From the NCBI GenBank assembly GCA_963845565.1, contig CAWJSJ010000002.1, positions 1,024,001-1,088,000 of the forward strand: a stretch of 64,000 nucleotides of DNA, written 5' to 3'. This document shows, piece after piece, positions 1 through 64,000 of the stretch (position 1 is its first letter; every line of letters begins with the position of its first letter). Below the pieces are notes generated by a model. It worked only from the letters and a program-made list of their open reading frames with translations. It was not told the origin of the DNA and searched no databases. The translations under genes and the position numbers were made by a program. The DNA comes from an uncultured Methylomirabilota bacterium (GTDB lineage Bacteria > Methylomirabilota > Methylomirabilia > Methylomirabilales > 2-02-FULL-66-22).

Positions 1-638
1 AGATAGCCGATGCCCGAGTTGGCGCCCACGAACTCCCCCACCACCGCCCCGACCACGGCCAGGGTGATGGAAACCTTCAGACCGCTGAAGATGTGGGGCA
101 GGGCGTGGGGGAAGCTGATCTTCAGGAACATCTGGAGTCGCGTGGCCTTCATGGAGCGCACGAGGTCGAGCATGTCCGACTCCACGGATTTGAAGCCGGT
201 CACGGTGGAGACGACCACGGGGAAGAAGCCCAGGAGGAAGGCCACGATCACCTTGGGCAGGACGCCGAAGCCGAACCAGACGATGAAGAGCGGGGCGATG
301 GCGATCTTCGGGATGGTCTGCGAGAAGACCAGGATGGGGTACAGGAAGCTCTCGACGGATCGCGAGTAGGCGATGGCCACGGCACAGGGGATCCCCACCA
401 GGACGCTGAGCAGGAATCCGCCCATCGAGGCGTAGGTGGTCACCAGGCTTTCGCGGAGCAAGCGCGGCCAGTCGCTGAATTGCTGCAGGACCGCACCGGG
501 AGCAGGGATGAGGTACTTGGGAATGCGAAAGACCGTCACGGCCACCTGCCAGAGGACCAGCACGGCCAGGATCAGGATGATCGGGCGGACCACGTCGGAT
601 TGGAGGACGCGGCGAGCCCCTCGCCACAGCGGCTTCAT
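1..638 (-). CDS. ABC transporter permease, NitT/TauT (SsuC/TauC-like), truncated by the window edge
   Basis: Not in the ORF track. Manual minus-strand translation from ATG 638 (upstream GAGAGG) gives MKPLWRG...YPILVFSQTIPKIAIAPLFIVWFGFG...ALPHIFSGLKVSITLAVVGAVVGEFVGANSGIGY, typical of this family. Confidence 0.85.
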   Translation of the reverse strand, partial: MKPLWRGARRVLQSDVVRPIILILAVLVLWQVAVTVFRIPKYLIPAPGAVLQQFSDWPRLLRESLVTTYASMGGFLLSVLVGIPCAVAIAYSRSVESFLYPILVFSQTIPKIAIAPLFIVWFGFGVLPKVIVAFLLGFFPVVVSTVTGFKSVESDMLDLVRSMKATRLQMFLKISFPHALPHIFSGLKVSITLAVVGAVVGEFVGANSGIGY

Positions 639-827
639 GGGCAACCTCTCTTCTTCTTCGCGCGTGCCACACCCTGCCGCCGCCGAGCGCACGCGGGGCC
701 GGTGCGCGGCGGGGAGCAGTGCGGCGTGGGAACGGGCCGGATGATATGCACAGCCGCGGGAAATGTCCAGTCAGGATATGGAAACATCCCAGACCGCAAC
801 CATCCACTTCCCCCCCCACTGATCTGA

Positions 828-856
828 TTGCGTGCGACGCCATCCTTGGGTATAGT
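828..856 (+). promoter_or_regulatory. putative sigma70 promoter for ilvBN
   Basis: TTGCGT-N17-TATAGT about 60 nt upstream of ilvB. Confidence 0.55.
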
Positions 857-915
857 CAGCCCTTCAATCCTCACCGAAGTATCCGGTATGACGTGGACCC
901 GAGAGGGGAGATCGC

Positions 916-2577
916 ATGAAGAGCAAGAAGGTCACGGGGGCGCGAGCCGTCGTCAAGGCCCTCGAAGGCCACGGGGTCGAGCTGATCTTCGGGTATCCGG
1001 GCGGCGCCAACCTGCCCTTCTACGACGAGTTGGCGCGCTCGTCCATCCGTCACATCCTGGCCCGCCACGAACAGGGGGCGGCCCACATGGCCGACGCCTA
1101 TGCCCGGGCCACCGGCAAGGTGGGCGTGTGCACCGCCACCAGCGGCCCCGGCGCGACCAACCTCGTCACCGGCATCGCCACCGCCTACATGGACAGCTCG
1201 GCGTTGGTGGCGATCACCGGGCAGGTGTCCCGCCACCTCATCGGCAATGACGCCTTTCAGGAAGTGGACACGACGGGGATCACCATCCCCATCACCAAGC
1301 ACAACTACCTGATCCAGGACGGCGACGAGCTCTCCCGGACCGTCGCCGAGGCGTTCTACCTGGCGGGGAGCGCCCGGCCCGGCCCGGTCCTGATCGATGT
1401 CCCCAAGGACATCCTGCTGGACCAGTGCACGCCGGGCGACGCCGGGCCGCCCCAGATGGAGGGGTACCGCCCCACCCTCAAGGGGCACCCCGGCCAGATC
1501 AAGCGGGCCGCGGCGGCCATCAAGGCGGCAGAGCGGCCGGTCATCATCGTCGGGGGCGGCATCCGGACCGCGGCGTCCTACCAGGCGCTGGTCGCCCTGG
1601 CGGAAGGCCAGGAGATCCCCGTGGTCTCGACCCTCATGGGGAAGGGCTCGTTCCCGAACTCGCACCGTCTGTACCTGGGGCTGTACGGCTACCACGGCCG
1701 CATCGCCGCCAACACCGCCATCACCGAGGCGGACGTGATCATCGGGGTGGCGACGCGCTTCGGCGACCGCTCCACGGGGAGCGCGCTGCACTTCGCCCCC
1801 CAGGCCAAGATCGTCCACATCGACATCGACCCGGCCGAGGTCGGGAAGAACATCCCGGCGCTGATCCCCATCGTGGGCGACGCGGATCACATCCTCGGGG
1901 AGCTGGTGGCCCAGCTGAAGGGCGCGTCCCATCCCGACTGGCTGGCTCGCCTCCACCGGAAAGCGGAGAAGCACCCCCTGGCGGATCTCAGCGGCGATGT
2001 CACGATCCCCAAGGTGCTCCGCGCTCTCAAGGCGCTCTGTCCGGATCCCATCCTCGTCACCGACGTCGGCCGCCACCAGATTTTTGCCGCCCACTATTTC
2101 CCGGTCGATTCCTGCCGCTCGTTCCTGACGTCCGGCGGGCTCGGCACCATGGGGTTCGGACTGCCCGCGGCCATCGGGGCGAAGCTCGGATGCCCGGACC
2201 GCCCGGTGGTGGCCGTCTGCGGGGACGGGGGCTTCCTCATGACGTGCCAAGAGCTGGTCACGGCCGCGGTGGAGAATGTGCCGGTGGTGGCGCTGGTGAT
2301 GCACGACAATTGTCTGGGCATGATCCGCCAGTTGCAGCACGCCTTCTACGACAAGCGGTTCACGTCATGCGACCTGGGGGATGCGGTGGATTTCGCGCGG
2401 CTGGCGGAGAGTATGGGCGTCGTGGGGATCACGGTGGCCCGCGAGGCGGACATCGTGCCTGCTTTGACGCGGGCGCTCGAGGCGGGGCGCCCCTGCGTCC
2501 TGGACTGCCGGATCGACGCGCCTGCCAACGTCTACCCCATGGTCACGGGTGCCACCCTGATGGACTACATCGAGTAG
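916..2577 (+). CDS. ilvB: acetolactate synthase large subunit
   Basis: IFGYPGG, RHEQGAAHMADAYAR, TSGPGATN, SGGLGTMGFGLPAAIGA, GDGGF TPP-binding motif. Confidence 0.95.
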   Translation: MKSKKVTGARAVVKALEGHGVELIFGYPGGANLPFYDELARSSIRHILARHEQGAAHMADAYARATGKVGVCTATSGPGATNLVTGIATAYMDSSALVAITGQVSRHLIGNDAFQEVDTTGITIPITKHNYLIQDGDELSRTVAEAFYLAGSARPGPVLIDVPKDILLDQCTPGDAGPPQMEGYRPTLKGHPGQIKRAAAAIKAAERPVIIVGGGIRTAASYQALVALAEGQEIPVVSTLMGKGSFPNSHRLYLGLYGYHGRIAANTAITEADVIIGVATRFGDRSTGSALHFAPQAKIVHIDIDPAEVGKNIPALIPIVGDADHILGELVAQLKGASHPDWLARLHRKAEKHPLADLSGDVTIPKVLRALKALCPDPILVTDVGRHQIFAAHYFPVDSCRSFLTSGGLGTMGFGLPAAIGAKLGCPDRPVVAVCGDGGFLMTCQELVTAAVENVPVVALVMHDNCLGMIRQLQHAFYDKRFTSCDLGDAVDFARLAESMGVVGITVAREADIVPALTRALEAGRPCVLDCRIDAPANVYPMVTGATLMDYIE

Positions 2578-2585
2578 GGGGACGG

Positions 2586-3062
2586 ATGAGCCAGAAGCAT
2601 ACCATCTCGATCCTGTGCAACGACACCCCCGGGGTGCTGACCCGGATCTCGGGCCTCTTCTCTCGGCGGGGCTTCAACATCGAGAGTCTGAGCGTCGGCA
2701 ACACGGAGACCAAAGGGAAGAGCCGCTTCACCATCGTCGTGCACGGGGACGACCGGGTCCTCGAGCAGGTGCGCAAGCAGCTCCAGAAGCTGATCCACGT
2801 CATCAAGGTCTGGGACATCACGCCGGAGCACGCCATCGAGCGCGAACATGCCCTGATCAAGGTGGACCTGGAGCGCGGCAAGAAGGGCGAGCTGCTCCAG
2901 ATCATCACCGCCGTGGAGGGCCGGATCATCAGCTCCTCCGGCACCCTGTGGACGCTGGAGGTGACCGGAGACCCGGGGCAGGTGGACAACGCGCTCAACC
3001 TGTTCAAGGACTACAACATCGTCGAGACCATCCGCACCGGCCGCATCGCGCTGGAGCGTTAA
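2586..3062 (+). CDS. ilvN: acetolactate synthase regulatory (small) subunit
   Basis: ACT domain PGVLTRISGLFSRRGFNIESLSV and C-terminal RTGRIAL; directly follows ilvB. Confidence 0.95.
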   Translation: MSQKHTISILCNDTPGVLTRISGLFSRRGFNIESLSVGNTETKGKSRFTIVVHGDDRVLEQVRKQLQKLIHVIKVWDITPEHAIEREHALIKVDLERGKKGELLQIITAVEGRIISSSGTLWTLEVTGDPGQVDNALNLFKDYNIVETIRTGRIALER

Positions 3063-3185
3063 CACGGCGCCGTGCCGGCCCCGGCGACCCGCCATTCCGC
3101 CGTTCGGCCGCCGCTGCAGCGACGCGGCCCACCCCAACCTCGCAGGCCGCCCGCGAACCACGGGCGGGGATTCGACGGATCGTTC

Positions 3186-4181
3186 ATGGACACGCCACAG
3201 GTGCCATCGTACGCCGGCCTCACGCCCGATACCGTCCTGGATGCCCTCGACAGCGTGGGGCTCCGCGGCGACGGGCGGCTGCTGGCCCTCAATAGCTACG
3301 AGAACCGGGTGTACCAGGTCTGGATGGAGGACGGGCCACCCCTGGTGACGAAATTCTATCGGCCGGCGCGCTGGTCGGACGCCGCCATCCTCGAAGAGCA
3401 TGCTTTCACGCGGGAGCTCTTCGAGCGGGAACTCCCGGTGGTCACGGCCGCCGCGGTCGGCGGGCGAGTGCTCCACGAGTTCCGCGGCTTCCGGTTCACC
3501 GTGTTCCCCAAGCGGGGCGGGCGGGCGCCGGAGCTGGAGGACCCCAAGACGCTCGAGTGGATGGGTCGTTTCCTGGGGCGGATTCACGCCATCGGGGCGC
3601 TCGCGCCGTTCGCGGACCGGCCCAGCATCGGGATCCCGAGCTTCGGCGAGGAGCCGCGCGATTACCTCCTGGCCCACGGATTCCTCCCGGCCGATCTCGT
3701 CGACACGTGGACGCGCGTGGTGGAGCTGGCGCTCGAAGGCATCCGGCGCTGCTACGATCGGGCGGGCGCCGTCCGGATGCTGCGCCTTCACGGCGACTGC
3801 CACGCGGGCAACGTGCTCTGGACCGACGACGGCCCCCATTTCGTGGATTTCGACGACAGCCGGATGGGGCCGGCGGTGCAGGACCTGTGGATGCTCCTCT
3901 CGGGCGACCGTGCGGCCATGAACGGCCAGCTCACCGACCTGTTGGCGGGCTACGAGGACTTCTTCGAGTTCGACGCGCGCGAGTTGAACCTCGTCGAGGC
4001 CCTGCGGACGCTCCGCATGATCCACTATTCCGCCTGGCTCGCCCGGCGCTGGGACGATCCCGCCTTCCCCGCCGCGTTTCCGTGGTTCAACACGCCGCGC
4101 TACTGGCAGAACCAGATCCTCGAGTTGCGAGAGCAGGTTGGCCTGCTGGACGAGGCCCCCCTCGCTCCCGCCAAAGCATAG
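3186..4181 (+). CDS. srkA: stress-response Ser/Thr kinase SrkA/RdoA (YihE)
   Basis: LALNSYENRVY, KFYRPARWS, HGDCHAGN, DFDD, WLARRWDDPAFPAAFPWF. Confidence 0.92.
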   Translation: MDTPQVPSYAGLTPDTVLDALDSVGLRGDGRLLALNSYENRVYQVWMEDGPPLVTKFYRPARWSDAAILEEHAFTRELFERELPVVTAAAVGGRVLHEFRGFRFTVFPKRGGRAPELEDPKTLEWMGRFLGRIHAIGALAPFADRPSIGIPSFGEEPRDYLLAHGFLPADLVDTWTRVVELALEGIRRCYDRAGAVRMLRLHGDCHAGNVLWTDDGPHFVDFDDSRMGPAVQDLWMLLSGDRAAMNGQLTDLLAGYEDFFEFDARELNLVEALRTLRMIHYSAWLARRWDDPAFPAAFPWFNTPRYWQNQILELREQVGLLDEAPLAPAKA

Positions 4182-4435
4182 CCTACCGATCCTCCAAGAC
4201 CCCGCAAAAGAACGCGTTCCCGTCCAGCCCGTCGCCAATCCCCCGTCGATTTCGTCACGCCGCGAGGGACGTTGAATAAAGCGACGGGTGATCAGCGTCT
4301 CATATTGCAAATCAATAAGTGAGCACTTACTTGTCATTAATATTACTCGTAACATACTGAAAAATATCCGCTTGAAGCTAAATAGAAAATGTTCTTCGAT
4401 GGAACGTTGAGCCTGAACCCTGAAAGGAGCGAGCC

Positions 4436-4792
4436 ATGAAAAAGCTTCTTGGCCTGACACTGGTGATCCTGCTGTTGGTGACGTTCGTGGCACCACCGGT
4501 TGACGCGGGATGGGAACGCGGCGGGCATGGCCGATGGGAAAGGGCCCCTCGCCAAGAATATCGCGGGAATGCCGGCTGTCCGGCCTGCGGGTTCCTGGGT
4601 GGACTCATCCTGGGTGGCGCGCTGATTGGGGCACTGGCCACCCCGGCTTTTGGCCCGCCGCCGGTCTATGCCCCCCCGCCACCGATCTGTCACACCCGGC
4701 CGGGTTACTGGACGCAGGTCCCGTACGCCAGTTCGCGCGAATTCACCACTTATCGGAACGTTTGGGTGGCGCCGCAGACGGTGTGCCAATAA
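4436..4792 (+). CDS. small exported hypothetical protein (Gly-zipper-like segment, Pro-rich)
   Basis: AGGAG RBS, Sec-type signal peptide, GGLILGGALIGALA, PPPVYAPPPP. Confidence 0.7.
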   Translation: MKKLLGLTLVILLLVTFVAPPVDAGWERGGHGRWERAPRQEYRGNAGCPACGFLGGLILGGALIGALATPAFGPPPVYAPPPPICHTRPGYWTQVPYASSREFTTYRNVWVAPQTVCQ

Positions 4793-4803
4793 AGGGGGGT
4801 ATC

Positions 4804-4950
4804 ATGACGCGCGTGGGATTGCTGTTCGCGGTTGCATTGCTGACGGTGTCGCTACTTTCCGGTTGTGTCATCGTTCCGTTGGGCGGGTGGCACGGGGGCG
4901 GAGGGCATCATCGCCACTCGGGACCCTATCCGTATTACCGCGGGCGTTAG
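4804..4950 (+). CDS. small putative lipoprotein with Gly/His-rich tail
   Basis: MTRVGLLFAVALLTVSLLSGC lipobox followed by VIVPLGGWHGGGGHHRH. Confidence 0.65.
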   Translation: MTRVGLLFAVALLTVSLLSGCVIVPLGGWHGGGGHHRHSGPYPYYRGR

Positions 4951-5009
4951 GAGCCGTAAGGAAGGGAGTTCGGTCGCCGGTACTTTCTGCGCAACTCGCC
5001 CGAATGCGC

Positions 5010-5039
5010 TTGACACCCGCGCGGCCCAATCCATATACT
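5010..5039 (+). promoter_or_regulatory. sigma70 promoter of the riboswitch-led operon
   Basis: TTGACA-N18-TATACT immediately upstream of the aptamer. Confidence 0.65.
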
Positions 5040-5049
5040 CCCGCCACAT

Positions 5050-5158
5050 TGAAGGGGGAGTAGATCGCCCCGCGGTCCGGAGAGGTCGTCAGCACGGTCG
5101 CCGTTACGGCGACCCGGCCCCTCCGAGAGGGATGAGAACCTCGGATCGAGACCCTTCG
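5050..5158 (+). ncRNA. yybP-ykoY manganese riboswitch
   Basis: AAGGGGGAGTAG...CGTCAGCACGG...GAGACCCTT elements, overlapping terminator, upstream of a TerC gene (the usual context for this class). Confidence 0.85.
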
Positions 5159-5189
5159 TGGTTAATCGCCACGAGGGGTCTTTTTATTT
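5148..5189 (+). terminator. intrinsic terminator (riboswitch expression platform)
   Basis: GAGACCCTTCGTGG-loop-CCACGAGGGGTCTT followed by TTTATTT; the 5' arm is shared with the aptamer closing strand. Confidence 0.8.
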
Positions 5190-5219
5190 GGTGCGCCCGT
5201 ACTGAAAGGGGCCCTGAGC

Positions 5220-5471
5220 ATGGACTGTCCGCGATGCGGCGGGCTGCTCCAGGAACGGACACGCGTCGGCGTCATCGTGGACACCTGCGACCGGTGTCGC
5301 GGGATATGGCTGGACCGGGGGGAGCTCGAGAAGATCGTCGCCGTACTCCACGCCCACGAACAGGAACGGGCGTCGGCGCGGGCGAGCCAGGCAGAACCTG
5401 GCGGTGCGCAGACCGACCGCGGCCCCCTGCGGAAGAGCACGCGGAATCGGTTGATGCAATTATTCGACTGA
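5220..5471 (+). CDS. zf-TFIIB-like zinc-ribbon protein
   Basis: CPRC...VDTCDRCRGIWLDRGELEKI. Confidence 0.85.
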   Translation: MDCPRCGGLLQERTRVGVIVDTCDRCRGIWLDRGELEKIVAVLHAHEQERASARASQAEPGGAQTDRGPLRKSTRNRLMQLFD

Positions 5472-5481
5472 GGAAGTGGCG

Positions 5482-5727
5482 ATGCAGTGCCCGCGCTGTG
5501 TGGTTCGGCTGGTTCAGGCGCGACAGGCCGGAATCCCGGTCGATCGTTGCCCGAGATGCGGCGGCACGTGGCTCGACCGCGGCGAACTGGCGCGGATCTC
5601 GGCCCGGCAATGGCAGTTGCGGCACGAGTGGATCCCCGAAGGGGAGCGGTCTCGGCCGTCCATCCGATGGGGGCGGCCGGTGCGCTCCCCCCGCCGCCGA
5701 CCCGGACGGGCCGAGACTCCGCGTTGA
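5482..5727 (+). CDS. zf-TFIIB-like zinc-ribbon protein (second paralogue)
   Basis: CPRC...VDRCPRCGGTWLDRGEL. Confidence 0.75.
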   Translation: MQCPRCVVRLVQARQAGIPVDRCPRCGGTWLDRGELARISARQWQLRHEWIPEGERSRPSIRWGRPVRSPRRRPGRAETPR

Positions 5728-5850
5728 CGAGAACGGCCGAAATCAGGATGTGTACCCACGGCCGGACAATGATGCCGACACGACCGTGGTCCTCCGGGCA
5801 TGGCGCCTCTGGAGCGACCGCACACTCATCATTCATCAGACGGAGGGGAT

Positions 5851-6597
5851 ATGATTGACCTGGGCTGGCTCGGACAGATCGAGTTCACGTGGGCATTCTT
5901 TTCGGCCGTTATGAGCATCGTGCTCATCGACCTCGTACTGGCGGGGGACAACGCCGTGGTGATCGCCATGGCGGTCAAGAACCTGCCGACGCGCCAGCGC
6001 CTGTGGGGGATTGCCCTCGGGGCCGGCGGCGCAGTCGTCATTCGCGTGATCTGCACCTTCGCGGTCGCGCAGCTCTTGGTGATGCCGTACGTCAAGCTGG
6101 TCGGCGGGGCGGTGATCCTCTGGATCGCGGTCAAGCTCTTGACGCAGGGGGCGGAGGAGGAGGAGTCCCACGCTCACAAGGAGGCCGCCGGCCTCTGGCA
6201 GGCCCTCTGGATCATCGTCGTGGCGGACATCAGCATGGGGATCGACAACATGCTGGCCGTGGGCGCCGCCAGCCACGGCAGTCTGTTCCTGCTTCTCTTC
6301 GGTTTGGGACTCTCGATTCCCTTCGTCGTCTTCATGAGCAACATGCTGTCCAAGCTGATGGACCGCTACCCGATCATCCTGTGGGTCGGGGCGGGGATTC
6401 TCGGAAAGGTCGGGGGGCAGATGATGATCACCGACCCCTGGATTCAGGGGTTGTTTCCCGTGCCGGTGTGGACGGTCCACGTCATCGAGGCGATCGGCAT
6501 TGCCTTCGTCTGCGGCCTGGCCAAGTTCCTGCTGTGGAAGCGTCAATCGGCCGGCAGCCTCCTCGCCGCGCCCGCCGGGAGCCAGGCAGAAGTCTGA
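5851..6597 (+). CDS. TerC family (YjbE-type) membrane protein, probable Mn-related transport
   Basis: IDLVLAGDNAVVIAMA, IVVADISMGIDNMLAVGAA; downstream of yybP-ykoY. Confidence 0.9.
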   Translation: MIDLGWLGQIEFTWAFFSAVMSIVLIDLVLAGDNAVVIAMAVKNLPTRQRLWGIALGAGGAVVIRVICTFAVAQLLVMPYVKLVGGAVILWIAVKLLTQGAEEEESHAHKEAAGLWQALWIIVVADISMGIDNMLAVGAASHGSLFLLLFGLGLSIPFVVFMSNMLSKLMDRYPIILWVGAGILGKVGGQMMITDPWIQGLFPVPVWTVHVIEAIGIAFVCGLAKFLLWKRQSAGSLLAAPAGSQAEV

Positions 6598-6900
6598 GGG
6601 TTGCGCCCGCGGTTCAAGGTCATCGGCGGCCGCGGTGCCGGGCACGAGGCGCCGCGGCCGCACCGCCCTGCCTGGCGGCATGGCGGGCATGCGTGATCGC
6701 GATCCGATCGCGCTGACCGAAAAGTCTGGCCAGCCATCAGTGCCGCATCTTGCTCTTGACAAAACCGGCACGCCGGACGACTGTACTTTCGGGCAGGCCG
6801 AGCCGAGCACCGACCGCGGTGCCGGTGGCAGCGTCCCGCGATGGCGGTCTCCAGCCACACGTCCGGATCGGGAGGGATCCGGCCCCCTGCGAGGTCGATC

Positions 6901-7512
6901 ATGCCAAAGCGTTCACCGGATAACCCGGAAAGCTCGTTCCGCGTTTCCCGACGTACGTTCCTCAAGACGGTCGGTGTCGGCGCTGCTGCCACAGGACTGG
7001 TCGCGCAGGGCGAGCGTCCGGCCGAGGCCGCCATCCTGGGGCCCGATGCCGTTCCGCTCAGGCTCACGATCAACGGCGCGACCCACACGGTCACCGTCGA
7101 GCCTCGCGTCACCCTCCTGCGGGCCCTCCGGAACCACCTCGGCCTCACCGGGGCCAAAGAGGTCTGCGAGCGAGGGGCGTGCGGCGGCTGCACCGTGCTC
7201 TTCGACGGGGAGCCGGTCTGCGCCTGCCTGATGCTGGCGGTGGATGCGGTCGGTCACGAGATCACGACGGTGGAAGGCCTGGGAACCCCGGAAAAGATGA
7301 GTCCGGTCCAGGCGGCCTTCGTGGAGTGCGACGCCTTCCAGTGCGGCTTTTGCACGCCGGGTTTCGTGGTGGCGTCCACGGCGCTCCTTCAGAAGCAACC
7401 GAATCCCAGCCTGGCCGAGGTCAAGGCCGGGCTCTCCGGCAATCTGTGTCGATGCGGCACCTACTCCCGAATCTTCGAGGCCGTCCAAAAGGCGGCCGGA
7501 CGGAGGGGGTGA
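6901..7512 (+). CDS. xanthine-dehydrogenase-family 2Fe-2S subunit with Tat signal (PaoA/YagT-like)
   Basis: SRRTFLK twin-arginine motif; CERGACGGCTV, QCGFCTPG, GNLCRC. Confidence 0.9.
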   Translation: MPKRSPDNPESSFRVSRRTFLKTVGVGAAATGLVAQGERPAEAAILGPDAVPLRLTINGATHTVTVEPRVTLLRALRNHLGLTGAKEVCERGACGGCTVLFDGEPVCACLMLAVDAVGHEITTVEGLGTPEKMSPVQAAFVECDAFQCGFCTPGFVVASTALLQKQPNPSLAEVKAGLSGNLCRCGTYSRIFEAVQKAAGRRG

Positions 7513-7515
7513 GCC

Positions 7516-9831
7516 ATGGCGGCCCAAGATTCCTCCGGCGCCAATACGTTCCAGGTCAAGGTCGGACCCGCCGAGAGCCCGGTGACGCTGGAGGTCCACA
7601 CGGCCCCTGGCGATCTGAAACCGTGGGATCTCGACTCCCGCCTCCAGAGCGTGAAGGGACGCCACCCTCGTCTGGAGGCGCCACTGAAGGTGACCGGCCA
7701 GGCCAAGTATACCTATGACGTGAACCTCCCGGGGATGCTCTGGGCCAAGATGGTCCGGGCGCCGGTCCCCGCCGGGAAGATCGTCCGGATCGACACCACC
7801 AAGGCCGAGCGGCTCGCCGGCGTGAAGGCGGTCTGGACGACGGATGCCAAGCAGGTCCGCTTTGCCGGACAGGACATCGCGGCGGTCGCTGCGGTGTCCC
7901 AGGAGATCGCGGAAGATGCGGCGCGGATGGTGGACGTGCAGTACGAGGCGGCGCCCTTCGTGACGGACCTGGAGGCGGCCATGGCGCCCACGGCCCCGCC
8001 CGTTTTCGGGGAGGGGCAGGTCCCTGCGCTCCCGAACACCCCACGGAAGGGGAACGTGACCGGGCCGCTGCCGCCCCCGACGACCGGCACGCGCGGGGGC
8101 ACCCGGGGGGACATCGGGAAGGGCTTCGCCGAGGCCGATACCGTCCACGAGGCGACGTACCGCCTTGCCGTCCACACGCATGCCGTCCTCGAAACCCACG
8201 GGGTGGTCGCTCACTGGGAGGGGGACCGGCTCACGGTCTACGCCTCCACGCAGGGCGTCTTCATGGTCCGGGCCGCCCTGGCCGAGGCGTTCAGCCTCGA
8301 CCGGAAGAAGGTCCGGGTGGTCTCGGAGCACATGGGCGGCGGCTTTGGAAACAAGCTGTACCCCTCTGCCGTCGGGAGCGCGTTTGCCATCGTCGCCTGC
8401 CGGCTGGCCAAGAAGGCGGGCGCGCCCGTCAAGCTGATGCTGGACCGTCACGAGGAGCAGATCTGCACCGGGAACGCCCCGGGGGCCTTGATGACGGTGC
8501 GGCTCGGCGCCAAGGCCGACGGGACGCTCACGGCCATCCACTTCCGCGCCTACACGGAGGGGGGGATCGGCCAGAGCGCCCGGACCGGTGGGCCGGCGGG
8601 GAACATCTACCCGCAGTGCCCGAACGTGACGCTTGAGGAGTACGAAGTCGCCACCAACGCGGGCCCGACCTGCGCCCTCCGGGCGCCCGGCCACCCGCAG
8701 GGCGCGTTCGGCTTCGAGAGCGCCATGGACGAGCTGGCGCACCGCCTGCGCATGGATCCGCTGGAGTTCCGACGGAAGAACGATGCACACCCGTTCCGAC
8801 GGTTCTACTACGATGTCGGCGCCAAGGCGATCGGCTGGGAGCGCCGGAACACGGTTCCGGGGAATCCCCCCGGGGTCAAGAAACGCGGGATCGGCGTGGC
8901 CAACGGCAACTGGTACGTCCTGGTCCGCGAAGCCGTCGCCGCGGAGGTGCGGGTGCACCGGGACGGCAGCGTCGAGCTGTTCCACGGCGCCCAGGACATC
9001 GGAACGGGGATCCGGACGGCGCTGGCCGTCATCGCGGCCGAGGAATTGGGCCTTCGACCCGCCGACATCACGGTCCACGTCGGCGACACGCGCTTTCCGC
9101 CGGGGCCGACCTCGGGCGGGAGTGTGACCACCAACTCCTCGGGGCCCGCCGCACGGCTTGCCGCCCACGAGGCCCGGATGCGGATCGCGGCCCTGGCCGG
9201 CCCGCTCCTGAAGGCGAAACCGGAGGAGCTGGAATTCGCAGGCGGACATATCATCGTCGCCGCCGAACCGGCGCGGAGGGTCTCGTTCCGCGAGGCGGCG
9301 CAGAAGATGCCGGGCGAGGTCATCGGCTGCCTCGCCGACCGCAAGCGGCAGTTCGAGACCGTCCGCCAGGACCTCGCCGCCACGCAGTTCGCGGAGGTCG
9401 AGGTGGATGTGGAGACCGGCGTGATCCGCGTCCTCAAGATGGTCGGGGTGAACAACTGCGGGATCCCGATCAACCCCCTCACGGCGGAAAACCAGCTCAT
9501 CGGAGCGCAGATCCAGGGGGCCTCGTGGGCCCTGTTCGAGCACCGTACCTTGGATCGCAACGTGGGCACCATGGTGAACCCCAATCTGGAGGCCTACAAG
9601 CTCCTCGGACCGGCGGACATGTTCGAGGCCGTGGCGATCTTCACCGACGGGGCCAACGCGGGGAACAACACCTCTGCGACCGGCATGGCCGAGCCGGTGT
9701 TCGTGCCGACCCTGGCCGCCATCGCCAACGCCGTCTTCAACGCCACGGGGGTCCGCCTGCGGCAACTCCCGATGACGCCGGACCGGGTGTTGGCTGCCCT
9801 GGCGGAAGCGCGGAAGGGGGGCAAGCCATGA
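7516..9831 (+). CDS. xanthine-dehydrogenase-family molybdopterin-binding subunit (PaoC/YagR-like)
   Basis: KVTGQAKY, MGGGFGNK, LRAPGHPQG, QDIGTG, GGSVT, AIANAVFNATGVR. Confidence 0.9.
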   Translation: MAAQDSSGANTFQVKVGPAESPVTLEVHTAPGDLKPWDLDSRLQSVKGRHPRLEAPLKVTGQAKYTYDVNLPGMLWAKMVRAPVPAGKIVRIDTTKAERLAGVKAVWTTDAKQVRFAGQDIAAVAAVSQEIAEDAARMVDVQYEAAPFVTDLEAAMAPTAPPVFGEGQVPALPNTPRKGNVTGPLPPPTTGTRGGTRGDIGKGFAEADTVHEATYRLAVHTHAVLETHGVVAHWEGDRLTVYASTQGVFMVRAALAEAFSLDRKKVRVVSEHMGGGFGNKLYPSAVGSAFAIVACRLAKKAGAPVKLMLDRHEEQICTGNAPGALMTVRLGAKADGTLTAIHFRAYTEGGIGQSARTGGPAGNIYPQCPNVTLEEYEVATNAGPTCALRAPGHPQGAFGFESAMDELAHRLRMDPLEFRRKNDAHPFRRFYYDVGAKAIGWERRNTVPGNPPGVKKRGIGVANGNWYVLVREAVAAEVRVHRDGSVELFHGAQDIGTGIRTALAVIAAEELGLRPADITVHVGDTRFPPGPTSGGSVTTNSSGPAARLAAHEARMRIAALAGPLLKAKPEELEFAGGHIIVAAEPARRVSFREAAQKMPGEVIGCLADRKRQFETVRQDLAATQFAEVEVDVETGVIRVLKMVGVNNCGIPINPLTAENQLIGAQIQGASWALFEHRTLDRNVGTMVNPNLEAYKLLGPADMFEAVAIFTDGANAGNNTSATGMAEPVFVPTLAAIANAVFNATGVRLRQLPMTPDRVLAALAEARKGGKP

Positions 9832-10799
9832 ACCGGTTCGAGTTCGCGCGGGCCACGAGCGTTGCCGAAGCGCTGAGCCTCGTCGCGGAGAAGCCGGGCA
9901 GCGTCTGGAAGGCGGGCGGGATCGACCTCCTCGACCACCTGAAAGAGCACCTGATCGAGCCCCCTCGGCTGGTGGACCTGAAGTCGATTCCGGGATTGGA
10001 TGGCATCCACAGCGATCCGGACGGGAGCCTCCGGATCGGACCGCTCGTCACCATGGCCCGCATCGCCGCGCATCCTGGTATCCGCACCACGCATGCCGGC
10101 CTGGCGCAGGCCTGCGGTGAAGCGGCCTCGCCGCAGATCCGGAACGTGGCGACGATCGGCGGCAATCTCCTCCAGCGACCACGCTGCTGGTATTACCGGC
10201 TCGCGTCCTACCGCTGCCTCAAGAAGGGCGGCGATACCTGCTTTGCGATCGCGGGAGAGAACCGGTACCACACGATCCTCGCCGACGGCGCCTGCCAGGC
10301 CCCGCATCCGTCGAATGCCGCCATGGGGCTCTCGGCGCTGGGGGCCTCGCTCGTGTTCCAGAGTAGCCGCGGCACACGCACGCTGCCGGCGGAGCAGTTC
10401 TTCGCGATCCCCGGAAAGGACCCCCGGCGGGAGAACGCCAAGGAACCCGACGAGATCCTCACGGCCATCCATGTGCCGGCGGCCCAGGGGGTGCGCTCCG
10501 TCTACGCCAGCGTCAAGGAGAAGGCCGCGTTCGACTGGCCGCTGGTCTCGACGGCCGTGGCGCTTCGGGCGGATGGGGGCGTCGTTCGCGAGGCCCGGAT
10601 CATGCTGGGTGCGGTGGCAACCGTGCCGCTCCGTTCCGCGGCCGCCGAGCAGGCGCTGCTCGGTAGGCGCCTGGACGATGCGACGGCCGAGGCCGTCGCC
10701 AATGCGGCCGCCGCCGCGGCCCAACCGCTCTCGGATAATGGCTACAAGGTCGAGCTGCTGAAGACCTTGCTTCGCCGGACCCTGCGGTCGCTGGCGTGA
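9828..10799 (+). CDS. xanthine-dehydrogenase-family FAD-binding subunit (PaoB/YagS-like, with Cys cluster)
   Basis: AGGIDLL, ASPQIRNVATIGGNLLQRPRCWYYR, C..KGG..C; ATGA overlap with the Mo subunit. Confidence 0.9.
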   Translation: MNRFEFARATSVAEALSLVAEKPGSVWKAGGIDLLDHLKEHLIEPPRLVDLKSIPGLDGIHSDPDGSLRIGPLVTMARIAAHPGIRTTHAGLAQACGEAASPQIRNVATIGGNLLQRPRCWYYRLASYRCLKKGGDTCFAIAGENRYHTILADGACQAPHPSNAAMGLSALGASLVFQSSRGTRTLPAEQFFAIPGKDPRRENAKEPDEILTAIHVPAAQGVRSVYASVKEKAAFDWPLVSTAVALRADGGVVREARIMLGAVATVPLRSAAAEQALLGRRLDDATAEAVANAAAAAAQPLSDNGYKVELLKTLLRRTLRSLA

Positions 10800-10807
10800 G
10801 GTGAGGG

Positions 10808-11011
10808 ATGAACGACAGTAACGCGCCTGTCTGCAAGCGTCTCCGCAGCCGAGGCTTTTACGCCGCAGAGCCCGAGGAGGTGGAGCACTTCGAGTTCTCG
10901 CCCGAGAGCGCATGCTGGTGCGCCCGGACGGTGACCGTCCTCGGCCCCGACGACGTCCTCTGCTCTCTCGACATGTGCCAGCCCGGCCGGACCTGCTTCG
11001 AGACGAGGTAG
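10808..11011 (+). CDS. small Cys-rich hypothetical protein
   Basis: 67 aa with 6 Cys (CKRLRS, CWC, LGPDD..C...C.PGR.CF); starts 8 nt after the FAD subunit. Confidence 0.7.
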   Translation: MNDSNAPVCKRLRSRGFYAAEPEEVEHFEFSPESACWCARTVTVLGPDDVLCSLDMCQPGRTCFETR

Positions 11012-11206
11012 GCATTCGCAGGTTGCATGGACCGCCAGGAGTGCCCTGACGAACGCCGCACCGCGACCTCCTTCGGCGGGGCAACCGCCGCGTTATCAAG
11101 AGAACGCGAGGATACTCCGGAAATCACGGGTCCCCGTGTTGAGACCGAAGCGCCTGTCCTCGATCACGAAACGAGCAACCATGGGCGATGGGGAGACGGT
11201 CGGGAC

Positions 11207-12631
11207 ATGGAACGGCTGAGTCAGGAGCAAGGGCGAGCGCTTCGCGCGGCCGGAGCCGCGCCCGCGGCAGTCACGAAGTTTTCGCGCGCCCTCGACGCTC
11301 TGCGTCTGGCGGCGCGGTTGACCGGGAAGAGCCTGGCGGCTGACGCGCGGAAGGCCGGTGCGGTGTATGCGGGAGGCGCCGCGCTCCTGGCGGCCTGGCC
11401 GGCGAAGCCCCGGAGGGATGCCGTCCAGGCAGCGGGCGCGGAAATCGTGCACGGTCTCCTGCGGGCGGTGCGGAACCGATTCGCCCGGGCCTACGTGGGT
11501 CCGATCTACGACCGTGTGACCGAGCAGCGTCGGAGGTTTCTCCGCGCCGACGAGTTGGTCTACGCGGTGGCCGATCTCTGCCCCGGCCTCTGCCCGAGCC
11601 AGAAAGAGGTGGCGGCCGAACGCGGGCTGCTCCTTGCCGAGAAAGATGGGGTCGAGATCGCGCAGGGCGACTTCCTCTCGCACGTCTTCGTTCGCAAGGA
11701 GGCGGGAGACCACTTGCTGCATGCGATGCTCCAGCCGCTGCCGGCGTCGCAGGAGCTTCTGGCAAAGTTCCGGCGAGAGGGGCGGGTGGATCTCGGGACG
11801 GCCCACGTGGAGCGGCGCGGCGCGCTCGGGTGCGTGTTCTTCAATAACCTGCGCTACCTGAACGCCGAGGACGATACCACGGTCGGCCCCCTGGAGACCG
11901 CGATCGATCTGGTGCTGCTCGATTCCGACATCCAGGCGGGCCTGCTGCGGGGAAATCCGGTCACGCACTCCAAATACCGCGGTCGGCGAATCTTTTCCTC
12001 CGGGCTCAACCTGACTCACCTCTATCAAGGGAAGCTCCCGCTGCTTTTCTTTGCGACCAGGGATTTGGGGTTCGTCGGCAAGCTCTACCGGGGGCTGGCC
12101 GGCGACGAGTACGACCCCGACGGGCCCGAGGCCACCCTGGAGAAGCCCTGGATTGCGGCCGTGGAGGGGTTCGCCATCGGTGGCGGCTGCCAACTGCTCC
12201 TGGTCGTGGACTACGTGATCGCGGAAGCGGGGTCCTTCTTCAACCTCCCGGCCCGGAAAGAGGGGATCGTCCCTGGCGTGGCGCCCATTCGACTCCCGCG
12301 CTTCGTGGGGGAGCGGGCGACCCGGGAAGGGATCCTGTTCGACAAGACCTTCACCGCCGAGTCCCCGGAAGGGCGATCCCTTGCCAATGAGGTGGTCCCG
12401 GCCGGGCAAATGGACGAGGCCATCGCCCGCGCCGCGGCCGCCGTCACGGGCGGCGGCGTGATCAGCGCGGGGGCGAACCGCAAGGCCATCCGCCTCGGCC
12501 ATGAGCCCCGGGACCTCTTCCGGCAGTATATGGCCCTGTACTGTCGGGAACAGGCCACCTGCCAATTCAGCCCCACGCTGATCCGGAACCTCGAGCGCAA
12601 CTGGCGCGCAGCAGAACGGCCTCGGGAGTAG
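11207..12631 (+). CDS. DpgC-like crotonase-fold protein (3,5-dihydroxyphenylacetyl-CoA dioxygenase family)
   Basis: EKDGVEIAQGDFLS, YLNAED, KYRGRRIFSSGLNLTHL, EKPWIAAVEGFAIGGGCQLLL, LPARKEGIVPG. Confidence 0.8.
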   Translation: MERLSQEQGRALRAAGAAPAAVTKFSRALDALRLAARLTGKSLAADARKAGAVYAGGAALLAAWPAKPRRDAVQAAGAEIVHGLLRAVRNRFARAYVGPIYDRVTEQRRRFLRADELVYAVADLCPGLCPSQKEVAAERGLLLAEKDGVEIAQGDFLSHVFVRKEAGDHLLHAMLQPLPASQELLAKFRREGRVDLGTAHVERRGALGCVFFNNLRYLNAEDDTTVGPLETAIDLVLLDSDIQAGLLRGNPVTHSKYRGRRIFSSGLNLTHLYQGKLPLLFFATRDLGFVGKLYRGLAGDEYDPDGPEATLEKPWIAAVEGFAIGGGCQLLLVVDYVIAEAGSFFNLPARKEGIVPGVAPIRLPRFVGERATREGILFDKTFTAESPEGRSLANEVVPAGQMDEAIARAAAAVTGGGVISAGANRKAIRLGHEPRDLFRQYMALYCREQATCQFSPTLIRNLERNWRAAERPRE

Positions 12632-12672
12632 CGCCCACCCGACCCCGCGTCTTCCCGCCCCCCGCCACTATC

Positions 12673-12855
12673 TTGACAGCTACCAAGGGCCGGCGTAGAG
12701 TCCCTGCCAACGGCTCCGGCTCTCCCAGCTTTCAGCCGGGCCCACCCTCCTCCTCCTCGACTACGCACCCGACGGGCGAACCAGCCCGGCGTCGGTCCCT
12801 ACCAGGCATGGGTGCCGGGAGCGCGTGCCGCTTCTGGCGAGGCGTATTCCTTCGT
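12673..12855 (+). repeat. promoter plus structured-leader repeat, copy A
   Basis: TTGACA-N17-TAGAGT followed by about 150 nt similar to 22316-22500 and 20644-20740. Confidence 0.75.
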
Positions 12856-12961
12856 CGTGATTGCGGCAGGAGGTACCGGCGGAAACGTTGTCTCCACACC
12901 GACGTTCCCCACCACGTATGATTTTGCACGGGCGGCGGTACGTGCTCTCGAGGGGGTCCCT

Positions 12962-13549
12962 ATGGATCAATATTTGGTCTATCTTGTCACGGTGCTCGGG
13001 GTCGTGCTGTGCATGTTTTCGTTTGCCGTGATCTTCCGCGGCCAGCGCGTTCCGGGAGACGAAGGCAACCCGCAGGAACTGGAGTTCAAGGGCCTGAAAG
13101 TCAGAACGAACGTGGTCGTGTCGCTGCTCCTCGTGTCGGTCGTCGTGGCGGTGCTGCCGCTGGTTCTTCAGGCGTGGCCGCGGATTGTCGAGGCCCGCAG
13201 CCGAAGCTGTCCCGACCAGGTCGCGACGCCGGCGAAGCCGCAGGATCTCGCCCTATTCCTCACCGGACAGGTGCTGGACAACCAGGGGCCAGTGGAGGGC
13301 GCATCGGTGACCGTGGTCAACTTGAAGGACTCAAAACCCGGCGACCAGCAGGAGCCGGTGGCCAAGGTGGTGACAGACGGCAGCGGCAGCTTCGATTTCG
13401 CGCCCCTCCCCCTCAGTGACAGGGACCGCTACAAAGTGGTTGCGGCCAAAGACGGCTATATCGAGCAATACGTATACATGGGCCCAGCGGGGGCCGTCAC
13501 CGTGCGAACCGTGTTGGTGGCAAAGAAGAAGGGCGGAGGAAACCAATGA
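12962..13549 (+). CDS. 2-TM membrane protein with C-terminal carboxypeptidase-regulatory-like beta-sandwich
   Basis: two hydrophobic helices, then LTGQVLD..GPVEGASVTV...TDGSGSFDF...YKVVAAKDGY. Confidence 0.7.
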   Translation: MDQYLVYLVTVLGVVLCMFSFAVIFRGQRVPGDEGNPQELEFKGLKVRTNVVVSLLLVSVVVAVLPLVLQAWPRIVEARSRSCPDQVATPAKPQDLALFLTGQVLDNQGPVEGASVTVVNLKDSKPGDQQEPVAKVVTDGSGSFDFAPLPLSDRDRYKVVAAKDGYIEQYVYMGPAGAVTVRTVLVAKKKGGGNQ

Positions 13550-14379
13550 ACACGACGTCGTGGATGGGCGCCGCCGTGGTTGCGCTGGTGCTGATCGGCG
13601 GAGTGGCAGACGCGCAGCCGCTGGCGTCCCGCGTCGTATCGCAGCCTGACGGCGCCGAAATGGTTGTGGTGCCGGAAGGGTCGTTCACGTTCGGCGCAAA
13701 GCAGGAGGAGATCAAAGCGCTGCTCAAAAAGTTGAAGGCCGGCTGGGCCGACATCTACGCCGGTGAGCACAAGAAACAAACCGTGACGCTCCCGGCCTTC
13801 TACATCGATCGGCTCGAGGTCACCAACGAGCAGTACAACCGTTTCGTCGGCGCCGCCAAGGGCAAGCCCTCGCGCTTCGCTCGCTATCCCCAACTCAACG
13901 CACCGAAGCAGCCCGTCGTCGGCATCGGCTGGAAGGACGCCGAGGCGTATTGCCGTTGGTCGGGCAAGCGGTTGCCGACCGAGGAGGAGTGGGAAAAGGC
14001 GGCGCGCGGGACCGACGCCCGCACTTGGCCGTGGGGGAACGAGTCTGACGAGAAGGCGTTCAACGGGAAGGCCGCCGAGTATTCCGCCCCGGTCGCAGTC
14101 GGCAGCTTCCCGAGGGGCGACAGCACGTACGGCGCGGCGGACATGGCCGGAAACGTGTGGGAGATGACCTCCAGCACGTGGCAAGGCGACGCGAAAACGA
14201 TGCGCGGAGGGTCGTTCCTGAACCGTCTGGCCGACGTGCGCGTGACGGTGCGTTGGGCACCCGACGACCCGAGCCGAGGCACCAACTGGCTGGGCTTCCG
14301 CTGCGCCGTGGACGCGGGGATGGCACAAACGCTTTACGGAAAACCATCCCCCGCCGAACCGGCGAAGAAAGGGCCGTAG
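13546..14379 (+). CDS. exported FGE/SUMF1-fold (FGE-sulfatase domain) protein
   Basis: signal peptide; EVTNEQY, RLPTEEEWEKAARG, DMAGNVWE, RGGSF, GFRC; ATGA overlap with the upstream gene. Confidence 0.85.
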   Translation: MNTTSWMGAAVVALVLIGGVADAQPLASRVVSQPDGAEMVVVPEGSFTFGAKQEEIKALLKKLKAGWADIYAGEHKKQTVTLPAFYIDRLEVTNEQYNRFVGAAKGKPSRFARYPQLNAPKQPVVGIGWKDAEAYCRWSGKRLPTEEEWEKAARGTDARTWPWGNESDEKAFNGKAAEYSAPVAVGSFPRGDSTYGAADMAGNVWEMTSSTWQGDAKTMRGGSFLNRLADVRVTVRWAPDDPSRGTNWLGFRCAVDAGMAQTLYGKPSPAEPAKKGP

Positions 14380-14629
14380 GGGTGCGGGGGTGCCCTCTCG
14401 ACTGTGGGAGCCCAAGGGACCGCGGAATGCACATCAGAATCCATGGCCGCCTTTCATCAGAGTGTCCGGGATGATCCAGGGGCAACAGAAGCACTCGGAG
14501 ATGCGGGCCAGTGTGGGGCGGCGGCGCGGCTGCGAGTATTGAGCTGACGCCCGCCTGACCTTCTCGGCCGTAGGTTCTTTGTCGTCAAAGCGTTTTAGAA
14601 CCAACGTCCCCCGTGATGGAAAGGGGTAG

Positions 14630-17600
14630 GTGATGGGATCGGCGGCGAATGTCGAAGGTTCGCTCGGCGAGGCACCGCGACGGCGAGAGGATCTGCCCGA
14701 GGTCTCCGACGAGGCCGCTCAGGCCGCGCGAGAACAGGTTGCGCAGCGCACGTTCGTGCCGTCCACGCACCGGCCACCTGAGGAGGTGCTGCCCAATCCG
14801 GAATTCATCCGCATCCTCGACCAGGGGCAGGAAGGCGTCAGCGTCGGCGTCGCGTTGGCAGCGGTGCTCAACTATCTGCGCGCCGAGCAGGGCGAACGCG
14901 AGCCGGTCAGCCCGCGAATGCTGTACGAGTACGCGCGACTGTACGACGAATGGCGCGACGCCGATCACGAAGGCAGTTCGCTGGTCGGCGGCCTCGCCGG
15001 CCTGGTCCGCCACGGCGTATGCCTCGATACCGAATGGCCGCTGTATGACCCCAACCTCCGGCCCGACGCGGCTGCACTGAAGGCGGCGCTGACGAACCGG
15101 CCGGCCGCCGTGCTGCGAGTCGACAAACGCATTGAGCACCTGCGGGCCGCTGTGTTCGAGGACCACGCGGTCGTGGTGGCGGCGGAACTTCACGACGGTT
15201 GGCGGGAGCCGCTGCGCGGCGTGATCCCGTTTCGCGCCAAGCGCCGGGGGAAGGCTGCGACGCAGGGAAGCCACGCCTTCGCCCTGCTGGGCTATACCGC
15301 AGAGGGCTTCATCGTCCAGAATTCATGGGGCATGAACTGGGGCGGTGTCGAGCTGCGAGATCACCACCTGCCCGGGACCGCGATCTGGACCTACGACGAC
15401 GCGACGGCTCATCTTGTGGATGCCTGGGCGATCCAGCTGTCGCGCCGTCCCTACCACGCGCCGCTGGTTGGCTACGACGCCGATAGTCTGGAGGGGGACG
15501 ACCTGCTTGAGATCAAGGCCGAGGTGAACGCCTTCAGCTACGTGCTGGCGTCGCGCGCGATCAAGCCGCCGATGGCGTTGGGCCTGTTCGGCGACTGGGG
15601 CAGCGGGAAGTCGTTCTTCATGCAGGAGATGAAGAAGAAGATCGCGTCGCTCGCCGTGCTACCGGCCAAGCGCCCCGACAGCGGCGAGACGCGGTCGCCG
15701 TTCTGCCGCCAGATCGTACAGATCCGTTTCAACGCCTGGCACTACCTCGATACCGACTTGTGGGCAAGCCTGGTGACCGAAATCTTCGACGGCCTGTTCG
15801 CGGGCATCGGCGGCAAGACCGGTAAACCGGAGGAGAAGCTGCCCGAACTGGCGGTAGAACTGCAAAATGCCAACGGCGTGTACCAGCAGGCACGGCAGCA
15901 GTTGGAGGATGCGAAGACGGCGCGCGCGCGAGCGGAGGCCACGTTGCGGGACGCCGTCAAGGAGCGCGAGGACCGGGAGGTCGCGCTACGCACCCAGCTC
16001 AACGATCTGACGCAGTTGTTGAAGGACACGCCTGCCGTGAAAGCGCAGGTGGATCGGCTCGCCGCGGACCTCGGCATGCCCGAGATGAGAACGTCGTACC
16101 AGGCGCTCGATGCGCGGGCCACCGAGCTCAAGAGCATAACCCACGGGTTCACGGCATTGTTGCAGACGATGTTCTCGACGCCATGGGGCTGGCCACGACT
16201 GTTGTGGCTGATAGCAGCGATGTGCGCGCCAGTCCTGGTCGTGATGGGCATCGAGCTGCTGCGGTGGTGGTTTTCCGTGCCGATCGAACGCTTTCACGCG
16301 TTCGCAGTCCAGCTGAGCACGCTGCTGGCGGCCGTCACCGCCTGGCTGGGCGTGCAGGCCAAGCGCGGTGCGGGCGTGCTGGCCTCGTTGCGGGATGCGC
16401 ACCAGAAGCTGGAAGTGATCCGCGCCACGCGGCGAGCGGAGGCGGTGGCCAACCAGGAAGGCGCATTGCAGGCGCTGCGGGAGAAGGAAGACGCGGCCCG
16501 CAAGAGCATGCAGGATGCCGAGCAGCGCGTGCAGGCACTGCAACGCGAGATCGACGACCTGCAACCGGGACGATTGATCATGCGCTTCATCGAGGAGCGC
16601 ACCAAGTCGAGCGACTATCGCTCGCGGCTGGGGATCGTCAGCCTGGTGCGGCGCGACTTCGAGCGGCTGAGCGAGCTGGCCGACCCGGACTCCGACAAGC
16701 GCAACGCCGACGTGATGCCGGTGGAGCGGATCATCCTGTACATCGACGATCTGGACCGCTGCAAACCGGACCGCGTGATCGAGGTGCTGGAGGCGGTGCA
16801 CCTGCTGCTCGCCTTCCGGCTGTTCATGGTGGTGGTAGCTGTCGATCCGCGCTGGCTGCGCCGCTGCCTGGAAAAGCACTATCCCGACCTCCTGGCCCTC
16901 CGCACCCAGGAGGTGGCCACCGTGGCGCACGTGGTTCCGTCGCGTCCGGCCACGGCGCAGGACTATCTGGAGAAGATCTTCCAGATCCCGTTCACGCTGC
17001 AACCCCTGAAGGACGACGGCTACCGCCGGCTGATCCGCGGCCTGACCGAACAGAACCGCATGCCGGATACGCTCGTGCCGCTGGCAGGCCGTACGAGTGC
17101 GACCGGCGCTGCGCTATCCGCCACCGGGCAGGCAACGGCGGGCACCGAGAGCGGTCAGGCGCAAGGTATGCCGTTGTCTGCGGTGACGGATGTGATCAAG
17201 GCGCAGGCCAAGCAGGCATTGCGCGACCAGGCCACCGCGGAAGACACAGCCGAAAGCGAGGAAAGCGCCATCGAACGGCTGCGTATCCGCGCGTGGGAAC
17301 TGGACGATATGGAGCGCCTGGCGCCACTCTTCCACACGCCGCGTGCGGTCAAGCGCTTCGTCAACACCTATCGTTTCCTGCGTGCCGGGGTGCGGCAACA
17401 ATACCTCGGCCGCTTCGAAGGCGAACGGGACGAGCCGGGCACCTACCGCGCCGCGCTGACCTTGCTGGCAATCATCGTCAGCTACTCCAACGTCGCACCC
17501 CGCTTTCTGCGACGGATCCTCGATACCGCCGAGCGCGGCGCCTCGAAGCAGGGCTGGCTCGACTTCCTGCGAGACGCGCGGGCCGATGCCGTCAGCCTGG

Positions 17601-17887
17601 TGCACGACGCCGAAGACGGTGGGCCGGCGAGCGTGACTGTGCGCAGTACGAGCGGACGCTCGACCCGGAAAACGCCGGCCACACGGCCGCGCGAGGCGGG
17701 AGCGGGTCCGCTGCCGCGCAACTGGGAAGAGGTCGAGTGGCTTCAGTTGTGCGATGCGCTGCTCGGCGTGTCGAAGGATGAGTTCCCGGTGCGCGAGATC
17801 GGGGAGCTCGAAGAATGGGCTCACACCGTGGCGCGCTATTCATTCTCGCTGGGGCCCGTGCCGACGGTCGCTCACCCCGGCCGCTGA
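14630..17887 (+). CDS. papain-like (C1) domain fused to membrane-anchored KAP-family P-loop NTPase
   Basis: C1 motifs DQGQEGVS, SPRMLY, GSHAFALLGY, QNSWG; KAP motifs GLFGDWGSGKS, FNAWHY, coiled-coil plus 2 TM insert, YIDDLDRC, YLEKIFQIPF, TPRAVKRFVN. Confidence 0.85.
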   Translation: MMGSAANVEGSLGEAPRRREDLPEVSDEAAQAAREQVAQRTFVPSTHRPPEEVLPNPEFIRILDQGQEGVSVGVALAAVLNYLRAEQGEREPVSPRMLYEYARLYDEWRDADHEGSSLVGGLAGLVRHGVCLDTEWPLYDPNLRPDAAALKAALTNRPAAVLRVDKRIEHLRAAVFEDHAVVVAAELHDGWREPLRGVIPFRAKRRGKAATQGSHAFALLGYTAEGFIVQNSWGMNWGGVELRDHHLPGTAIWTYDDATAHLVDAWAIQLSRRPYHAPLVGYDADSLEGDDLLEIKAEVNAFSYVLASRAIKPPMALGLFGDWGSGKSFFMQEMKKKIASLAVLPAKRPDSGETRSPFCRQIVQIRFNAWHYLDTDLWASLVTEIFDGLFAGIGGKTGKPEEKLPELAVELQNANGVYQQARQQLEDAKTARARAEATLRDAVKEREDREVALRTQLNDLTQLLKDTPAVKAQVDRLAADLGMPEMRTSYQALDARATELKSITHGFTALLQTMFSTPWGWPRLLWLIAAMCAPVLVVMGIELLRWWFSVPIERFHAFAVQLSTLLAAVTAWLGVQAKRGAGVLASLRDAHQKLEVIRATRRAEAVANQEGALQALREKEDAARKSMQDAEQRVQALQREIDDLQPGRLIMRFIEERTKSSDYRSRLGIVSLVRRDFERLSELADPDSDKRNADVMPVERIILYIDDLDRCKPDRVIEVLEAVHLLLAFRLFMVVVAVDPRWLRRCLEKHYPDLLALRTQEVATVAHVVPSRPATAQDYLEKIFQIPFTLQPLKDDGYRRLIRGLTEQNRMPDTLVPLAGRTSATGAALSATGQATAGTESGQAQGMPLSAVTDVIKAQAKQALRDQATAEDTAESEESAIERLRIRAWELDDMERLAPLFHTPRAVKRFVNTYRFLRAGVRQQYLGRFEGERDEPGTYRAALTLLAIIVSYSNVAPRFLRRILDTAERGASKQGWLDFLRDARADAVSLVHDAEDGGPASVTVRSTSGRSTRKTPATRPREAGAGPLPRNWEEVEWLQLCDALLGVSKDEFPVREIGELEEWAHTVARYSFSLGPVPTVAHPGR

Positions 17888-17966
17888 CCCGGTGGGCAGC
17901 GCTGGCGCAGCCTGGGCGTTTCAGGGTGGGATCCTTAGGGTGACGGAGATTCTCGGAGGGAGAACA

Positions 17967-19134
17967 GTGACGCAAGCGGAGATGACGCCACGGGAGCGCG
18001 TGAAGGCGGCCCTCAACCACCAGGAGCCCGATCGGGTGCCTCTGGATCTCGGCCAGGCGGTCGGCGACGGGATCACCCTGACCGCCTACCGGAACCTCCT
18101 TGCCCATCTGGGGATGAGCGATAAGATGGTCCAGGTCAAGGACAAGCGCGGGCAGACGGCCCGCGTGGACGAGGAGATCCTGCGACGATTCCACATCGAC
18201 TTCCGGGGGGTCGGGTTGGGCGCCCCGGAGCGCTGGAAGGATCGCTGGCTCGACGAGCGTACCTTCGAGGACGAGTGGGGCGTGGTGCGGACCATGCCCA
18301 AGGACTCCTACTATTTCGACCTGGTCGGCTCCCCGCTGGCGGAAGACGGAAGCCTCTCGGCGCTCGAGACGTACCGCTGGCCGGACCCGATGGATCCCGG
18401 GCGCTTTCGCGGCCTGCGTGAACGGGCGCAACACCTTCATCGGGAGACGGACTACGCCGTCGTGGTGGATCTGAACTGCGCCTTCTTTCTCCGCTGCTGC
18501 GAATTGCGCGGCTGGGAGAACTTCTACATGGACATCGTGGCGAACGTTCCGTTCGCCGAGGCCTTGATGGACCGCTTCCTGGAGATCCGCCTCGCCATCG
18601 CCGAGCGCGCGCTGCAGGAGGTGGGGGAGGACGTGGACATCGTCATGGTGACCAGCGACGACCTCGGGGGCACGGATAGTCCACTCATCTCGCCGGCGCT
18701 CTACCGGTCATTGATCAAGCCCCGGCAGCAGCGCACCTTCGATTTCTTCCGGGCCCGCACCGGGGCCAAGCTCTACTACCACACCGACGGCGCCATCTAC
18801 CCGCTGCTCCCCGATTTCGTCGATTTGGGGGTGGACATCCTGAACCCGGTCCAGGTGTCCGCGGACGGGATGGGCGACACGCAGAAGCTGAAGCGAGAGT
18901 TCGGCGACAAGTTGACCTTCTGGGGCGCCATAGACACCCACCAGGCTCTCCCGTACGGCACCCCCGAGCGACGTTCGCGAGGAGGTCCGCCGCCGGATCC
19001 GGGACCTGGGCCCGGGTGGCGGGTACGTCGTCTGCCCGGTCCACAACATCCAGCCCGAAGTGCCCCCCGCGAACGTCGTCGCAATGTACGAGAGCGCCTA
19101 CGAGCTGGGCCGGTATCCGCTCCGACTCGAATAG
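17967..19134 (+). CDS. uroporphyrinogen decarboxylase / MtaA-CmuA family protein, +1 frameshift near 18969
   Basis: MTPRERV..ALNHQEPDRVP, SDDLG, YHTDG, LNPVQ, FWGAID; the C-terminus GGGYVVCPVHNIQPEVPPANV continues in a shifted frame to TAG 19134. Confidence 0.8.
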
Positions 19135-19219
19135 CCGGATCCCCGAGCACTGCGGTCATGGTGGGATTCCGAGATTTCCGCCGAAATAGGGAATGCCGAA
19201 TGAGCGAGGCGAGGCGCGG

Positions 19220-19633
19220 TTAGGTGCGAACGGGGGCGATGATCGCTACGGAAGGAAAGTAGGTCCGGTAGCGCCGGGTATCCCGCGTGAGCAATTGCAG
19301 TCCGGCCACCGCGGCGTGGGCGCCGATGAAGAAGTCGGGCAAGGGCGTGATTTTGCTTCCCTTTCGCTTTCGGTATCGCAGGAAGGCCTTCCCAGCCAGG
19401 AACGCCGCTTCGAGCGGGATCGGGAGCCGAGGAAACGACTCTGCAGGAAGCACCCCTTCCATCTCCTCGATGGTCGCGACCGCGATCGAGACCTCCGCAT
19501 AGATGATCGGATTGATGTAGAGGGGCCCCTCATCGGCGCACTGCGCCAGCGCGGTGGACGACCACGCGTACCACCGGGCGTCCTCGGTGAGCACGTCCAG
19601 GATGACGTTGCTGTCCACCAGGGTCCCCGCCAT
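19220..19633 (-). CDS. vapC: PIN-domain toxin
   Basis: LVDSNVILD, IIYAE, PDFFIGAHA, LLTRD..RYRTYFP. Confidence 0.9.
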   Translation of the reverse strand: MAGTLVDSNVILDVLTEDARWYAWSSTALAQCADEGPLYINPIIYAEVSIAVATIEEMEGVLPAESFPRLPIPLEAAFLAGKAFLRYRKRKGSKITPLPDFFIGAHAAVAGLQLLTRDTRRYRTYFPSVAIIAPVRT

Positions 19634-19860
19634 CACCGACCCCGTGTGAGCGCCATGATCTCATCGGTCGTCATGCGGACCGTGGCCCGCCCGCGCAGGC
19701 GCTCCACAACTCGCTTCCCCCGCACTTGACTTCGTTTCGTGGGGACGAGCGTCACCACATTGCCTTCCACCGCGAACTCCACGTCGGTACCGGGGTGAAT
19801 GGAGAGCCGCTCGCGGATCTCCAGGGGAATGGTGACCTGCCCTTTCGTCGTGACTCTCAT
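19633..19860 (-). CDS. AbrB/MazE/SpoVT-family antitoxin
   Basis: MRVTTKGQVTIP..IRE; TGATG coupling to vapC. Confidence 0.9.
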   Translation of the reverse strand: MRVTTKGQVTIPLEIRERLSIHPGTDVEFAVEGNVVTLVPTKRSQVRGKRVVERLRGRATVRMTTDEIMALTRGR

Positions 19861-19870
19861 ATTCTTCTCC

Positions 19871-19915
19871 ATTCTTACCGGTAAGAATAATACTCCACAA
19901 GGAACAACTCGTCAA
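19871..19915 (-). promoter_or_regulatory. vapBC promoter with palindromic operator
   Basis: minus-strand TTGACG-N17-TATTAT; perfect 18-bp palindrome ATTCTTACCGGTAAGAAT at 19871-19888. Confidence 0.75.
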
Positions 19916-19943
19916 ACCACACTCCGTCAGGGGGGACGGCGTT

Positions 19944-19978
19944 TCCTATGACTCTCAGTTACCGGCGGAGAGTCTGCG
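19944..19978 (+). repeat. junction repeat family 2, short copy
   Basis: TCCTATGACTCTCAGTTACCGGCGGAGAGTCTGCG resembles 23186-23220 and 21031-21058. Confidence 0.6.
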
Positions 19979-19995
19979 CCTTGCCTTATCAAGGC

Positions 19996-20030
19996 TTGCC
20001 AAGATCGGACCGCGTGATTACAATGTAATC
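19996..20030 (+). promoter_or_regulatory. mazEF promoter with palindromic operator
   Basis: TTGCCA-N17-TACAAT; palindrome GATTACA-A-TGTAATC (20016-20030) covers the -10 box. Confidence 0.75.
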
Positions 20031-20049
20031 CCTGAAGGGAGGATGAGCC

Positions 20050-20307
20050 ATGCGAGCACGCGTTGTGCGGATCGGGAATTCACGGGGAGTACGCATCCCC
20101 AAGCCGCTCATCGAACAGGTTGGCCTACAGGACGAGGTCGAGATTGCCGTGGAAGGCAGCAGCCTGATCATCCGCGCCGCTGCGCGCCCCCGCGCGGGCT
20201 GGGCGACGGCGTTCCGGATGATGGCCGAGCGGGGAGACGATCGGCTACTGGACGTTGCCGGAGGCTCGACGACCAAGTGGGACGAGGACGAATGGGAATG
20301 GAAGTGA
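20050..20307 (+). CDS. mazE: MazE/AbrB-family antitoxin
   Basis: RIGNSRGVRIPK; acidic DEDEWEW tail. Confidence 0.88.
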   Translation: MRARVVRIGNSRGVRIPKPLIEQVGLQDEVEIAVEGSSLIIRAAARPRAGWATAFRMMAERGDDRLLDVAGGSTTKWDEDEWEWK

Positions 20308-20621
20308 ACCGATTCGAGGTCTACCTGGTCACCCTCGACCCGACCCTGGGAAGCGAGATCCAGAAGACCCGCCCGTGCCTGGTGGTGTCGCCCGACGAAA
20401 TGAACCACCACATCCGGACGGTCATCGTCGCCCCCATGACCACAAAAGGGCAACCCTATCCCACCCGCGTCCCCTGCCGGTTCAAGGGCAGGGCGGGCCA
20501 GATCGTCCTCGACCAGATCCGGACCGTGGACAAAACCCGGCTCGTCCGCCGTCTCGGCCGCCTCGACCCCAAGACCGGGATGAAGGTCCTCGCCGTCCTC
20601 GCTGAACTCTTCGCCCCGTAG
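20298..20621 (+). CDS. mazF: MazF/PemK endoribonuclease toxin
   Basis: LDPTLGSEIQKTRPCLVVSPDEMN, DQIRTVDKTRL. Confidence 0.92.
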   Translation: MEVNRFEVYLVTLDPTLGSEIQKTRPCLVVSPDEMNHHIRTVIVAPMTTKGQPYPTRVPCRFKGRAGQIVLDQIRTVDKTRLVRRLGRLDPKTGMKVLAVLAELFAP

Positions 20622-20643
20622 TTTCTTCTTTGACAACGGCTTA

Positions 20644-20740
20644 CTACGACTACGCGCCTGATGGGCCGATGAGCCCGTGATCGTTTTCCACCACGCATGA
20701 TCTCGTGGAGTACGCACCGCTCCTGGCTGGGCGGATTCTC
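20644..20740 (+). repeat. structured-leader repeat, copy B (5'-truncated)
   Basis: CTACGACTACGCGCCTGATGGGCCGATGAGCCCGTGATCGTTTTCCACC..., nearly identical to 22400-22495. Confidence 0.8.
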
Positions 20741-20794
20741 GCCGTCTGAAGGGCGCTTGCTAAATACGGAAACTTCGGCCATGGTCGTTCTGAT

Positions 20795-20926
20795 ATGAAG
20801 AGACGCCGACGTTACAAGATGCATCTCGTGGTCAATGGGCGCTCGATCGAGGAAGTGGTGACTGACCCCCACTACGAGGTCAAACACTCCGAAATCGACG
20901 ACGAGCCCATCTGCTTTCGGAGGTAG
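20795..20926 (+). pseudogene. short ORF, possibly an internally deleted gene remnant
   Basis: 43 aa MKRRRRYKMHLVVNGRSIEEVVTDPHYEVKHSEIDDEPICFRR, protein-like composition in lower-GC DNA. Confidence 0.3.
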
Positions 20927-21030
20927 TGTGCAGGAAGGCCCCTCGGAAGAAGACCGCGATCAGCACCGGCACGCCGTTAGGTTCACAGCGCTTTGGAACA
21001 TGCGCTTCCCCTGATATGCATTGAAACGTC

Positions 21031-21115
21031 TGACTCCTGGTTACACGCGGAGAGCCTGTTGCTGATAAGAGGTGAAGGGAGGCAACGAGTCATGGGACGC
21101 AAGGTCCCCCATGAC
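21031..21115 (+). repeat. junction repeat family 2 with terminal hairpin
   Basis: TGACTCCTGGTTACACGCGGAGAGCCTG...GTCATGGGACGCAAGGTCCCCCATGAC. Confidence 0.65.
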
Positions 21116-21158
21116 AGCATAATGGACAAAGAGACGACCATATGCTAAATACAGTCCC

Positions 21159-22319
21159 ATGATAAGACGACCGTACTGGATCGAGCGGATTCATGCCGCC
21201 TGGAAGAAGCGGCCCATCGTCTGGCTCGCGGGCGTGCGCAGAGCCGGCAAGACCACGCTGGCCAGGATGCTTCCTGAGGCCGTCTACCTGAACTGCGACC
21301 TGCCGTCCGTGCTCCATCGGCTCGAAGACCCGGAGCTGTTCTATCGCTCCCTCTCGAAAGGAGCCACGGTCGTCTTCGACGAGGCGCACCGGCTGCCCGA
21401 CCCGGCACAGGTCCTCAAGATCGGCGCTGATGCGTTCCCTCGACTCCGTCTTTTGGCGACGGGCTCGTCCACCCTCTCGGCAACCCGCAAGTTTCGCGAC
21501 ACCCTGGCAGGCCGCAAAACGCTCTTGCCCTTGCCGCCGATTCTCTGGCCGGAGTGCGAGGCCGAATTCGCAGTGAGGGACCTAGACCGCCGCCTCTTTC
21601 GCGGTGGGCTTCCCGAGGCCCTTCTCGCGGACGAGCCAGATGCCGCCTCTTACGCGGAATGGCTGGACAGTTTCTACGCCCGCGACATCCAGGAGTTGTT
21701 TGGCATCCGGGAGCGCACGGGCTTTCTCAATCTCCTCCGCCTGATGCTTCGGCAAAGCGGCGGTCTTGTCGACTACTCGGCCCTGTCGCGCGAATGCGAT
21801 CTCAGCCGGGCGACCGTGAAATCCCACCTCGAAGCCATGACCGTCGCCTGCGCCCTGATCCCGGTTCCGCCTTTCCACGGGGGTGGCCGGCGAGAGTTGG
21901 TCCGTCGCCCGAAGGTCTACGCCTTCGACACGGGGTTCGTGGCCTACGCCCGCGGCTGGCAAGACCTGCGCGCCGAGGACCGCGGGCCGCTCTGGGAGCA
22001 CCTGGTCCTGGACGTGTTGCGCACGGCCCACGAAGGCCAAGAGGTGGCGTACTGGCGGGACAAATCGGGGCGGGAGGTGGATTTCGTCATCCCGCGGGGC
22101 CGACGGGTGGACACCTACGAGTGCAAGATGACTCCTGGGCGGTTCGACCCTGAATCCCTCAAGGTTTTCCGGTCCCACTATCCCGACGGGGAGAACTTCC
22201 TGGTTACACCCGGAATCGAGAGCCCTTACGACCACACATTCGAGGGCCTCGTCGTCCGCGTCACCGGCTGCCGCGACCTGCTGCTCCGAACGATACGACC
22301 GACCGCGGCTCATTCTTGA
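21159..22319 (+). CDS. AAA_14 ATPase with DUF4143 (PD-(D/E)xK-like) C-terminus
   Basis: GVRRAGKTTL, VFDEAH, TGSS, PKVYAFDTG, YWRDKSGREVDFV..YECK. Confidence 0.88.
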   Translation: MIRRPYWIERIHAAWKKRPIVWLAGVRRAGKTTLARMLPEAVYLNCDLPSVLHRLEDPELFYRSLSKGATVVFDEAHRLPDPAQVLKIGADAFPRLRLLATGSSTLSATRKFRDTLAGRKTLLPLPPILWPECEAEFAVRDLDRRLFRGGLPEALLADEPDAASYAEWLDSFYARDIQELFGIRERTGFLNLLRLMLRQSGGLVDYSALSRECDLSRATVKSHLEAMTVACALIPVPPFHGGGRRELVRRPKVYAFDTGFVAYARGWQDLRAEDRGPLWEHLVLDVLRTAHEGQEVAYWRDKSGREVDFVIPRGRRVDTYECKMTPGRFDPESLKVFRSHYPDGENFLVTPGIESPYDHTFEGLVVRVTGCRDLLLRTIRPTAAHS

Positions 22320-22500
22320 CAGCCCCGAAGGGCCGGCGTAGAGTCCCTCGCAACGGTTCCGGCCATCCCATCTCTTTGCCGGGCCGCCCTTCAGCCCTCC
22401 TACGACTACGCGCCTGACGGGCCGATGAGCCCGTGATCGTTTTCCACCAGGCATGATCTCACGGAGTGCGTGCCGCTCCTGGCTGGGCAAATTCCTACGT
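22316..22500 (+). repeat. promoter plus structured-leader repeat, copy C
   Basis: TTGACA-N17-TAGAGT (the -35 overlaps the ATPase stop codon) followed by a leader similar to copies A and B. Confidence 0.8.
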
Positions 22501-22590
22501 AGCCATCGTGGTAGGGGTTGTCGGCAGAACCGATGTCTGCACGCCACCGTTCGCCAACGCACGGAAACGACAGAGGCTCGGTCCCCCACG

Positions 22591-23101
22591 ATGAAGACCA
22601 AGTCCTTGCTCGGCGGTTTCGTGCGACGCGCTTGTGATCTGGGAGCCATCGAGGCGAAGGTCATCCGGGCGGACTCGGTCGTCACGGCGCCCTGGGTGCG
22701 GCTGAAGTGCCAGTTCGGCTGCGGCGGTTGGGGCTCCAATCTGTGCTGCCCGCCACATACGCCGACACCCGAGGAGACCGCCAAAGTGATCGCCTGCTAC
22801 ACGCAGGCCCTCCTGATTCACTGCCGGGGGAATAAACGGCCGACGAAGATCGTGGCGGCGCTGGAGCGCGAGATCTTCCTGTCCGGTTTCTACAAGGCCC
22901 TGGGCTTCGGCGCGGGACCGTGCCGGCTGTGCAAGGACTGTAACCTCGCGGGGTGCATGCGACCCGACGACGCCCGACCAGCCATGGAGGCCTGCGGCAT
23001 CGACGTCTTCGCCACCGCCCGCGCCAACGGCTTCCCGATCGAGGTGGTCACAGGACGCGTCGTGCGAGGACAACTACTACGGCCTCGTCCTGATCGAATA
23101 G
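22591..23101 (+). CDS. DUF2284 Cys-rich metal-binding protein, +1 frameshift near 23052
   Basis: WVRLKCQFGC...CCPP, GAGPCRLCKDC, RPAMEACGIDVFAT; C-terminus DNYYGLVLIE-stop lies in a shifted frame. Confidence 0.75.
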
Positions 23102-23185
23102 ACCCCGCCGTCAGTCGGGTTCGAATCCGTGGTGGGGAAGCAGAAGGGACTCGAACGCATGCGCCAGCCACGCCATGGGGTTGTA

Positions 23186-23293
23186 TCCTATGACGCCTGG
23201 TTACGAGCGGAGAGTCTGCGGCTGCTGAGAGGAGAAAGGAGAAAGGTAGTCGTGGGACGCAACGGCCGGGTCCCCCATGACGTCCCCCATGAC
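23186..23293 (+). repeat. junction repeat family 2, long copy with duplicated GTCCCCCATGAC
   Basis: aligns with 21031-21115 and 19944-19978. Confidence 0.65.
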
Positions 23294-23570
23294 GGGCCAC
23301 TCCTTCGGTGAGGGGAGGCACCCAGTGTACCCGGAAATTGAAATAGATCTTCCTCATGACGAGGAGTAACTCGCAATAAGTTGGGCAGTTACAGCTTTGG
23401 TCTGACGCAATAACCGGGCATTAGTGGGTTCAGATATTCAAGTTGTTTGGAGGTCCTAGATCCAAGATTCAATTGACACAAAAGATCGTTCTAGTATATT
23501 TCACCCGCCAGAATTGGTTGTGGCTGTAACGTCATAACAACAACCAGGAACGATGAAAGAGGAGGAGTGT

Positions 23571-24704
23571 ATGATGCAGAAACTTTTCAAATCATTCTCG
23601 TTTATGGTGTGTCTGGTGCTGGTATGGATGTTCGCGGTTGGCGTTGACCAAGCGTTTTCGGCCAGCAAGGCAGCCGACACGGTTGACAAACAGGCGCCGC
23701 GCAACGTGGATCTGAATCCCGTGCTCGCGGCACCCGTCAGCTTACGATTGGGTTACGAAGACAGGGCGACCTGGCCCGGCGTTGCGAATACACCGGACCC
23801 GGAGCACGCCTTCGCTCTGATTTTCAAGCAGTTCGTCGAAGAACGAACGAACGGCACGGTCAAAATTCAACTGTTCGCGCAAAGCCAGATCGGCGGCTCG
23901 AAACAGATGACCGAAATGGTGCAGGCCGGCACATTGGACCTTTGCATAGGGACGGGTGTCATGGGTGGGTTCTACCCCAAGTTTGAAGTCATTTACCTAC
24001 CCTATGCCTTCCAGTCCGAGGAAATCGCCTGGTGGGTTTTTGACAACAGCAAATTCTGGAAGAATCTCATGGCCGATATGGAGAAAACCGTCGGCATTAC
24101 CTATCTGGGGATGGGACAGAACGGCGTCCGAAACTTTACCAACAACAAACGAGAAATCCGTCAACCGTCCGACTTGAAAGGGCTTAAATTACGGGTCATG
24201 CAGTCTCCCATATATGTAAAGATGGTAGAGGCGCTGGGAGGCAATGCCGTCCCGATCGCCTGGGCGGAACTTTACACCGCACTTCAAACTGGTGTCGTGG
24301 ATGGTCAGGAAAACCCCATCTCCATCATTGAGTTGGGTAAGATTCATGAAGTGCAGAAGTATCTGACCCTCGACGGTCACACCTGGAGCGAGGACATGCT
24401 GGTGATCAATACGGCGAAATTCAACAGTTTCCCCGAGGGGGTGAAACATGTCCTGAAGATGGGCGGATTGCACGGGGCAAGGGCCGACCGGGCTGCCGAG
24501 GCATTCAAAACAAGGGTGACAGATCTTGCCAAAGTGGCCGCCAAGTTGAAAATATACAAACCGACGCCGGCCGAGCTCAAGAAGTTCCAGGATACGGCCA
24601 AACCGCCGGTGGTTGCATACCTCAAGGAAAAGATCGGTCCGGAAACGGTTGACTCTTTCTTCAGCGCGGTTGAAGAAGCGGAAATCGCTTTAGGATATAA
24701 ATAA
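23571..24704 (+). CDS. dctP: TRAP transporter solute-binding protein
   Basis: signal peptide; DLKGLKLRVM, ELYTALQTGVVDGQENP. Confidence 0.9.
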   Translation: MMQKLFKSFSFMVCLVLVWMFAVGVDQAFSASKAADTVDKQAPRNVDLNPVLAAPVSLRLGYEDRATWPGVANTPDPEHAFALIFKQFVEERTNGTVKIQLFAQSQIGGSKQMTEMVQAGTLDLCIGTGVMGGFYPKFEVIYLPYAFQSEEIAWWVFDNSKFWKNLMADMEKTVGITYLGMGQNGVRNFTNNKREIRQPSDLKGLKLRVMQSPIYVKMVEALGGNAVPIAWAELYTALQTGVVDGQENPISIIELGKIHEVQKYLTLDGHTWSEDMLVINTAKFNSFPEGVKHVLKMGGLHGARADRAAEAFKTRVTDLAKVAAKLKIYKPTPAELKKFQDTAKPPVVAYLKEKIGPETVDSFFSAVEEAEIALGYK

Positions 24705-24725
24705 TCCAGCGCCGTAATTTGTACA

Positions 24726-24764
24726 ACCCAATCCCCCTCGCCATCGCCTAGAGGGGGATTGGGT
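24726..24764 (+). other. intergenic stem-loop after dctP (mRNA stabiliser or partial terminator)
   Basis: perfect 14-bp stem ACCCAATCCCCCTC/GAGGGGGATTGGGT. Confidence 0.6.
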
Positions 24765-24803
24765 GCAATTCGAAAGATGCATCATGCGAAGGGCCAAAGC
24801 AAA

Positions 24804-25343
24804 ATGGGTGCGAATCATCTCAACCCTGTCGTCGATTTCTTGAGAAAAGCCAGCGATGTTGCCGACAGGATCGCGCTGGTGCTGGTGACAGTATATATAT
24901 CCATTGTAACCTTCCTGGCCTTGCTCGGAATCACTTATCGATTGCTGGGGAACTCCCTCTCCTGGGCGGAGGAACTGTCCCGCTGGTTTCTCATCGGGAT
25001 TGCCTTCGTCGGCGCCAGCGTGGTGCTTAAAAGGGGCGCGCATGTCGGCGTGGTCTTTTTTCTGAAATGCCTGAAAAGCACGGCATTGATCAAATATATT
25101 ACGGTCATCGCCAATGTGCTTGTGCTGGTGTCGCTGGCGTACTTCTTCTGGTTCGGATTGCTGGCGGCCCTCGGCTCTTTCAGGCAGATGGGAGGCATCA
25201 TCCAGGTTCCCATGGCGTATGTGAAATTCAACCTGCCGCTGGGTTGTTTTTTCATGATCGTTCACATGCTTTACTATATCGTCGGCGCCGCGACCGCGAA
25301 AAACGGCGTTGAGGAGTATATCCTGAGCAGAAGCGAAGAGTAG
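24804..25343 (+). CDS. dctQ: TRAP transporter small permease
   Basis: WAEELSRW, GAHVGV, 4 TM. Confidence 0.85.
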   Translation: MGANHLNPVVDFLRKASDVADRIALVLVTVYISIVTFLALLGITYRLLGNSLSWAEELSRWFLIGIAFVGASVVLKRGAHVGVVFFLKCLKSTALIKYITVIANVLVLVSLAYFFWFGLLAALGSFRQMGGIIQVPMAYVKFNLPLGCFFMIVHMLYYIVGAATAKNGVEEYILSRSEE

Positions 25344-25351
25344 GAGAAAAG

Positions 25352-26642
25352 ATGGTATTGACCTATATTGGAATCACCTTTGTAGTAACGATGCTCATGG
25401 GCGTGCCGATCGCCTTCATACTGGGACTCATCCCACTGGGCTACCTGGTTTTCTTCAGCAACATTCCGTTGACCGTAATCGGCCAGACGCTGTTTAACGG
25501 GGCCGACAGCTACATTCTGCTGGCGATCCCGTTTTTCATATCTGCTTCGATTTTGATGAACCGTACCGGCATTACCCGGGACCTGATCAATTTTGCCAAT
25601 CTGATCGTCGGCAGACTCCCGGGAAGCCTGTCCCAGGTCAATATCATATCCAGCATGATCTTCGCCGGTATCACCGGGGCCGCGGTGGCGGATGCGGCTG
25701 CAATCGGCGGCATTCTCATCCCGGCCATGAAGGAAGAAGGATATACGCCTTCGTACAGCGCCGCGTTGACGGTTGCCGCTTCCATCATGGGACCGATTAT
25801 CCCGCCCAGTATCATCATGGTGATTTACGGGTCCATCACGGGAGACTCGATCGGGGCGCTCTTCATGGCGGGTTTCATGCCGGGCATCATGATCGCCGTC
25901 TCGCTGATGATCGTGGCAATCTATTATGCGATTAAAGACAAGCATCCCCGACGTACGACAGGCTACACGCTGAAGGAGTCCGTCAGCATCATCCGAAACG
26001 CGCTGTTGGCCCTGATGATGCCGGTGATCATTGTCGGGGGGATTCTCAGCGGACAATTCACGCCGACCGAGGCGGCCGCCATCGCCTGTGCGTATGCGTT
26101 CATTGTCGGCTTCTTCATTTACAAGCAGCTTACCCTAAGGGACCTGATCGACAGTCTCAAGGAGGGCGCCATCACTTCCGGAGCAATTCTGTTGATTATT
26201 GCTGCGGCGAGAGCTGTTCGGTCTCATGATGTCGATCGAAGCCCTGCCGCAGCAGATCGCGGAAGTGTTCATGACCATTTCCACCGATAAATACGTTTTT
26301 CTGCTGATCGTGAACATTTTCCTGCTGTTTATGGGAATGATCATGGAAACAGGCGCCAATGTCATTCTGCTTGCGCCGATTCTGATTCCCATCGCCATTC
26401 AATATGGGATTCATCCCCTGCATTTTGCGCTGGTTGTATTGGTGAACGTAAACATCGGACTCGCGACCCCGCCCTTGGGCGTCTGTCTCTTCGTGGTTGC
26501 GCCCATTGCCAAGACCTCTTTTGAAAATGTTGTTTCCAAGATATTTCCTTTCTTGGTGGCGGAGATAACCGTACTGTTCTTAATAACGTATATTCCGGAG
26601 CTGATTCTGTTTGTGCCGCGGATGTTCGGCTTCGCGGTATAG
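25352..26642 (+). CDS. dctM: TRAP transporter large permease, +1 frameshift near 26210
   Basis: LAIPFF, GAAVADAAAIG, IIPPSI, TPTEAA; continues in ORF 26199-26642 (GLATPPLG). Confidence 0.85.
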
Positions 26643-27045
26643 CCCTAATTGACAGATGCCAAGTGATCCGTGACACCCAGATGTTGTTCTGCCCACGATC
26701 CTTCGAGACAAACGAGCTCAGAAATGAACGAGTGCCTCCATGGGTGGGAAGAAAACTAGGGGACGTTGGCAATTACAGCAAACAGTGATCCGCGATCAAG
26801 TCCCCGCCCCAGTTGCCATGCTTTCCGCGGTTTGTCCTGTGTCGCATACCGAGCGAATTTGTAATCGTAATAGGGGACGCTCCCACCTTCGTCACCTTGT
26901 TGCTTGGTGGTTGTCACCTCGGACGTTGCCATGTTCATCACCTTAAGTGAGATTCTATCGAACAGACCGCACCCGCACGTCGAAACACCTTTCAAGCGAT
27001 TCCTGACGCGGAGCCAAGGAGAATCGGCGCTCTGTGCCCACATTG

Positions 27046-28653
27046 CTACCGCCTTGAAAAGAAGTCCGCGCTGTTCTTCCGCAGGAGGACGATTGCGAAC
27101 GACACGTAGAGAAGCAAGCCCAGGACGACGTAGCCTCGAGGATAATACTGCGCGTGAAACGCGGTCAGAATGCCGAATGCGCCCCAGCCAAGGTAGAACC
27201 ATCTGGCCCATCCGACCCCGCGGAGCAAGAGCACGCCAGTCACAAAAGCCACGAAGATTGATGCATATGCAAATACGATCATGCCAAACACATTGAACGG
27301 CCATACGTTCATGACGGAGCGCATCCACTGCGCATCCATCATTCCGGAGAAGGTGACCGGCATCACACTGGTGCTCACCATGGAAAGGGCATAGTTCCTG
27401 AAGATGCCACGCGTCAGAATGAGCGCGAGCCGGATCGCCGACGATACAATCAGGGCCCACCCGAGAACCGTCACCCCGATCGGTCTCGTTCTGATGACGG
27501 GCGGAGCGACCGTATCGGCGTTCACGGCCCGCCTGTCTTCCGCACCGAGGGCAAAGAAGAAGCCGATCGGCATCGTGAGCAAGGCGAGGATCCCGATGCC
27601 CGGCCGCCGCTTCTGGATACCCGTTGCCAGTCCGGCGAGCCCAATGAGGACGGGAAGCCCATAAAGCAGCGCGTGCCCCACCAGTTCGCTGGTGTCCGTC
27701 CCCACGGCGTGATGAAAAGCCACCCACATCGAGTGGCCAAAGAGGATCGACCCGAGAAAGGCCACATACAGACAGATCAGCGCCAAGCCGACCTTCGCGC
27801 CGCCAACCATGCGCCGCCTGCCCGCGCGAGCCCCGTCGGACACCGTGTGTGTCCCCAACTCGCCGTTACCAATGGCGGTCGCGTCCGTTCCGTGCGCTCC
27901 CTCCGATGCCGCACCGGCCACGACTCCCTCGGACTGGATTCCGCGAGGCACCACAGCCCGCGGCCTGCGCTTCAGGCCCCCGAGTCCGGCGACCACCACG
28001 GACACCCCGAGAATCGCCCAGAGCACGGTGTAGTCCTGATGGTACGTGATGTCGGCCAGTACTTTCGACCGGAGCGCAAAATACCCCCCTCCCGCACTCG
28101 CACATCCCCACATGAGACCCCGTACAACACTCCACGTCCACTGGCGCGCGCGGACCTTGCGACTGACGTAATGGAGCCCACATCCAAGAATGGACAAGGG
28201 GACAACCAGGATGCCAGTCAAGAGTCCGAGTATGGCCAGGTGGCTGAGGCCGGATCGTGGATCGAAGCCGGACAGATTACGTAAGGGATTATGCGGCCCT
28301 GACACGTTGGGCAAGAAGTCGCAGGCAAGTGGAATGAGGAAGAGCAGCCACGGAGTCCCCATCGCCTCGACGAAGGACCTGCCGAACAGGGCCACGAGCA
28401 TGACGCAGAGGGGGATGACCATCAACATGGACACCACCGCGACGACGTGCCGCTCGACCGTCCGCACGTCCTGCAGGACCGCAAGACCCCCGAGAGCTAG
28501 CGTCATGAACGCCAGCCCCGCCGGGGAGACTGTGCGGATCACCCGCCCCACCCAGGTCGTCGGAGGCGCGAAACGGGCGACGACAATCCTCCCCACGAAA
28601 AGCATCAACCCCGTGCCCAAGACGAAATACGCCGTTGGCATGTTGGCTCCCAT
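27046..28653 (-). CDS. multi-TM hypothetical protein, possibly a read-through of 2-3 small membrane genes
   Basis: long hydrophobic ORF with polar linkers; last block RPIGVTVLGW...GVGWARW looks like a stand-alone membrane domain. Confidence 0.5.
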   Translation of the reverse strand: MGANMPTAYFVLGTGLMLFVGRIVVARFAPPTTWVGRVIRTVSPAGLAFMTLALGGLAVLQDVRTVERHVVAVVSMLMVIPLCVMLVALFGRSFVEAMGTPWLLFLIPLACDFLPNVSGPHNPLRNLSGFDPRSGLSHLAILGLLTGILVVPLSILGCGLHYVSRKVRARQWTWSVVRGLMWGCASAGGGYFALRSKVLADITYHQDYTVLWAILGVSVVVAGLGGLKRRPRAVVPRGIQSEGVVAGAASEGAHGTDATAIGNGELGTHTVSDGARAGRRRMVGGAKVGLALICLYVAFLGSILFGHSMWVAFHHAVGTDTSELVGHALLYGLPVLIGLAGLATGIQKRRPGIGILALLTMPIGFFFALGAEDRRAVNADTVAPPVIRTRPIGVTVLGWALIVSSAIRLALILTRGIFRNYALSMVSTSVMPVTFSGMMDAQWMRSVMNVWPFNVFGMIVFAYASIFVAFVTGVLLLRGVGWARWFYLGWGAFGILTAFHAQYYPRGYVVLGLLLYVSFAIVLLRKNSADFFSRR

Positions 28654-28749
28654 GAGATTGTGCAGTTTGAGGGGACGCTGCATTATTCGAATAACAGTCG
28701 CCCTCCTGGCCGGCGCTTGGCTGGCCTACGCTGTGGCCCCGGGATGGGA

Positions 28750-31582
28750 TCATCCGGTGGAGCGCATGGCGGTGGCGATGCCGTTGATGGTGAGGTGGAG
28801 CGGCCGGCGCAGGGCGGCCATGGTCTCGGCGTTCGCCTCCGCCCCGTCCGGTCCCTGCAGCGCGCGCATCCGCCGGAGCAGGCTCACCTGGATGTAGGAG
28901 AGCGGGTCCACGTAGGGATTCCGCAGGCGCAGCGACCGCTGGAGGCCCGGGTCGTTGTCCAGGAGCTCCACCTGTTCGGTGATGCCCAGGAGCACCTCGC
29001 GGCAGGTCTCGTACTCGGACCGGATGCGCTCGAAGATCCGGGCGCCCACGGCGGGATCCTGTACCAGGGACGCGTACCGGTGGGCGATCCCCATGTCCGC
29101 CTTTTCCATGGTCATCTGGGCATTCTCGATCACCCGGGTGAAGAACGGCCATTGGCGGTACATGGTGCGCAAGAGCGACAGGTGTTCCGCGGGATTCTCC
29201 GACAGGAAGCTCTTGAGGGCCGTGCCCATGCCGTACCAGCCGGGGAGGTAGTGGCGACTCTGGACCCAGGCGAACACCCACGGAATCGCCCGCAGGTCCT
29301 CGAAGCCGCTTGTACCATGCCGCCGAGCGGGCCGCGACGCGATATTCAGCCGACTGATCTCCTGGACCGGGGTCGCCTCCTCGAAGTACTGGAACGCGTC
29401 GGGGTCCTCGACCACCAGCGCCCGGTAGGCCCGGTGCGCCCGGTCGGAGATATCGGCCATCACGGCGGGCCAGGCGGGAGCGACGGCGGACGCCTCGTAC
29501 GCGCCGGTGCTGGTCTCCAGGACCGATGACGCGACCAGCTCCAGATTGCGCATCGCCACCTGGGCATCCCCGTACTTGTAGTGGATCATCTCCCCCTGTT
29601 CGGTGATCTTGATCTTCCCGCCCACGCTCCCGCGCGGCTGGGCGTGGATCGCCTCGTGCATGGGTCCGCCGCCGCGGCCCACCGTCCCGCCCCGGCCGTG
29701 GAAGATCCGGAGCTTCACGCCCTGCGACTGGGCCGACGCCGCCAGCCCCTGCTGTGCCACGTACAGCTCCCAGTTCGAGGTGAGGTAGCCGCCGTCCTTG
29801 CTGCTGTCGGAGTATCCCAGCATCACCTCCTGAATCCCCCCGCGGCCTGCGAGATGCGCCCGATACGCCCGATTGGCGTACAGCGCGTCCATGATGTGCG
29901 GGGCGGCGCGGAGGACGTGGATCTTCTCGAAGAGGGGCACCAGATCCAGCCGACTTTCGACCCCGCCGGTCTCCCGTGTGACGAGGCCGGCCTCCTTGGC
30001 CAGCAGCAGGGCCGCCAGGACGTCGCTGGGCTGCTCGGTCATGCTGATGATGAAGGCGGTGACTGCCGCGGGCGCCACCTCGGTCTGGGCACGTCGGATG
30101 ATCCGAAAGAGCTCGATGGTGTCCGTGGTGGTCGCGCTCCACCGGGCAAACGGCGGAATCAAGGGGCGCGGCGTCTCCAGCTCGCGCGTGAGGAGCGCTT
30201 GCCGTTCCGATTCGTCGAGCGAGCGGAGATCCCGGTCCGTCAGGCCGACCGCCAGCGCAATCTCCGCGACGGTCGCGCGGAGCGCCGCGGCATCCTGCCG
30301 GATGTCGAGGGGCGCCAGATGGAAGCCGAAGACGCTGACCTGGTCCATCATGGCCTGGACGATCCCCTCCGCGAGGCGTGCGCCGCGGTTGGCGGCGAGG
30401 CTCCCATGGATCAGGGCCAGGTCGGCCAGGAGTTCCGCGGCCTGGGCGTACGGCCACGCGTCCCCGGCAGGGCCGGGCGTTCCGGCGAGCCGCGCGTTGG
30501 CGAGCCGCGACGCGTCCAGCCGCCGGCCCATGCAGCGCAGCTTGCGCCGATACCACTCGGACTCGTTCCGCGAGTCCGCCCGCGCCTCCATCAGGCCGAG
30601 TCGCGCCTCGTCGGCTTCCACCGACGCACGCAAGTCTTCCTCCACCCCGACCTGTCCTTGCGACTGGCTGAGCGCCGCACCGAGGCGCTCGACCCCGGCT
30701 CGGTGCTTCCGCAACGCGAGATCCTTGTGCAGCCGCAGCGTCTCCCAGGTGGTCTCCAGCGTGACGTGGGGATTCCCGTCCCGATCGCCCCCGATCCACG
30801 AGCCGAGCCGGAAGAAGGGGGGGATGCGAAACGTCGTCTCGGGGTAATGTCTCCGCAGGGCATGTCGCAGATCGCGATAGATCCGGGGCAGCACCTCCCA
30901 CAGGACTTCGTCGAAGTAGAACAGGCCGTTGCGGACCTCGTCCTGGACCGTCGGCGGCCGGCGCCGGACTTCATCGCTCTGCCAGATGGCGGTGATGTCC
31001 GCGAGGATGTCGTCCTCCAGCCATCTCCTGCTCCCGAACCGTCAGGAGCTGCTGGTCCAGGGCGGCCAGGTGTCCGGAGATCCGCTGGGTCTTCTCCAGA
31101 ATGCTCCGCCGCTTGGCTTCCGTCGGATGCGCGGTGAGGACCAGCGTGATGTCCAAGGTGTGAAGCAGCGCCTGGAGATCCTGGGCGGCGACGCCGGCGC
31201 GGCGGCAGTGCGCCACCGCATGGTCGAGCGACCCGGGCCGGGAACCAGCCGGAGCCGCGAGCTCGTCCTGCCGGAGCTTTCGGGTCTCGTGAATCTGCTC
31301 GGCCACGTTGACGAGCTGCAGGAAGGTGGTAAATGCCCGGATGATCTGGCTGGAGGTCGGCAGGTCGAGACCCTCGGTCAGGCAGGCCATCTCCGCCTCC
31401 CGTTCCAGGGAAAAGGTCTGCCGGAGGTCCTTGCTCAGATTCCGGATCCGTTCTTCCGTCTCGAACAGCGCGCTGCCCGCTTGCTCCCGGATGACGTTCC
31501 CCAGGAGATTCCCAAGGCGGCGAATGTCGCCGCGCAGTGGGGCATCCCCGGCGGAAGGGTCTCGCAACGTATTCTCAGACAT
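28750..31582 (-). CDS. ppc: phosphoenolpyruvate carboxylase, +1 frameshift near 31021
   Basis: LTAHPTE, GSWIGGDRDGNP, VMLGYSDSSKDGG, FHGRGGTVGRGGGP, RAIPWVF, C-terminal MRSTG; split over ORFs 30971-31582 and 28750-30894. Confidence 0.93.
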
Positions 31583-31762
31583 GGTGCTCCCCGTGTTCCG
31601 GAGTCATTCGGGATGAGACGAGTCGTGCGCGTCGTGCAGGACGGTCATGCGGGGCGTTGAAAGAGTCTCACTTATGCGCCTTCTCACCGGTGACGCCGGT
31701 GGCAGGTCCACAATGCGCCACGGTCTCCCTTCCTGACTCGCGTTTCTCCGCCCTGTCGCGCT

Positions 31763-32872
31763 TCACCGGAACCGGTACATGTTGCGCGCAACGTCGTAAT
31801 GCAGCCGCCGCTCGGCGGCCGCGCCGTTGAACGCCTCGTCGAAGAACCGGCGGATGCGCTCGTTCTTCAGGACTGCGCCCTCGAAATAGGCATGCGAGTC
31901 GCCTACGTGTGCTTCTGTTGTGAAGTCAACGTACACCGCGCGCTGGGAGGTGAGTAGATACGGGTAGTGCCCAAGGCGCACCTTCTGTTCTTCGCCCATT
32001 TTCATGCGCGACGCAAGGAGGGCACCGTCCTGTTCGTTGATCGTGATGAAAATGCGCCCCCGACACTGGATGCGGTCGACCCACTCCGCGTGTTCCTCAT
32101 TGTTCGTGTCGGCCGCCACCAGTGCAACGTTGTCAAATAGGAGCACATTCCCGCGGTAGACTGACGATTGCAGTAGATGCTTGAAGAGGTAGTTGCCCAT
32201 ACTATGGAGCATCATGTTCACGCTGAACGGACACCAGCGCTCCGCTTGCGCACTGAAGAACCGATCCCACTTTTCGGCGTCGTTGGGAAAACGCAGATTC
32301 GCCTCGCGCTCAACGCGACGCACGTGCTCGTCGTGGATCTCCTGCAGATACTCTTGCATTCGCCCGAAACAGCGATCGAGCGCTCCGGTCGACGCAAGGG
32401 CATCCCGCTTGTCGCTCTTGTAGCTCACCACGCCGTGCGCACCGCCGCCGTTGGCCGGCCAGGTGAATGCAATGACCTCCACGCCGTAGTTCTTCTCCAA
32501 CTGCTCCGCGCGATCCAGCACCGCCTTCACATCGTTGTTGAAGCCGTGCACGAAGAACAGCAAATTCCGACCCTTCGCGGTACCGCCGGTCATCGCCGGA
32601 TTCACGCGCGCCAGCACCCTGCGAGCGACGTAGCGGCTCGCGAAGATCGGCTTGGGCTGGTTCGTCTGCGGATCGATCTCCGGTACGAGGCCCACCTCCG
32701 CCGCCATCGCGTCGGTGATCTCGTTGGGTAACAGTCTGACGCGCCACGTCCGCCCGGTCCGCGTAGCCTCGGCAAGACGGAGTTCGTTCGGCCCAAGAGC
32801 ATTCGGACACGACTTCAAGGCTTCGAGGTCGGTCCGTGATTCATCAACATCGCGATTGGTGACGATGAACAT
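31763..32872 (-). CDS. alpha/beta hydrolase, DUF900-like
   Basis: MFIVTNR, FFVHGFNN, FTWPA, HSMGN nucleophile elbow, VAAD. Confidence 0.8.
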   Translation of the reverse strand: MFIVTNRDVDESRTDLEALKSCPNALGPNELRLAEATRTGRTWRVRLLPNEITDAMAAEVGLVPEIDPQTNQPKPIFASRYVARRVLARVNPAMTGGTAKGRNLLFFVHGFNNDVKAVLDRAEQLEKNYGVEVIAFTWPANGGGAHGVVSYKSDKRDALASTGALDRCFGRMQEYLQEIHDEHVRRVEREANLRFPNDAEKWDRFFSAQAERWCPFSVNMMLHSMGNYLFKHLLQSSVYRGNVLLFDNVALVAADTNNEEHAEWVDRIQCRGRIFITINEQDGALLASRMKMGEEQKVRLGHYPYLLTSQRAVYVDFTTEAHVGDSHAYFEGAVLKNERIRRFFDEAFNGAAAERRLHYDVARNMYRFR

Positions 32873-32887
32873 GGTGGATCTCCTGTT

Positions 32888-32940
32888 AGGAGCCGTTACG
32901 AAATAACCTATACATCTCTTTCTATTTCGTTACGGCTCCT
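32888..32940. mobile_element. 53-bp inverted-repeat element (mini-MITE-like)
   Basis: AGGAGCCGTTACGAAATA ... TATTTCGTTACGGCTCCT (18-bp IR, one mismatch). Confidence 0.5.
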
Positions 32941-32943
32941 TAT

Positions 32944-32987
32944 GCCGTTTCGGAATGTCTCCGCTCAACTAATTCTTTGACAACGGC
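32944..32987. mobile_element. about 45-bp GCCGTT...AACGGC mini-element, copy 1
   Basis: near-identical to 37069-37113; abuts the TAA stop of the lactonase gene. Confidence 0.6.
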
Positions 32988-34089
32988 TTAGTCGAAGCTG
33001 ACGATCTCCACCCAGTTCGAATCCTTGCCCGTCGGGTACTTTTCAAGCAGCGTGAGCGCGCCGTTCGCCTCGATCGCGTAGACCGAGATCGTGTCCGACA
33101 GCTCACCGCTGACGACCATGAACTTGCCATTGGGATCGATGCGGAAGCCGCGCGGCTGCTTCTCGATCGGCGTGCTCGCGAGATAGGTGAGCTTGCCGGT
33201 GGCCGCGTCGACGCTGAACGCGCCGATCGTGCTGCTGGTGCGCTCCGCGGCGTACAGGAACTTGCCGTCGGGTGTCAGGTGCAGGTCGGAGGCCCAGATG
33301 TCGTTCGACACGTCGCGCGGCGTCTGACCCTCCCCGGCCGGGCCGCGCGGCGCGCCCGGCTGGAGCTTGCTGTCCGGCGGCAGGACCGATGCCTCGCTCA
33401 CCTCGCGGAGCAGGCCCGTCTTCTGGTCGAGCGACAGGGTGGTGACCGTGGCCGTCAGTTCGTTCAGCAGGTACGCGAACTTGTTGTCGCCGGAGATGAT
33501 GATGTGACGCGGGCCGGTCCCGGCCTTCATCTGGACGACCGGCGGCGTGTTCGCCGTCAGCTTGCCGGTCTTCGCGTCGAAGCGGAACTGGAAGATCTGG
33601 TCGGTGCCGAGGTGCGGCACGTAGACGAAGCGGTTGGTTCTGTCGGTGATGATGGAGTGTGCATTGCGGGCCGTGGGGATCACCTGCAGTGGCTCGGACA
33701 CCTGGCCGTCCTTGCCGATGGGGTTGACGCTGACCAGGTGGCCGCCGTAGGACGCGCCGAGGAGGTACCGCCCGGTCTTGTCCACGTGGATGTAAGGGAG
33801 ACTCTCGGCGAGCGGTCCCTCCGAGAGCGCGCTTCAGCGCGCCCGTCTTGCGGTCGATCGCGTAGGTGACCACCGTGTAGGGCTTGGCGCGGACCGCGGC
33901 AAAGAGGAACCGCTTGTCCGGGCTGACGCTCATCGGCCTCACCAGCTTGCCCGCCTCGACGCGCCCCCCCGGCTTCAACGTGCCGTCGCTCTCCATCGTG
34001 TACATCCCGATGTCGCCGTCTTCGGCGTTCGACACATAGACATAGGTCGCCGCGTGCGCGGTGCCCCGAGTCGTGATGCGCGCTGACAA
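32988..34089 (-). CDS. lactonase / 6-phosphogluconolactonase-family beta-propeller, copy 2 (+1 frameshift near 33829, shortened signal peptide)
   Basis: YVYVSNAEDG, ARNAH, GPRH, WASDLHLTPDGKFLYAAERT, QPRGF; close paralogue of the adjacent gene. Confidence 0.8.
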
Positions 34090-34099
34090 GGCAACCTCC

Positions 34100-35239
34100 T
34101 TATTGGGCGAAGCTGACGATCTCCACCCAGTTCGAGTCCTTGCCCGTCGGATACTTGTTCAGGAGCTTGAGCGCGCCACTCGCCTCGATCGCGAAGACGG
34201 AGATCGTGTCCGACTGCTGGCCACTGACGACCATGAACTTGCCATTGGGGTGGATGCGGAAGCCCCGGGGCTGCTTCTCGACCGGCGTGCTCGACAGATA
34301 CGTCAGCTTGCCGGTGGCCGCGTCGACACTGAACGCGCCGAGCGTGCTGCTGGTGCGCTCGGCGGCGTACAGGAACTTGCCGTCGGGTGTCAGGTGCAGG
34401 TCGGAGGCCCAGATGTCGTTCGACACGTCGCGCGGCGCCTCACCCTGCCCTGCCGGGACGCGCGGTACGCCCGGCTTCAGCTTGGAGTCCGGCGGTAGCG
34501 CCGAGGCTTCGCTCACCTCGCTGAGCAGGCCCGTCTTCTGGTCAAGCGACAGCGTGGTCACCTTGGCCGTCAGTTCGTTCAGCAGGTACGCGAACTTGTT
34601 GTCGCCGGAGATGATGATGTGGCGGGGGCCGTACCCGGCCTTGATCTGGACGGTCGCCGGAGTGTTCGACGTCAGCTTGCCGGTTTTTGCGTCGAAGCGG
34701 AACTGGAAGATCTGGTCGGTGCCGAGGTGCGGCACAAACGCGTACTTGTTGGTCTTGTCGGTGATGATGGCGTGCGCGTTGCGAGCGGTCGGGATCACCT
34801 GGTTTTCCGCGCCCACCTTGCCGTCCTTGCCGATGGGGTTGACGGTGACCAGGTGGCCGCCGTAGGACGCGCCGAGGAGCCACCGGCCGGTCTTGTCGGC
34901 GTAGATGTATGGGTGGCTCTCGATGAGCGTCCCCTTCGACACCTGCTTCAGCGCGCCCGTCTTGCGGTCAATCGCGTAGGTGATCGCCGTGTAGGGCTTT
35001 GTGCGGACCGCGGCGAAGAGGAACCGCTTGTCCGGGCTGACGCTCATCGGCATCACCAGCTTGCCCGCCTCCACAAAGGCTCCCTGCTTCATCGTGCCGT
35101 CGCTCTCCATCGTGTACATCCCGATGTTGCTGTCCTCGGCGTTCGACACATAGACATATGTTGCCGCGTGCGCGGCCCCGGCGGCCATGATGAGCAGAGA
35201 CAAGGCGACCCCCTTGACCAGGTTGGCGAATGCGGTCAT
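34100..35239 (-). CDS. exported lactonase / 6-phosphogluconolactonase-family beta-propeller, copy 1
   Basis: signal peptide ending AHA-A; same motifs as copy 2. Confidence 0.88.
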   Translation of the reverse strand: MTAFANLVKGVALSLLIMAAGAAHAATYVYVSNAEDSNIGMYTMESDGTMKQGAFVEAGKLVMPMSVSPDKRFLFAAVRTKPYTAITYAIDRKTGALKQVSKGTLIESHPYIYADKTGRWLLGASYGGHLVTVNPIGKDGKVGAENQVIPTARNAHAIITDKTNKYAFVPHLGTDQIFQFRFDAKTGKLTSNTPATVQIKAGYGPRHIIISGDNKFAYLLNELTAKVTTLSLDQKTGLLSEVSEASALPPDSKLKPGVPRVPAGQGEAPRDVSNDIWASDLHLTPDGKFLYAAERTSSTLGAFSVDAATGKLTYLSSTPVEKQPRGFRIHPNGKFMVVSGQQSDTISVFAIEASGALKLLNKYPTGKDSNWVEIVSFAQ

Positions 35240-35758
35240 TGGCTCCCCCTTTCTTCGATCACACAGGTCGGACGGAAGGCTTGGGCAAGGCCGGTTTGCT
35301 GCCGCCCGGGAGCCGGCCCACGTCCCCAGGCGAATCCCAACAGCGCTGTTTCTGGCGCGCGGTTCAGGGATGGGGTGAGTATCCGGCGGGCTCGAATCTG
35401 TTGTCAACAGGAAAGGATGGACGGATGAGACGCCCTGACGCGATGCAGATGCTTACCAGGCTTACTCTGGAGCACACAGGGTCCCGCAGCGCCAGACCAC
35501 CGTCCCGCCAACGTGGTGTTGCGAGCACGGAGGGGCGTTCCATCCGGACCGTCGCCAGTTTCAGTCCCGGCGGTTTTCCTTGACACGCGGGCGCGGTCTG
35601 CGGTACGGACGAGCCTGCGCAATCGGGGCGGCGGCCCCGAACGTACATGTCTATCGGCTGGCGGAGTGGAGCGAGCGCCGCGCCCGGGGAGGTGATCAAG
35701 GCCGCCGCCAAAACGCTCCACTGCGCCAAGAACAAGGATCGCAATCCGACAGCCGCTG

Positions 35759-36895
35759 ATGCCGCTCGACAATCTTCGTTTCACGGTGCTGCTTGCGCTT
35801 TCCCTGCACGCCGCGTTTGCCGGCGTCCGCGTCAACCTGTCGCTGTTCGCGCTCAGCCTGCACGCCTCACCATTCACGGTCGGCTTGATCCTTTCGCTGC
35901 TCGCCCTGCTGCCGACGCTGTTCTCGGTGCACGCGGGACGCATCATCGACCACATCGGCGTGCGCCGGCCGCTCCTGGCCGGCACCGCATCCGTCATCTG
36001 CGGCATTGCGCTCGCCTTCCTCGTGCCGCGGCTCGAAATGCTGTTTCTGGTGAGCTGTCTCGTCGGCTCGGGGTTCATGCTGGTTCATATCGCGGTCAAC
36101 CACATGGCGGGCGGGATGGGCCCGCCGCAGGACCGTGCCATGAATTACAGCCTGCTCGCGCTTGGGTTTTCCACGTCTGGTTTTCTCGGGCCGATGATCG
36201 CCGGCTTTGCGATCGACTGGATCGGGCACCGCCGCACGTTCCTGCTGCTCGGAGGCTTCGCGCTGCTGACGCTGGTCGGATTGCTCGCCCGGCGCGTGGA
36301 GATCCCACGACATCAAGCTCCTGAGCCGACCGGCGAGAAACCGCGCCTGAGCGACTTGTTCAGGAACCGCACGTTGCGCTACGTGTTCCTGGCGAGCGGC
36401 GTGCTGTCGCCGGCCTGGGACTTGTTCACGTTCGTGGTGCCGATCCATGGCTCGCAGATCGGCCTGTCGGCGACGGAGATCGGCATGATTCTCGGCGCCT
36501 TCGGCGCGGCGATTTTTGTCGTGCGTCTGATGGTGCCGTTGCTCCTGCACCGCGTCGGCGAGTGGCGGATGCTGATCGTCGCGATGCTGTCGGCGGGCAC
36601 GACCTACTTCGCGTTCCCGCTGGTCCACGGCATGCCGCTCTTGCTGACGTTCGCGTTCGTTCTCGGCATGGGCCTGGGCGGCGCGCAGCCGATGATCATG
36701 TCGCTGCTCTCCGCCAAGGCGCCGCCGGGCCGCGCCGCCGAAGCCATCGGCGTGCGTTCGCTGATCATCAACATGAGCCAGACCGGGATGCCGCTGCTCT
36801 TCGGGGCGCTCGGTGGGGCACTCGGCATGACCCCGGTGTTCTGGGCCATGGCGGTGTGCCTCGTGGTCAGCGGCACAATCGCGCGAAAGCGGTAG
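35759..36895 (+). CDS. MFS transporter
   Basis: about 12 hydrophobic helices; GRIIDHIGVRR motif A. Confidence 0.88.
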   Translation: MPLDNLRFTVLLALSLHAAFAGVRVNLSLFALSLHASPFTVGLILSLLALLPTLFSVHAGRIIDHIGVRRPLLAGTASVICGIALAFLVPRLEMLFLVSCLVGSGFMLVHIAVNHMAGGMGPPQDRAMNYSLLALGFSTSGFLGPMIAGFAIDWIGHRRTFLLLGGFALLTLVGLLARRVEIPRHQAPEPTGEKPRLSDLFRNRTLRYVFLASGVLSPAWDLFTFVVPIHGSQIGLSATEIGMILGAFGAAIFVVRLMVPLLLHRVGEWRMLIVAMLSAGTTYFAFPLVHGMPLLLTFAFVLGMGLGGAQPMIMSLLSAKAPPGRAAEAIGVRSLIINMSQTGMPLLFGALGGALGMTPVFWAMAVCLVVSGTIARKR

Positions 36896-37065
36896 CAGGC
36901 TGCTGAAAAAGGCCCATCTGCTGCGTTGGAGCGCCTCGCCGCTCGCTGCGGCGTACCCCCAGTACGCCTGGACCCAGCTGCGCTGGGTACCCCGGCCTCC
37001 GGCGTGCCGCCTTGCATCTGGGCCTTTTTGAGCAGCCTGGGAAAAAACGGGTCTTTCAGCATCCT
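36896..37065 (+). mobile_element. MITE family 1, copy 1
   Basis: CAGGCTGCTGAAAAAGGCCCATCTG...CATCTGGGCCTTTTTGAGCAGCCTG inverted ends; starts right after the TAG stop. Confidence 0.8.
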
Positions 37066-37068
37066 TAT

Positions 37069-37113
37069 GCCGTTTCCGGAATTTCTCCGGTCAAGTTATT
37101 CTTTGAAAACGGC
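37069..37113. mobile_element. about 45-bp GCCGTT...AACGGC mini-element, copy 2
   Basis: matches 32944-32987. Confidence 0.6.
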
Positions 37114-37299
37114 TTGGCGCCACCCCTCACATGGTGAGAGCCTGAGCGAGGGCGGAATGCGCCTCCGGATCTCGTCCCGAAAGACAGGGGATTGGACTTC
37201 CGCCCGGATGACATTGGGGGCTGTCGGGTCGAAGAGGATAAACCGAACGCCACCCGAGCCGTAACGCGCTCGGGCGGCGTTCGTCGAGGAGAGGGGACG

Positions 37300-39600
37300 T
37301 CAGGAGACTGCGGACGGCTGGGCCGAACCTCCCGACCAGCTTGTCACTTTCTGTTGCTGGGGCTCGTAGCTCCAACCGAGCCAGAGGCCCAGGAGGAACC
37401 AGACCAGCGCGAGTGTACCCGCCAGGAACACGGTGTCGCCGACGATCCGGAGCCACCGCAGCGTGACCATCCAGGGGAGCTGCAGGAAGTCCGCGCTTCG
37501 CGCGTACCAGAGGCCGTGCTCCACGCTCGCCCAGGTCTGGGCCAGTCCAACCGGAAGGAGGCTCAGCGCGATCATGAGCGCCAGACCGACGTTCATCGCC
37601 CAGAAGGACGCGCCCAGCCAGCGCTCGCGCCAGGGCCGCTCGCGGGTGAGATGGCGCGCAACGACCAGGACCAGGCCGAGCGCGAGCAGGCCGTAGACGC
37701 CGAAGAGGGCGGCGTGGCCGTGGACGGGGGTGGTATTCAGCCCCTGCATATAGTAGAGAGCGAGCGGCGGGTTGATCATGAAACCGAAGAGGCCGGCGCC
37801 CACCAGGTTCCAGAAGGCCACGCCGACGAAGAACCGGATCGGCCAGCGATAGCGGCGCATCCAGGGGGCCGCGACCTGCAGCCGGCTGGTCCGGTACGCC
37901 TCCATCCCGATGAGCACGAGCGGTACGACCTCCAGGGCGCTGAAGCTCGCGCCCACCGCCATGATGGGCGTCGGCGTCCCGCTGAAGTAGAGATGGTGGA
38001 ACGTCCCCGGAATCCCGGCGAACAGGTACAGGCTGCTCGAGGCGATCACGGCGGTGCCGGCACTGGCCGGCCTGATCAGCTGCATCTTGGCGAAGATGAA
38101 GGCCAGGGCCGCTGTGGCGAAGACCTCGAAGAAGCCCTCGACCCAGAGATGGACCACCCACCAGCGCCAGTACTCCATGACCGAGAGGTGCGTCCGGGCG
38201 CCGAAGAAGAAGCCGGCCGCGTACAGGAGGCCGATGGCCGCGCTCGCCCCGGTGAACATCAGGACCAGGGGCCGCGCGGTGTCCTTGGTTCGGAGGGCCG
38301 GCCACAGCCCCCGCAGCATCAGGCCCAGCCACAGCACCAGACCCGCGAACAGGGCGATCTGCCAGGCGCGGCCCAGATCCACGTACTCGTACCCCTGGTG
38401 GCCGAACCAGAAGCCCGCGTTCAGGCTGAGCTTCTGCTGAATGCTCAGCCACTCGCCGGCGAGGGATCCGACCACGACCAGGAGGAGCGCGCCAAACAAG
38501 GCGTTCACGCCCAGGCGCTGGAACCGGGGCTCCCGCCCCCCGACGGCCGGAGCCAGAAAGAGGCCGGCGGCCAGGAAGGCCGTCGCGATCCAGAAGATCC
38601 CCGTCTGGATGTGCCACGTCCGGGTGAGGCTGTAGGGCAGATACTGCCCCAGCGGGAAGCCGTAGAAGGCCTGCCCCTCCACGGTGTAGTGGGCGGTCAG
38701 TATGCCCAGCCCCACCTGCACCAGGAATAGCCCGGCCACCACGGCCACGTACTTGGCGACGGCCCGCATCGATGGCGTCAGGGTGAGGCCGCTCATCGGG
38801 TCCTCGGCGGGCGGCGTGACCGGTTCCTCCGCGTCGCCCCGGAACGCCATCCACCACACCACGGCGCCCACCCCGGCCAGCAGCACGGTGATGCTGATCA
38901 CGGTCCAGAGGATATTGGCGCCCGTCGGCCGGTTCCCTACCAAGGGTTCGTGCGGCCAGTTATTGGTGTAGGTCACCGTGCTGTCGGGCCGCTCGGTGGT
39001 CGCCGCCCAGCTCGTCCAGAAGAAGAAGTGCGCAAGGACGTCCAGCCGAACCGGATCGCCGACCGCCACCTCCTGCATGGCATAGTCCTCGCGAAGCTTC
39101 CGCAGGGACGGATCGCCGCCGTAGAGCGCCTTGTAATGGGCGGCGACCCGGGTAACGGCCTTCGCCCGTTCGGCGGAGATCGTGACGTTCCCCGTCGCCG
39201 GATCATACGTGTTCCGTCGCATCTCGCCCCGCAGCCGCTCGCGCAAGACGGCCTGCCGGTCGAGGGGCAGCGCGGCGAAGCCCGGCGCGCCCTCCGCTTC
39301 GGCCCAGACGTCCAGCAGGGCCAGCGCCTCGCGATGCAGCCAGTCGGCCGACCAATCCGGAGCCTGGTACGCCCCATGACCCCAGACGGTGCCCATCTGC
39401 TGCCCGCCCGTGGATTGCCAGACCTGCTGCCCGTCCAGGATGCTGTCCCGGGTCATCAGGACGGCGCCGGCCGGGGTCACAACCTTCGTGGGGATCGGCG
39501 GGGCCTGGCGGTACACCTCCCGGCCGAAGAATCCAAGGATCAGGAAGGCGACCAGCAGCGTGCCTCCGAAGACCAGCCAGTGTTTTGTGGTGCGGGGCAT
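37300..39600 (-). CDS. norB: quinol-dependent nitric oxide reductase (qNor)
   Basis: GHGAYQAPDWSAD, RTWHIQ, WWVVHLWVEGFFEVF, GTFHHLYF, FSALEVVPL, HGHAALFGVYG. Confidence 0.95.
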   Translation of the reverse strand: MPRTTKHWLVFGGTLLVAFLILGFFGREVYRQAPPIPTKVVTPAGAVLMTRDSILDGQQVWQSTGGQQMGTVWGHGAYQAPDWSADWLHREALALLDVWAEAEGAPGFAALPLDRQAVLRERLRGEMRRNTYDPATGNVTISAERAKAVTRVAAHYKALYGGDPSLRKLREDYAMQEVAVGDPVRLDVLAHFFFWTSWAATTERPDSTVTYTNNWPHEPLVGNRPTGANILWTVISITVLLAGVGAVVWWMAFRGDAEEPVTPPAEDPMSGLTLTPSMRAVAKYVAVVAGLFLVQVGLGILTAHYTVEGQAFYGFPLGQYLPYSLTRTWHIQTGIFWIATAFLAAGLFLAPAVGGREPRFQRLGVNALFGALLLVVVGSLAGEWLSIQQKLSLNAGFWFGHQGYEYVDLGRAWQIALFAGLVLWLGLMLRGLWPALRTKDTARPLVLMFTGASAAIGLLYAAGFFFGARTHLSVMEYWRWWVVHLWVEGFFEVFATAALAFIFAKMQLIRPASAGTAVIASSSLYLFAGIPGTFHHLYFSGTPTPIMAVGASFSALEVVPLVLIGMEAYRTSRLQVAAPWMRRYRWPIRFFVGVAFWNLVGAGLFGFMINPPLALYYMQGLNTTPVHGHAALFGVYGLLALGLVLVVARHLTRERPWRERWLGASFWAMNVGLALMIALSLLPVGLAQTWASVEHGLWYARSADFLQLPWMVTLRWLRIVGDTVFLAGTLALVWFLLGLWLGWSYEPQQQKVTSWSGGSAQPSAVS

Positions 39601-39625
39601 GTTGTTCTCCTCTTCGACTCAGGTA

Positions 39626-40288
39626 TCACTCGAATAGGGCCCGGGGAAAGAGCACGTTGTTCTCCAGGTGAATGTGCTCCATCAGCTCGTCGGCCAGGCG
39701 TCCCAGGCGCAGGTAGAGTGCCCGCCAGGTCGGGCAGGCCTCGGGCGGAGCGGTGAGATCGGCGGTGAGCGCACGGAGCCGGGCGAGGGACCGGCCGTGG
39801 TCCTCGTGCTCCTGCTCCATGACGTGGATCGGCCCGCCGGCCCCGTGGCCCCGTCCGGCCCGGATCATCGGGAAGAGGATCTGCTCTTCCTTTGCCAGGT
39901 GGTCGAGCACGGCGGCGTGCATGGTGTGGAGAAGCGCCGTGAGGCCGCGCGGGCAGGACGCCTTGTCGGCGTGAACCTGTTCGACCTTGTCCGCGAGCAA
40001 GATCAGCTCCGGAATCTCGGTGCGGAGGCGCGCGTGATAGTGGTTCACGATGAAGTCCACCAGTTCCGCAACGGAGCGGTTGGCCCAGCGGGTGAGGTCT
40101 CCGCCGTCCTGATCGGCGACCGCGATGGCCTGAAGGATCGTCTCGGGGTTGAGCCCCTTCTCGGCGCAGGCCTCCGTCAGCGGCCGGCGACCGCCGCAGC
40201 AGAAGTCGAGGCCGTTTGCGAGGAACACACGGGTGGCTCCGGGGCGGGTGACGGCGAGATCGGCGAGCGTGACGGTTTGAGCGTTCAT
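39626..40288 (-). CDS. ytfE: iron-sulfur cluster repair di-iron protein (RIC)
   Basis: LDFCCGG, HLAKEEQILFP, EHEDH, EHIHLENNVLFP. Confidence 0.95.
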   Translation of the reverse strand: MNAQTVTLADLAVTRPGATRVFLANGLDFCCGGRRPLTEACAEKGLNPETILQAIAVADQDGGDLTRWANRSVAELVDFIVNHYHARLRTEIPELILLADKVEQVHADKASCPRGLTALLHTMHAAVLDHLAKEEQILFPMIRAGRGHGAGGPIHVMEQEHEDHGRSLARLRALTADLTAPPEACPTWRALYLRLGRLADELMEHIHLENNVLFPRALFE

Positions 40289-40316
40289 GGCTTCATCCTC
40301 CTTGCCAGAGGAGATA

Positions 40317-40332
40317 AGCATTGCGAGTGCCA
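40317..40332 (-). promoter_or_regulatory. sigma54 -24/-12 promoter for ytfE-norB
   Basis: minus-strand TGGCACTCGCAATGCT (GG-N10-GC). Confidence 0.75.
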
Positions 40333-40399
40333 TGGAATTAATCCTTCATTTACAGGTAGTTGCTTTTCTTGTTATAATTATCAACAACTATGAAGTGTT

Positions 40400-40410
40400 G
40401 TATCTATTAC
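40400..40410. promoter_or_regulatory. putative NorR box
   Basis: GT-N7-AC (GTATCTATTAC) in the AT-rich spacer between ytfE and norR. Confidence 0.5.
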
Positions 40411-40423
40411 TACGGAGTTATCT

Positions 40424-42004
40424 ATGAGACAACTTCCAGGAGAGCTCGAGGCATTGCTGGAAATCGCCCGGGACTTGACGGCATCGCTGGCCGGAACGGA
40501 TCGGTATGCCCGGCTGCTCGAGGCGGTGACGCGCGCGATTCCGTGCGATGCCGCGTGCCTGCTCCGACTGCAAGGGGACGACTTGGTTCCGGTGGCCGCA
40601 CGGGGATTGGTCGAGGAAGCACTGGTCCGGCGGTTCCCTCGACGCGACCATCCGCGGCTCGACCTCATCCTGCAATCGGCCGAACCGGTCCGCTTCGCGA
40701 CGGACAGTCCGCTCGCCGATCCCTTCGACGGCCTCTTGCAGGCGGACGCGCGGGCGCTGGAGCGGGTGCACGCATGTCTCGGCTGCCGCCTCATGGAAGG
40801 GGCGCAGGTTGTCGGCGCGCTCACGGCGGATGCGCTGGACCCGCACGCGTTCGATCGGCTCGACCCCTGGGTGCTCGTGACACTCGGCGCGCTGGCGGGC
40901 GCCGCCATGCGGACGACGGGCCTGATCGAGGCCCTGGAGCGGACCGCGGAGCGGCGGGGCCAGGTGGCGCGGGAGCTTCAGCGCAGCGCGGGGCTGTCCA
41001 GCGGCGGCCAGTTCCTCGGCGCCAGCGCGGCCACGCGCCGACTGCTCGACGAGATCCACCTCGTCGCCCGCTCGGACCTCGCGGTGCTCATCACCGGCGA
41101 GACCGGTGTCGGGAAGGAATTGGTCGCGCGCCAGATCCACGACGCTTCGCCTCGGCGAGACGAAGCGCTGATCCAGGTCAACTGCGCCGCGCTGCCGGAA
41201 TCCATCGCCGAGAGCGAGTTGTTCGGGCATGTCGCCGGTGCGTTCACCGGGGCCACTCGCGACCGCGCGGGCAAGTTCGAGATTGCGGACGGCGGGACGC
41301 TCTTCTTGGATGAGATCGGCGAGCTGCCGCTCGGTCTGCAGCCCAAGCTGCTGCGGGCCATCGAGCAGGGCGAGATCCAGCGGGTCGGGTCGGACCGGGC
41401 ACTGCGGGTGGACGTCCGCATCCTGGCGGCCACCAACCGGAACCTGGAGGCGGAGGTTGCTGGGGGTCGCTTCCGCGCCGACCTCTACCATCGGCTGGCG
41501 GTCTATCCCATCCGGGTCCCGCCGCTGCGCGAACGGCGCCCGGACATCCCGCTCCTTGCCGCACATTTCCTCGACCTCGGCCGGCAGCGCCTTGGGCTCG
41601 GACCGGTCCGTTTGACCGACGACGCCCGCGAGCGCTTGGTCGGCGCCGATTGGCCCGGAAACGTGCGGGAGCTCGAGAATGTCATCAGCCGCGGCGTGCT
41701 GCGCGCCGCACGCCAGCAGCCCGAACGCGCGGGCCCCGTGCTGATCGGCGTGGAGCGCCTCGACCTGGAGTCCGTCGAATCCCCGAGGACTGTCGCGGAG
41801 TCTGCGACAGCACCTGCGCCGGGCACCCGTGCCGCCCCGCCTCCATCGCTGGCGGACCGAATCGAAGCGTTCCGGCGGCGGGAGGTCCTCGCCGCGGTGG
41901 GGCGGCACCGGGGGAATTGGGCGGCAGCCGCCCGAGAGCTCGGACTCCATCGGAGCAACTTTCACCACCTGGCGAAACGCTTGGGCATCCCGAAGGAGCG
42001 ATAG
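40424..42004 (+). CDS. norR: NO-responsive sigma54 activator
   Basis: GAF domain (HPRL, VHACLGC), GETGVGKE, GAFTGA, C-terminal HTH; divergent from ytfE-norB. Confidence 0.93.
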   Translation: MRQLPGELEALLEIARDLTASLAGTDRYARLLEAVTRAIPCDAACLLRLQGDDLVPVAARGLVEEALVRRFPRRDHPRLDLILQSAEPVRFATDSPLADPFDGLLQADARALERVHACLGCRLMEGAQVVGALTADALDPHAFDRLDPWVLVTLGALAGAAMRTTGLIEALERTAERRGQVARELQRSAGLSSGGQFLGASAATRRLLDEIHLVARSDLAVLITGETGVGKELVARQIHDASPRRDEALIQVNCAALPESIAESELFGHVAGAFTGATRDRAGKFEIADGGTLFLDEIGELPLGLQPKLLRAIEQGEIQRVGSDRALRVDVRILAATNRNLEAEVAGGRFRADLYHRLAVYPIRVPPLRERRPDIPLLAAHFLDLGRQRLGLGPVRLTDDARERLVGADWPGNVRELENVISRGVLRAARQQPERAGPVLIGVERLDLESVESPRTVAESATAPAPGTRAAPPPSLADRIEAFRRREVLAAVGRHRGNWAAAARELGLHRSNFHHLAKRLGIPKER

Positions 42005-42233
42005 ACAGCCCCCTGGGGCCCCGGCGGGCGTGCGCCGACCGCGGAGCGGACAGGAAGACTGCACCGGAAACCCTCCGTGTACCGAGACGGGCGCACACCG
42101 GGAACATGCGGCGTGTGCGTGAAGGATCGCTTCCCGTGCGGGCCGAGCACGATCCGCGACGTAAGATCCTCCTTGACGGCGGGCGCGGCTGCTGGTCAAA
42201 TGCATCCACCGACACCTGACGGAGTCCTCGCCG

Positions 42234-43532
42234 ATGCTTGACCTCGCCACGCGTGCCCACAATCACTCTTACCGGATCGACCCCATCGTCCGGTCCTTGC
42301 TCGACACGGACTTCTACAAGTTCCTGATGCTGCAGTTCATCTGGCTCCACTACCGGGCGGTACCCGTCACCTTCTCGCTGATCAACCGGACGACGGCCGT
42401 CCGGCTGGCCGACGTGATCCCCGAGCAGGAGCTGCGCGCGCAGCTGGATCATGCGCGCAACCTCCGCGTCACGAAATCCGAGTTGATCTGGCTGGCTGGC
42501 AACACCTTCTACGGACAAGCCGGGATGTTCCGGCCGGATTTCCTTGCCTGGCTTGCGGCCTACCAGCTTCCGGCGTACCACCTCGCGGTCAAGGACGGCC
42601 AGTACGAGCTGACGTTTTCCGGGCAATGGGCCGAGACCACATTGTGGGAGATCCCGGCCCTCGCCATCGTGAACACCTTGCGCAACCGGCAGGGGCTCCA
42701 GCGGCTCTCACGGTTCGAACTGGACGTCCTCTACGCACAGGCGAAGACGAACCTGTGGCGGAACCTGTTGGGCCTCCGAGACGCGGGGGTATCCGGGCTG
42801 GCGGATTTCGGAACCCGACGCCGGCACGATTACCTCTATCATGAATGGGCGGTGCTCGCCGCCCGGGACGTGCTGGGGCCCGCTTTCACCGGCACCTCCA
42901 ACGTGCTCCTCGCCATGCGCCATGACATCGAGGCCATCGGCACGCACGGCCACGAGCTGCCCATGGTGCAGGCGACCCTGGCGAGGACGCCGGACGCCCT
43001 GCGAACGTCGCAATACGACGTCCTGGCCCGGTGGCAGGAGACCTACGGCGGCCGGTTGCTCATCTTCCTCCCCGATACCTACGGTACCACCCAGTTTCTG
43101 GCCCAGGCCCCCGACTGGGTCGCCGACTGGACGGGCCTTCGCATCGACTCCAAGGACCCGATTGCTGGGGGCGAAGAGGCCATCGCCTGGTGGAGCGCTC
43201 GCGGCCGCGACCCGCGCGCGAAATTGATCCTGTTCTCCGACGGGCTGGACAGTCCGACGGCGATCGCCCTCCACCGCCACTTCCTCGGTCGTATCCGCAC
43301 CGGGTTCGGCTGGGGCACCCTCCTCACCAACGACTTCCGGACCTGCCACCCCCGCGGCGCGATCGATCTCGACCCCATCAGCTTGATCTGCAAGGTCACG
43401 GAAGCCAACGGCCGGCCGGCGGTCAAGCTCTCGGACAACGACGCCAAGCCGACCGGTCCGCCGGAGGAGATCGCCCGGTACCGCGAGGTCTTCGGCCACG
43501 CGGGCGTTACCCACCGCGCGGTGCTCGTCTAG
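42234..43532 (+). CDS. pncB: nicotinate phosphoribosyltransferase
   Basis: [37 protein letters not shown]. Confidence 0.92.
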
Positions 43533-43667
43533 CAGGCCGCCGCAGGCCGCTGAAAACGGCCCATCTGCGGCGTTGGTCCGCTTGGGTGCTCGCTGCGGCG
43601 TACCTGAAGTACGCCTCACTCGGCCCTGCGCGTACCGCCTGGCATCTGAACCGTTTTGAGCGGCCTG
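43533..43667 (+). mobile_element. MITE family 1, copy 2
   Basis: CAGGCCGCTGAAAACGGCCCATCTGCGGCGTTGG...GTTTTGAGCGGCCTG right after the pncB TAG; a further fragment at 43724-43743. Confidence 0.75.
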
Positions 43668-43766
43668 CTCGCTCTCGATTCGTTTGGTCGTTTGTGAAGC
43701 TATCGGGTGCTGGTCGACCCGCACGGCCCATCTGCGGCGTACCGGGCTATGTCCTGGAGATTTCGC

Positions 43767-43794
43767 TTGAACTGACATGGGGATGAGGTATAGT
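43767..43794 (+). promoter_or_regulatory. putative sigma70 promoter
   Basis: TTGAAC-N16-TATAGT. Confidence 0.5.
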
Positions 43795-43953
43795 GCCTCC
43801 ACGTACGGAGGTTGACGGTCGTGTTGTTCCTGCCGCTTTTCATGGTAAAGCGCTGCCCGCAACGACGAGCTATCGTCGGACGAGGGCAGGGGTGTCGGCA
43901 GGGACGGGAAGAAGCCTAGACAACGACTGAGCGTTATCGCGGATCCTGTCAGA

Positions 43954-43990
43954 GCCCTGGGGCCCTCCGGCCTCAGGGTTTTTGTTTTTT
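43954..43990 (+). terminator. intrinsic terminator
   Basis: GCCCTGGGGCC-CTCC-GGCCTCAGGGT stem followed by TTTTGTTTTTT. Confidence 0.85.
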
Positions 43991-44163
43991 CGCGCCGCCA
44001 GGGCGTTTGAGGGGAGGTGATCACATGCGCCATCACGGGGTTTCGAGACTTCGGATGCGCCGCGTCCGACCGTCGGGGGTCCGTCGTCTTTACAGGAAAC
44101 GAAGGAGGCCTAAACGACTGGGACGTTGGCATCGGGGCTCTGAACCACCGGAAGGAGATGGCC

Positions 44164-44382
44164 ATGGACGACTATTCGGCTGACTATACGCTGCGGGAAG
44201 AGTTTCGCAAGGTGGCCGCGCTCGATCGGCAGCTCACGCGCTGGGGCTGGTTCCGGCGGAACGAGCATCGCCCACGGAAGGCTGAGTGGCGGATCCGGAT
44301 AGGGGAAGCGCTGATCCGCCTGGGTTGCTGGGTGCAAGGCGAGCATGCCGCCCAGCCGGCCCGCGCTTCGGAAGACTCTTAG
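44164..44382 (+). CDS. small hypothetical protein
   Basis: AAGGAG RBS; 72 aa containing WRIRIGEALIRLGCW. Confidence 0.55.
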   Translation: MDDYSADYTLREEFRKVAALDRQLTRWGWFRRNEHRPRKAEWRIRIGEALIRLGCWVQGEHAAQPARASEDS

Positions 44383-44987
44383 GCAAGATCCCGCTTCTCT
44401 ACGCTCTGTCGATACTCATCGGGCGTGTCGAGATCGATGAGGATGCCGGGATCGCCACATTCGATCTCGCGGGCGTCCTGGGCGTGACGGGCGAGGAACT
44501 CTCGGAGAACGGCGGACGGGGTCGCCAGGAGGATTTCCGGTGTGTAGTCGGTGGCGATGAGCGGAGGGTGGCCGCGACGCCCCTGGTAGCACGGGTAGAG
44601 GGCGCCGCCGGGCTGCGCATCCCATGCGGCGATGAGCCGGGTGAGTGTGGCGGGTTGCACGAGCGGCATGTCCCCGGGCAGGATGAAGAACGCGCGGAGG
44701 CCGGACGGGAGGCTGCGCACGCCGGCCTGGACCGACGAAAACATCCCGTCCTCGAAGCCCTCGTTCCTGACCCACGGGATTCCGCACCGCGCCAGCACGG
44801 GGATCAGTTGCTCCGCTTGCCACCCGACGACGACGCGGATGGTCTCGACGCCCGCCTCATGGATGGTGGCGATCACGCGCTCGATGACGGTGGTGGCACC
44901 GAACGGTAGGAGGGGCTTGAAGGCGCCCATCCGCCGGGAATACCCGGCCGCCAGGACGACAGCGGCGAGGTCCGGGCGGGCGGCCAC
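44379..44987 (-). CDS. molybdenum cofactor cytidylyltransferase-like nucleotidyltransferase (MocA-like)
   Basis: LAAGYSRRMG..KPLL, GMFSS, PGDMP, GHP, DLDTP; coupled to xdhC. Confidence 0.85.
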   Translation of the reverse strand: MAARPDLAAVVLAAGYSRRMGAFKPLLPFGATTVIERVIATIHEAGVETIRVVVGWQAEQLIPVLARCGIPWVRNEGFEDGMFSSVQAGVRSLPSGLRAFFILPGDMPLVQPATLTRLIAAWDAQPGGALYPCYQGRRGHPPLIATDYTPEILLATPSAVLREFLARHAQDAREIECGDPGILIDLDTPDEYRQSVEKRDLA

Positions 44988-44990
44988 GGC

Positions 44991-46088
44991 CTACGCCGCT
45001 CCGCCCCGGCCGGCGCGGGTGGCGATCAACTCGGCTGCGATGCTGACCGCGATCTCTTCGGGCGTCTCGGCCCCGACGGGAAGGCCGATGGGGCAATGGA
45101 CCTGTGAGAGATCGTCCGGTGTGAACCCCTCGCGGGCAAGCTGCTCAAAGATCAGTCCACGCTTCCGCCGACTCCCGATCATCCCGATGTAGCCAGGCCG
45201 GCGACGCAAGACCTGGCGCAGGATCGCCTGATCTCCGCCGTGGCCACGGGTGACGATGACCACGTAGCTGTCCTCGCCGATGGGCAGATCGTCGAGGATT
45301 CGATCGAAGGACGGTGCGGCGATGACGTCGTCGGCCAGGGGGAATCGGTCGCGGGCAGCGAACTCGGCACGGTCATCCACGACGACCGTCCGGAACCCCA
45401 GCAGATGGCAGAGCGGGGCGAGGCGTGCTCCGATGTGTCCGCCGCCGAAGATGTAGACCGTGACGGGCGGCGCCAGCGGCTCCACGAAGTAACGGACCAT
45501 CCCGCGCTCGACGAGATGGGGGGCCGTCGGGGCGGGGCCGTGGAGCAGATCCTCCGGCAGGGCGTGACCGGTCCGGGACAGGGAGGCGACGGAACGCCCG
45601 CCGGCCACCAGGAAGTAATCCGTGGCGGCCGCGCTGCCATCCCGCGAGATCGCCGTGGTCAGGCATCCGCGCCCGCCGCATGTCAGCAGGTGAGCGACCT
45701 GGGCGAAGAAATCTCGCACGGCCGGTGCGGTCCCGTCGAGGTATTCGACGAGCACCTCCACCTCGCCCCCGCACGTCATCCCCTCGTCCGAGGCCTGCTG
45801 GAGGTCCAGCGCGAACGCCCGGCAGAGTGCCTGGCCGTCACGGAGAACCTCCCGAGCCCACGCCGCAGCCTTCACCTCCAGGACGCCGCCACCGACGGTT
45901 CCCTCTGACCCGCCGACTTCCCGGACCAGCATCTTGGCCCCGGCGTGCCGAGGTCCGGAGCCCGTCCGGCGCAGGATCGCGCAGAGCGCCACGCGCTCGC
46001 GGGCGGCGAGCAGGGCCGCCACCCGTGCATAGAAAGCTGCTGCGTCCCCTGCGACGTCCCGGGGCGCCCCGTCCACGTCGTGGCCCAT
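44991..46088 (-). CDS. xdhC: XdhC/CoxI Moco chaperone (start uncertain)
   Basis: GSGPRHAGAKM, GTVGGG, MTCGG, FGGGHI, YIGMIGSRRK, PIGL..GAETPEEIAVSI. Confidence 0.9.
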   Translation of the reverse strand: MGHDVDGAPRDVAGDAAAFYARVAALLAARERVALCAILRRTGSGPRHAGAKMLVREVGGSEGTVGGGVLEVKAAAWAREVLRDGQALCRAFALDLQQASDEGMTCGGEVEVLVEYLDGTAPAVRDFFAQVAHLLTCGGRGCLTTAISRDGSAAATDYFLVAGGRSVASLSRTGHALPEDLLHGPAPTAPHLVERGMVRYFVEPLAPPVTVYIFGGGHIGARLAPLCHLLGFRTVVVDDRAEFAARDRFPLADDVIAAPSFDRILDDLPIGEDSYVVIVTRGHGGDQAILRQVLRRRPGYIGMIGSRRKRGLIFEQLAREGFTPDDLSQVHCPIGLPVGAETPEEIAVSIAAELIATRAGRGGAA

Positions 46089-46424
46089 GCCGTTGTCTGC
46101 TCCCGCGTTGGGCGAGTGATTGCGGAGGTCGCTACCCGCCACAACCCCATACCACAAGCACGGGGCGGGCGCATCCTGTTTTTCGGGGCCACCCCCGACG
46201 AATCTTCCATGGCGAGACAGATCCACCGCCGAGTGGGGCCGGGATTATGGATTGACATCTGATGGCGAACTCGGGGATGCTTCGGGCGTGTGGCAACGCA
46301 CACGGCGCCGGATGACGAAGAAATGAAACCGGTGCCCCGGAACCGGCACACTCAGGTGCGACTCGTACGGACGGCAGCACGACCGGCGAGTGCCACCGGG
46401 TGAGCTTCGCGGGCGGGATGGCTG

Positions 46425-47399
46425 ATGCGCACTGTGCCGACTCCGATTCCCCGCGTCGCCTGGGCGGGCCTTCTCCTGGGCGCCGGGATCTTGGCGACCC
46501 TGGTCGGCCTCTTCGCCGGCCCGTGGGGAGCCCTGACCAGCCTCATTCTCGCGGCGCTGGTGGTCGGCGCCCTGGCCTGGCGCTCCGCCGCCCGCTGGCG
46601 CGCCCGCGGGGCGGCCCTCGGGACGCCCCTACCGGAGGCCTCGCGAACCCTCCTGCGCGAGTGGTGTGACCACTACAACCGCCTCCCTGAAGATCTGCGG
46701 TCGCGCTTCGAGGACGACGTGCGGATCTTCCTGACGGAGAAGTCCATCACCGGTGTCGGGGTCGAAGCGACCGAGGAACTCCGCCTCCTGGTCGCGGCGT
46801 CGGCCGTGACCCTGTCGCTCGGCTGGCCTGCGTACGACTGGGAGCAGCTCAACGAGGTCCTGCTGTACCCTGATGACTTCGACCGGGACTACGAGATCGG
46901 CGCCGACGACCTTGCCGGCCAGGCGCACCCCTGGGGCACCGTGATCCTGTCGGTGCCTGCCCTGTGCCAGAGCTTCCGAGACCCCGACGACGCGTATCAT
47001 GTCGGGTTCCACGAGTTCGCCCACCTGCTCGACCTGGAGCAGACGCGCTTCGACGGGATTCCGCTGGGGTTCGGCGATGCGGCCGCCCACCGCTGGGTCG
47101 AGATCCGCGAACGGGAGATCCCCGTGATGCTCCGCGGCGAGTCGCTGCTCGATGAGTACGGCGCGCACGACCCCGTGGAGTTCCTGGCCGTCGCCGTCGA
47201 AGCCTTCTTCGAGACCGCACTCTCCATGCGGCGAGATCACGGGGAATTGTACGAGCTCCTGGCGGCCTACTTCCAGCAGGATCCGGCCACGTGGGACGAT
47301 GCGCGCGGCCTGACGCTGAAGCCGCGGTTGCGGCCCCGTGCGCCCCGGCGCGCGGGGCGCACCGGCCGCAGGCGGCCGCGGTCCCGACTGTCGGCATAA
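46425..47399 (+). CDS. zinc peptidase, MtfA/M90 family, with N-terminal TM anchor
   Basis: VLLYPDDF, HEFAHLLD, YGAHDPVEFLAVAVEAFFE. Confidence 0.85.
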   Translation: MRTVPTPIPRVAWAGLLLGAGILATLVGLFAGPWGALTSLILAALVVGALAWRSAARWRARGAALGTPLPEASRTLLREWCDHYNRLPEDLRSRFEDDVRIFLTEKSITGVGVEATEELRLLVAASAVTLSLGWPAYDWEQLNEVLLYPDDFDRDYEIGADDLAGQAHPWGTVILSVPALCQSFRDPDDAYHVGFHEFAHLLDLEQTRFDGIPLGFGDAAAHRWVEIREREIPVMLRGESLLDEYGAHDPVEFLAVAVEAFFETALSMRRDHGELYELLAAYFQQDPATWDDARGLTLKPRLRPRAPRRAGRTGRRRPRSRLSA

Positions 47400-47471
47400 G
47401 AAGACGCCGGGCGGGACGCCCGCCTTGGGCGGTTGAGCGCTGCCGGTGACCTGGATGCGACGAACGGGCGC

Positions 47472-48452
47472 TCAGGCGCCGGGCCGTTCCGGCACTGGCG
47501 AGACGGGAGGATCGAAGGCCTTCAAGAGTGCGAAGAGTTTCGCGTCCCGCGCGGCGATCGCGGCGTCGGCGCTCCCGGGCGGGTAGTCGTAGAACCCGCG
47601 CCCGGCCCGGAGGCCCGTCTCGCCCTTCGCCACCTTGTCCCCCAGGATGGGCTGGGGCGCCTGGGCGGCCGACAGGTCGCGGTACAGGTAGGCCGCGATC
47701 GCGTGAAACGTCGCCAGACCTGCCAGGTCCATCAGGCGGAAGGGCCCCACGGCCGTCCAGCGCAGACCCAGGCCGGCGGTGATGGCTTGGTCCACGGCCT
47801 CCGGACCCGCGATTCCCTCTTCGACCACGTGGAGCGCCTCCCTCACCAGGGCGAGCTGCAGCCGATTCCAGAGGAAGCCGGGCACATCCCTTTCGACCCG
47901 GATGGGAATCCGACCGATCCGGCGGGCCAGGGCGCAGGCGAGATCCATCGCCGCATCCGCCGTCCGGTCGCCCCGGATCACCTCCACGGGCGGCATCAGG
48001 TGGGGCGGGTTCATCCAGTGAAACCCCACCACGGCCTCGGGGCGCGTGGTCGCCGCCGCGATGGCGCTCACCGAGAGGCCCGAGGTGTCCGTGCTGAGGA
48101 TCGCTTCCGGCGGCGCCTCTCGATCCAGCGCGGCGAAGACCGCCTGTTTCTGGGCCAGGTCTTCCGGGACGCTTTCGCTCACGAACTGACATCCCCGTAC
48201 CGCCTCCGCCAGGTCGGTGGTGGCGTGGATGCGCGCCCGCGCTTCCTCTGCCGCCGCGCCACCGAGGAGACCCGCCTGCACCATGGCAGCCTGGTTCTTG
48301 GCGATCCGGTCGAGGGCGGCCTGGAGCGTGGTGTCGCGCCGGGCCTGCAGCCGGACGGCGCACCCCGCCTGGGCGAAGGTCTGGGCGATCCCGCTTCCCA
48401 TGACGCCCGCGCCGATCACGGCCACGGTCCGAATCTCCTGAGCCTGGATCAT
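47472..48452 (-). CDS. 3-hydroxyacyl-CoA dehydrogenase family protein
   Basis: VIGAGVMGSGIA, ESVPE, HWMNPPH, PGFLWNRLQ. Confidence 0.9.
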   Translation of the reverse strand: MIQAQEIRTVAVIGAGVMGSGIAQTFAQAGCAVRLQARRDTTLQAALDRIAKNQAAMVQAGLLGGAAAEEARARIHATTDLAEAVRGCQFVSESVPEDLAQKQAVFAALDREAPPEAILSTDTSGLSVSAIAAATTRPEAVVGFHWMNPPHLMPPVEVIRGDRTADAAMDLACALARRIGRIPIRVERDVPGFLWNRLQLALVREALHVVEEGIAGPEAVDQAITAGLGLRWTAVGPFRLMDLAGLATFHAIAAYLYRDLSAAQAPQPILGDKVAKGETGLRAGRGFYDYPPGSADAAIAARDAKLFALLKAFDPPVSPVPERPGA

Positions 48453-48699
48453 CTCGCTGCTCCTTTCGGATTTCGATAGGGAGGGCGCGTCGGTCACCTC
48501 GCCGACTGGCGCCGCCGGCCGGTTACTCTACAACGCCGTTTCCCGCTTGACAACCGATCCGGGGCTGCCGCATGCTCGTCGGCCTTCGGCCCCCCTGCCG
48601 AGCCGAGGAGGTCGAGCGGGTGCCGCGCGTGAGGCGGCAGGTCGGTCGGCGCGCCGCGGGATCGGGGCCACAACTCTTTTCTACGAGGGGTACGTCGCG

Positions 48700-50709
48700 A
48701 TGATTCTGTACGCCGGCGCCATCTTCCTGGGCGCCTTTCTGCTGTTCCTGGTGCAACCGATCATTGCCAAACAGATCCTGCCCTGGTTCGGCGGATCGGC
48801 GGCGGTGTGGGCGACCTGCATGGTCTTCTTCCAGGTCGTGCTGCTGGCCGGGTATGCGTATGCCGACCTGACGACGCGCCGCCTGACGCCCAAACGGCAG
48901 GTCGCGCTGCACGTCGGCCTGCTCGTGGTGAGCCTCCTCGTACTGCCGATCACGCCGAGTGCGGCCTGGAAGCCCCAGGGCGACGAGAACCCGAGCTGGC
49001 GTATCCTCGGCCTGCTGGCCGTCACCATCGGGCTGCCCTACCTTCTGTTGTCGACCACCAGCCCGCTGCTGCAGGCGTGGTTCACGCGTCGGTTCCATCA
49101 CACCGCGCCCTATCGCCTGTTCGCCCTGTCGAATCTGGCCTCGCTGCTGGCCCTGCTGGCTTACCCGGTCCTGATCGAACCCTGGGTGTCGACGGCCACG
49201 CAGTCGATGACCTGGTCGGTTCTCTATGCGCTGTTCACGCTGCTGTGCGGATACGCGGCCATCTCCAGCGGCCGGGGCGAGATGCCCGCGACGGCCCCCG
49301 GTCCAGCCGCAGCCGCTGCCGGCGAGGCCGCGCCGAGCGGCATGCAGCAGTTAGTCTGGCTTCTCCTTCCCGCCATGGCGTCGTTCCTGCTGCTGGCGGT
49401 GACCAACCACATCTGCCAGAACGTCGCCTCGCTGCCGTTCCTATGGATCTTGCCGCTGGGCCTGTACCTGGGGACCTTCATTCTCTGCTTCGACCACCCG
49501 CGCTGGTACCAGCGCAACGTCTTCCTCGTGCTGGCGGCGATCATGCTGCCGTGGATGGGATGGTATTCGGACTCCCTGGATCTGAAGCTGGTGGTCCCGA
49601 TGTATCTGGCGGGTCTCTTCGTCTGCTGCATGTTCTGCCACGGCGAGCTGGCGCTCCTCAAGCCCGCCCCGCGATACCTGACGACCTACTATTTCATGAT
49701 CTCCCTGGGCGGCGCCATCGGCGGGCTCCTGGTCGGCCTGGCGGCCCCCTATCTGCTGGCGGGGTACTTCGAGCTGGCGATCGGGCTGGTGGCGTGCGCG
49801 CTCCTGCTGCTGTACCGGACCACGCGCATCGCGTGGTGGGCGGTCCTCGGCTCGGTGGCGGCAGTGGCCGTGACCGCGTGGGGCGCGGGCAAGGCGGTCG
49901 ATTACCAGATCACGACGTCCCGGGTGATGCTGCGAAACTTCTACAGCGTGGTGCGCACGCGCGAGGACACGACGCCGGTGCCGTTCCGCTCCATGGTCCA
50001 CGGCGGCATCGTCCACGGCGGCCAGTTGCTGGACCCCGAACGCCGCTTCCAGCCGAGCAGCTACTTCGGGCCGACCAGCGGATACGGCCGGTTGTTCGCC
50101 AGCCTGCCCGAGACGCCGCGCAAGGTGGGCGTGATCGGTCTCGGCGCCGGCTCGGTGATCGCGCACGCGCGGGCGGGCGACACGTTCCGCTTCTACGAGA
50201 TCAACCCGCAGGTGCTGGAGCTGGCGCGACGGGAGTTCACCTTCCTGGCCGACAGTCCGGCCACCATCGACGTCGTCCTGGGCGACGGCCGCCTGAGCTT
50301 GGAGCGTGAACCCAGCCACCAGTTCGACGTGCTGGTGATGGACGCCTTCTCGGGCGATTCGATTCCGATGCATCTGTTGACGCGCGAGGCGATGGCCATC
50401 TACCTGCGGCATCTGAAGCCGGGCGGCGTGCTGGCGTTTCAGGCCACCAATCGTTTCATCGACATCGCGCCGGTGGTGGCGAGCCTGGCCGCGGAGCGTG
50501 GTCTGACGGCGGTGCTGATCTCCGACGCGCCGCAGAGCACGGAAGGGGCGGACTACTGGCTCTCGGCGACCGACCAGATCCTGGTGACCTCGGATCGCGC
50601 GCTGCTGAAATCCGAGCAGATCGGCAGCGTCGGCACGGTGCTGGAGCCCCCGCCGGGGTTCCGCATCTGGACCGACGACTTCAACAACCTGTGGCGGGTC
50701 CTGAAGTAG
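48700..50709 (+). CDS. fused membrane domain / spermidine-synthase-like methyltransferase
   Basis: LPWFGGSAAVW, many TM helices, VIGLGAG, YEINP, GDGR, DAFSGDSIPMHL, WTDDF. Confidence 0.88.
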   Translation: MILYAGAIFLGAFLLFLVQPIIAKQILPWFGGSAAVWATCMVFFQVVLLAGYAYADLTTRRLTPKRQVALHVGLLVVSLLVLPITPSAAWKPQGDENPSWRILGLLAVTIGLPYLLLSTTSPLLQAWFTRRFHHTAPYRLFALSNLASLLALLAYPVLIEPWVSTATQSMTWSVLYALFTLLCGYAAISSGRGEMPATAPGPAAAAAGEAAPSGMQQLVWLLLPAMASFLLLAVTNHICQNVASLPFLWILPLGLYLGTFILCFDHPRWYQRNVFLVLAAIMLPWMGWYSDSLDLKLVVPMYLAGLFVCCMFCHGELALLKPAPRYLTTYYFMISLGGAIGGLLVGLAAPYLLAGYFELAIGLVACALLLLYRTTRIAWWAVLGSVAAVAVTAWGAGKAVDYQITTSRVMLRNFYSVVRTREDTTPVPFRSMVHGGIVHGGQLLDPERRFQPSSYFGPTSGYGRLFASLPETPRKVGVIGLGAGSVIAHARAGDTFRFYEINPQVLELARREFTFLADSPATIDVVLGDGRLSLEREPSHQFDVLVMDAFSGDSIPMHLLTREAMAIYLRHLKPGGVLAFQATNRFIDIAPVVASLAAERGLTAVLISDAPQSTEGADYWLSATDQILVTSDRALLKSEQIGSVGTVLEPPPGFRIWTDDFNNLWRVLK

Positions 50710-51260
50710 TCATCCGGTGGCGCGCGCATCCGTCGAGCGACGGAACGCGGCCCCCAGATGTCCGGCTAACGCCAGGGCGGCCTTCGTGCGAGTGGACGCG
50801 GCCGGGGGCCGGACCGGCCCCTCCGGCCGCCTGGCGCCGCGTCGAGAACCGCCCGGCCTTGCGCCGGGTCGCCCCGCCCGGGGCGGGGCTCCGGACCGGC
50901 GTCGGCCGGGCCGCGGGCGCAGCGGCGTCGGGGCCGGCCCGGCCCCCGGCCTCTGCGGTGTCACCCGTGGGTGCCCCCGCCCCGCACTCGCGGCATCGCA
51001 GGGGGCCGCCCCGGCTGCGGTCGCGACACGCTGTCCGTTCTCCCTGCGCGCGCTAGCCGGAGAACAGGGCGGCCTCGGACACCTTGACAAGCGGTTCCGG
51101 GTGTTGATAGGCTGCGCGCCACTCGGGTCGCGCCCTGCCCGGACGGCGCGGGGCACCGACCATCCGCATTCCGCCCTGCGGCCGGCCCCCATCGAGACGC
51201 TCGTTCGGGATCGAAGGCCGACCGCCGACCGTTGACCACGCCACGAAGGAGGGGACGCGC

Positions 51261-52493
51261 ATGAGACGATTTGCGATGTCGCTGCTGCTGGTATCGTTCC
51301 TGCTCCCCGTTCTGACGGTCATGCCGTCGGCCGAAGCCGGTCAGGCCGCGCTTCGCATCGGTGCGCTCTACCCGATCTCGGGCAGTCTGGCGCTGCTGGG
51401 GGAAGAGAGCTGGCGGGGGGCCGAGATTGCGCGCCAGTTCCGGAATCAAAAGGGCGGCGTGGCCGGTCGCCAGGTCGAGTTCGTCCGGGCGGACGTGCCC
51501 GACGTGAACGCCGCCAAGTCGGAGGCGGAGCGGCTGATCAGCCGCGAGAGCATGAAGTTCCTGATCGGCACCTACTCCAGTTCGCTTTCCCTCGGCGCCT
51601 CCGAGGTGGCCGCGCGCGCCGGCGTGACCTACTTCGAACTCGGAGGGATCTCGGATCAGATCACCGAACGGGGCTACAAGACGATCTTCCGCACCTGCCC
51701 GAAGGCCCAGTTGTTCTCCAAGTCTCAGTTGGCATTCGTCCGCGATTGGCTGGCGCCGCAACTCAAGAAGAAGCCGGCGGAGATGCGCGTGTCTCTGGTC
51801 CACGAAGACTCGGCCTACGGCTCGTCGATCGCGCGCAACCTGGAGGCGGAGGCCAAGGCGACCGGCATCCCGCTGGTCTCGGTCGTTCCCTACGACTCCA
51901 AGGCCATTGACCTGTCGTCGGTGATCCTGCGGCTGAAGAACGACAAGCCGGACGTGGTCGTCGGCGTGTCGTACGCCAACGACGCCATCCTCCTGGGGCG
52001 GCAAGCCAAGGAGCTGGGCCTCGACATCAAGGCGTTCATCGGGACCGGCGGCGGCCATAGCCTCAGCGGGTTCGCCGAGGCGCTGGGGGCGGGGTCGGAC
52101 GGGGTGTTCAATGTGGACTTCACGCAGTACGAGGTGAATCTGAAGTTCACGCCGGGCCTCCCCGAGTTCGTGGAGGCGTACAAGAAGGCCTTCAACAGCG
52201 CGCCCCGGTCGGGCCATTCCCTGACGAACTTCATGGGCGCGAACGTCCTCTTCGACGTGCTCGAGAAGACCGGGGGCGACCTGGATGCCGCCAAGTTCCG
52301 GACGGCCGCCCTGGCGTACGAGGCAAAGCCTGGGACGACGGCCACCGGGTGGGGTGTGAAGTTCGGCGAGAATGGTCAGAACATGCTGGCCGAGACGTTC
52401 CTCATGGAATGGCAGAACAAGAAGCTGGTGACCGTCTGGCCCGAGGGGCCCGCCGTCGCCAAGCCGAGCCTGATGCGGCCGTTCAGCAAGTAA
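51261..52493 (+). CDS. branched-chain amino acid-type ABC substrate-binding protein (LivK-like)
   Basis: signal peptide; IGALYPISGSLA, GTYSSS, FRTCP. Confidence 0.88.
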   Translation: MRRFAMSLLLVSFLLPVLTVMPSAEAGQAALRIGALYPISGSLALLGEESWRGAEIARQFRNQKGGVAGRQVEFVRADVPDVNAAKSEAERLISRESMKFLIGTYSSSLSLGASEVAARAGVTYFELGGISDQITERGYKTIFRTCPKAQLFSKSQLAFVRDWLAPQLKKKPAEMRVSLVHEDSAYGSSIARNLEAEAKATGIPLVSVVPYDSKAIDLSSVILRLKNDKPDVVVGVSYANDAILLGRQAKELGLDIKAFIGTGGGHSLSGFAEALGAGSDGVFNVDFTQYEVNLKFTPGLPEFVEAYKKAFNSAPRSGHSLTNFMGANVLFDVLEKTGGDLDAAKFRTAALAYEAKPGTTATGWGVKFGENGQNMLAETFLMEWQNKKLVTVWPEGPAVAKPSLMRPFSK

Positions 52494-52499
52494 GGTCAT

Positions 52500-52533
52500 G
52501 CGTGGGGCCGGGGGGATCCCCCCGGCCCCACGC
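52500..52533 (+). other. intergenic stem-loop after the binding-protein gene
   Basis: GCGTGGGGCCGGGGG ... CCCCCGGCCCCACGC perfect stem. Confidence 0.6.
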
Positions 52534-52553
52534 GTTCCGGCGAGGCGACGGCG

Positions 52554-53444
52554 ATGAACGATCTCTTCATCCAGGTGGTGGTGTCGGGCCTGCTCATCGG
52601 CGGGGTGTACGCCCTGCTGAGCATCGGGCTGACCATGATCTTCGGTGTCGTCCGCATCATCAATTTCGCCCACGGCGAGATCATGATGCTGGCAATGTAC
52701 CTGACGTACTGGCTGCACGCGGCCTACGGCGTTGACCCGTACCTGTCGCTGTTCGCGGTCGCGCCGGTCCTCTTCCTCCTCGGAATCGTGATCCAGCGGC
52801 TGGTGATCCAGCCGATCCTGGACGCGCCCGCGCTGATGAAGGTCTTCGCGACCGTCGGGTTGTACATCGCCTTGCAGAATCTGGCGCTGATGCTGTTCAA
52901 GGCGGACTTCCGGACGATCCAGACCCCGTATGCGTCGGCGTCCCTGATGTTCGGCGGAATCAGCGTCAGCCTGCCCCGACTGTATGCGTTTCTCTTCGCC
53001 ATCGCGCTGATCGTCGGGCTGTGGGCCTTCCTCAAGTTCACGCTGGTGGGCACCGCCCTGCGGGCGCTGGCGGAGAACCGCACGGTGGCCCAGCTCATGG
53101 GGATCAGGGTCGCCAGGCTCTACCGGATCGCGTTCGGGGTCGGCGCCGCCATCACCGGCATCGCGGGCACGCTGCTCCTGCCGTTCTCCTACGTGTTTCC
53201 AACCATCGGGTCGATCTACACCCTGGTCGCCTTCGTGATCGTGGTCCTGGGCGGGATGGGCAACATGCTGGGCGCGTTTTTCGGGGGGCTCTTCATCGGC
53301 CTGGTGGAGTCCTTCAGCGGGACCTACGTGTCGCCGGCGATCAAGGAGGCCACCTACTTCGCCATCTTCATTCTGGTCCTGGTGGTGCGGCCCCAGGGCC
53401 TCTTCGGCATGGGGAAGGGCAGCGAGGAGGTCGGCCTCAAATGA
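52554..53444 (+). CDS. livH: Liv-type ABC permease
   Basis: GLTMIFGVVRIINFAHGE, VVLGGMG. Confidence 0.88.
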   Translation: MNDLFIQVVVSGLLIGGVYALLSIGLTMIFGVVRIINFAHGEIMMLAMYLTYWLHAAYGVDPYLSLFAVAPVLFLLGIVIQRLVIQPILDAPALMKVFATVGLYIALQNLALMLFKADFRTIQTPYASASLMFGGISVSLPRLYAFLFAIALIVGLWAFLKFTLVGTALRALAENRTVAQLMGIRVARLYRIAFGVGAAITGIAGTLLLPFSYVFPTIGSIYTLVAFVIVVLGGMGNMLGAFFGGLFIGLVESFSGTYVSPAIKEATYFAIFILVLVVRPQGLFGMGKGSEEVGLK

Positions 53445-54432
53445 CCGGGAAACAGATGGTGCTGTCCGCGGCGCTGCTGGCAGGCCTGATGGCCGTGCCG
53501 CTGGTGATCACGCAGGCCTACCTGCTGCACCTGCTGATCCTGATCCTCTTCTACACGGCGTTGACCGCCGCCTGGAACATCCTGACCTTCGGCGGGAAGG
53601 TCTCCTTCGGTCACGCCGCCTTCTTCGGGCTGGGAGCCTACACGTCGACGATCCTGCTCCTGAAGGCGGATGTGAACCCCTGGATCGGCCTGATCGCCGC
53701 CATCGGGGTGGCGCTGGTGGGCGCCGCCACCATGACGCTCCCCTTGCTGCGGCTGCGGGGGCCGATGTTCACCATGGCCACCATCGCCTACGCCGAGGTC
53801 CTGCGACGTGTGGCGATTCTGTGGCGGGAGCTGACGGCCGGCTCCGAGGGGCTGACGATTCCCTTCCGGCCCGGCTTGCTCTACTTGAGCTTCACCGGCA
53901 AGGTCGCCTACTATTACATATTCCTGGCGATCGCCGCCACCGCGGTGTGCCTCTCGTCGTGGCTCTTTCACTCGGCGACCGGATTCCACCTGCGCGCCGC
54001 GGCCTCGGACGAGGAGGCGGCCCAGGCGCTCGGGATCGACACCAACCGGGTCCAGGTGGTGGCCCTGATGTGGAGCGCGGGGATCACCGGGGCGCTGGGC
54101 GTGTTCTACACGCAGTACGTGTACATGATCGACCCCGACCTGGTGTTCTCCGTCACGCTGTTTGCGATCCAGCCCGCCCTGAACGGCATCATCGGCGGCC
54201 TCGGCACGGTGTGGGGCCCGGTGCTGGGCGCGGTCGTGATGACGCCGCTGGGCGAGTTCCTCCGCTCGTACCTGGGCGGGGTGCGCCAGGGGTTGAATTT
54301 CTTCATCTACGGCGTGACGCTGATCGTGGTGGTGATCGTGCTCCCCGGCGGGATCATCTCGGCCCTCCGACGCCATCCGGCGGCGGGTGCGCGGCCGCCA
54401 CCGCCTCGGTGCCCGCCAAGGAAGGCGCGTGA
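53441..54432 (+). CDS. livM: Liv-type ABC permease, probable frameshift near 54400
   Basis: SFGHAAFFGLGAY, IIGGLGTVWGP; the only plausible stop (TGATG coupled to livG) is out of frame. Confidence 0.82.
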
Positions 54433-55157
54433 TGTCGCTGCTCCGCGTCGGCGACCTCGGCAAGGACTTCGGTGGCCTGGCGGCCGTCTCCGGGGTCAGC
54501 TTCGAGATCGGGCAGGGCGAGATCCTCGGGCTGATCGGGCCAAACGGGGCGGGAAAGACAACCGTCTTCAATCTCATCTCGGGTCTGCTGCCCCCCACGC
54601 GCGGATCGGTCATCTTCGGGGGGGCGGACATCACGCGGCTCCCGACGTTCCGCCGGAGCCGCCTGGGCATCGGCCGGACCTTCCAGATCGTCCGGCCCTT
54701 CGAGGGCATGACGGTCCTGGAGAACGTGATGGCCCCGATCCTCGCCCGGGAGCGCCACCCCGGGCTGGCGCGGACGGAAGCCCTCCGGGTGCTGGAGCGG
54801 GTCGGACTCGCCGACGAGGCCGACGCCGACCCGCAGAGCATGACGCTGGCCCGCCGGAAGCGCCTCGAGGTGGCCCGCGCCCTCGCCACGCGGCCGCGGC
54901 TCCTCCTCCTGGACGAGGTTCTGGCGGGGCTCAATCCGGTCGAGGTCCAGGATGCGCTCCCCCTCATCCGGAGCATCCGCGAAGGCGGCGTGACGATCTT
55001 CATCATCGAACACATCATGGCGGCGCTGATGTCGCTCTCGGACCGCGTGCTGGTCATGGACCAGGGGGTGTTGATCGCCACCGGCACGCCGGCCGAGGTG
55101 ACGGCGAACCCGCGGGTCCTCGAGGCGTACCTGGGAGAGGAGGCGACGGGTGCTTGA
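54432..55157 (+). CDS. livG: Liv-type ABC ATPase
   Basis: GPNGAGKTT, RTFQ, LLLDE. Confidence 0.88.
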   Translation: MSLLRVGDLGKDFGGLAAVSGVSFEIGQGEILGLIGPNGAGKTTVFNLISGLLPPTRGSVIFGGADITRLPTFRRSRLGIGRTFQIVRPFEGMTVLENVMAPILARERHPGLARTEALRVLERVGLADEADADPQSMTLARRKRLEVARALATRPRLLLLDEVLAGLNPVEVQDALPLIRSIREGGVTIFIIEHIMAALMSLSDRVLVMDQGVLIATGTPAEVTANPRVLEAYLGEEATGA

Positions 55158-55854
55158 GATCCGGCACATCTCCGTCTTTTACGGCGACGTGCAGGCGGTC
55201 AAGGACGTCTCGCTCGTGGTCGAGGAGGGCACCATCGCCGTGCTGCTCGGACCCAATGCCGCGGGGAAGAGCACGACGCTGCGCGCCGTCAGCGGCGTGC
55301 TGAAGGTCCGCACGGGGGAGATCCTGCTGGACCGGACGCCCATCCACAATCGCCCGGCGTACGAGATCGTGGAGCGGGGCGTGATCCACGTGCCCGAGGG
55401 ACGGGGGCTCTTCGGCTCGCTGACGGTCCGGGAGAATCTGGCGCTCGGAGCCTACACGACGAAGGCGCGCCGGGAGGCGCCGACGAACCTCGAGAAGGTC
55501 TTCACACTCTTCCCGCGGCTCAAGGAGCGCCAGCGGATGCCGGCCCGATCGCTCTCCGGAGGAGAGCAGCAGATGTGCGCGATCGCCCGCGGCCTGATGG
55601 CGTGCCCGCGCATATTGATGGTGGACGAGATGTCCCTCGGGCTGGCGCCGATCCTGGTGCGCGCCATGTTCGACACGGTGCGGACCATCGCCCAGGCAGG
55701 ACTCACCGTCCTCTTGGTAGAGCAGGCCGTGCACCGCTCGCTGCAGGTGGCGAAGACCGCCTTCATCCTCGAAAACGGCCGGACCGTCCTGGCCGGCCCC
55801 GCGGACGAGCTGTCGCGGCACGAGCACGTCAAGCGCGTGTACCTCGGCGTCTAG
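55150..55854 (+). CDS. livF: Liv-type ABC ATPase
   Basis: GPNAAGKST, VPEGR, LSGGEQQM, SLGLAP. Confidence 0.88.
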   Translation: MLEIRHISVFYGDVQAVKDVSLVVEEGTIAVLLGPNAAGKSTTLRAVSGVLKVRTGEILLDRTPIHNRPAYEIVERGVIHVPEGRGLFGSLTVRENLALGAYTTKARREAPTNLEKVFTLFPRLKERQRMPARSLSGGEQQMCAIARGLMACPRILMVDEMSLGLAPILVRAMFDTVRTIAQAGLTVLLVEQAVHRSLQVAKTAFILENGRTVLAGPADELSRHEHVKRVYLGV

Positions 55855-56006
55855 CAGGCCGCTCAAAAAGGCCCATCTGCGGCGTTGGAGCGCCTTGCCG
55901 CTCGCTGCGGCGTACCTCCAGTACGCCTCGCTCGGGCATCGGCACTCCGCCTTGCATCTGGGCCTTTTTGAGCGGCCTGGACGAAAATGAGTTTGTTGGT
56001 ATCCTG
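55855..56006 (+). mobile_element. MITE family 1, copy 3
   Basis: CAGGCCGCTCAAAAAGGCCCATCTG...CTTTTTGAGCGGCCTG plus outer end; bounded by TAG on both strands. Confidence 0.8.
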
Positions 56007-56811
56007 CTACTGCGCGGCCGGAGGTTCCCGCCAGTGCGGCGCGCGTCGCCTGGAGCGCCTCACGGGCCACCACCTCGGGATCCCGCGCCCAGGCGGCGGG
56101 GTTCGGGGCCTCGTAGGACAGATACCCCTGGTAACCGATCCGCGTCAGCCAGGCGCCGATCTCGCGGAAGGGGACGCACCCCTGGCCGGGGGGGAGGCGG
56201 TCCAGGCTTTTGCCGGGCACGAGGCCCTGCCGTGGGACATCGCTGAACTGGAAGTACACGATCTCCTCGAGACCCTGCACGCTTCCACCGCTCCGCTGCA
56301 AATGGTACGTGTCCAGGAGCACCCCGCAGTGCGGGTGGCCGGCCAGCGTCAATGCCTCGCGCATGCGGTCGAGGGTGTTGTACTGCTCGCACTGCGAGTT
56401 GGACTCCAGCGCCAAGCGGACGCCGTGCTGCTTGGCGATGTCGCCGACTTCGCGCAGGCTGGCCGCGGCGCGCTGGACATTCCCCCGGCCCGGGTCCACC
56501 GGGCTCATCACGGTGGCGCACCCAAGCTCCACCGCCCAGCGGCAGGATTCGTCGAAGGCCCGGAGGAGCCGCGTGCGCTCGGCGCCCTCGGCGAACAGGA
56601 AGCCCATCTCCACCCCGACGCAGGCGACCGGTAGGCCGCTCCCACGCACGAGGTCCAGGACCTGCGCGGCGGATTGCCCGTTCTCGGCGGCCCGCTTGAA
56701 GTCCAGGCGGCGCAGCTCGATGGCGTCCCAGCCGGCGGCCCGGGCCGCGCGCAGGACCTCGGCCAGGGGTGTCGTGTCCAGCGTCCAGGTGTGCAGCGCA
56801 AATCCCTTCAT
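56007..56811 (-). CDS. sugar phosphate isomerase/epimerase (xylose-isomerase-like TIM barrel); 3' end inferred via a +1 frameshift
   Basis: LALES, LLDTYH, FQFSD, PGQGCVPF, YLSYE; the in-frame ORF runs implausibly through the MITE and livF, and a TAG lies one base out of frame at 56007-56009. Confidence 0.78.
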
Positions 56812-56895
56812 GGCGTGTCTCCTTCTTCGTAGGGCCGGCGCCGCCAGGCCTCAGCGTTGTGGTCGAGAAGGCGGCAGGTAGTCTGGCCGGCAAGT

Positions 56896-57930
56896 CTACA
56901 GGTGCGGGGTCAAGAGCTGGAGATTGGCGGGGCCCTGCGGCAACGCCCCCGCCTCGATCCGCTTGGTGATCTCGACGATTGCCTCGTTCATCGGCGTGGG
57001 CGTGCCGACCTCGCGGCCCTTCTTCACCACGTAACCGTTCAGATACTCCACCTCGGTGCGGCGGCCCTTGAGGACGTCCTGGAGGAGCGAGGGGCGCCCC
57101 GCGCCGACGCTCTTGCCGCGCTCCACCCAGTCCCGCCGCAACTCCTCCCGGCCCATGCCACGGGCCGCCTGGAGATAGGTCGCCGCGGCGATTCCCCCCA
57201 CCGGCTCCACCTGAACGCCCAATCGCTCGGCGACGGTGAGCGCCTCGGCGGCGACGGCAACGGTGATGGGGAAGACATCGGGGTGGCTCCGCATCTCCGC
57301 GTTGTTCAGGTTCGTGATTCCCGCCAGGGGGTTGGCCATGCAGTTGACGGTGAGCTTGGCCCAGCGATCACCCCAGAGATTCGTGGTGACGTGGGCCACG
57401 CCTGCGGGCGTGAGGAGCGTGACCAGCTCCTGCACCCGCGGCGTGACCATCCCGGTCATTTCGCCGACGGCGAAGGAGGGGCGGGAGGGCAGGTTGGTCC
57501 GCGTGACGTGGCCCGGCTCGTACAGGCCTGCGCCGATCGTCACCACGCAGCCGATGGTCCGCGTATACCCGACAATCGGGGCGACCTGGTCCTCGTTGAT
57601 CCCGTTCTGGGCCGAGACGAGGACGCCCCCCGGCGCGAGGTACGGGGCAATGAACGTCGCCGCCCAGGCGGTATCGTAGGATTTCACCGATAGGAAGACG
57701 GCATCGAACTGCTCGCGCAGGCCCGCGACCTCGGCCAGATGGAAGGCCTTCACCTTGACGGTGAAATCCTCCTCTAGGGCCGTCACTCTGAGGCCGCCCT
57801 GCCGCATTGCTTCCACGTGGGCAGGCCAGAGGTCAATGAGCGTGATGTCCTGCCCCGCGCGCGCAAGATAGCCCCCGATCGTGCTCCCGATCGCCCCCGC
57901 CCCCATCACCGCCACCTTCCGGAATGCCAC
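56896..57930 (-). CDS. panE: 2-dehydropantoate 2-reductase (ketopantoate reductase) family
   Basis: VMGAGAIG, SVKSY, QNG, WAKLTVN, SLLQD...RRTEVEYLNG. Confidence 0.85.
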   Translation of the reverse strand: MAFRKVAVMGAGAIGSTIGGYLARAGQDITLIDLWPAHVEAMRQGGLRVTALEEDFTVKVKAFHLAEVAGLREQFDAVFLSVKSYDTAWAATFIAPYLAPGGVLVSAQNGINEDQVAPIVGYTRTIGCVVTIGAGLYEPGHVTRTNLPSRPSFAVGEMTGMVTPRVQELVTLLTPAGVAHVTTNLWGDRWAKLTVNCMANPLAGITNLNNAEMRSHPDVFPITVAVAAEALTVAERLGVQVEPVGGIAAATYLQAARGMGREELRRDWVERGKSVGAGRPSLLQDVLKGRRTEVEYLNGYVVKKGREVGTPTPMNEAIVEITKRIEAGALPQGPANLQLLTPHL

Positions 57931-57991
57931 GTTCTCCTCCCTTCGATGATCTTCCCGCCGCACGGTATCCAATGCGGATCGCGCCGTCAGG

Positions 57992-58162
57992 CGGGATGTC
58001 GAAAAACCGGTCTTCACCCAGGCTGCTCAAAAAGGCCAGATGCAAGGCGGCGCGACCCATCCTGTGGATGGGTGCCCGAGGCCGAGTGAGGCGTACTCCA
58101 GGTACGCCGCAACGAGTGCCTGAGCGAGCCAACGCAGCAGATGGACCTTTTTCAGCAGCCTG
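57992..58162 (-). mobile_element. MITE family 1, copy 4
   Basis: reverse copy starting right after the dctP TAG (CAGGCTGCTGAAAAAGG...). Confidence 0.8.
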
Positions 58163-59167
58163 CTAGCGCTTGAGGATGGCGGCCGCGCCCTTCAGCGTGT
58201 CGGCCACTTCCTTCTGCCCCTTGGACAGCTCGTCCCAGATGGCCTGCGAGCCCTCCTTCCACACGGCCAGCTCCGCGGCCGTGGGCTGGTGGAGCTTCGA
58301 CTTCTGCTTGGCCTCTTCCATGTCCTGCCGGAAGGCCTTCTGGGCTGCGGCCTCGGTCGCCCCCTCGATGGCGGCGCTGGCATCCAGGACGGCCTTCTGC
58401 TGGGTGGGCGTCAGTCGGTCGAAGACCCCCTTGTTCATGGCGATGAAGGTGTGCACGGAGATGACGGGGAGCATGACGGCGTGCGGCGCCACCTCGTAGA
58501 GCTTCCGCTCCACGTAGGTCGTGACCGAGTTGACGGCCCCGTGGATGGTGCCGCGCTGCAGCCCCATGTAGACCTCGGCCCCGGTGAGGAAGGAGGGGCC
58601 GGCCCCCCAGTGCTTGATCATGGCGGAGCTCTCCGGGCTGACGGCCCGGATGACCAGCCCCTTGACGTCGTCTCGCACCTTGATTGGCTTGGTGGACATG
58701 ACGATGGTGTCCTGGGGAGAGGGGAACATGGCCAGCCCCAGGAGCTTGACCCCCTTCTGCTCGGCGGTCTTCCGCATGGCGCCGCCGATGTCGGAGCGGA
58801 CCACCGCCAGGATCTCGTTGGAGGACTCGAAGAAGAAGGGCATCTGGAAGAGCTTCATGGCCGGGACAAGCTGGTTCTCCAGGTACATGGTGAAGGCGCA
58901 GCCGGCCTCGATGGCCCCCGTGGCCACCGCCTTGATCACCTCGTTGTCGCGGAAGAGCTGCGCCGAGTGGTAGACCTGGACCTGAAGCTCGCCCTTGGCG
59001 TTGCTCTCCACCAGCTTGGCCCATTCGATGTACTGCTTGGTGATGAAGTGCTGCTCCGGGGCGCCGGTGCTGACCCGGATGGTCGTGCCGGCCGAGCCGT
59101 CGCCCGGCAGCGCGCAGAAGCCCACGAGGGCCAGGAGCAGGATGGCCACGTACCCGCGTCGCGTCAT
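58163..59167 (-). CDS. dctP: TRAP solute-binding protein
   Basis: signal peptide; DVKGLVIRA, EVYMGLQRGTIHG. Confidence 0.85.
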   Translation of the reverse strand: MTRRGYVAILLLALVGFCALPGDGSAGTTIRVSTGAPEQHFITKQYIEWAKLVESNAKGELQVQVYHSAQLFRDNEVIKAVATGAIEAGCAFTMYLENQLVPAMKLFQMPFFFESSNEILAVVRSDIGGAMRKTAEQKGVKLLGLAMFPSPQDTIVMSTKPIKVRDDVKGLVIRAVSPESSAMIKHWGAGPSFLTGAEVYMGLQRGTIHGAVNSVTTYVERKLYEVAPHAVMLPVISVHTFIAMNKGVFDRLTPTQQKAVLDASAAIEGATEAAAQKAFRQDMEEAKQKSKLHQPTAAELAVWKEGSQAIWDELSKGQKEVADTLKGAAAILKR

Positions 59168-59287
59168 GATCGTCCTCCTTGATTGCCGAATCATGTTGCC
59201 GTGCTTCCGGACCGCCCAATAAGTTGCGTGACGACTCATCAGCAGCCGTCAGCCACAGGACTCCGGCCGCTCTTGCCTCCGCCCCCC

Positions 59288-61192
59288 TCACCTCGTCAGG
59301 GCGGGCAGCCAGGTCGTGAGGCCGGGGAAGAATGAAATCAGCGCCAGGAACACGCCCATCAGGATCAGGAACGGGATCACCCCCCGGGAGACCTCGGCGG
59401 CGGTGGCCTTGCCGATCTCCTGGAGAATGAACAGGTTGATGCCTTCGGGGGGCGAGATCAGGGCCAACTCGCCCGTCACCACCATGATGATGCCGAACCA
59501 GAGGCCGTCGAAGCCCAGCGCCTTGATCACCGGATAGAGGATGGGGCAAGTGATGACCATGATCGAGACGGCCTCCAGCGGGCCGCCCAAGATGATGAGG
59601 AAGATGAGGATGAAGACGAGGTAGAGCCAGGAGGGGAGCGCGAGAGCGCTGATCGCCTTGAGGAGGTCCTGCGTGATCTGGGTCATGGTGATGAGGTTGC
59701 CGGTGATGTTGGCGCCGATGATGATGAGGATGATCATCCCGCTGATCTTCCCCGCCTTCAGGATGCAGGCCTTAAGTCGAGTCCAGGGCAGGGTCTGATA
59801 CCAGAAGGTGCAGAGGAAGATGCTGTAGAGGACGGCCACGGCCCCGGCCTCGGTCGGCGTGAAGAGGCCGGAGTAGATCCCCCCCATGATGATCAGGATG
59901 ACGATGAGCCCGCCCAGGCTCTCCCTGGTGGCCTGCCAAATCTCCCCTAGGCTGGCCCGCGGGTCGCGCTGGATGTTTGGATCGCGCAGGCCCACCACCA
60001 CCATGTAGGCGATGAAGAAGCCGGTGAGGATGAGGCCCGGCACCACCGCCGCCAGGAAGAGGGCCCCCAGGGACTCGAACGTGATGGCCGAATAGAAGAT
60101 CAGGGCCAGGCTGGGCGGGAACAGGATGCCCAGGGTCCCGCCGGCCGCGAGCAGGCCGATCGAGATCTTGCGGTTGTAGCCCCGCTTCAGCATCTCGGGC
60201 AGGGCGATCACGCTCACCGCCGCCGCCACGGCCACGCTGGAGCCCGTCATGGCGGCAAAGATCCCGCAGAAGATGATGGCGGCGATCCCCATCCCGCCGG
60301 GCAGGTGGCGCACGAGCGTGTTGGCGAACTGGAAAATCCGAGGCCCCACCTGCCCCGCCTCCAGGATCGTCCCGGAGAGGAGGAAGAGGGGGAAGGCCAC
60401 GATGAGGATGCTGTCCACCGTGTTGTAGGCGATCATCGGGACGTTGATCAAGGCGGTCTCGCCGCCGAGAAGAATGAAGAGGCCGAAGGTGCCAAAGAGG
60501 CCCATGGCGTATGAGACCGGCATCCCGTTGAACAGTAGGGTGAAGAAGAGCAGGGCGAGGCCGGTCTTGGGCCAGGACTGGAGGAGAAGCAGGCCGAGGC
60601 CGAGTGTGCCCGCGAAGACAAACAGCGGGAGATACGCCCCTGGCCGGTTGCCCTCGGGAAGCGTTGCCAGGGCTCCTCGGTGAAGGCCGCGCACGTCTTT
60701 TCCCAGGACCCGGAGCAGCTCCAGAAGCATGAGGCCGCCCCCGAGGGGGACGAAGGCCTGCGGGATCCAGAGCGGGATCTGAAGGGTCTGAGACAGCTCA
60801 CCCATGGCGTACGAGCTCTGCACCATCTTCATCCCGTACCAGGTGAGAATGAGGCTTAGGACGATGCCGAGGCCGGTGGTGAAGAGTTCCAGGAGAAAGA
60901 CCGACCCCTTGGAGAGGTGGGCGGTGACGAAGTCCACGCGCGTGTGGCCCTTCTCCTGCAAGGTGTACGCGAAGAGGAGAAAGGCGGCCACGATGGTGAG
61001 GAGGCTGCTGATCTCCGCCACCCACATGGTGGGGGCGCGGAAGGCGAAGCGCATGACGACTTCGTAGACGATGATGCAGGCCACGGCCAGAAAGAGAATG
61101 CTTCCGAGACCCCCCAAGAGCGTGATGAGCCGGGCCAGGGGCGGTCGGGCCGGGGAGTGTCCGTCGGCTGCTGGCCTAACGCTGTCCGCCAT
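59288..61192 (-). CDS. fused TRAP DctQ-DctM permease
   Basis: N-terminal DctQ (YEVVMRF, GHTRVD) and C-terminal DctM (GSSVA, GTLGILFPPS, TPTEAG). Confidence 0.88.
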   Translation of the reverse strand: MADSVRPAADGHSPARPPLARLITLLGGLGSILFLAVACIIVYEVVMRFAFRAPTMWVAEISSLLTIVAAFLLFAYTLQEKGHTRVDFVTAHLSKGSVFLLELFTTGLGIVLSLILTWYGMKMVQSSYAMGELSQTLQIPLWIPQAFVPLGGGLMLLELLRVLGKDVRGLHRGALATLPEGNRPGAYLPLFVFAGTLGLGLLLLQSWPKTGLALLFFTLLFNGMPVSYAMGLFGTFGLFILLGGETALINVPMIAYNTVDSILIVAFPLFLLSGTILEAGQVGPRIFQFANTLVRHLPGGMGIAAIIFCGIFAAMTGSSVAVAAAVSVIALPEMLKRGYNRKISIGLLAAGGTLGILFPPSLALIFYSAITFESLGALFLAAVVPGLILTGFFIAYMVVVGLRDPNIQRDPRASLGEIWQATRESLGGLIVILIIMGGIYSGLFTPTEAGAVAVLYSIFLCTFWYQTLPWTRLKACILKAGKISGMIILIIIGANITGNLITMTQITQDLLKAISALALPSWLYLVFILIFLIILGGPLEAVSIMVITCPILYPVIKALGFDGLWFGIIMVVTGELALISPPEGINLFILQEIGKATAAEVSRGVIPFLILMGVFLALISFFPGLTTWLPALTR

Positions 61193-61204
61193 GGAATCCC
61201 TTCC

Positions 61205-62095
61205 TCAACTCGTCTTGGTCCTGGCCAGCAGGTCCTTGTAATAGGTCGCCTCCGCCTCCCGGATCTTCTGCAACCCGACCAGGCGGTTGAACTCCTCGAA
61301 CGAGATCATCCGGTCCAGGCAGCCCTGCGTCGTCCCCGAGGCCCGCAGCTCTTCCATGACGCGCCGCACGGCCCAGGCGGCCGCGTAGAGGGCCGCCAGC
61401 GGCGAGACCACGACGTCGTAGCCGATGCCCTGCAGCTCCGCTGGGGTGAGGAGGGGGGTCTTGCCCCCCTCGATCATGTTGGCCATGGTGGGGGCGTTGA
61501 CCTCCCTGGTGATTCGCCGCATGTCCTCGACGGAGGGGGGCGCCTCGATAAAAATGAGATCGGCCCCGGCCTCGCGGTAACGGTTGGCCCGCTCAATGGC
61601 CGCGTCGAGGCCATGGATCGCGAGGGCGTCGGTCCGGGCCATGATCACGAGGTCCGGATCCGTCCTGGCGTCCAGGGCTGCCTTGAGCTTGACGACCATC
61701 TCGTCCGTGGGGATGACCTGCTTCCCTTCCATGTGGCCGCAGCGCTTGGGGAAGACCTGGTCCTCGATGAACAGTCCTGCGACTCCGGCCTTTTCAAACT
61801 CCTTGATCGTCCGGGCGACGTTGGTGGCGTTCCCGTGGCCCGTGTCCCCGTCGGCAAAAACGGGGATCGCCACGGCGTCCACGAGGTACTGGGTATGGCG
61901 AACCATCTCGGTGAGGGAGAGGAGGGCCACATCCGGTTTGGCGAGGAGGGCGGCCGAGGTCGGATAGCCGCCCAGGGTGACGGCCTGGAATCCGGCCTGC
62001 TCCACGATCTTGGCCGAGAGGGCGTCGTAGGCTCCCGGCATGACGAGAATCTCCTCGGCAAGGATCAACTGTTTCAGACGCGTCGTTTTCTTCAC
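61205..62095 (-). CDS. isocitrate lyase/PEP mutase family (PrpB or oxaloacetate-hydrolase-like)
   Basis: PGAYDALSA, DGDTGHG, IEDQVFPKRCGH, ARTDA. Confidence 0.88.
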   Translation of the reverse strand: MKKTTRLKQLILAEEILVMPGAYDALSAKIVEQAGFQAVTLGGYPTSAALLAKPDVALLSLTEMVRHTQYLVDAVAIPVFADGDTGHGNATNVARTIKEFEKAGVAGLFIEDQVFPKRCGHMEGKQVIPTDEMVVKLKAALDARTDPDLVIMARTDALAIHGLDAAIERANRYREAGADLIFIEAPPSVEDMRRITREVNAPTMANMIEGGKTPLLTPAELQGIGYDVVVSPLAALYAAAWAVRRVMEELRASGTTQGCLDRMISFEEFNRLVGLQKIREAEATYYKDLLARTKTS

Positions 62096-62358
62096 CAGTG
62101 TCCTCCTCTCGGGGGCAGGACGGCCAAGCCCCATCCTGTCCGCCGCGAATCCTCCGACGGGCGCGAATTCTTTCATCTTCAGGAAGCGGTGTCAACGCGG
62201 CTGTGTGGCTTGTGTGGCTTGATTCCGCTTGACGCTGTGGCGGGGGATGCGGCATGCTCGCGGAGAACTCAGGCGTTTCGCGGGGTCTTCCCACGGTCCG
62301 CGAGTAGGCATCGTCTCCGCGACCCGGCGTCGCCGCCGGCAGGGCGAGGTGGAGGGGG

Positions 62359-64000
62359 ATGAGCCGCCAGACATTGCGCACCGTCTTCCGGTTGTTTCTC
62401 GTCGGCCTGGTGCTGGGCTGCGCCGTCCTCGTCGGCGCATTCTTCGTCGTGCTCCGCTCCCCGTACGTCCTGAATTGGCTCGCCCACGGCCTCGGCTACG
62501 CCGTGGACGCCCAGGCGGTGTCGTTATCGCCGACGCTCTCGGGATCCATCTCCGACCTCCGCGTCACCCGGTTGGGCGATGACGGGCTGGTGCTGCACTG
62601 CGCCAGCGTCACGTCCACGACCTCGCTCGACATGATCCTGCAGGGCGAGGTCGACAGCTTGGTGCTCCAGAATCCGACGCTCACGTTCCGGATCGGGGCG
62701 GGGAAGGGCGCCGGCCCCGATCTCTCGTTCCTGGCCAGGCTGCCGCGGGTGCGCCGCCTCGAAATTCAGAACGCCGAGGCGCGCTTTCCGATCGAGGGCG
62801 GGCAGCACGTCGAGCTGACCGGCCTCAACCTGACGGTCAAGGACTTCGCCTCGAAAACTGGCGGCAGCATTGCGGTGCAGACACGCTTCGCCGTGACGAC
62901 CCAAGGGGATGCGGCCATCGCGGCGCGGGGGACGCTGAAGGGCGACTTCCTGTTGACGGCGGCGTATCCCAGGCCCTACGGGAAGGGGCGCATCGAGATC
63001 GCCGTCGACTCTGGAACCTACGCCAGCGCCGGCCGGTCCCTGGCCCTTGCCGGCCTGATGTTGGGGCTTGATCTGACGTACGACCGGGCCACCGAGACAC
63101 TCGCCATCACCCGGCTACGCGGGGAGAGCAAGGACCTGGGCGTCGTCGAAGGGGCCGGTCGGGCGGTGATGCAGGGGGACATGCCGTGGCAGGCGAACCT
63201 GTCGGTGGCGTCGATCGACCTTGCCCAGGTGTTCGGCCTCCTCAAGCCATTTCTCCCGGAGGATTATCGAGCCTGGACGATGCAGGGAAAAGGCGCCGTC
63301 GCGACGGAGATGCAGGGGACGTACGCCGGCGACCGACCGTCGCTCCAGGGGCAGGTGACGTTCACGTTCAGCCAGGGCGGTTTCAGCTCCCCGGACAGCA
63401 CCACCGCCGCGCAGGGGGTGAGCGGTCGGATCATCCTGAAGCTTCGATATGCCCCGTCCGACGAGCGGCTCGCGGTCAACCTCCGCACGGAACAGCAGGA
63501 CGGGGAGTACCTGTGGAAAACCTTCTACGGCAATCTGGGGAGCAGGCAGGCGTCGCTCACGGCAGAGGGGGGCGTGTCGCTCGGTGGAGACCGGGCCTTT
63601 GATCTGACGGGCTCGCTCGACGTCTTCCAGACCGGGGACTACGCGTTTCGTGCCGGCGGGACGAGAGACGCCTGGATGCTCCAGTTCACGGCCGCCGAGA
63701 TGTCGCACGACCGGCTGCTCGCCCTCTTTCTCCGGGACTCACTCAAGGATCTTTCGCCGCGCCTGGCCGACCTCGCGGCGACCGGGACGTCGGCGCTGGA
63801 GGCCGCGGTGCGGTACGATGGCACGGCGGCGACAATCAGGGGAACGTACCGGATCGCCGGGGCGACGATCCGGGCGCCGGCGATTCCTCTCGCGCTCCAC
63901 GAGGTGGAAGCGCACCTCCCTTTTGACCTGGTGTATCCGGCATCGGCCGCAGGGCCTGCGCCCTACGCCGCCGCGCCGGGTTTCATCCAGTTCGGGTCCG
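62359..64000 (+). CDS. large membrane-anchored beta-rich protein (AsmA/YdbH-like), truncated by the window edge
   Basis: Not in the ORF track. GGAGGGG RBS, ATG 62359, N-terminal TM (FRLFLVGLVLGCAVLVGAFFVVL), then alternating beta-strand-like sequence. Confidence 0.6.
   Translation, partial: MSRQTLRTVFRLFLVGLVLGCAVLVGAFFVVLRSPYVLNWLAHGLGYAVDAQAVSLSPTLSGSISDLRVTRLGDDGLVLHCASVTSTTSLDMILQGEVDSLVLQNPTLTFRIGAGKGAGPDLSFLARLPRVRRLEIQNAEARFPIEGGQHVELTGLNLTVKDFASKTGGSIAVQTRFAVTTQGDAAIAARGTLKGDFLLTAAYPRPYGKGRIEIAVDSGTYASAGRSLALAGLMLGLDLTYDRATETLAITRLRGESKDLGVVEGAGRAVMQGDMPWQANLSVASIDLAQVFGLLKPFLPEDYRAWTMQGKGAVATEMQGTYAGDRPSLQGQVTFTFSQGGFSSPDSTTAAQGVSGRIILKLRYAPSDERLAVNLRTEQQDGEYLWKTFYGNLGSRQASLTAEGGVSLGGDRAFDLTGSLDVFQTGDYAFRAGGTRDAWMLQFTAAEMSHDRLLALFLRDSLKDLSPRLADLAATGTSALEAAVRYDGTAATIRGTYRIAGATIRAPAIPLALHEVEAHLPFDLVYPASAAGPAPYAAAPGFIQFGS

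Follow-up and report, generated by a model that had tools for sequence, protein, structure and literature searches.

The window analysed here, a 64,000-nucleotide stretch of the genome of an uncultured Methylomirabilota bacterium (G000; G numbers denote genomes and L numbers loci), holds three pieces of one repeated element, copies A, B and C. Each of them lies after the end of a gene and before a different cargo, as the earlier note had described (Table 1). Its count of three also held, as BLAST and a profile search found no other pieces in the 5.36-Mb genome. Copies A and C share 74% identity over 243 bp (BLAST E = 3.8e-36) and copies B and C share 91% over 95 bp (E = 2.5e-31); the remaining two genome matches to the repeat were insignificant (E = 0.34 and 0.63). 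TTGACA-N17-TAGAGT at the start of A and C, the three hairpins and the conserved GACTACGC were all located where they had been reported, and the limits given for the copies proved too short, homology running about 55 bp further in A and C, up to a relic of a terminal inverted repeat (TIR). Copy B, described as a 3′ half only, indeed lacks the spacer and the −10 box, which were deleted, but a relic of its TTGACA persists. Transcription of copy A is predicted to start near 12708-12709.

Table 1. Features in and around the three element copies (positions in the window).
Feature	Position	Strand	Remarks
DpgC-like crotonase-fold gene, upstream of A	11210..12631	+	Stop 12631
Copy A	12660..12910	+	250 bp from the 3′ side of the ~440-bp element, with promoter, leader and a relic of the right TIR; 5′ TIR modules absent
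Copy A promoter, sigma70-type	12673..12701	+	TTGACA 12673-78, N17, TAGAGT 12696-701
Copy A leader, three small hairpins	12712..12837	+	12712-42, 12773-88, 12802-37; weak signs of selection
Copy A right TIR, decayed	12883..12910	+	21/26 identity to right TIR of the TIRtron in L173
Cargo of A: membrane protein bearing a carboxypeptidase-regulatory-like domain, followed by an FGE-sulfatase domain protein	12962..14379	+	
Lone TIR	14585..14612	+	24/26 identity to TIR of an intact TIRtron, G000:C2:326.7-327.8 kb
KAP-family P-loop NTPase cargo	14630..17887	+	QatA similarity weak, below cut-off
Two toxin-antitoxin pairs, upstream of B	19220..20621	PIN/AbrB-type −, MazE/MazF +	MazF stop 20621
Copy B	20626..20740	+	TTGACA relic 20630-35 joined by deletion to mid-leader; no −10, no TIR
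43-codon remnant ORF after B	20795..20926	+	No NCBIfam match
AAA_14/DUF4143 ATPase, between B and C	21159..22319	+	Stop codon overlaps −35 box (TTGACA) of C
Copy C	22300..22555	+	Promoter 22316-44 (TTGACA 22316-21, TAGAGT 22339-44, 17-bp spacing as in A), leader hairpins; right TIR 22528-55 heavily decayed
DUF2284 cargo of C	22591..23193	+	

The full-length element is about 435-447 bp long and non-coding. Its left side consists of two TIR modules and its right end of a single inverted TIR; from the space between, a sigma70 promoter reads out through the right TIR. It was present in 12 of the 20 same-genus Methylomirabilota genomes searched and in 46 metagenome loci, and BLAST did not find it in the other eight genomes, one of them closed. 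Outside the genus, 6 of 230 genomes gave matches, of just 24-38 bp, and a covariance model found no convincing match (best E = 2.6e-4). A pattern search of genome_contigs returned two loci for one promoter pattern and none for the leader pattern. Loci L014-L016, which have only the shape of the promoter in common with the element, were left out, and L004 and L005 were also dropped. Median identity among the copies is 66%, with divergence dominated by transitions; most copies have lost part of their length, the cut falling at different points and in many of them 40-60 nt past the −35 box, and 72 of 107 deletions are of 1 bp. Copies A, B and C are 5′-truncated, eroded remnants of this element. 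Three other origins were rejected: a coding relic, as the element has no codon periodicity, a tRNA or tmRNA fragment serving as an island att site, as ARAGORN found none, and a phage, with no matches in viral_contigs.

By sequence comparison, the interior of the element is non-coding and its ends are TIRs of TIRtrons, a little-studied family of transposons with a Y1-HuH transposase, TIRYT (Di Nocera et al., 2013, PMC3733652), which corresponds to TnpA-Y1 subclass 2.1 in the scheme of Quentin et al. (2018, PMC6006769). The three modules match genus TIRtron TIRs at 25/28, 26/32 and 25/28 positions (TIRs of L158, L145 and L156/L149), scores that were equalled by none of 60 core-kept shuffles each and compare with maxima of 20, 22 and 20 in interior windows. 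The earlier note had counted a match to an IS end against its proposal, and the TIRtron TIRs that bound the element, which went unnoticed there, are, in spirit, such a match. TIRs accompany 60 of the 71 TIRYT genes of the genus, 34 of these 60 beginning with GGGACGTT; the genus motif, GGGGACGT, is headed by GGGGACG and agrees with the published GGGGWSAS in the first six letters only. No TIRYT gene lies within the window, and elsewhere G000 carries intact TIRYT units with Y1_Tnp and HTH. Unlike those of TIRtrons, the left and right TIRs are no matched pair (17/25 for module 1 and 12/25 for module 2, each against the right end), and with a match of just 17/25 movement of the whole element as a unit may never have taken place. 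Duplications of the tip were found at 27 of 103 TIRtron ends and 5 of 17 left element ends, as compared with 43 of 2804 control sites, and at 2 of 20 right element ends. HuH transposases are not expected to produce target-site duplications, and none was seen in four full-length copies. No empty sites were found for 75 element pieces compared with the fetched loci and G000, four rows being internal deletion variants. Nor does the interior encode a TIRYT, the best protein-profile E being 0.06 over 396 translations. Peptide look-alikes on the minus strand were suggestive but unproven, and a decayed TIRYT gene was rejected: equally good shuffles numbered 7, 35 and 46 of 60 in pairwise tests and 7 of 100 in another, and with the TIRYT DNA profile 26-32 of 1000 shuffles did as well as the interior (113-117 of 1000 with composition correction).

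Comparison of loci shows that co-oriented copies pile up in accessory islands as joints of cargo reassortment. All pieces lie on one strand in 17 of 17 multi-piece loci, and copies cluster, often at one hot spot past an xdh-like operon and before mocA/xdhC. The cargo genes on either side of a copy, upstream and downstream, are paired in many different ways. The DpgC-like gene that precedes copy A is located downstream of an element copy in L024, L056 and L062, and homologues of the remnant ORF are found after the xdh-like operon in G009 and, two times over, in L074. The tip of the lone TIR is itself a joint, followed by the KAP NTPase here and by an element copy in L066. A B/C crossover lies inside the repeat in L074, and a three-way exchange maps to the 11-bp TIR tip CCAACGTCCCC, the only one among 199 tips; both L074 and L066 come from metagenome assemblies, and their contigs may be misassembled. 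A single fixed crossover site in the promoter block was rejected, since pairs switch at varied positions in alignments read by eye. The 35 neighbouring proteins belong to many unrelated Pfam families or to none, with no consistent downstream class, and the cargo includes toxin-antitoxin, HNH, AlbA and DNA-methylase genes. Downstream genes are co-oriented with the element in 26 of the 32 called by a codon model trained on G000, which misses foreign genes (of 54, 11 were uncalled and 11 had too little sequence).

The promoter boxes are, statistically, under purifying selection. In nine copies chosen without regard to the promoter, 102 of 107 hexamer cells were kept, compared with a background of 1403 of 1771 (79%; Fisher p = 8e-6), p-values that overstate the case because the copies are related. 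Among 26 copies recovered by a promoter-free model, 16 retain at least 10 of the 12 hexamer letters, and in G006:C285 and G019:C68 the hexamers and the 17-bp spacing are kept though the spacer sequence has drifted. These features suggest promoter activity. RNA runs contained 5-14% of the words, and RNA contigs from two runs overlap the region in places (12725-13420 in one case), giving no start, strand or level, and with DNA possibly present. The portable promoter proposed in the earlier note thus gains ground from the kept hexamers, the co-orientation and the shuffled cargo, while the novel cis-regulatory RNA or sRNA that it offered as the alternative is weak.

The repeat is thus unlikely to represent a novel small RNA or riboswitch. 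A functional structured RNA, a leader or sRNA of about 200 nt made from the conserved promoter and riding inside the TIR-bounded unit, would explain why the three helices proposed earlier rank 1-3 of 18 consensus helices (pairing kept 0.87, 0.88 and 0.87, versus 0.60-0.84), why stem positions are 88% conserved versus 75% at other G/C positions, with 63 C>T versus 32 G>A changes in the stems, and why 87.3% of cells are paired versus 85.1% in shuffles (0/500). However, the C>T excess is seen outside the stems as well, folding energies are no better than those of shuffles (z = −0.33 and −0.28), the RNAalifold covariation term is 0.06, and two-sided changes number 15 cells versus 12-18 in slid controls, with 71 of 561 cells broken. 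Across the family, loops are not freely variable and stems not strictly kept, at odds with the conserved stems and variable loops described before. Rfam 15 gave no match at the gathering score (otherwise E = 2.5-9.8). With unrelated downstream cargo, many copies cut off 40-60 nt past the −35 box and no convincing covariance match beyond the genus, we regard such an RNA as distinctly improbable. Hairpin 2 was rejected as a terminator; it was flagged in B and C only, and the consensus lacks the T-run.

What the comparisons probably describe is a TIRtron-derived, MITE-like, genus-specific non-autonomous element that acts as a portable promoter and recombination joint. It would have been assembled from the TIRs of TIRtrons. 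As the comparisons show, cargo has been reassorted in two ways, through crossovers within the repeat and through exchange at the tips of TIRs. TIRYT supplied in trans may have cut and rejoined the tips, with the remaining shuffling between direct copies left to slippage or to homologous recombination by the host. Incoming genes would acquire a ready-made promoter, and truncated copies may tend to keep the promoter for this reason. The mismatched TIRs, the predominance of transitions, the heavy truncation and the eight same-genus genomes without the element would suit a passive relic, in which TIRtron scars and a host promoter came together by chance long ago, were multiplied by local duplication and today simply decay; this we consider unlikely, since both hexamers and their spacing are selectively retained even beside drifted spacers and left ends show copy-specific tip duplications.

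A more active role is conceivable: in a cassette system based on a HuH transposase, each element would be a working unit that contributes a promoter and a TIR tip for single-strand swaps by TIRYT, and a fixed chromosomal hot spot would be the place where accessory and defence genes are taken up, expressed and put into new order; we hold this to be rather unlikely. Less probable still is a dedicated gene-cassette system in which TIRYT would do the work of the integrase in an integron, recombination would take place at the TIR tip and the element promoter would be the equivalent of Pc. Co-oriented arrays of element and cargo, a common pool of cargo units in varying order, the conserved hot spot, cargo of toxin-antitoxin, HNH, AlbA and DNA-methylase type, and an exchange mapped to the 11-bp tip all speak for it, 11 bp being too short for efficient RecA recombination. 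Yet that exchange is single, crossovers of other pairs are scattered along the element, most copies are truncated with varying cut points, their median identity is low and the hot spot in G000 is without TIRYT. An integron cassette array proper (attC sites, or attI with Pc) might be suspected from toxin-antitoxin pairs and unrelated small genes in tandem, but is extremely improbable: no attC-like RYYYAAC...GTTRRRY pattern occurs in 10-24 kb, and the sole IntI above cut-off lies about 600 kb off (C2:1646488), with no element copy there.

Among known systems, gene-less TIR repeats are described in PMC3733652 as dimers or clusters, and the element resembles TIRtrons in its ends, which are the TIRs of genus TIRYT genes and related to the published motif. 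It differs in lacking the transposase gene (Y1 HuH with a C-terminal HTH), in drawing its three TIR modules from different TIRtron subfamilies, in an unrelated interior of about 330 bp with a selected outward promoter, and in forming arrays in which its copies alternate with cargo genes. Prokaryotic MITEs with sigma70 promoters, such as the Correia element, MITEAba12 and QMITE1, are covered in a review (PMC10969869). Like them, the element is short, non-coding and bounded by imperfect inverted repeats common to autonomous TIRtrons, and it would share their ability to drive neighbours and to act as a homologous-recombination hot spot. Unlike them, it would depend on a HuH/Y1 protein, not a DDE transposase, has no target duplication, and occurs as 3-6 clustered co-oriented copies of about 66% identity rather than as many dispersed near-identical ones. 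The likeness to integrons is functional only, in that a promoter precedes accessory genes that can be exchanged and the locus is fixed; there is neither attC nor a linked IntI, most units carry a promoter and crossovers are not at one site. TnpA-REP of subclass 2.1 beside prochlorosin genes (bioRxiv 10.1101/2020.03.09.984088, whose own note retracts the causal claim) is the same transposase subclass proposed for local diversifying recombination, although one gene family is concerned and there is no promoter-bearing repeat.

A three-copy repeat that resembles a new structured RNA can thus be the relic of a mobile element. The published accounts drawn on here report no demonstrated function for TIRYT transposases; in this genus, a repeat that carries a promoter has TIRYT ends as part of its make-up and sits at the junctions between accessory genes that were reshuffled, one junction being narrowed down to 11 bp. 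The specific TIRs, together with an intact cognate enzyme in the same genome, provide concrete substrates for testing the role of TIRYT in gene capture and expression within accessory islands. Were the cassette interpretation true, a Y1 enzyme would be operating the analogue of an integron, which would give a first function to the widespread, uncharacterised TnpA-Y1 subclass 2.1.

The repeat is real. Re-inspection of the sequence found the three copies where the earlier note had placed them, A and C being 74% identical across 243 bp and B and C 91% across 95 bp, and no significant copy beyond these was detected in the 5.36-Mb genome. Their island carries a DpgC-like gene, a membrane/FGE pair, a KAP NTPase, URO-D, two TA pairs, an AAA/DUF4143 ATPase and DUF2284. 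Public contigs are one base shorter at the two frameshift-like places (Table), and the apparent frameshifts could reflect misassembly or breaks specific to the strain. A second three-copy repeat, restricted to this island within the genome, recurs in locus L074.

Features of the window and associated loci (window positions unless a contig is named)
Feature	Position	Remark
Copy A	12660-12910	+ strand
Copy B	20626-20740	+ strand
Copy C	22300-22555	+ strand
URO-D gene	18967-18969	looks frameshifted
DUF2284 gene	23051	looks frameshifted
Second three-copy repeat	19941-19981, 21021-21107, 23181-23267	ends near GGGACG/GTCCC motifs
Lone TIR	14585-14612	24/26 to an intact TIRtron of the source genome
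TIRtron-TIR-like relics	26760, 26874, 26920, 28672	19-21 of 26; border the TRAP block
TRAP transporter block	23.5-26.7 kb	low GC (52-55%)
~170-bp repeat	36895-37065, 43542-43693, 55854-56005, 57991-58171	inverted ends
Tandemly duplicated gene pair	32988-35215	1114-bp period, 87-90% identity
TIRYT gene L086	C2:326.7-327.8 kb	near full
Integron integrase	G000:C2:1646488-1647432	above TIGR02249 cut-off
TIR module 1	left tip of element	25/28 to L158 TIR
TIR module 2	~58 bp inside left tip	26/32 to L145 TIR
TIR module 3	right end, inverted orientation	25/28 to L156 and L149 TIRs

Within the genus, copy C as query matched 8 of 20 genomes, often in clusters, and a fuller element copy matched 12 of 20; among 230 other genomes of the phylum the fuller copy gave matches in six, just 24-38 bp long. 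The unpublished genome G028 contributes to tallies alone. A metagenome search by promoter pattern yielded 47 stretches in 46 loci, and their alignment revealed that the window copies are the 3′ part alone of a ~440-bp element, which starts ~210 bp upstream of TTGACA. Element copies share a median pairwise identity of 66% (553 pairs). We regard the element as non-coding because it lacks three-base periodicity, one-base deletions make up 72 of its 107 deletions, and transitions prevail among its substitutions. The left end is the start of 22 of the 73 non-redundant pieces and the right end the finish of 27, and 15 start at most 20 bp before the −35 box. One contig labelled as a MAG of another phylum (L029) holds a DpgC end and element 92-96% identical to the window, by either misbinning or transfer.

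Y1_Tnp matches occur in all 21 genomes of the genus, and inverted repeats flank those genes of about 330 aa in the source genome, the TIRtron/TIRYT layout as described in the available part of PMC3733652 and equated with subclass 2.1 in that of PMC6006769. A TIR pair was found at 60 of 71 such genes of the genus. The source genome has four to five near-full TIRYT genes (L082-L086); every one has a TIR pair of its own, and a leaderless promoter often abuts their left TIR. The element consensus contains three TIR modules, whose match scores were reached by 0 of 60 shuffles each when the shared 9-base core was kept; the best scores of 52 interior windows were at most 20-22. The right end of copy A matches a TIR at 21 of 26 positions. 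Tandem tip repeats were seen at 27 of 103 TIRtron ends and at 5 of 17 left and 2 of 20 right element ends; the rate at control sites in the genome was 43 of 2804. Unlike a TIRtron, the element has no transposase gene and its TIRs are unmatched. The marks of insertion named in the earlier note were absent, with no target duplication in four full copies, in which it differs from a classical MITE, and no empty site among 75 pieces. Because of this, and because its two ends match each other at just 17 of 25 positions and pairwise and profile comparisons against shuffles gave no convincing link of its interior to TIRYT DNA, a plain MITE is disfavoured. The separate ~170-bp repeat, with about 190 BLAST matches across the genome at E 1e-8, looks like an ordinary dispersed MITE.

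In nine metagenome copies not chosen by promoter pattern, 102 of 107 hexamer positions matched, compared with 1403 of 1771 elsewhere in the element (Fisher p 8e-6, a significance inflated by the relatedness of copies). A promoter-free model gave 27 genus hits at E below 1e-4; with one at a contig start excluded, 16 of 26 copies kept at least 10 of 12 hexamer positions, three further copies had TTGACA-N17-TACATA, and two retained both boxes despite a drifted spacer. In 32 of 54 cases a next gene was called, and in 26 of these it had the element's orientation; the other 22 lacked a call. A portable promoter before captured genes, as proposed earlier, thus agrees with hexamer retention, co-orientation and reassorted cargo, the promoter itself being predicted from sequence. 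In loci L014-L016 (genus g5) a similar promoter precedes a conserved leader, which presumably resembles a c-di-AMP riboswitch.

The sequences flanking the element are freely reassorted. Eight pieces have a truncated copy followed by a BrnT-type TA unit, with at least five distinct contexts upstream; beyond the DpgC-like end and the element comes the membrane/FGE pair in the window, as against BrnT in L012, L065 and L072. In L024, L056 and L062, DpgC is itself found downstream of a copy. All pieces lay on one strand in 17 of 17 multi-piece loci, some of which overlap. Many clusters share a single site, with an xdh-like operon on one side and mocA/xdhC-like genes on the other; the two are 33 kb apart in the source genome, about 13 kb apart in G006, 10 kb in G020 and 6 kb in L040/L067. 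L074 joins the 5′ half of C to the 3′ half of B, placing the ATPase ahead of B's cargo, and switch points in other copy pairs are scattered, as expected for homologous exchange.

The earlier note's novel RNA with conserved stems is the weaker of its two readings. The three helices rank first to third of 18 consensus helices, with better conserved positions, and RNAalifold recovered them from 33 copies; against this, the covariation term was 0.06, A and C folded no better than shuffled sequences, two-sided changes equalled slid controls, and Rfam returned no family. Pairing reached 87.3% versus 85.1% in shuffles (0 of 500 as high), a control that relatedness can beat. The hairpins are thus read as reflecting no more than mild selection on a leader, rather than a ligand-binding or trans-acting RNA, and a functional RNA is a doubtful explanation. 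A dedicated HuH cassette system appears doubtful to a similar or very slightly smaller degree; the available part of a preprint (bioRxiv 10.1101/2020.03.09.984088) ties subclass 2.1 to local diversification, with causality withdrawn there. That the element is a passive relic is unlikely, if a little less so. An integron is highly improbable; the integrase on contig C2 is unrelated to the A-C island. These likelihoods do not add to one because the rivals partly overlap the best reading. Our literature search, which covered subscription journals thinly and main texts rather than supplements, returned no paper on this element or on a promoter-bearing TIRtron-end repeat.

We consider it probable that the element is a TIRtron-derived, non-autonomous promoter-plus-joint element, on which TIRYT would act at TIR tips and direct copies would undergo homologous exchange. 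Beyond the window's lone TIR comes the KAP gene; in L066 the same left side runs into an element copy, and G009 has a different TIR in front of that copy. The differing left sides have in common just an 11-base tip and partial TIR likeness. This exchange, observed once in 199 tips and resting in part on a metagenome contig, is the trace that a tip-acting enzyme would leave. By analogy, the element may work like the promoter-bearing bacterial MITEs described in the available part of PMC10969869.

Follow-up and report, generated by a model that had tools for sequence, protein, structure and literature searches.

Proteins of the EF_KAP class are single-gene KAP NTPases with anti-phage activity; they require Walker B, carry an extra region of unknown kind at the C-terminus, and provide a defence that is not abortive (PMC13552941). 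Anti-phage function has also been described for Tmn, a transmembrane P-loop NTPase of the YobI type (PMC13001434). Two further systems involve peptidase folds that have lost their activity: SERA5 is of the Ser type and non-enzymatic with peptide binding retained (PMC4671257), and the CLD of HlyB is a dead C39 domain that modulates a membrane ATPase (PMC11026475). In this study we analysed a DNA stretch of 64,000 nucleotides (the window), in which one gene joins a papain-like (C1) domain to a KAP NTPase. No description of a C1-KAP fusion was found in the literature searched.

Layout of the gene and its described counterparts

The open reading frame at 14630-17887 (+ strand) comprises 1,085 codons without an internal stop, and the fusion of C1 and KAP within one frame was borne out as originally predicted. 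A database protein that is 99% identical has 1,084 aa, consistent with translation from ATG 14633. The features are the following.

14630..17887, + strand: fusion gene of a papain-like, Cys-less C1 domain and a KAP NTPase; 1,085 aa, start at GTG 14630 or ATG 14633
14747..15445, + strand: xylellain-like C1 domain, aa 40-272; model pLDDT mostly >85
14822..14824, + strand: Gln65 (CAG), at the site of the oxyanion hole; 82% of 51 fused domains and 100% of active relatives have Gln
14840..14842, + strand: Ser71 (AGC) in the catalytic Cys position, from the alignment with xylellain
15272..15274, + strand: His215 (CAC), triad position; His kept in 40/51 fused domains
15320..15322, + strand: Asn231 (AAT), triad position; 98% retention
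15464..17851, + strand: KAP P-loop NTPase module, aa 279-1074
15590..15613, + strand: Walker A, aa 321-328; Lys327 in 49/49 homologues
15839..16558, + strand: insert separating Walker A from Walker B, aa 404-643, a long helical hairpin (coiled coil) in the secondary structure of the model
16199..16354, + strand: TM hairpin predicted from hydropathy for the insert's tip, strong at aa 524-542 and weak at aa 557-575
16739..16762, + strand: Walker B region, aa 704-711; Asp707, Arg710 and Cys711 in 49/49 homologues

The KAP module matched Pfam KAP_NTPase with E 6.6e-29 and 101.5 bits (curated cut-off 20), and both Walker motifs are intact. Thus, the prediction of a complete KAP NTPase held, whereas the second of its two TM helices appeared weak: the Kyte-Doolittle values were 2.22 at aa 524-542 and 1.72 at aa 557-575. 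Two segments with hydropathy >1.5 were detected in 13 of the 51 family members and one in the other 38, and the model shows a helical hairpin at this insert with pLDDT 50-68. For the KAP part, no solved structure was found by sequence, and the KAP-only model had no PDB match by Foldseek at E 0.001. VIA matches to coiled coils and RdrA (Z 9.3-10.1) were set aside, because such Z values fall within the range of common arrangements.

C1-KAP resembles the EF_KAP class and PifA in having a KAP_NTPase with intact Walker motifs, membrane segments, a fused extra region and a single gene. Unlike in the EF_KAP class, the extra region is N-terminal and recognisable as an apparently dead protease, and recombinase or island context is absent. 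The query matched the QatA, PDC-S20 and PifA profiles only around Walker B; the PifA match (E 9.4e-6) extended over 50 residues and not the full-length profile, and QatA (of QatABCD) reached 75 of the 600 bits that its cut-off demands, with no Qat-named match among the neighbours. Tmn and C1-KAP share long helical arms and single-gene organization, and the pair of TM helices predicted within the P-loop domain of Tmn may have a counterpart in C1-KAP, where the second helix is weak; however, Tmn has a C-terminal solenoid sensor without an accessory domain, whereas C1-KAP has the N-terminal C1 domain. The seven PADLOC matches of the query did not include a Tmn-named model, and neither PADLOC nor NCBIfam gave a full-length match. 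HlyB likewise carries an N-terminal peptidase-like domain on a membrane ATPase, one that is inactive and binds polypeptide, but this is a C39 domain, and its ATPase is an ABC exporter that works with secretion partners, whereas the C1 domain is found on a KAP NTPase without partners.

In related KAPs the same N-terminal slot is occupied by WD40 (13 of 38 scanned; these are more distant and were left out of the tree), Clp-N, jacalin, TIR, trypsin, Tle1-like and other domains. Some of the sister TIR and trypsin domains seem to be without catalytic residues while others retain them; this impression comes from visual inspection of a rough alignment and was therefore not counted.

The papain-like domain and the Ser71 codon

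Ser71 aligns to the catalytic Cys of xylellain (PDB 3OIS; phmmer E 8.9e-9), and the model of the C1 domain matched the same structure with Foldseek E 2.6e-10 and VIA Z 24.9 (rmsd 2.6 over 225 residues). The Gln, nucleophile, His and Asn positions of the papain family C1A fold are present in the query in this order. Codon reading and the xylellain alignment confirmed the predicted positions of Gln65, Ser71 (AGC), His215 and Asn231. At E 0.001 Pfam PF00112 did not match the query itself, and it did match several homologues. The fold is common to xylellain and to C1 + alpha/beta-hydrolase proteins of 600-700 aa, which are 37-48% identical to the C1 domain of C1-KAP. An active C1A cysteine peptidase has the catalytic Cys together with His and Asn, whereas the query has Ser71 in its place. 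The active relatives differ from the fused domains in carrying Gln-Cys-His-Asn (100 of 100) and mostly also an N-terminal PDxxDxRD motif (79 of 100 versus 2 of 48 fused proteins).

The AGC codon is one base away from TGC and other ORFs of the window look truncated, which raised the caveat that Ser71 could be a sequencing error in an ordinary active C1-KAP fusion. We checked the codon in assembled contigs from sequencing runs, in place of raw reads. The contig of run X9 spans 14522-15372 and has 19 differences, all 19 listed, with none at 14840-14842; that of run X7 also spans the codon, with no change there among the 15 of 17 differences listed, and that of run X11 covers it, with 3 of its 7 differences listed. 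In the run X2 contig the codon lies outside the coverage. Moreover, Ser was present at the motif in all six covering cluster members (among the 15 listed of 24 members), and an intact triad was found in no fused homologue. The independent contigs and the cluster members rule out the error, and the probability left for an ordinary active enzyme of this kind is negligible. Ser71 is genuine.

Catalytic state across the fusion family

Cys-His-Asn was present in none of the 59 fused domains compared but in all 100 close unfused relatives. The 59 consist of 51 domains at <90% identity (query included) and eight more covering both columns, which were added without identity filtering against the 51; three N-truncated proteins, P0326 (no His column), the broken locus L091 and sequences with ≥90% identity were excluded. 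Tabulation of the nucleophile column in the 51 domains, as proposed with the original prediction, gave Ser as the commonest residue (32), followed by Ala (9), Val (3), Ile and Gly (2 each) and Cys, Thr and Met (1 each), so that position 71 is always uncharged. In P0036, the fused member with Cys, Gln replaces the His.

Quick trees were constructed for C1 and KAP. The fused proteins formed a single clade with support 0.93 in the KAP tree (P0074 and WD40 KAPs left out), and in the C1 tree four long-branch fused rows fell outside the main fused clade; a single origin therefore rests on the KAP tree. The fusion probably arose once, and its source was probably the clade of active C1 + alpha/beta-hydrolase proteins. 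On the KAP-only tree, parsimony gave 11 changes for the nucleophile column (domain median 12) and 8 for His, with Ser replaced by Ala, Val, Ile, Gly, Thr or Met and His by Thr, Ile, Ser or Gln. Through these changes, the fold core and both Walker motifs were retained. The ML site rates placed Ser71 at rank 45 and His215 at rank 40 of 230, within the slower fifth, which disagrees with the parsimony count of changes.

Could the query and the other Gln-Ser-His-Asn lineages nevertheless be NTPase-gated serine hydrolases or proteases, and the remaining states secondary losses? In about half of the family, Ser71-His215-Asn231 would then be a working triad that is silent until KAP is triggered, making a natural bacterial papain-fold serine peptidase an immune effector, and dead binding-only versions would have been derived repeatedly. 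Consistent with this, Ser-His-Asn occurs in 31 of the 59 domains, Ser is the parsimony ancestral state of its column, the ML rates of Ser and His are low, and loss of His goes mostly with loss of Ser (His absent in 9/19 Ser-less versus 2/32 Ser-bearing members, kin not being independent). Silicateins are natural Ser-type papain-fold catalysts (PMC4671257). However, the invariance of Ser-His-Asn across the family that a silicatein-like enzyme would imply was not found: the state is missing in 28 of the 59 and has changed at least nine times, also between very close sisters (Ser in P0047 and Gly in P0048; Ser in P0029 and Thr in P0031), which weakens the serine-protease option. One lineage adjoining the query (P0004, P0009, P0011 and P0012; support 1.0) has lost Gln, Ser and His together and retains the whole domain. 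In addition, an Ala clade retains Gln, His and Asn, indicating that their retention needs no catalysis; all ten Ser codons read were of the type AGY, a single base change from TGY, and none had switched to TCN; and no Cys-to-Ser cysteine peptidase with significant activity was known to the authors of the SERA5 paper (PMC4671257). We consider a working serine hydrolase very unlikely. Of the two alternatives originally put forward, a Ser-His-Asn protease or a pseudo-protease, the family data argue for the latter. As Ser71 is real but was repeatedly lost in relatives, the domain most likely binds and does not cut; it is in all likelihood non-catalytic.

Such drift would also fit a C1 domain that the fusion left behind as a folding spacer or as a passenger in slow decay, with KAP working alone. 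The pocket-flanking Gly69 and Ala70, present in 100% and 96% of active relatives, remain in 56% and 49% of the fused domains. Locus L091 is in pieces, and the cluster includes some fragmentary members, located on long contigs. In strain X9, 17 codons of the N-terminal part are changed; seven of these changes are non-synonymous, but ten are silent. Furthermore, the domain has stayed full length with an invariant core over a KAP tree of 22 changes per site; the core Trp, Gly and Asn are 96-100% retained among fused domains despite a mean identity of 43%, and the fused domains have conserved residues of their own, unlike the active relatives (Val72 96%, Pro55 98%, Gly88 96%, Pro158 100%). A mere passenger is thus distinctly unlikely, and the domain has probably been retained for a binding role. 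A CHAT-TM protein, P0232, also ends in a dead domain from within the fused clade (SH-aLRT 98); it is a single sequence on one 5-kb contig.

SERA5 of Plasmodium offers a close comparison to such a binding domain. It has Ser for the catalytic Cys with His and Asn present, tolerates replacement of this Ser by Ala (PMC4671257), as found naturally in C1-KAP members, and its fold matched the C1 domain with VIA Z 15.9 (rmsd 3.6 over 204 residues). At the same time, SERA5 is eukaryotic, secreted, of separate origin and not fused to an NTPase.

Gene neighbourhood and proposed role

Judged from the sequences collected, the fusion family is small, patchy and cross-phylum. None of 20 same-genus genomes searched contained the fusion. 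Near-identical copies were detected in 12 runs with half or more of the sampled words, suggesting stable carriage in the species; in RNA runs only 5-12% of the sampled words were present. The gene stands alone: across 17 related loci (16 with neighbours) and the window, we observed neither a conserved partner gene nor a defence island or mobile-element context, and the neighbours at the 17 loci were mostly housekeeping genes. The neighbour genes were chosen by a GC3-based ORF heuristic, so small ones may be missed. The neighbourhood scoring with PADLOC suggested earlier gave matches for 14 of 101 neighbours, all via generic domains (a raw count without background control). The GC of the gene region is at the level of the window, which contains no tRNA, and the promoter/terminator scan gave no site adjoining the gene. 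The upstream gene with an FGE-sulfatase domain (13546-14379) was considered as a partner and rejected, as no FGE match occurred among the neighbours scanned elsewhere. A function in controlling an active C1 paralogue was rejected as well. The search of the same genome (98.7% complete) yielded no second C1 domain, so the fused domain does not act on a resident paralogue there, either as regulator or as decoy.

The defence role originally predicted stands on analogy and received nothing from these neighbourhoods. Their housekeeping character, the stable carriage suggested by the 12 runs, the Clp-N domains on related KAPs and the HlyB CLD precedent would all fit the same dead binding module in a non-defence job, coupling a cellular client or unfolded peptide to the membrane NTPase in signalling or protein handling. 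Against this, the fusion is infrequent, with a patchy distribution over phyla; conflict-type domains replace one another in the N-terminal slot of related KAPs; and the KAP and Tmn proteins tested in the cited papers are anti-phage (PMC13552941, PMC13001434). A non-defence job seems unlikely to us, and a role in phage defence or conflict is somewhat favoured, its defence part by analogy and patchy distribution.

The best overall model, to which we assign a probability of about 0.45, is a dead peptide-binding module that gates a membrane NTPase effector. C1-KAP would be a one-gene, inner-membrane KAP NTPase with the dead papain domain in its cytoplasmic N-terminal slot. The cleft may hold a peptide or protein uncut, either an invader protein or, with the domain as bait, an invader's protease inhibitor. 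Binding would switch on the NTPase, which may assemble via the coiled coil and the TM hairpin and, by analogy with what is described for Tmn and PifA, harm the membrane or ion balance. The EF_KAP class, with its C-terminal extra region and its non-abortive defence, counts against this model. An integrated decoy, with the dead domain specifically attracting C1 protease inhibitors that the invader encodes, is very unlikely. Perhaps C1-KAP is a trigger-bearing one-gene anti-phage protein.

That a single KAP NTPase gene can provide phage defence is a very recent finding, and most of the regions fused to these proteins have an unknown fold. The fused region of C1-KAP adopts a fold that is well understood and has a defined cleft. 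Members of the family form a natural set of matched variants, in which the nucleophile position holds Ser, Ala, Gly, Val or Ile and His is either present or lost. Two questions thereby become directly testable: does a KAP accessory domain act as sensor or as effector, and can Ser ever be the nucleophile of a papain-fold peptidase? If the binding model is true, C1-KAP would represent a bacterial pseudo-protease receptor paralleling SERA5 and the HlyB CLD.

Domain layout and the Ser71 codon

The C1-KAP gene at window positions 14630-17887 (+) has a stop-free translation of 1,085 residues (the query), in which we located the following features:

aa 40-272, C1 papain-family domain; nearest solved structure xylellain, by sequence and fold
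aa 274-290, linker between the C1 and KAP parts, of low model confidence
aa 279-1074, KAP NTPase; Pfam 101.5 bits against a cut-off of 20
aa 321-328, Walker A
aa 704-711, Walker B
within the KAP part, a long helical insert whose tip has two hydrophobic segments, one strong and the other weak

The papain-type assignment of the N-terminal domain was borne out by the match to xylellain in sequence (E 8.9e-9, Ser71 aligning to the catalytic Cys) and in the fold of the predicted model (VIA Z 24.9). The original prediction of a KAP NTPase with both Walker motifs also stood, but of its two TM helices one was strong and the second hydrophobic segment weak. No N-terminal hydrophobic stretch resembling a signal was seen in the hydropathy scan, which suggests that the C1 domain is cytoplasmic.

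The Ser predicted at the catalytic Cys position was examined in contigs (not reads) of four public sequencing runs from four studies. Across the Ser71 codon (AGC, 14840-14842), the X9 contig had no change, all 19 of its differences being listed and lying elsewhere; none fell there among the differences listed, incompletely, for the X7 and X11 contigs, and the codon was outside the coverage of the X2 contig. Moreover, Ser was present in 6/6 motif-covering members among the 15 listed of the query's 24-member cluster. The X9 contig and the cluster members rule out a sequence error, and the Ser71 codon is real.

Extent of the family and state of its active site

The full-length search gave 269 matches among 8,000 scored candidates, and at least 49 C1+KAP fusions (36-99% identity) were found among the 120 matches listed; locus scans, a domain search and a profile search of 50% representatives added further ones. 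Where a carrier was named, it was a MAG of Rhodocyclaceae, Piscinibacter, Enterobacteriaceae (one 4-kb contig), Pyrinomonadaceae, Anaerolineales or other Chloroflexota, Gammaproteobacteria or Gemmatimonadaceae. None of 20 same-genus genomes and none of 60 relatives searched, several of them incomplete, yielded the fusion. In the KAP-part-only tree all 51 fused proteins formed a single clade (FastTree support 0.93), and their C1 domains were separated (SH-aLRT 99) from their closest unfused relatives, the active C1 + alpha/beta-hydrolase proteins. The C1 protein of the unpublished genome G055 entered one tree and one table as a single unfused row, and none of the conclusions depends on it. One C1-KAP copy (L091:6957-8438) is split over several frames, reflecting either an error or a pseudogene.

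Tabulation of the homologues upheld Ser over Cys at the nucleophile column. In a set of 51 fused domains at <90% identity, which includes the query, this column held Ser in 32, Ala in 9, Val in 3, Ile and Gly in 2 each, and Cys, Thr and Met in 1 each; His was retained in 40, Ser-His-Asn was present in 30 and Cys-His-Asn in none. Eight extra domains from the profile search added one Ser-His-Asn and no Cys-His-Asn (31/59 and 0/59 in total). Gln-Cys-His-Asn was present in 100/100 unfused domain-search matches, used as the control, and in 119/133 unfused profile-search matches, several of the remainder looking like truncated fusions. Mapped onto the KAP tree, 11 changes fell in the nucleophile column (domain median 12), 8 at His and at least 9 in the intact-triad state, and 13 columns showed none; triad losses occurred between close sisters and beside the query. 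Gly69 and Ala70 hardly vary in active enzymes but drift in the fused domains, and the N-terminal PDxxDxRD motif, part of a segment that blocks the cleft in xylellain, was found in 79/100 active versus 2/48 fused proteins. The active site of the fused domains is not maintained in the manner of an enzyme. Thus, of the two options originally proposed, the pseudo-protease is favoured and the Ser-His-Asn protease is not, given the triad in 31/59 and the repeated changes of its state.

The Ser codons were AGY in 10/10, among 17 fused loci read, as would be expected if a single ancestral step had led away from TGY. Independent Cys to Ser changes were seen within the active C1 + alpha/beta-hydrolase clade in P0257 and P0268, the latter also with an N-terminal TIR domain.

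That the C1 part acts as a serine hydrolase is very unlikely. The ML rates are low at Ser71 and His215 (45th and 40th slowest among 230 columns) and His was lost in 9/19 Ser-less versus 2/32 Ser-bearing members, so the pocket is under some constraint; such constraint fits binding as well as catalysis, and one Ala clade retains Gln, His and Asn without a nucleophile.

Possible role of the retained domain

A C1 part that is simply a passenger is quite unlikely, as core residues are 96-100% conserved in fused domains whose mean identity is 43%, and this clade also has conserved C1 residues of its own. The dead domain is still kept in the fused family. The fold, the triad loss, the intact NTPase motifs and the stand-alone, patchily distributed gene are established; the most likely reading is that the dead cleft binds polypeptide and thereby switches the membrane-anchored KAP NTPase, which would act via its coiled coil and TM hairpin. 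By analogy with SERA5 (PMC4671257) and the HlyB CLD (PMC11026475), the C1 cleft may bind a ligand, and the examples of Tmn (PMC13001434) and PifA suggest NTPase-dependent action at the membrane.

P0232 (745 aa), known from a single sequence, begins with a CHAT domain in which His and Cys motifs are present; a TM segment comes next, and then a dead C1 domain (Ala, Thr) that falls within the KAP-fused clade. Here the dead domain has possibly been reused as an outside sensor. A separate dead lineage (L109:175-1932 (-) in genome G019, and P0223) has Val at the nucleophile and Ser for Gln, its C1 domain being C-terminal and the N-terminus of the protein carrying a hydrophobic segment.

The N-termini of 19 related KAP proteins included TIR (6), Tle1-like (2), phosphoesterase, jacalin and trypsin-SLOG (1 each). 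WD40 was found in 13/38 more distant KAP proteins scanned (loci L051-L080, mostly of Actinomycetota), and precomputed labels of related KAP proteins gave Clp-N, CHAT, S53, EVE and peptidoglycan-binding domains. Because binders and enzymes alike occupy this slot, the slot alone does not decide between sensor and effector. The loci with KAP fusions to other domains include those for Tle1-like phospholipase (L009, L032), phosphoesterase (L084), amidohydrolase (L039) and jacalin (L020). Some KAP-linked TIR domains are apparently without the usual catalytic Glu, as read by eye (P0062, L013, L024, L025).

Genomic context and novelty

The gene lies in ordinary GC and is flanked by genes of the FGE-domain and URO-D/MtaA-like kinds, with a toxin gene and an ATPase gene 2-4 kb downstream:

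20043-22319 (+), MazF/PemK-like toxin gene, then AAA_14-DUF4143 ATPase (PADLOC PDC-S01, E 1e-52)

No common partner emerged from 17 further fused loci, of which 16 had neighbours and many were on short contigs. PADLOC matched 14/101 neighbours via generic domains (kinase, ABC, methyltransferase, TIR, CHAT and similar), and a search of the query's own genome revealed no other C1 domain. The predicted defence association thus gains no support from context. An anti-phage role may be suggested by analogy with EF_KAP (PMC13552941); non-defence signalling by the fusion protein is somewhat unlikely.

The most conflict-like neighbourhood among the C1-KAP loci seen is L087:727-10051, where kinase-TPR genes and a BTAD regulator stand either side of the C1-KAP gene. 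Elsewhere in the window, GC falls to 53-57% in 24001-28000 near TRAP transporter genes, the DctM ORF (25352-26290) covers 285/413 profile positions, and the PEP carboxylase ORF (28750-30894, -) lacks the first 214, possibly through a frameshift or assembly error. The ORF at 11027-12631 (+) matches DpgC-like dioxygenase at 384.6 bits, under the cut-off of 530, and no dpg cluster was noted among its scanned neighbours.

In the literature searched we found no description of the C1+KAP fusion, which subscription papers or supplementary architecture tables could list. By its own statement PMC10380794 did not analyse multidomain prokaryotic C1A proteins in detail, and 'KAP' and 'NTPase' are absent from its main text; PMC8195603 and bioRxiv 10.64898/2026.10.19.760177 mention KAP and papain in unrelated contexts. 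Ser71 is the less novel part, because Ser-type papain pseudo-enzymes are already known and the query behaves likewise. C1+KAP is a new architecture within a known group, the membrane KAP NTPases that bear a fused module.
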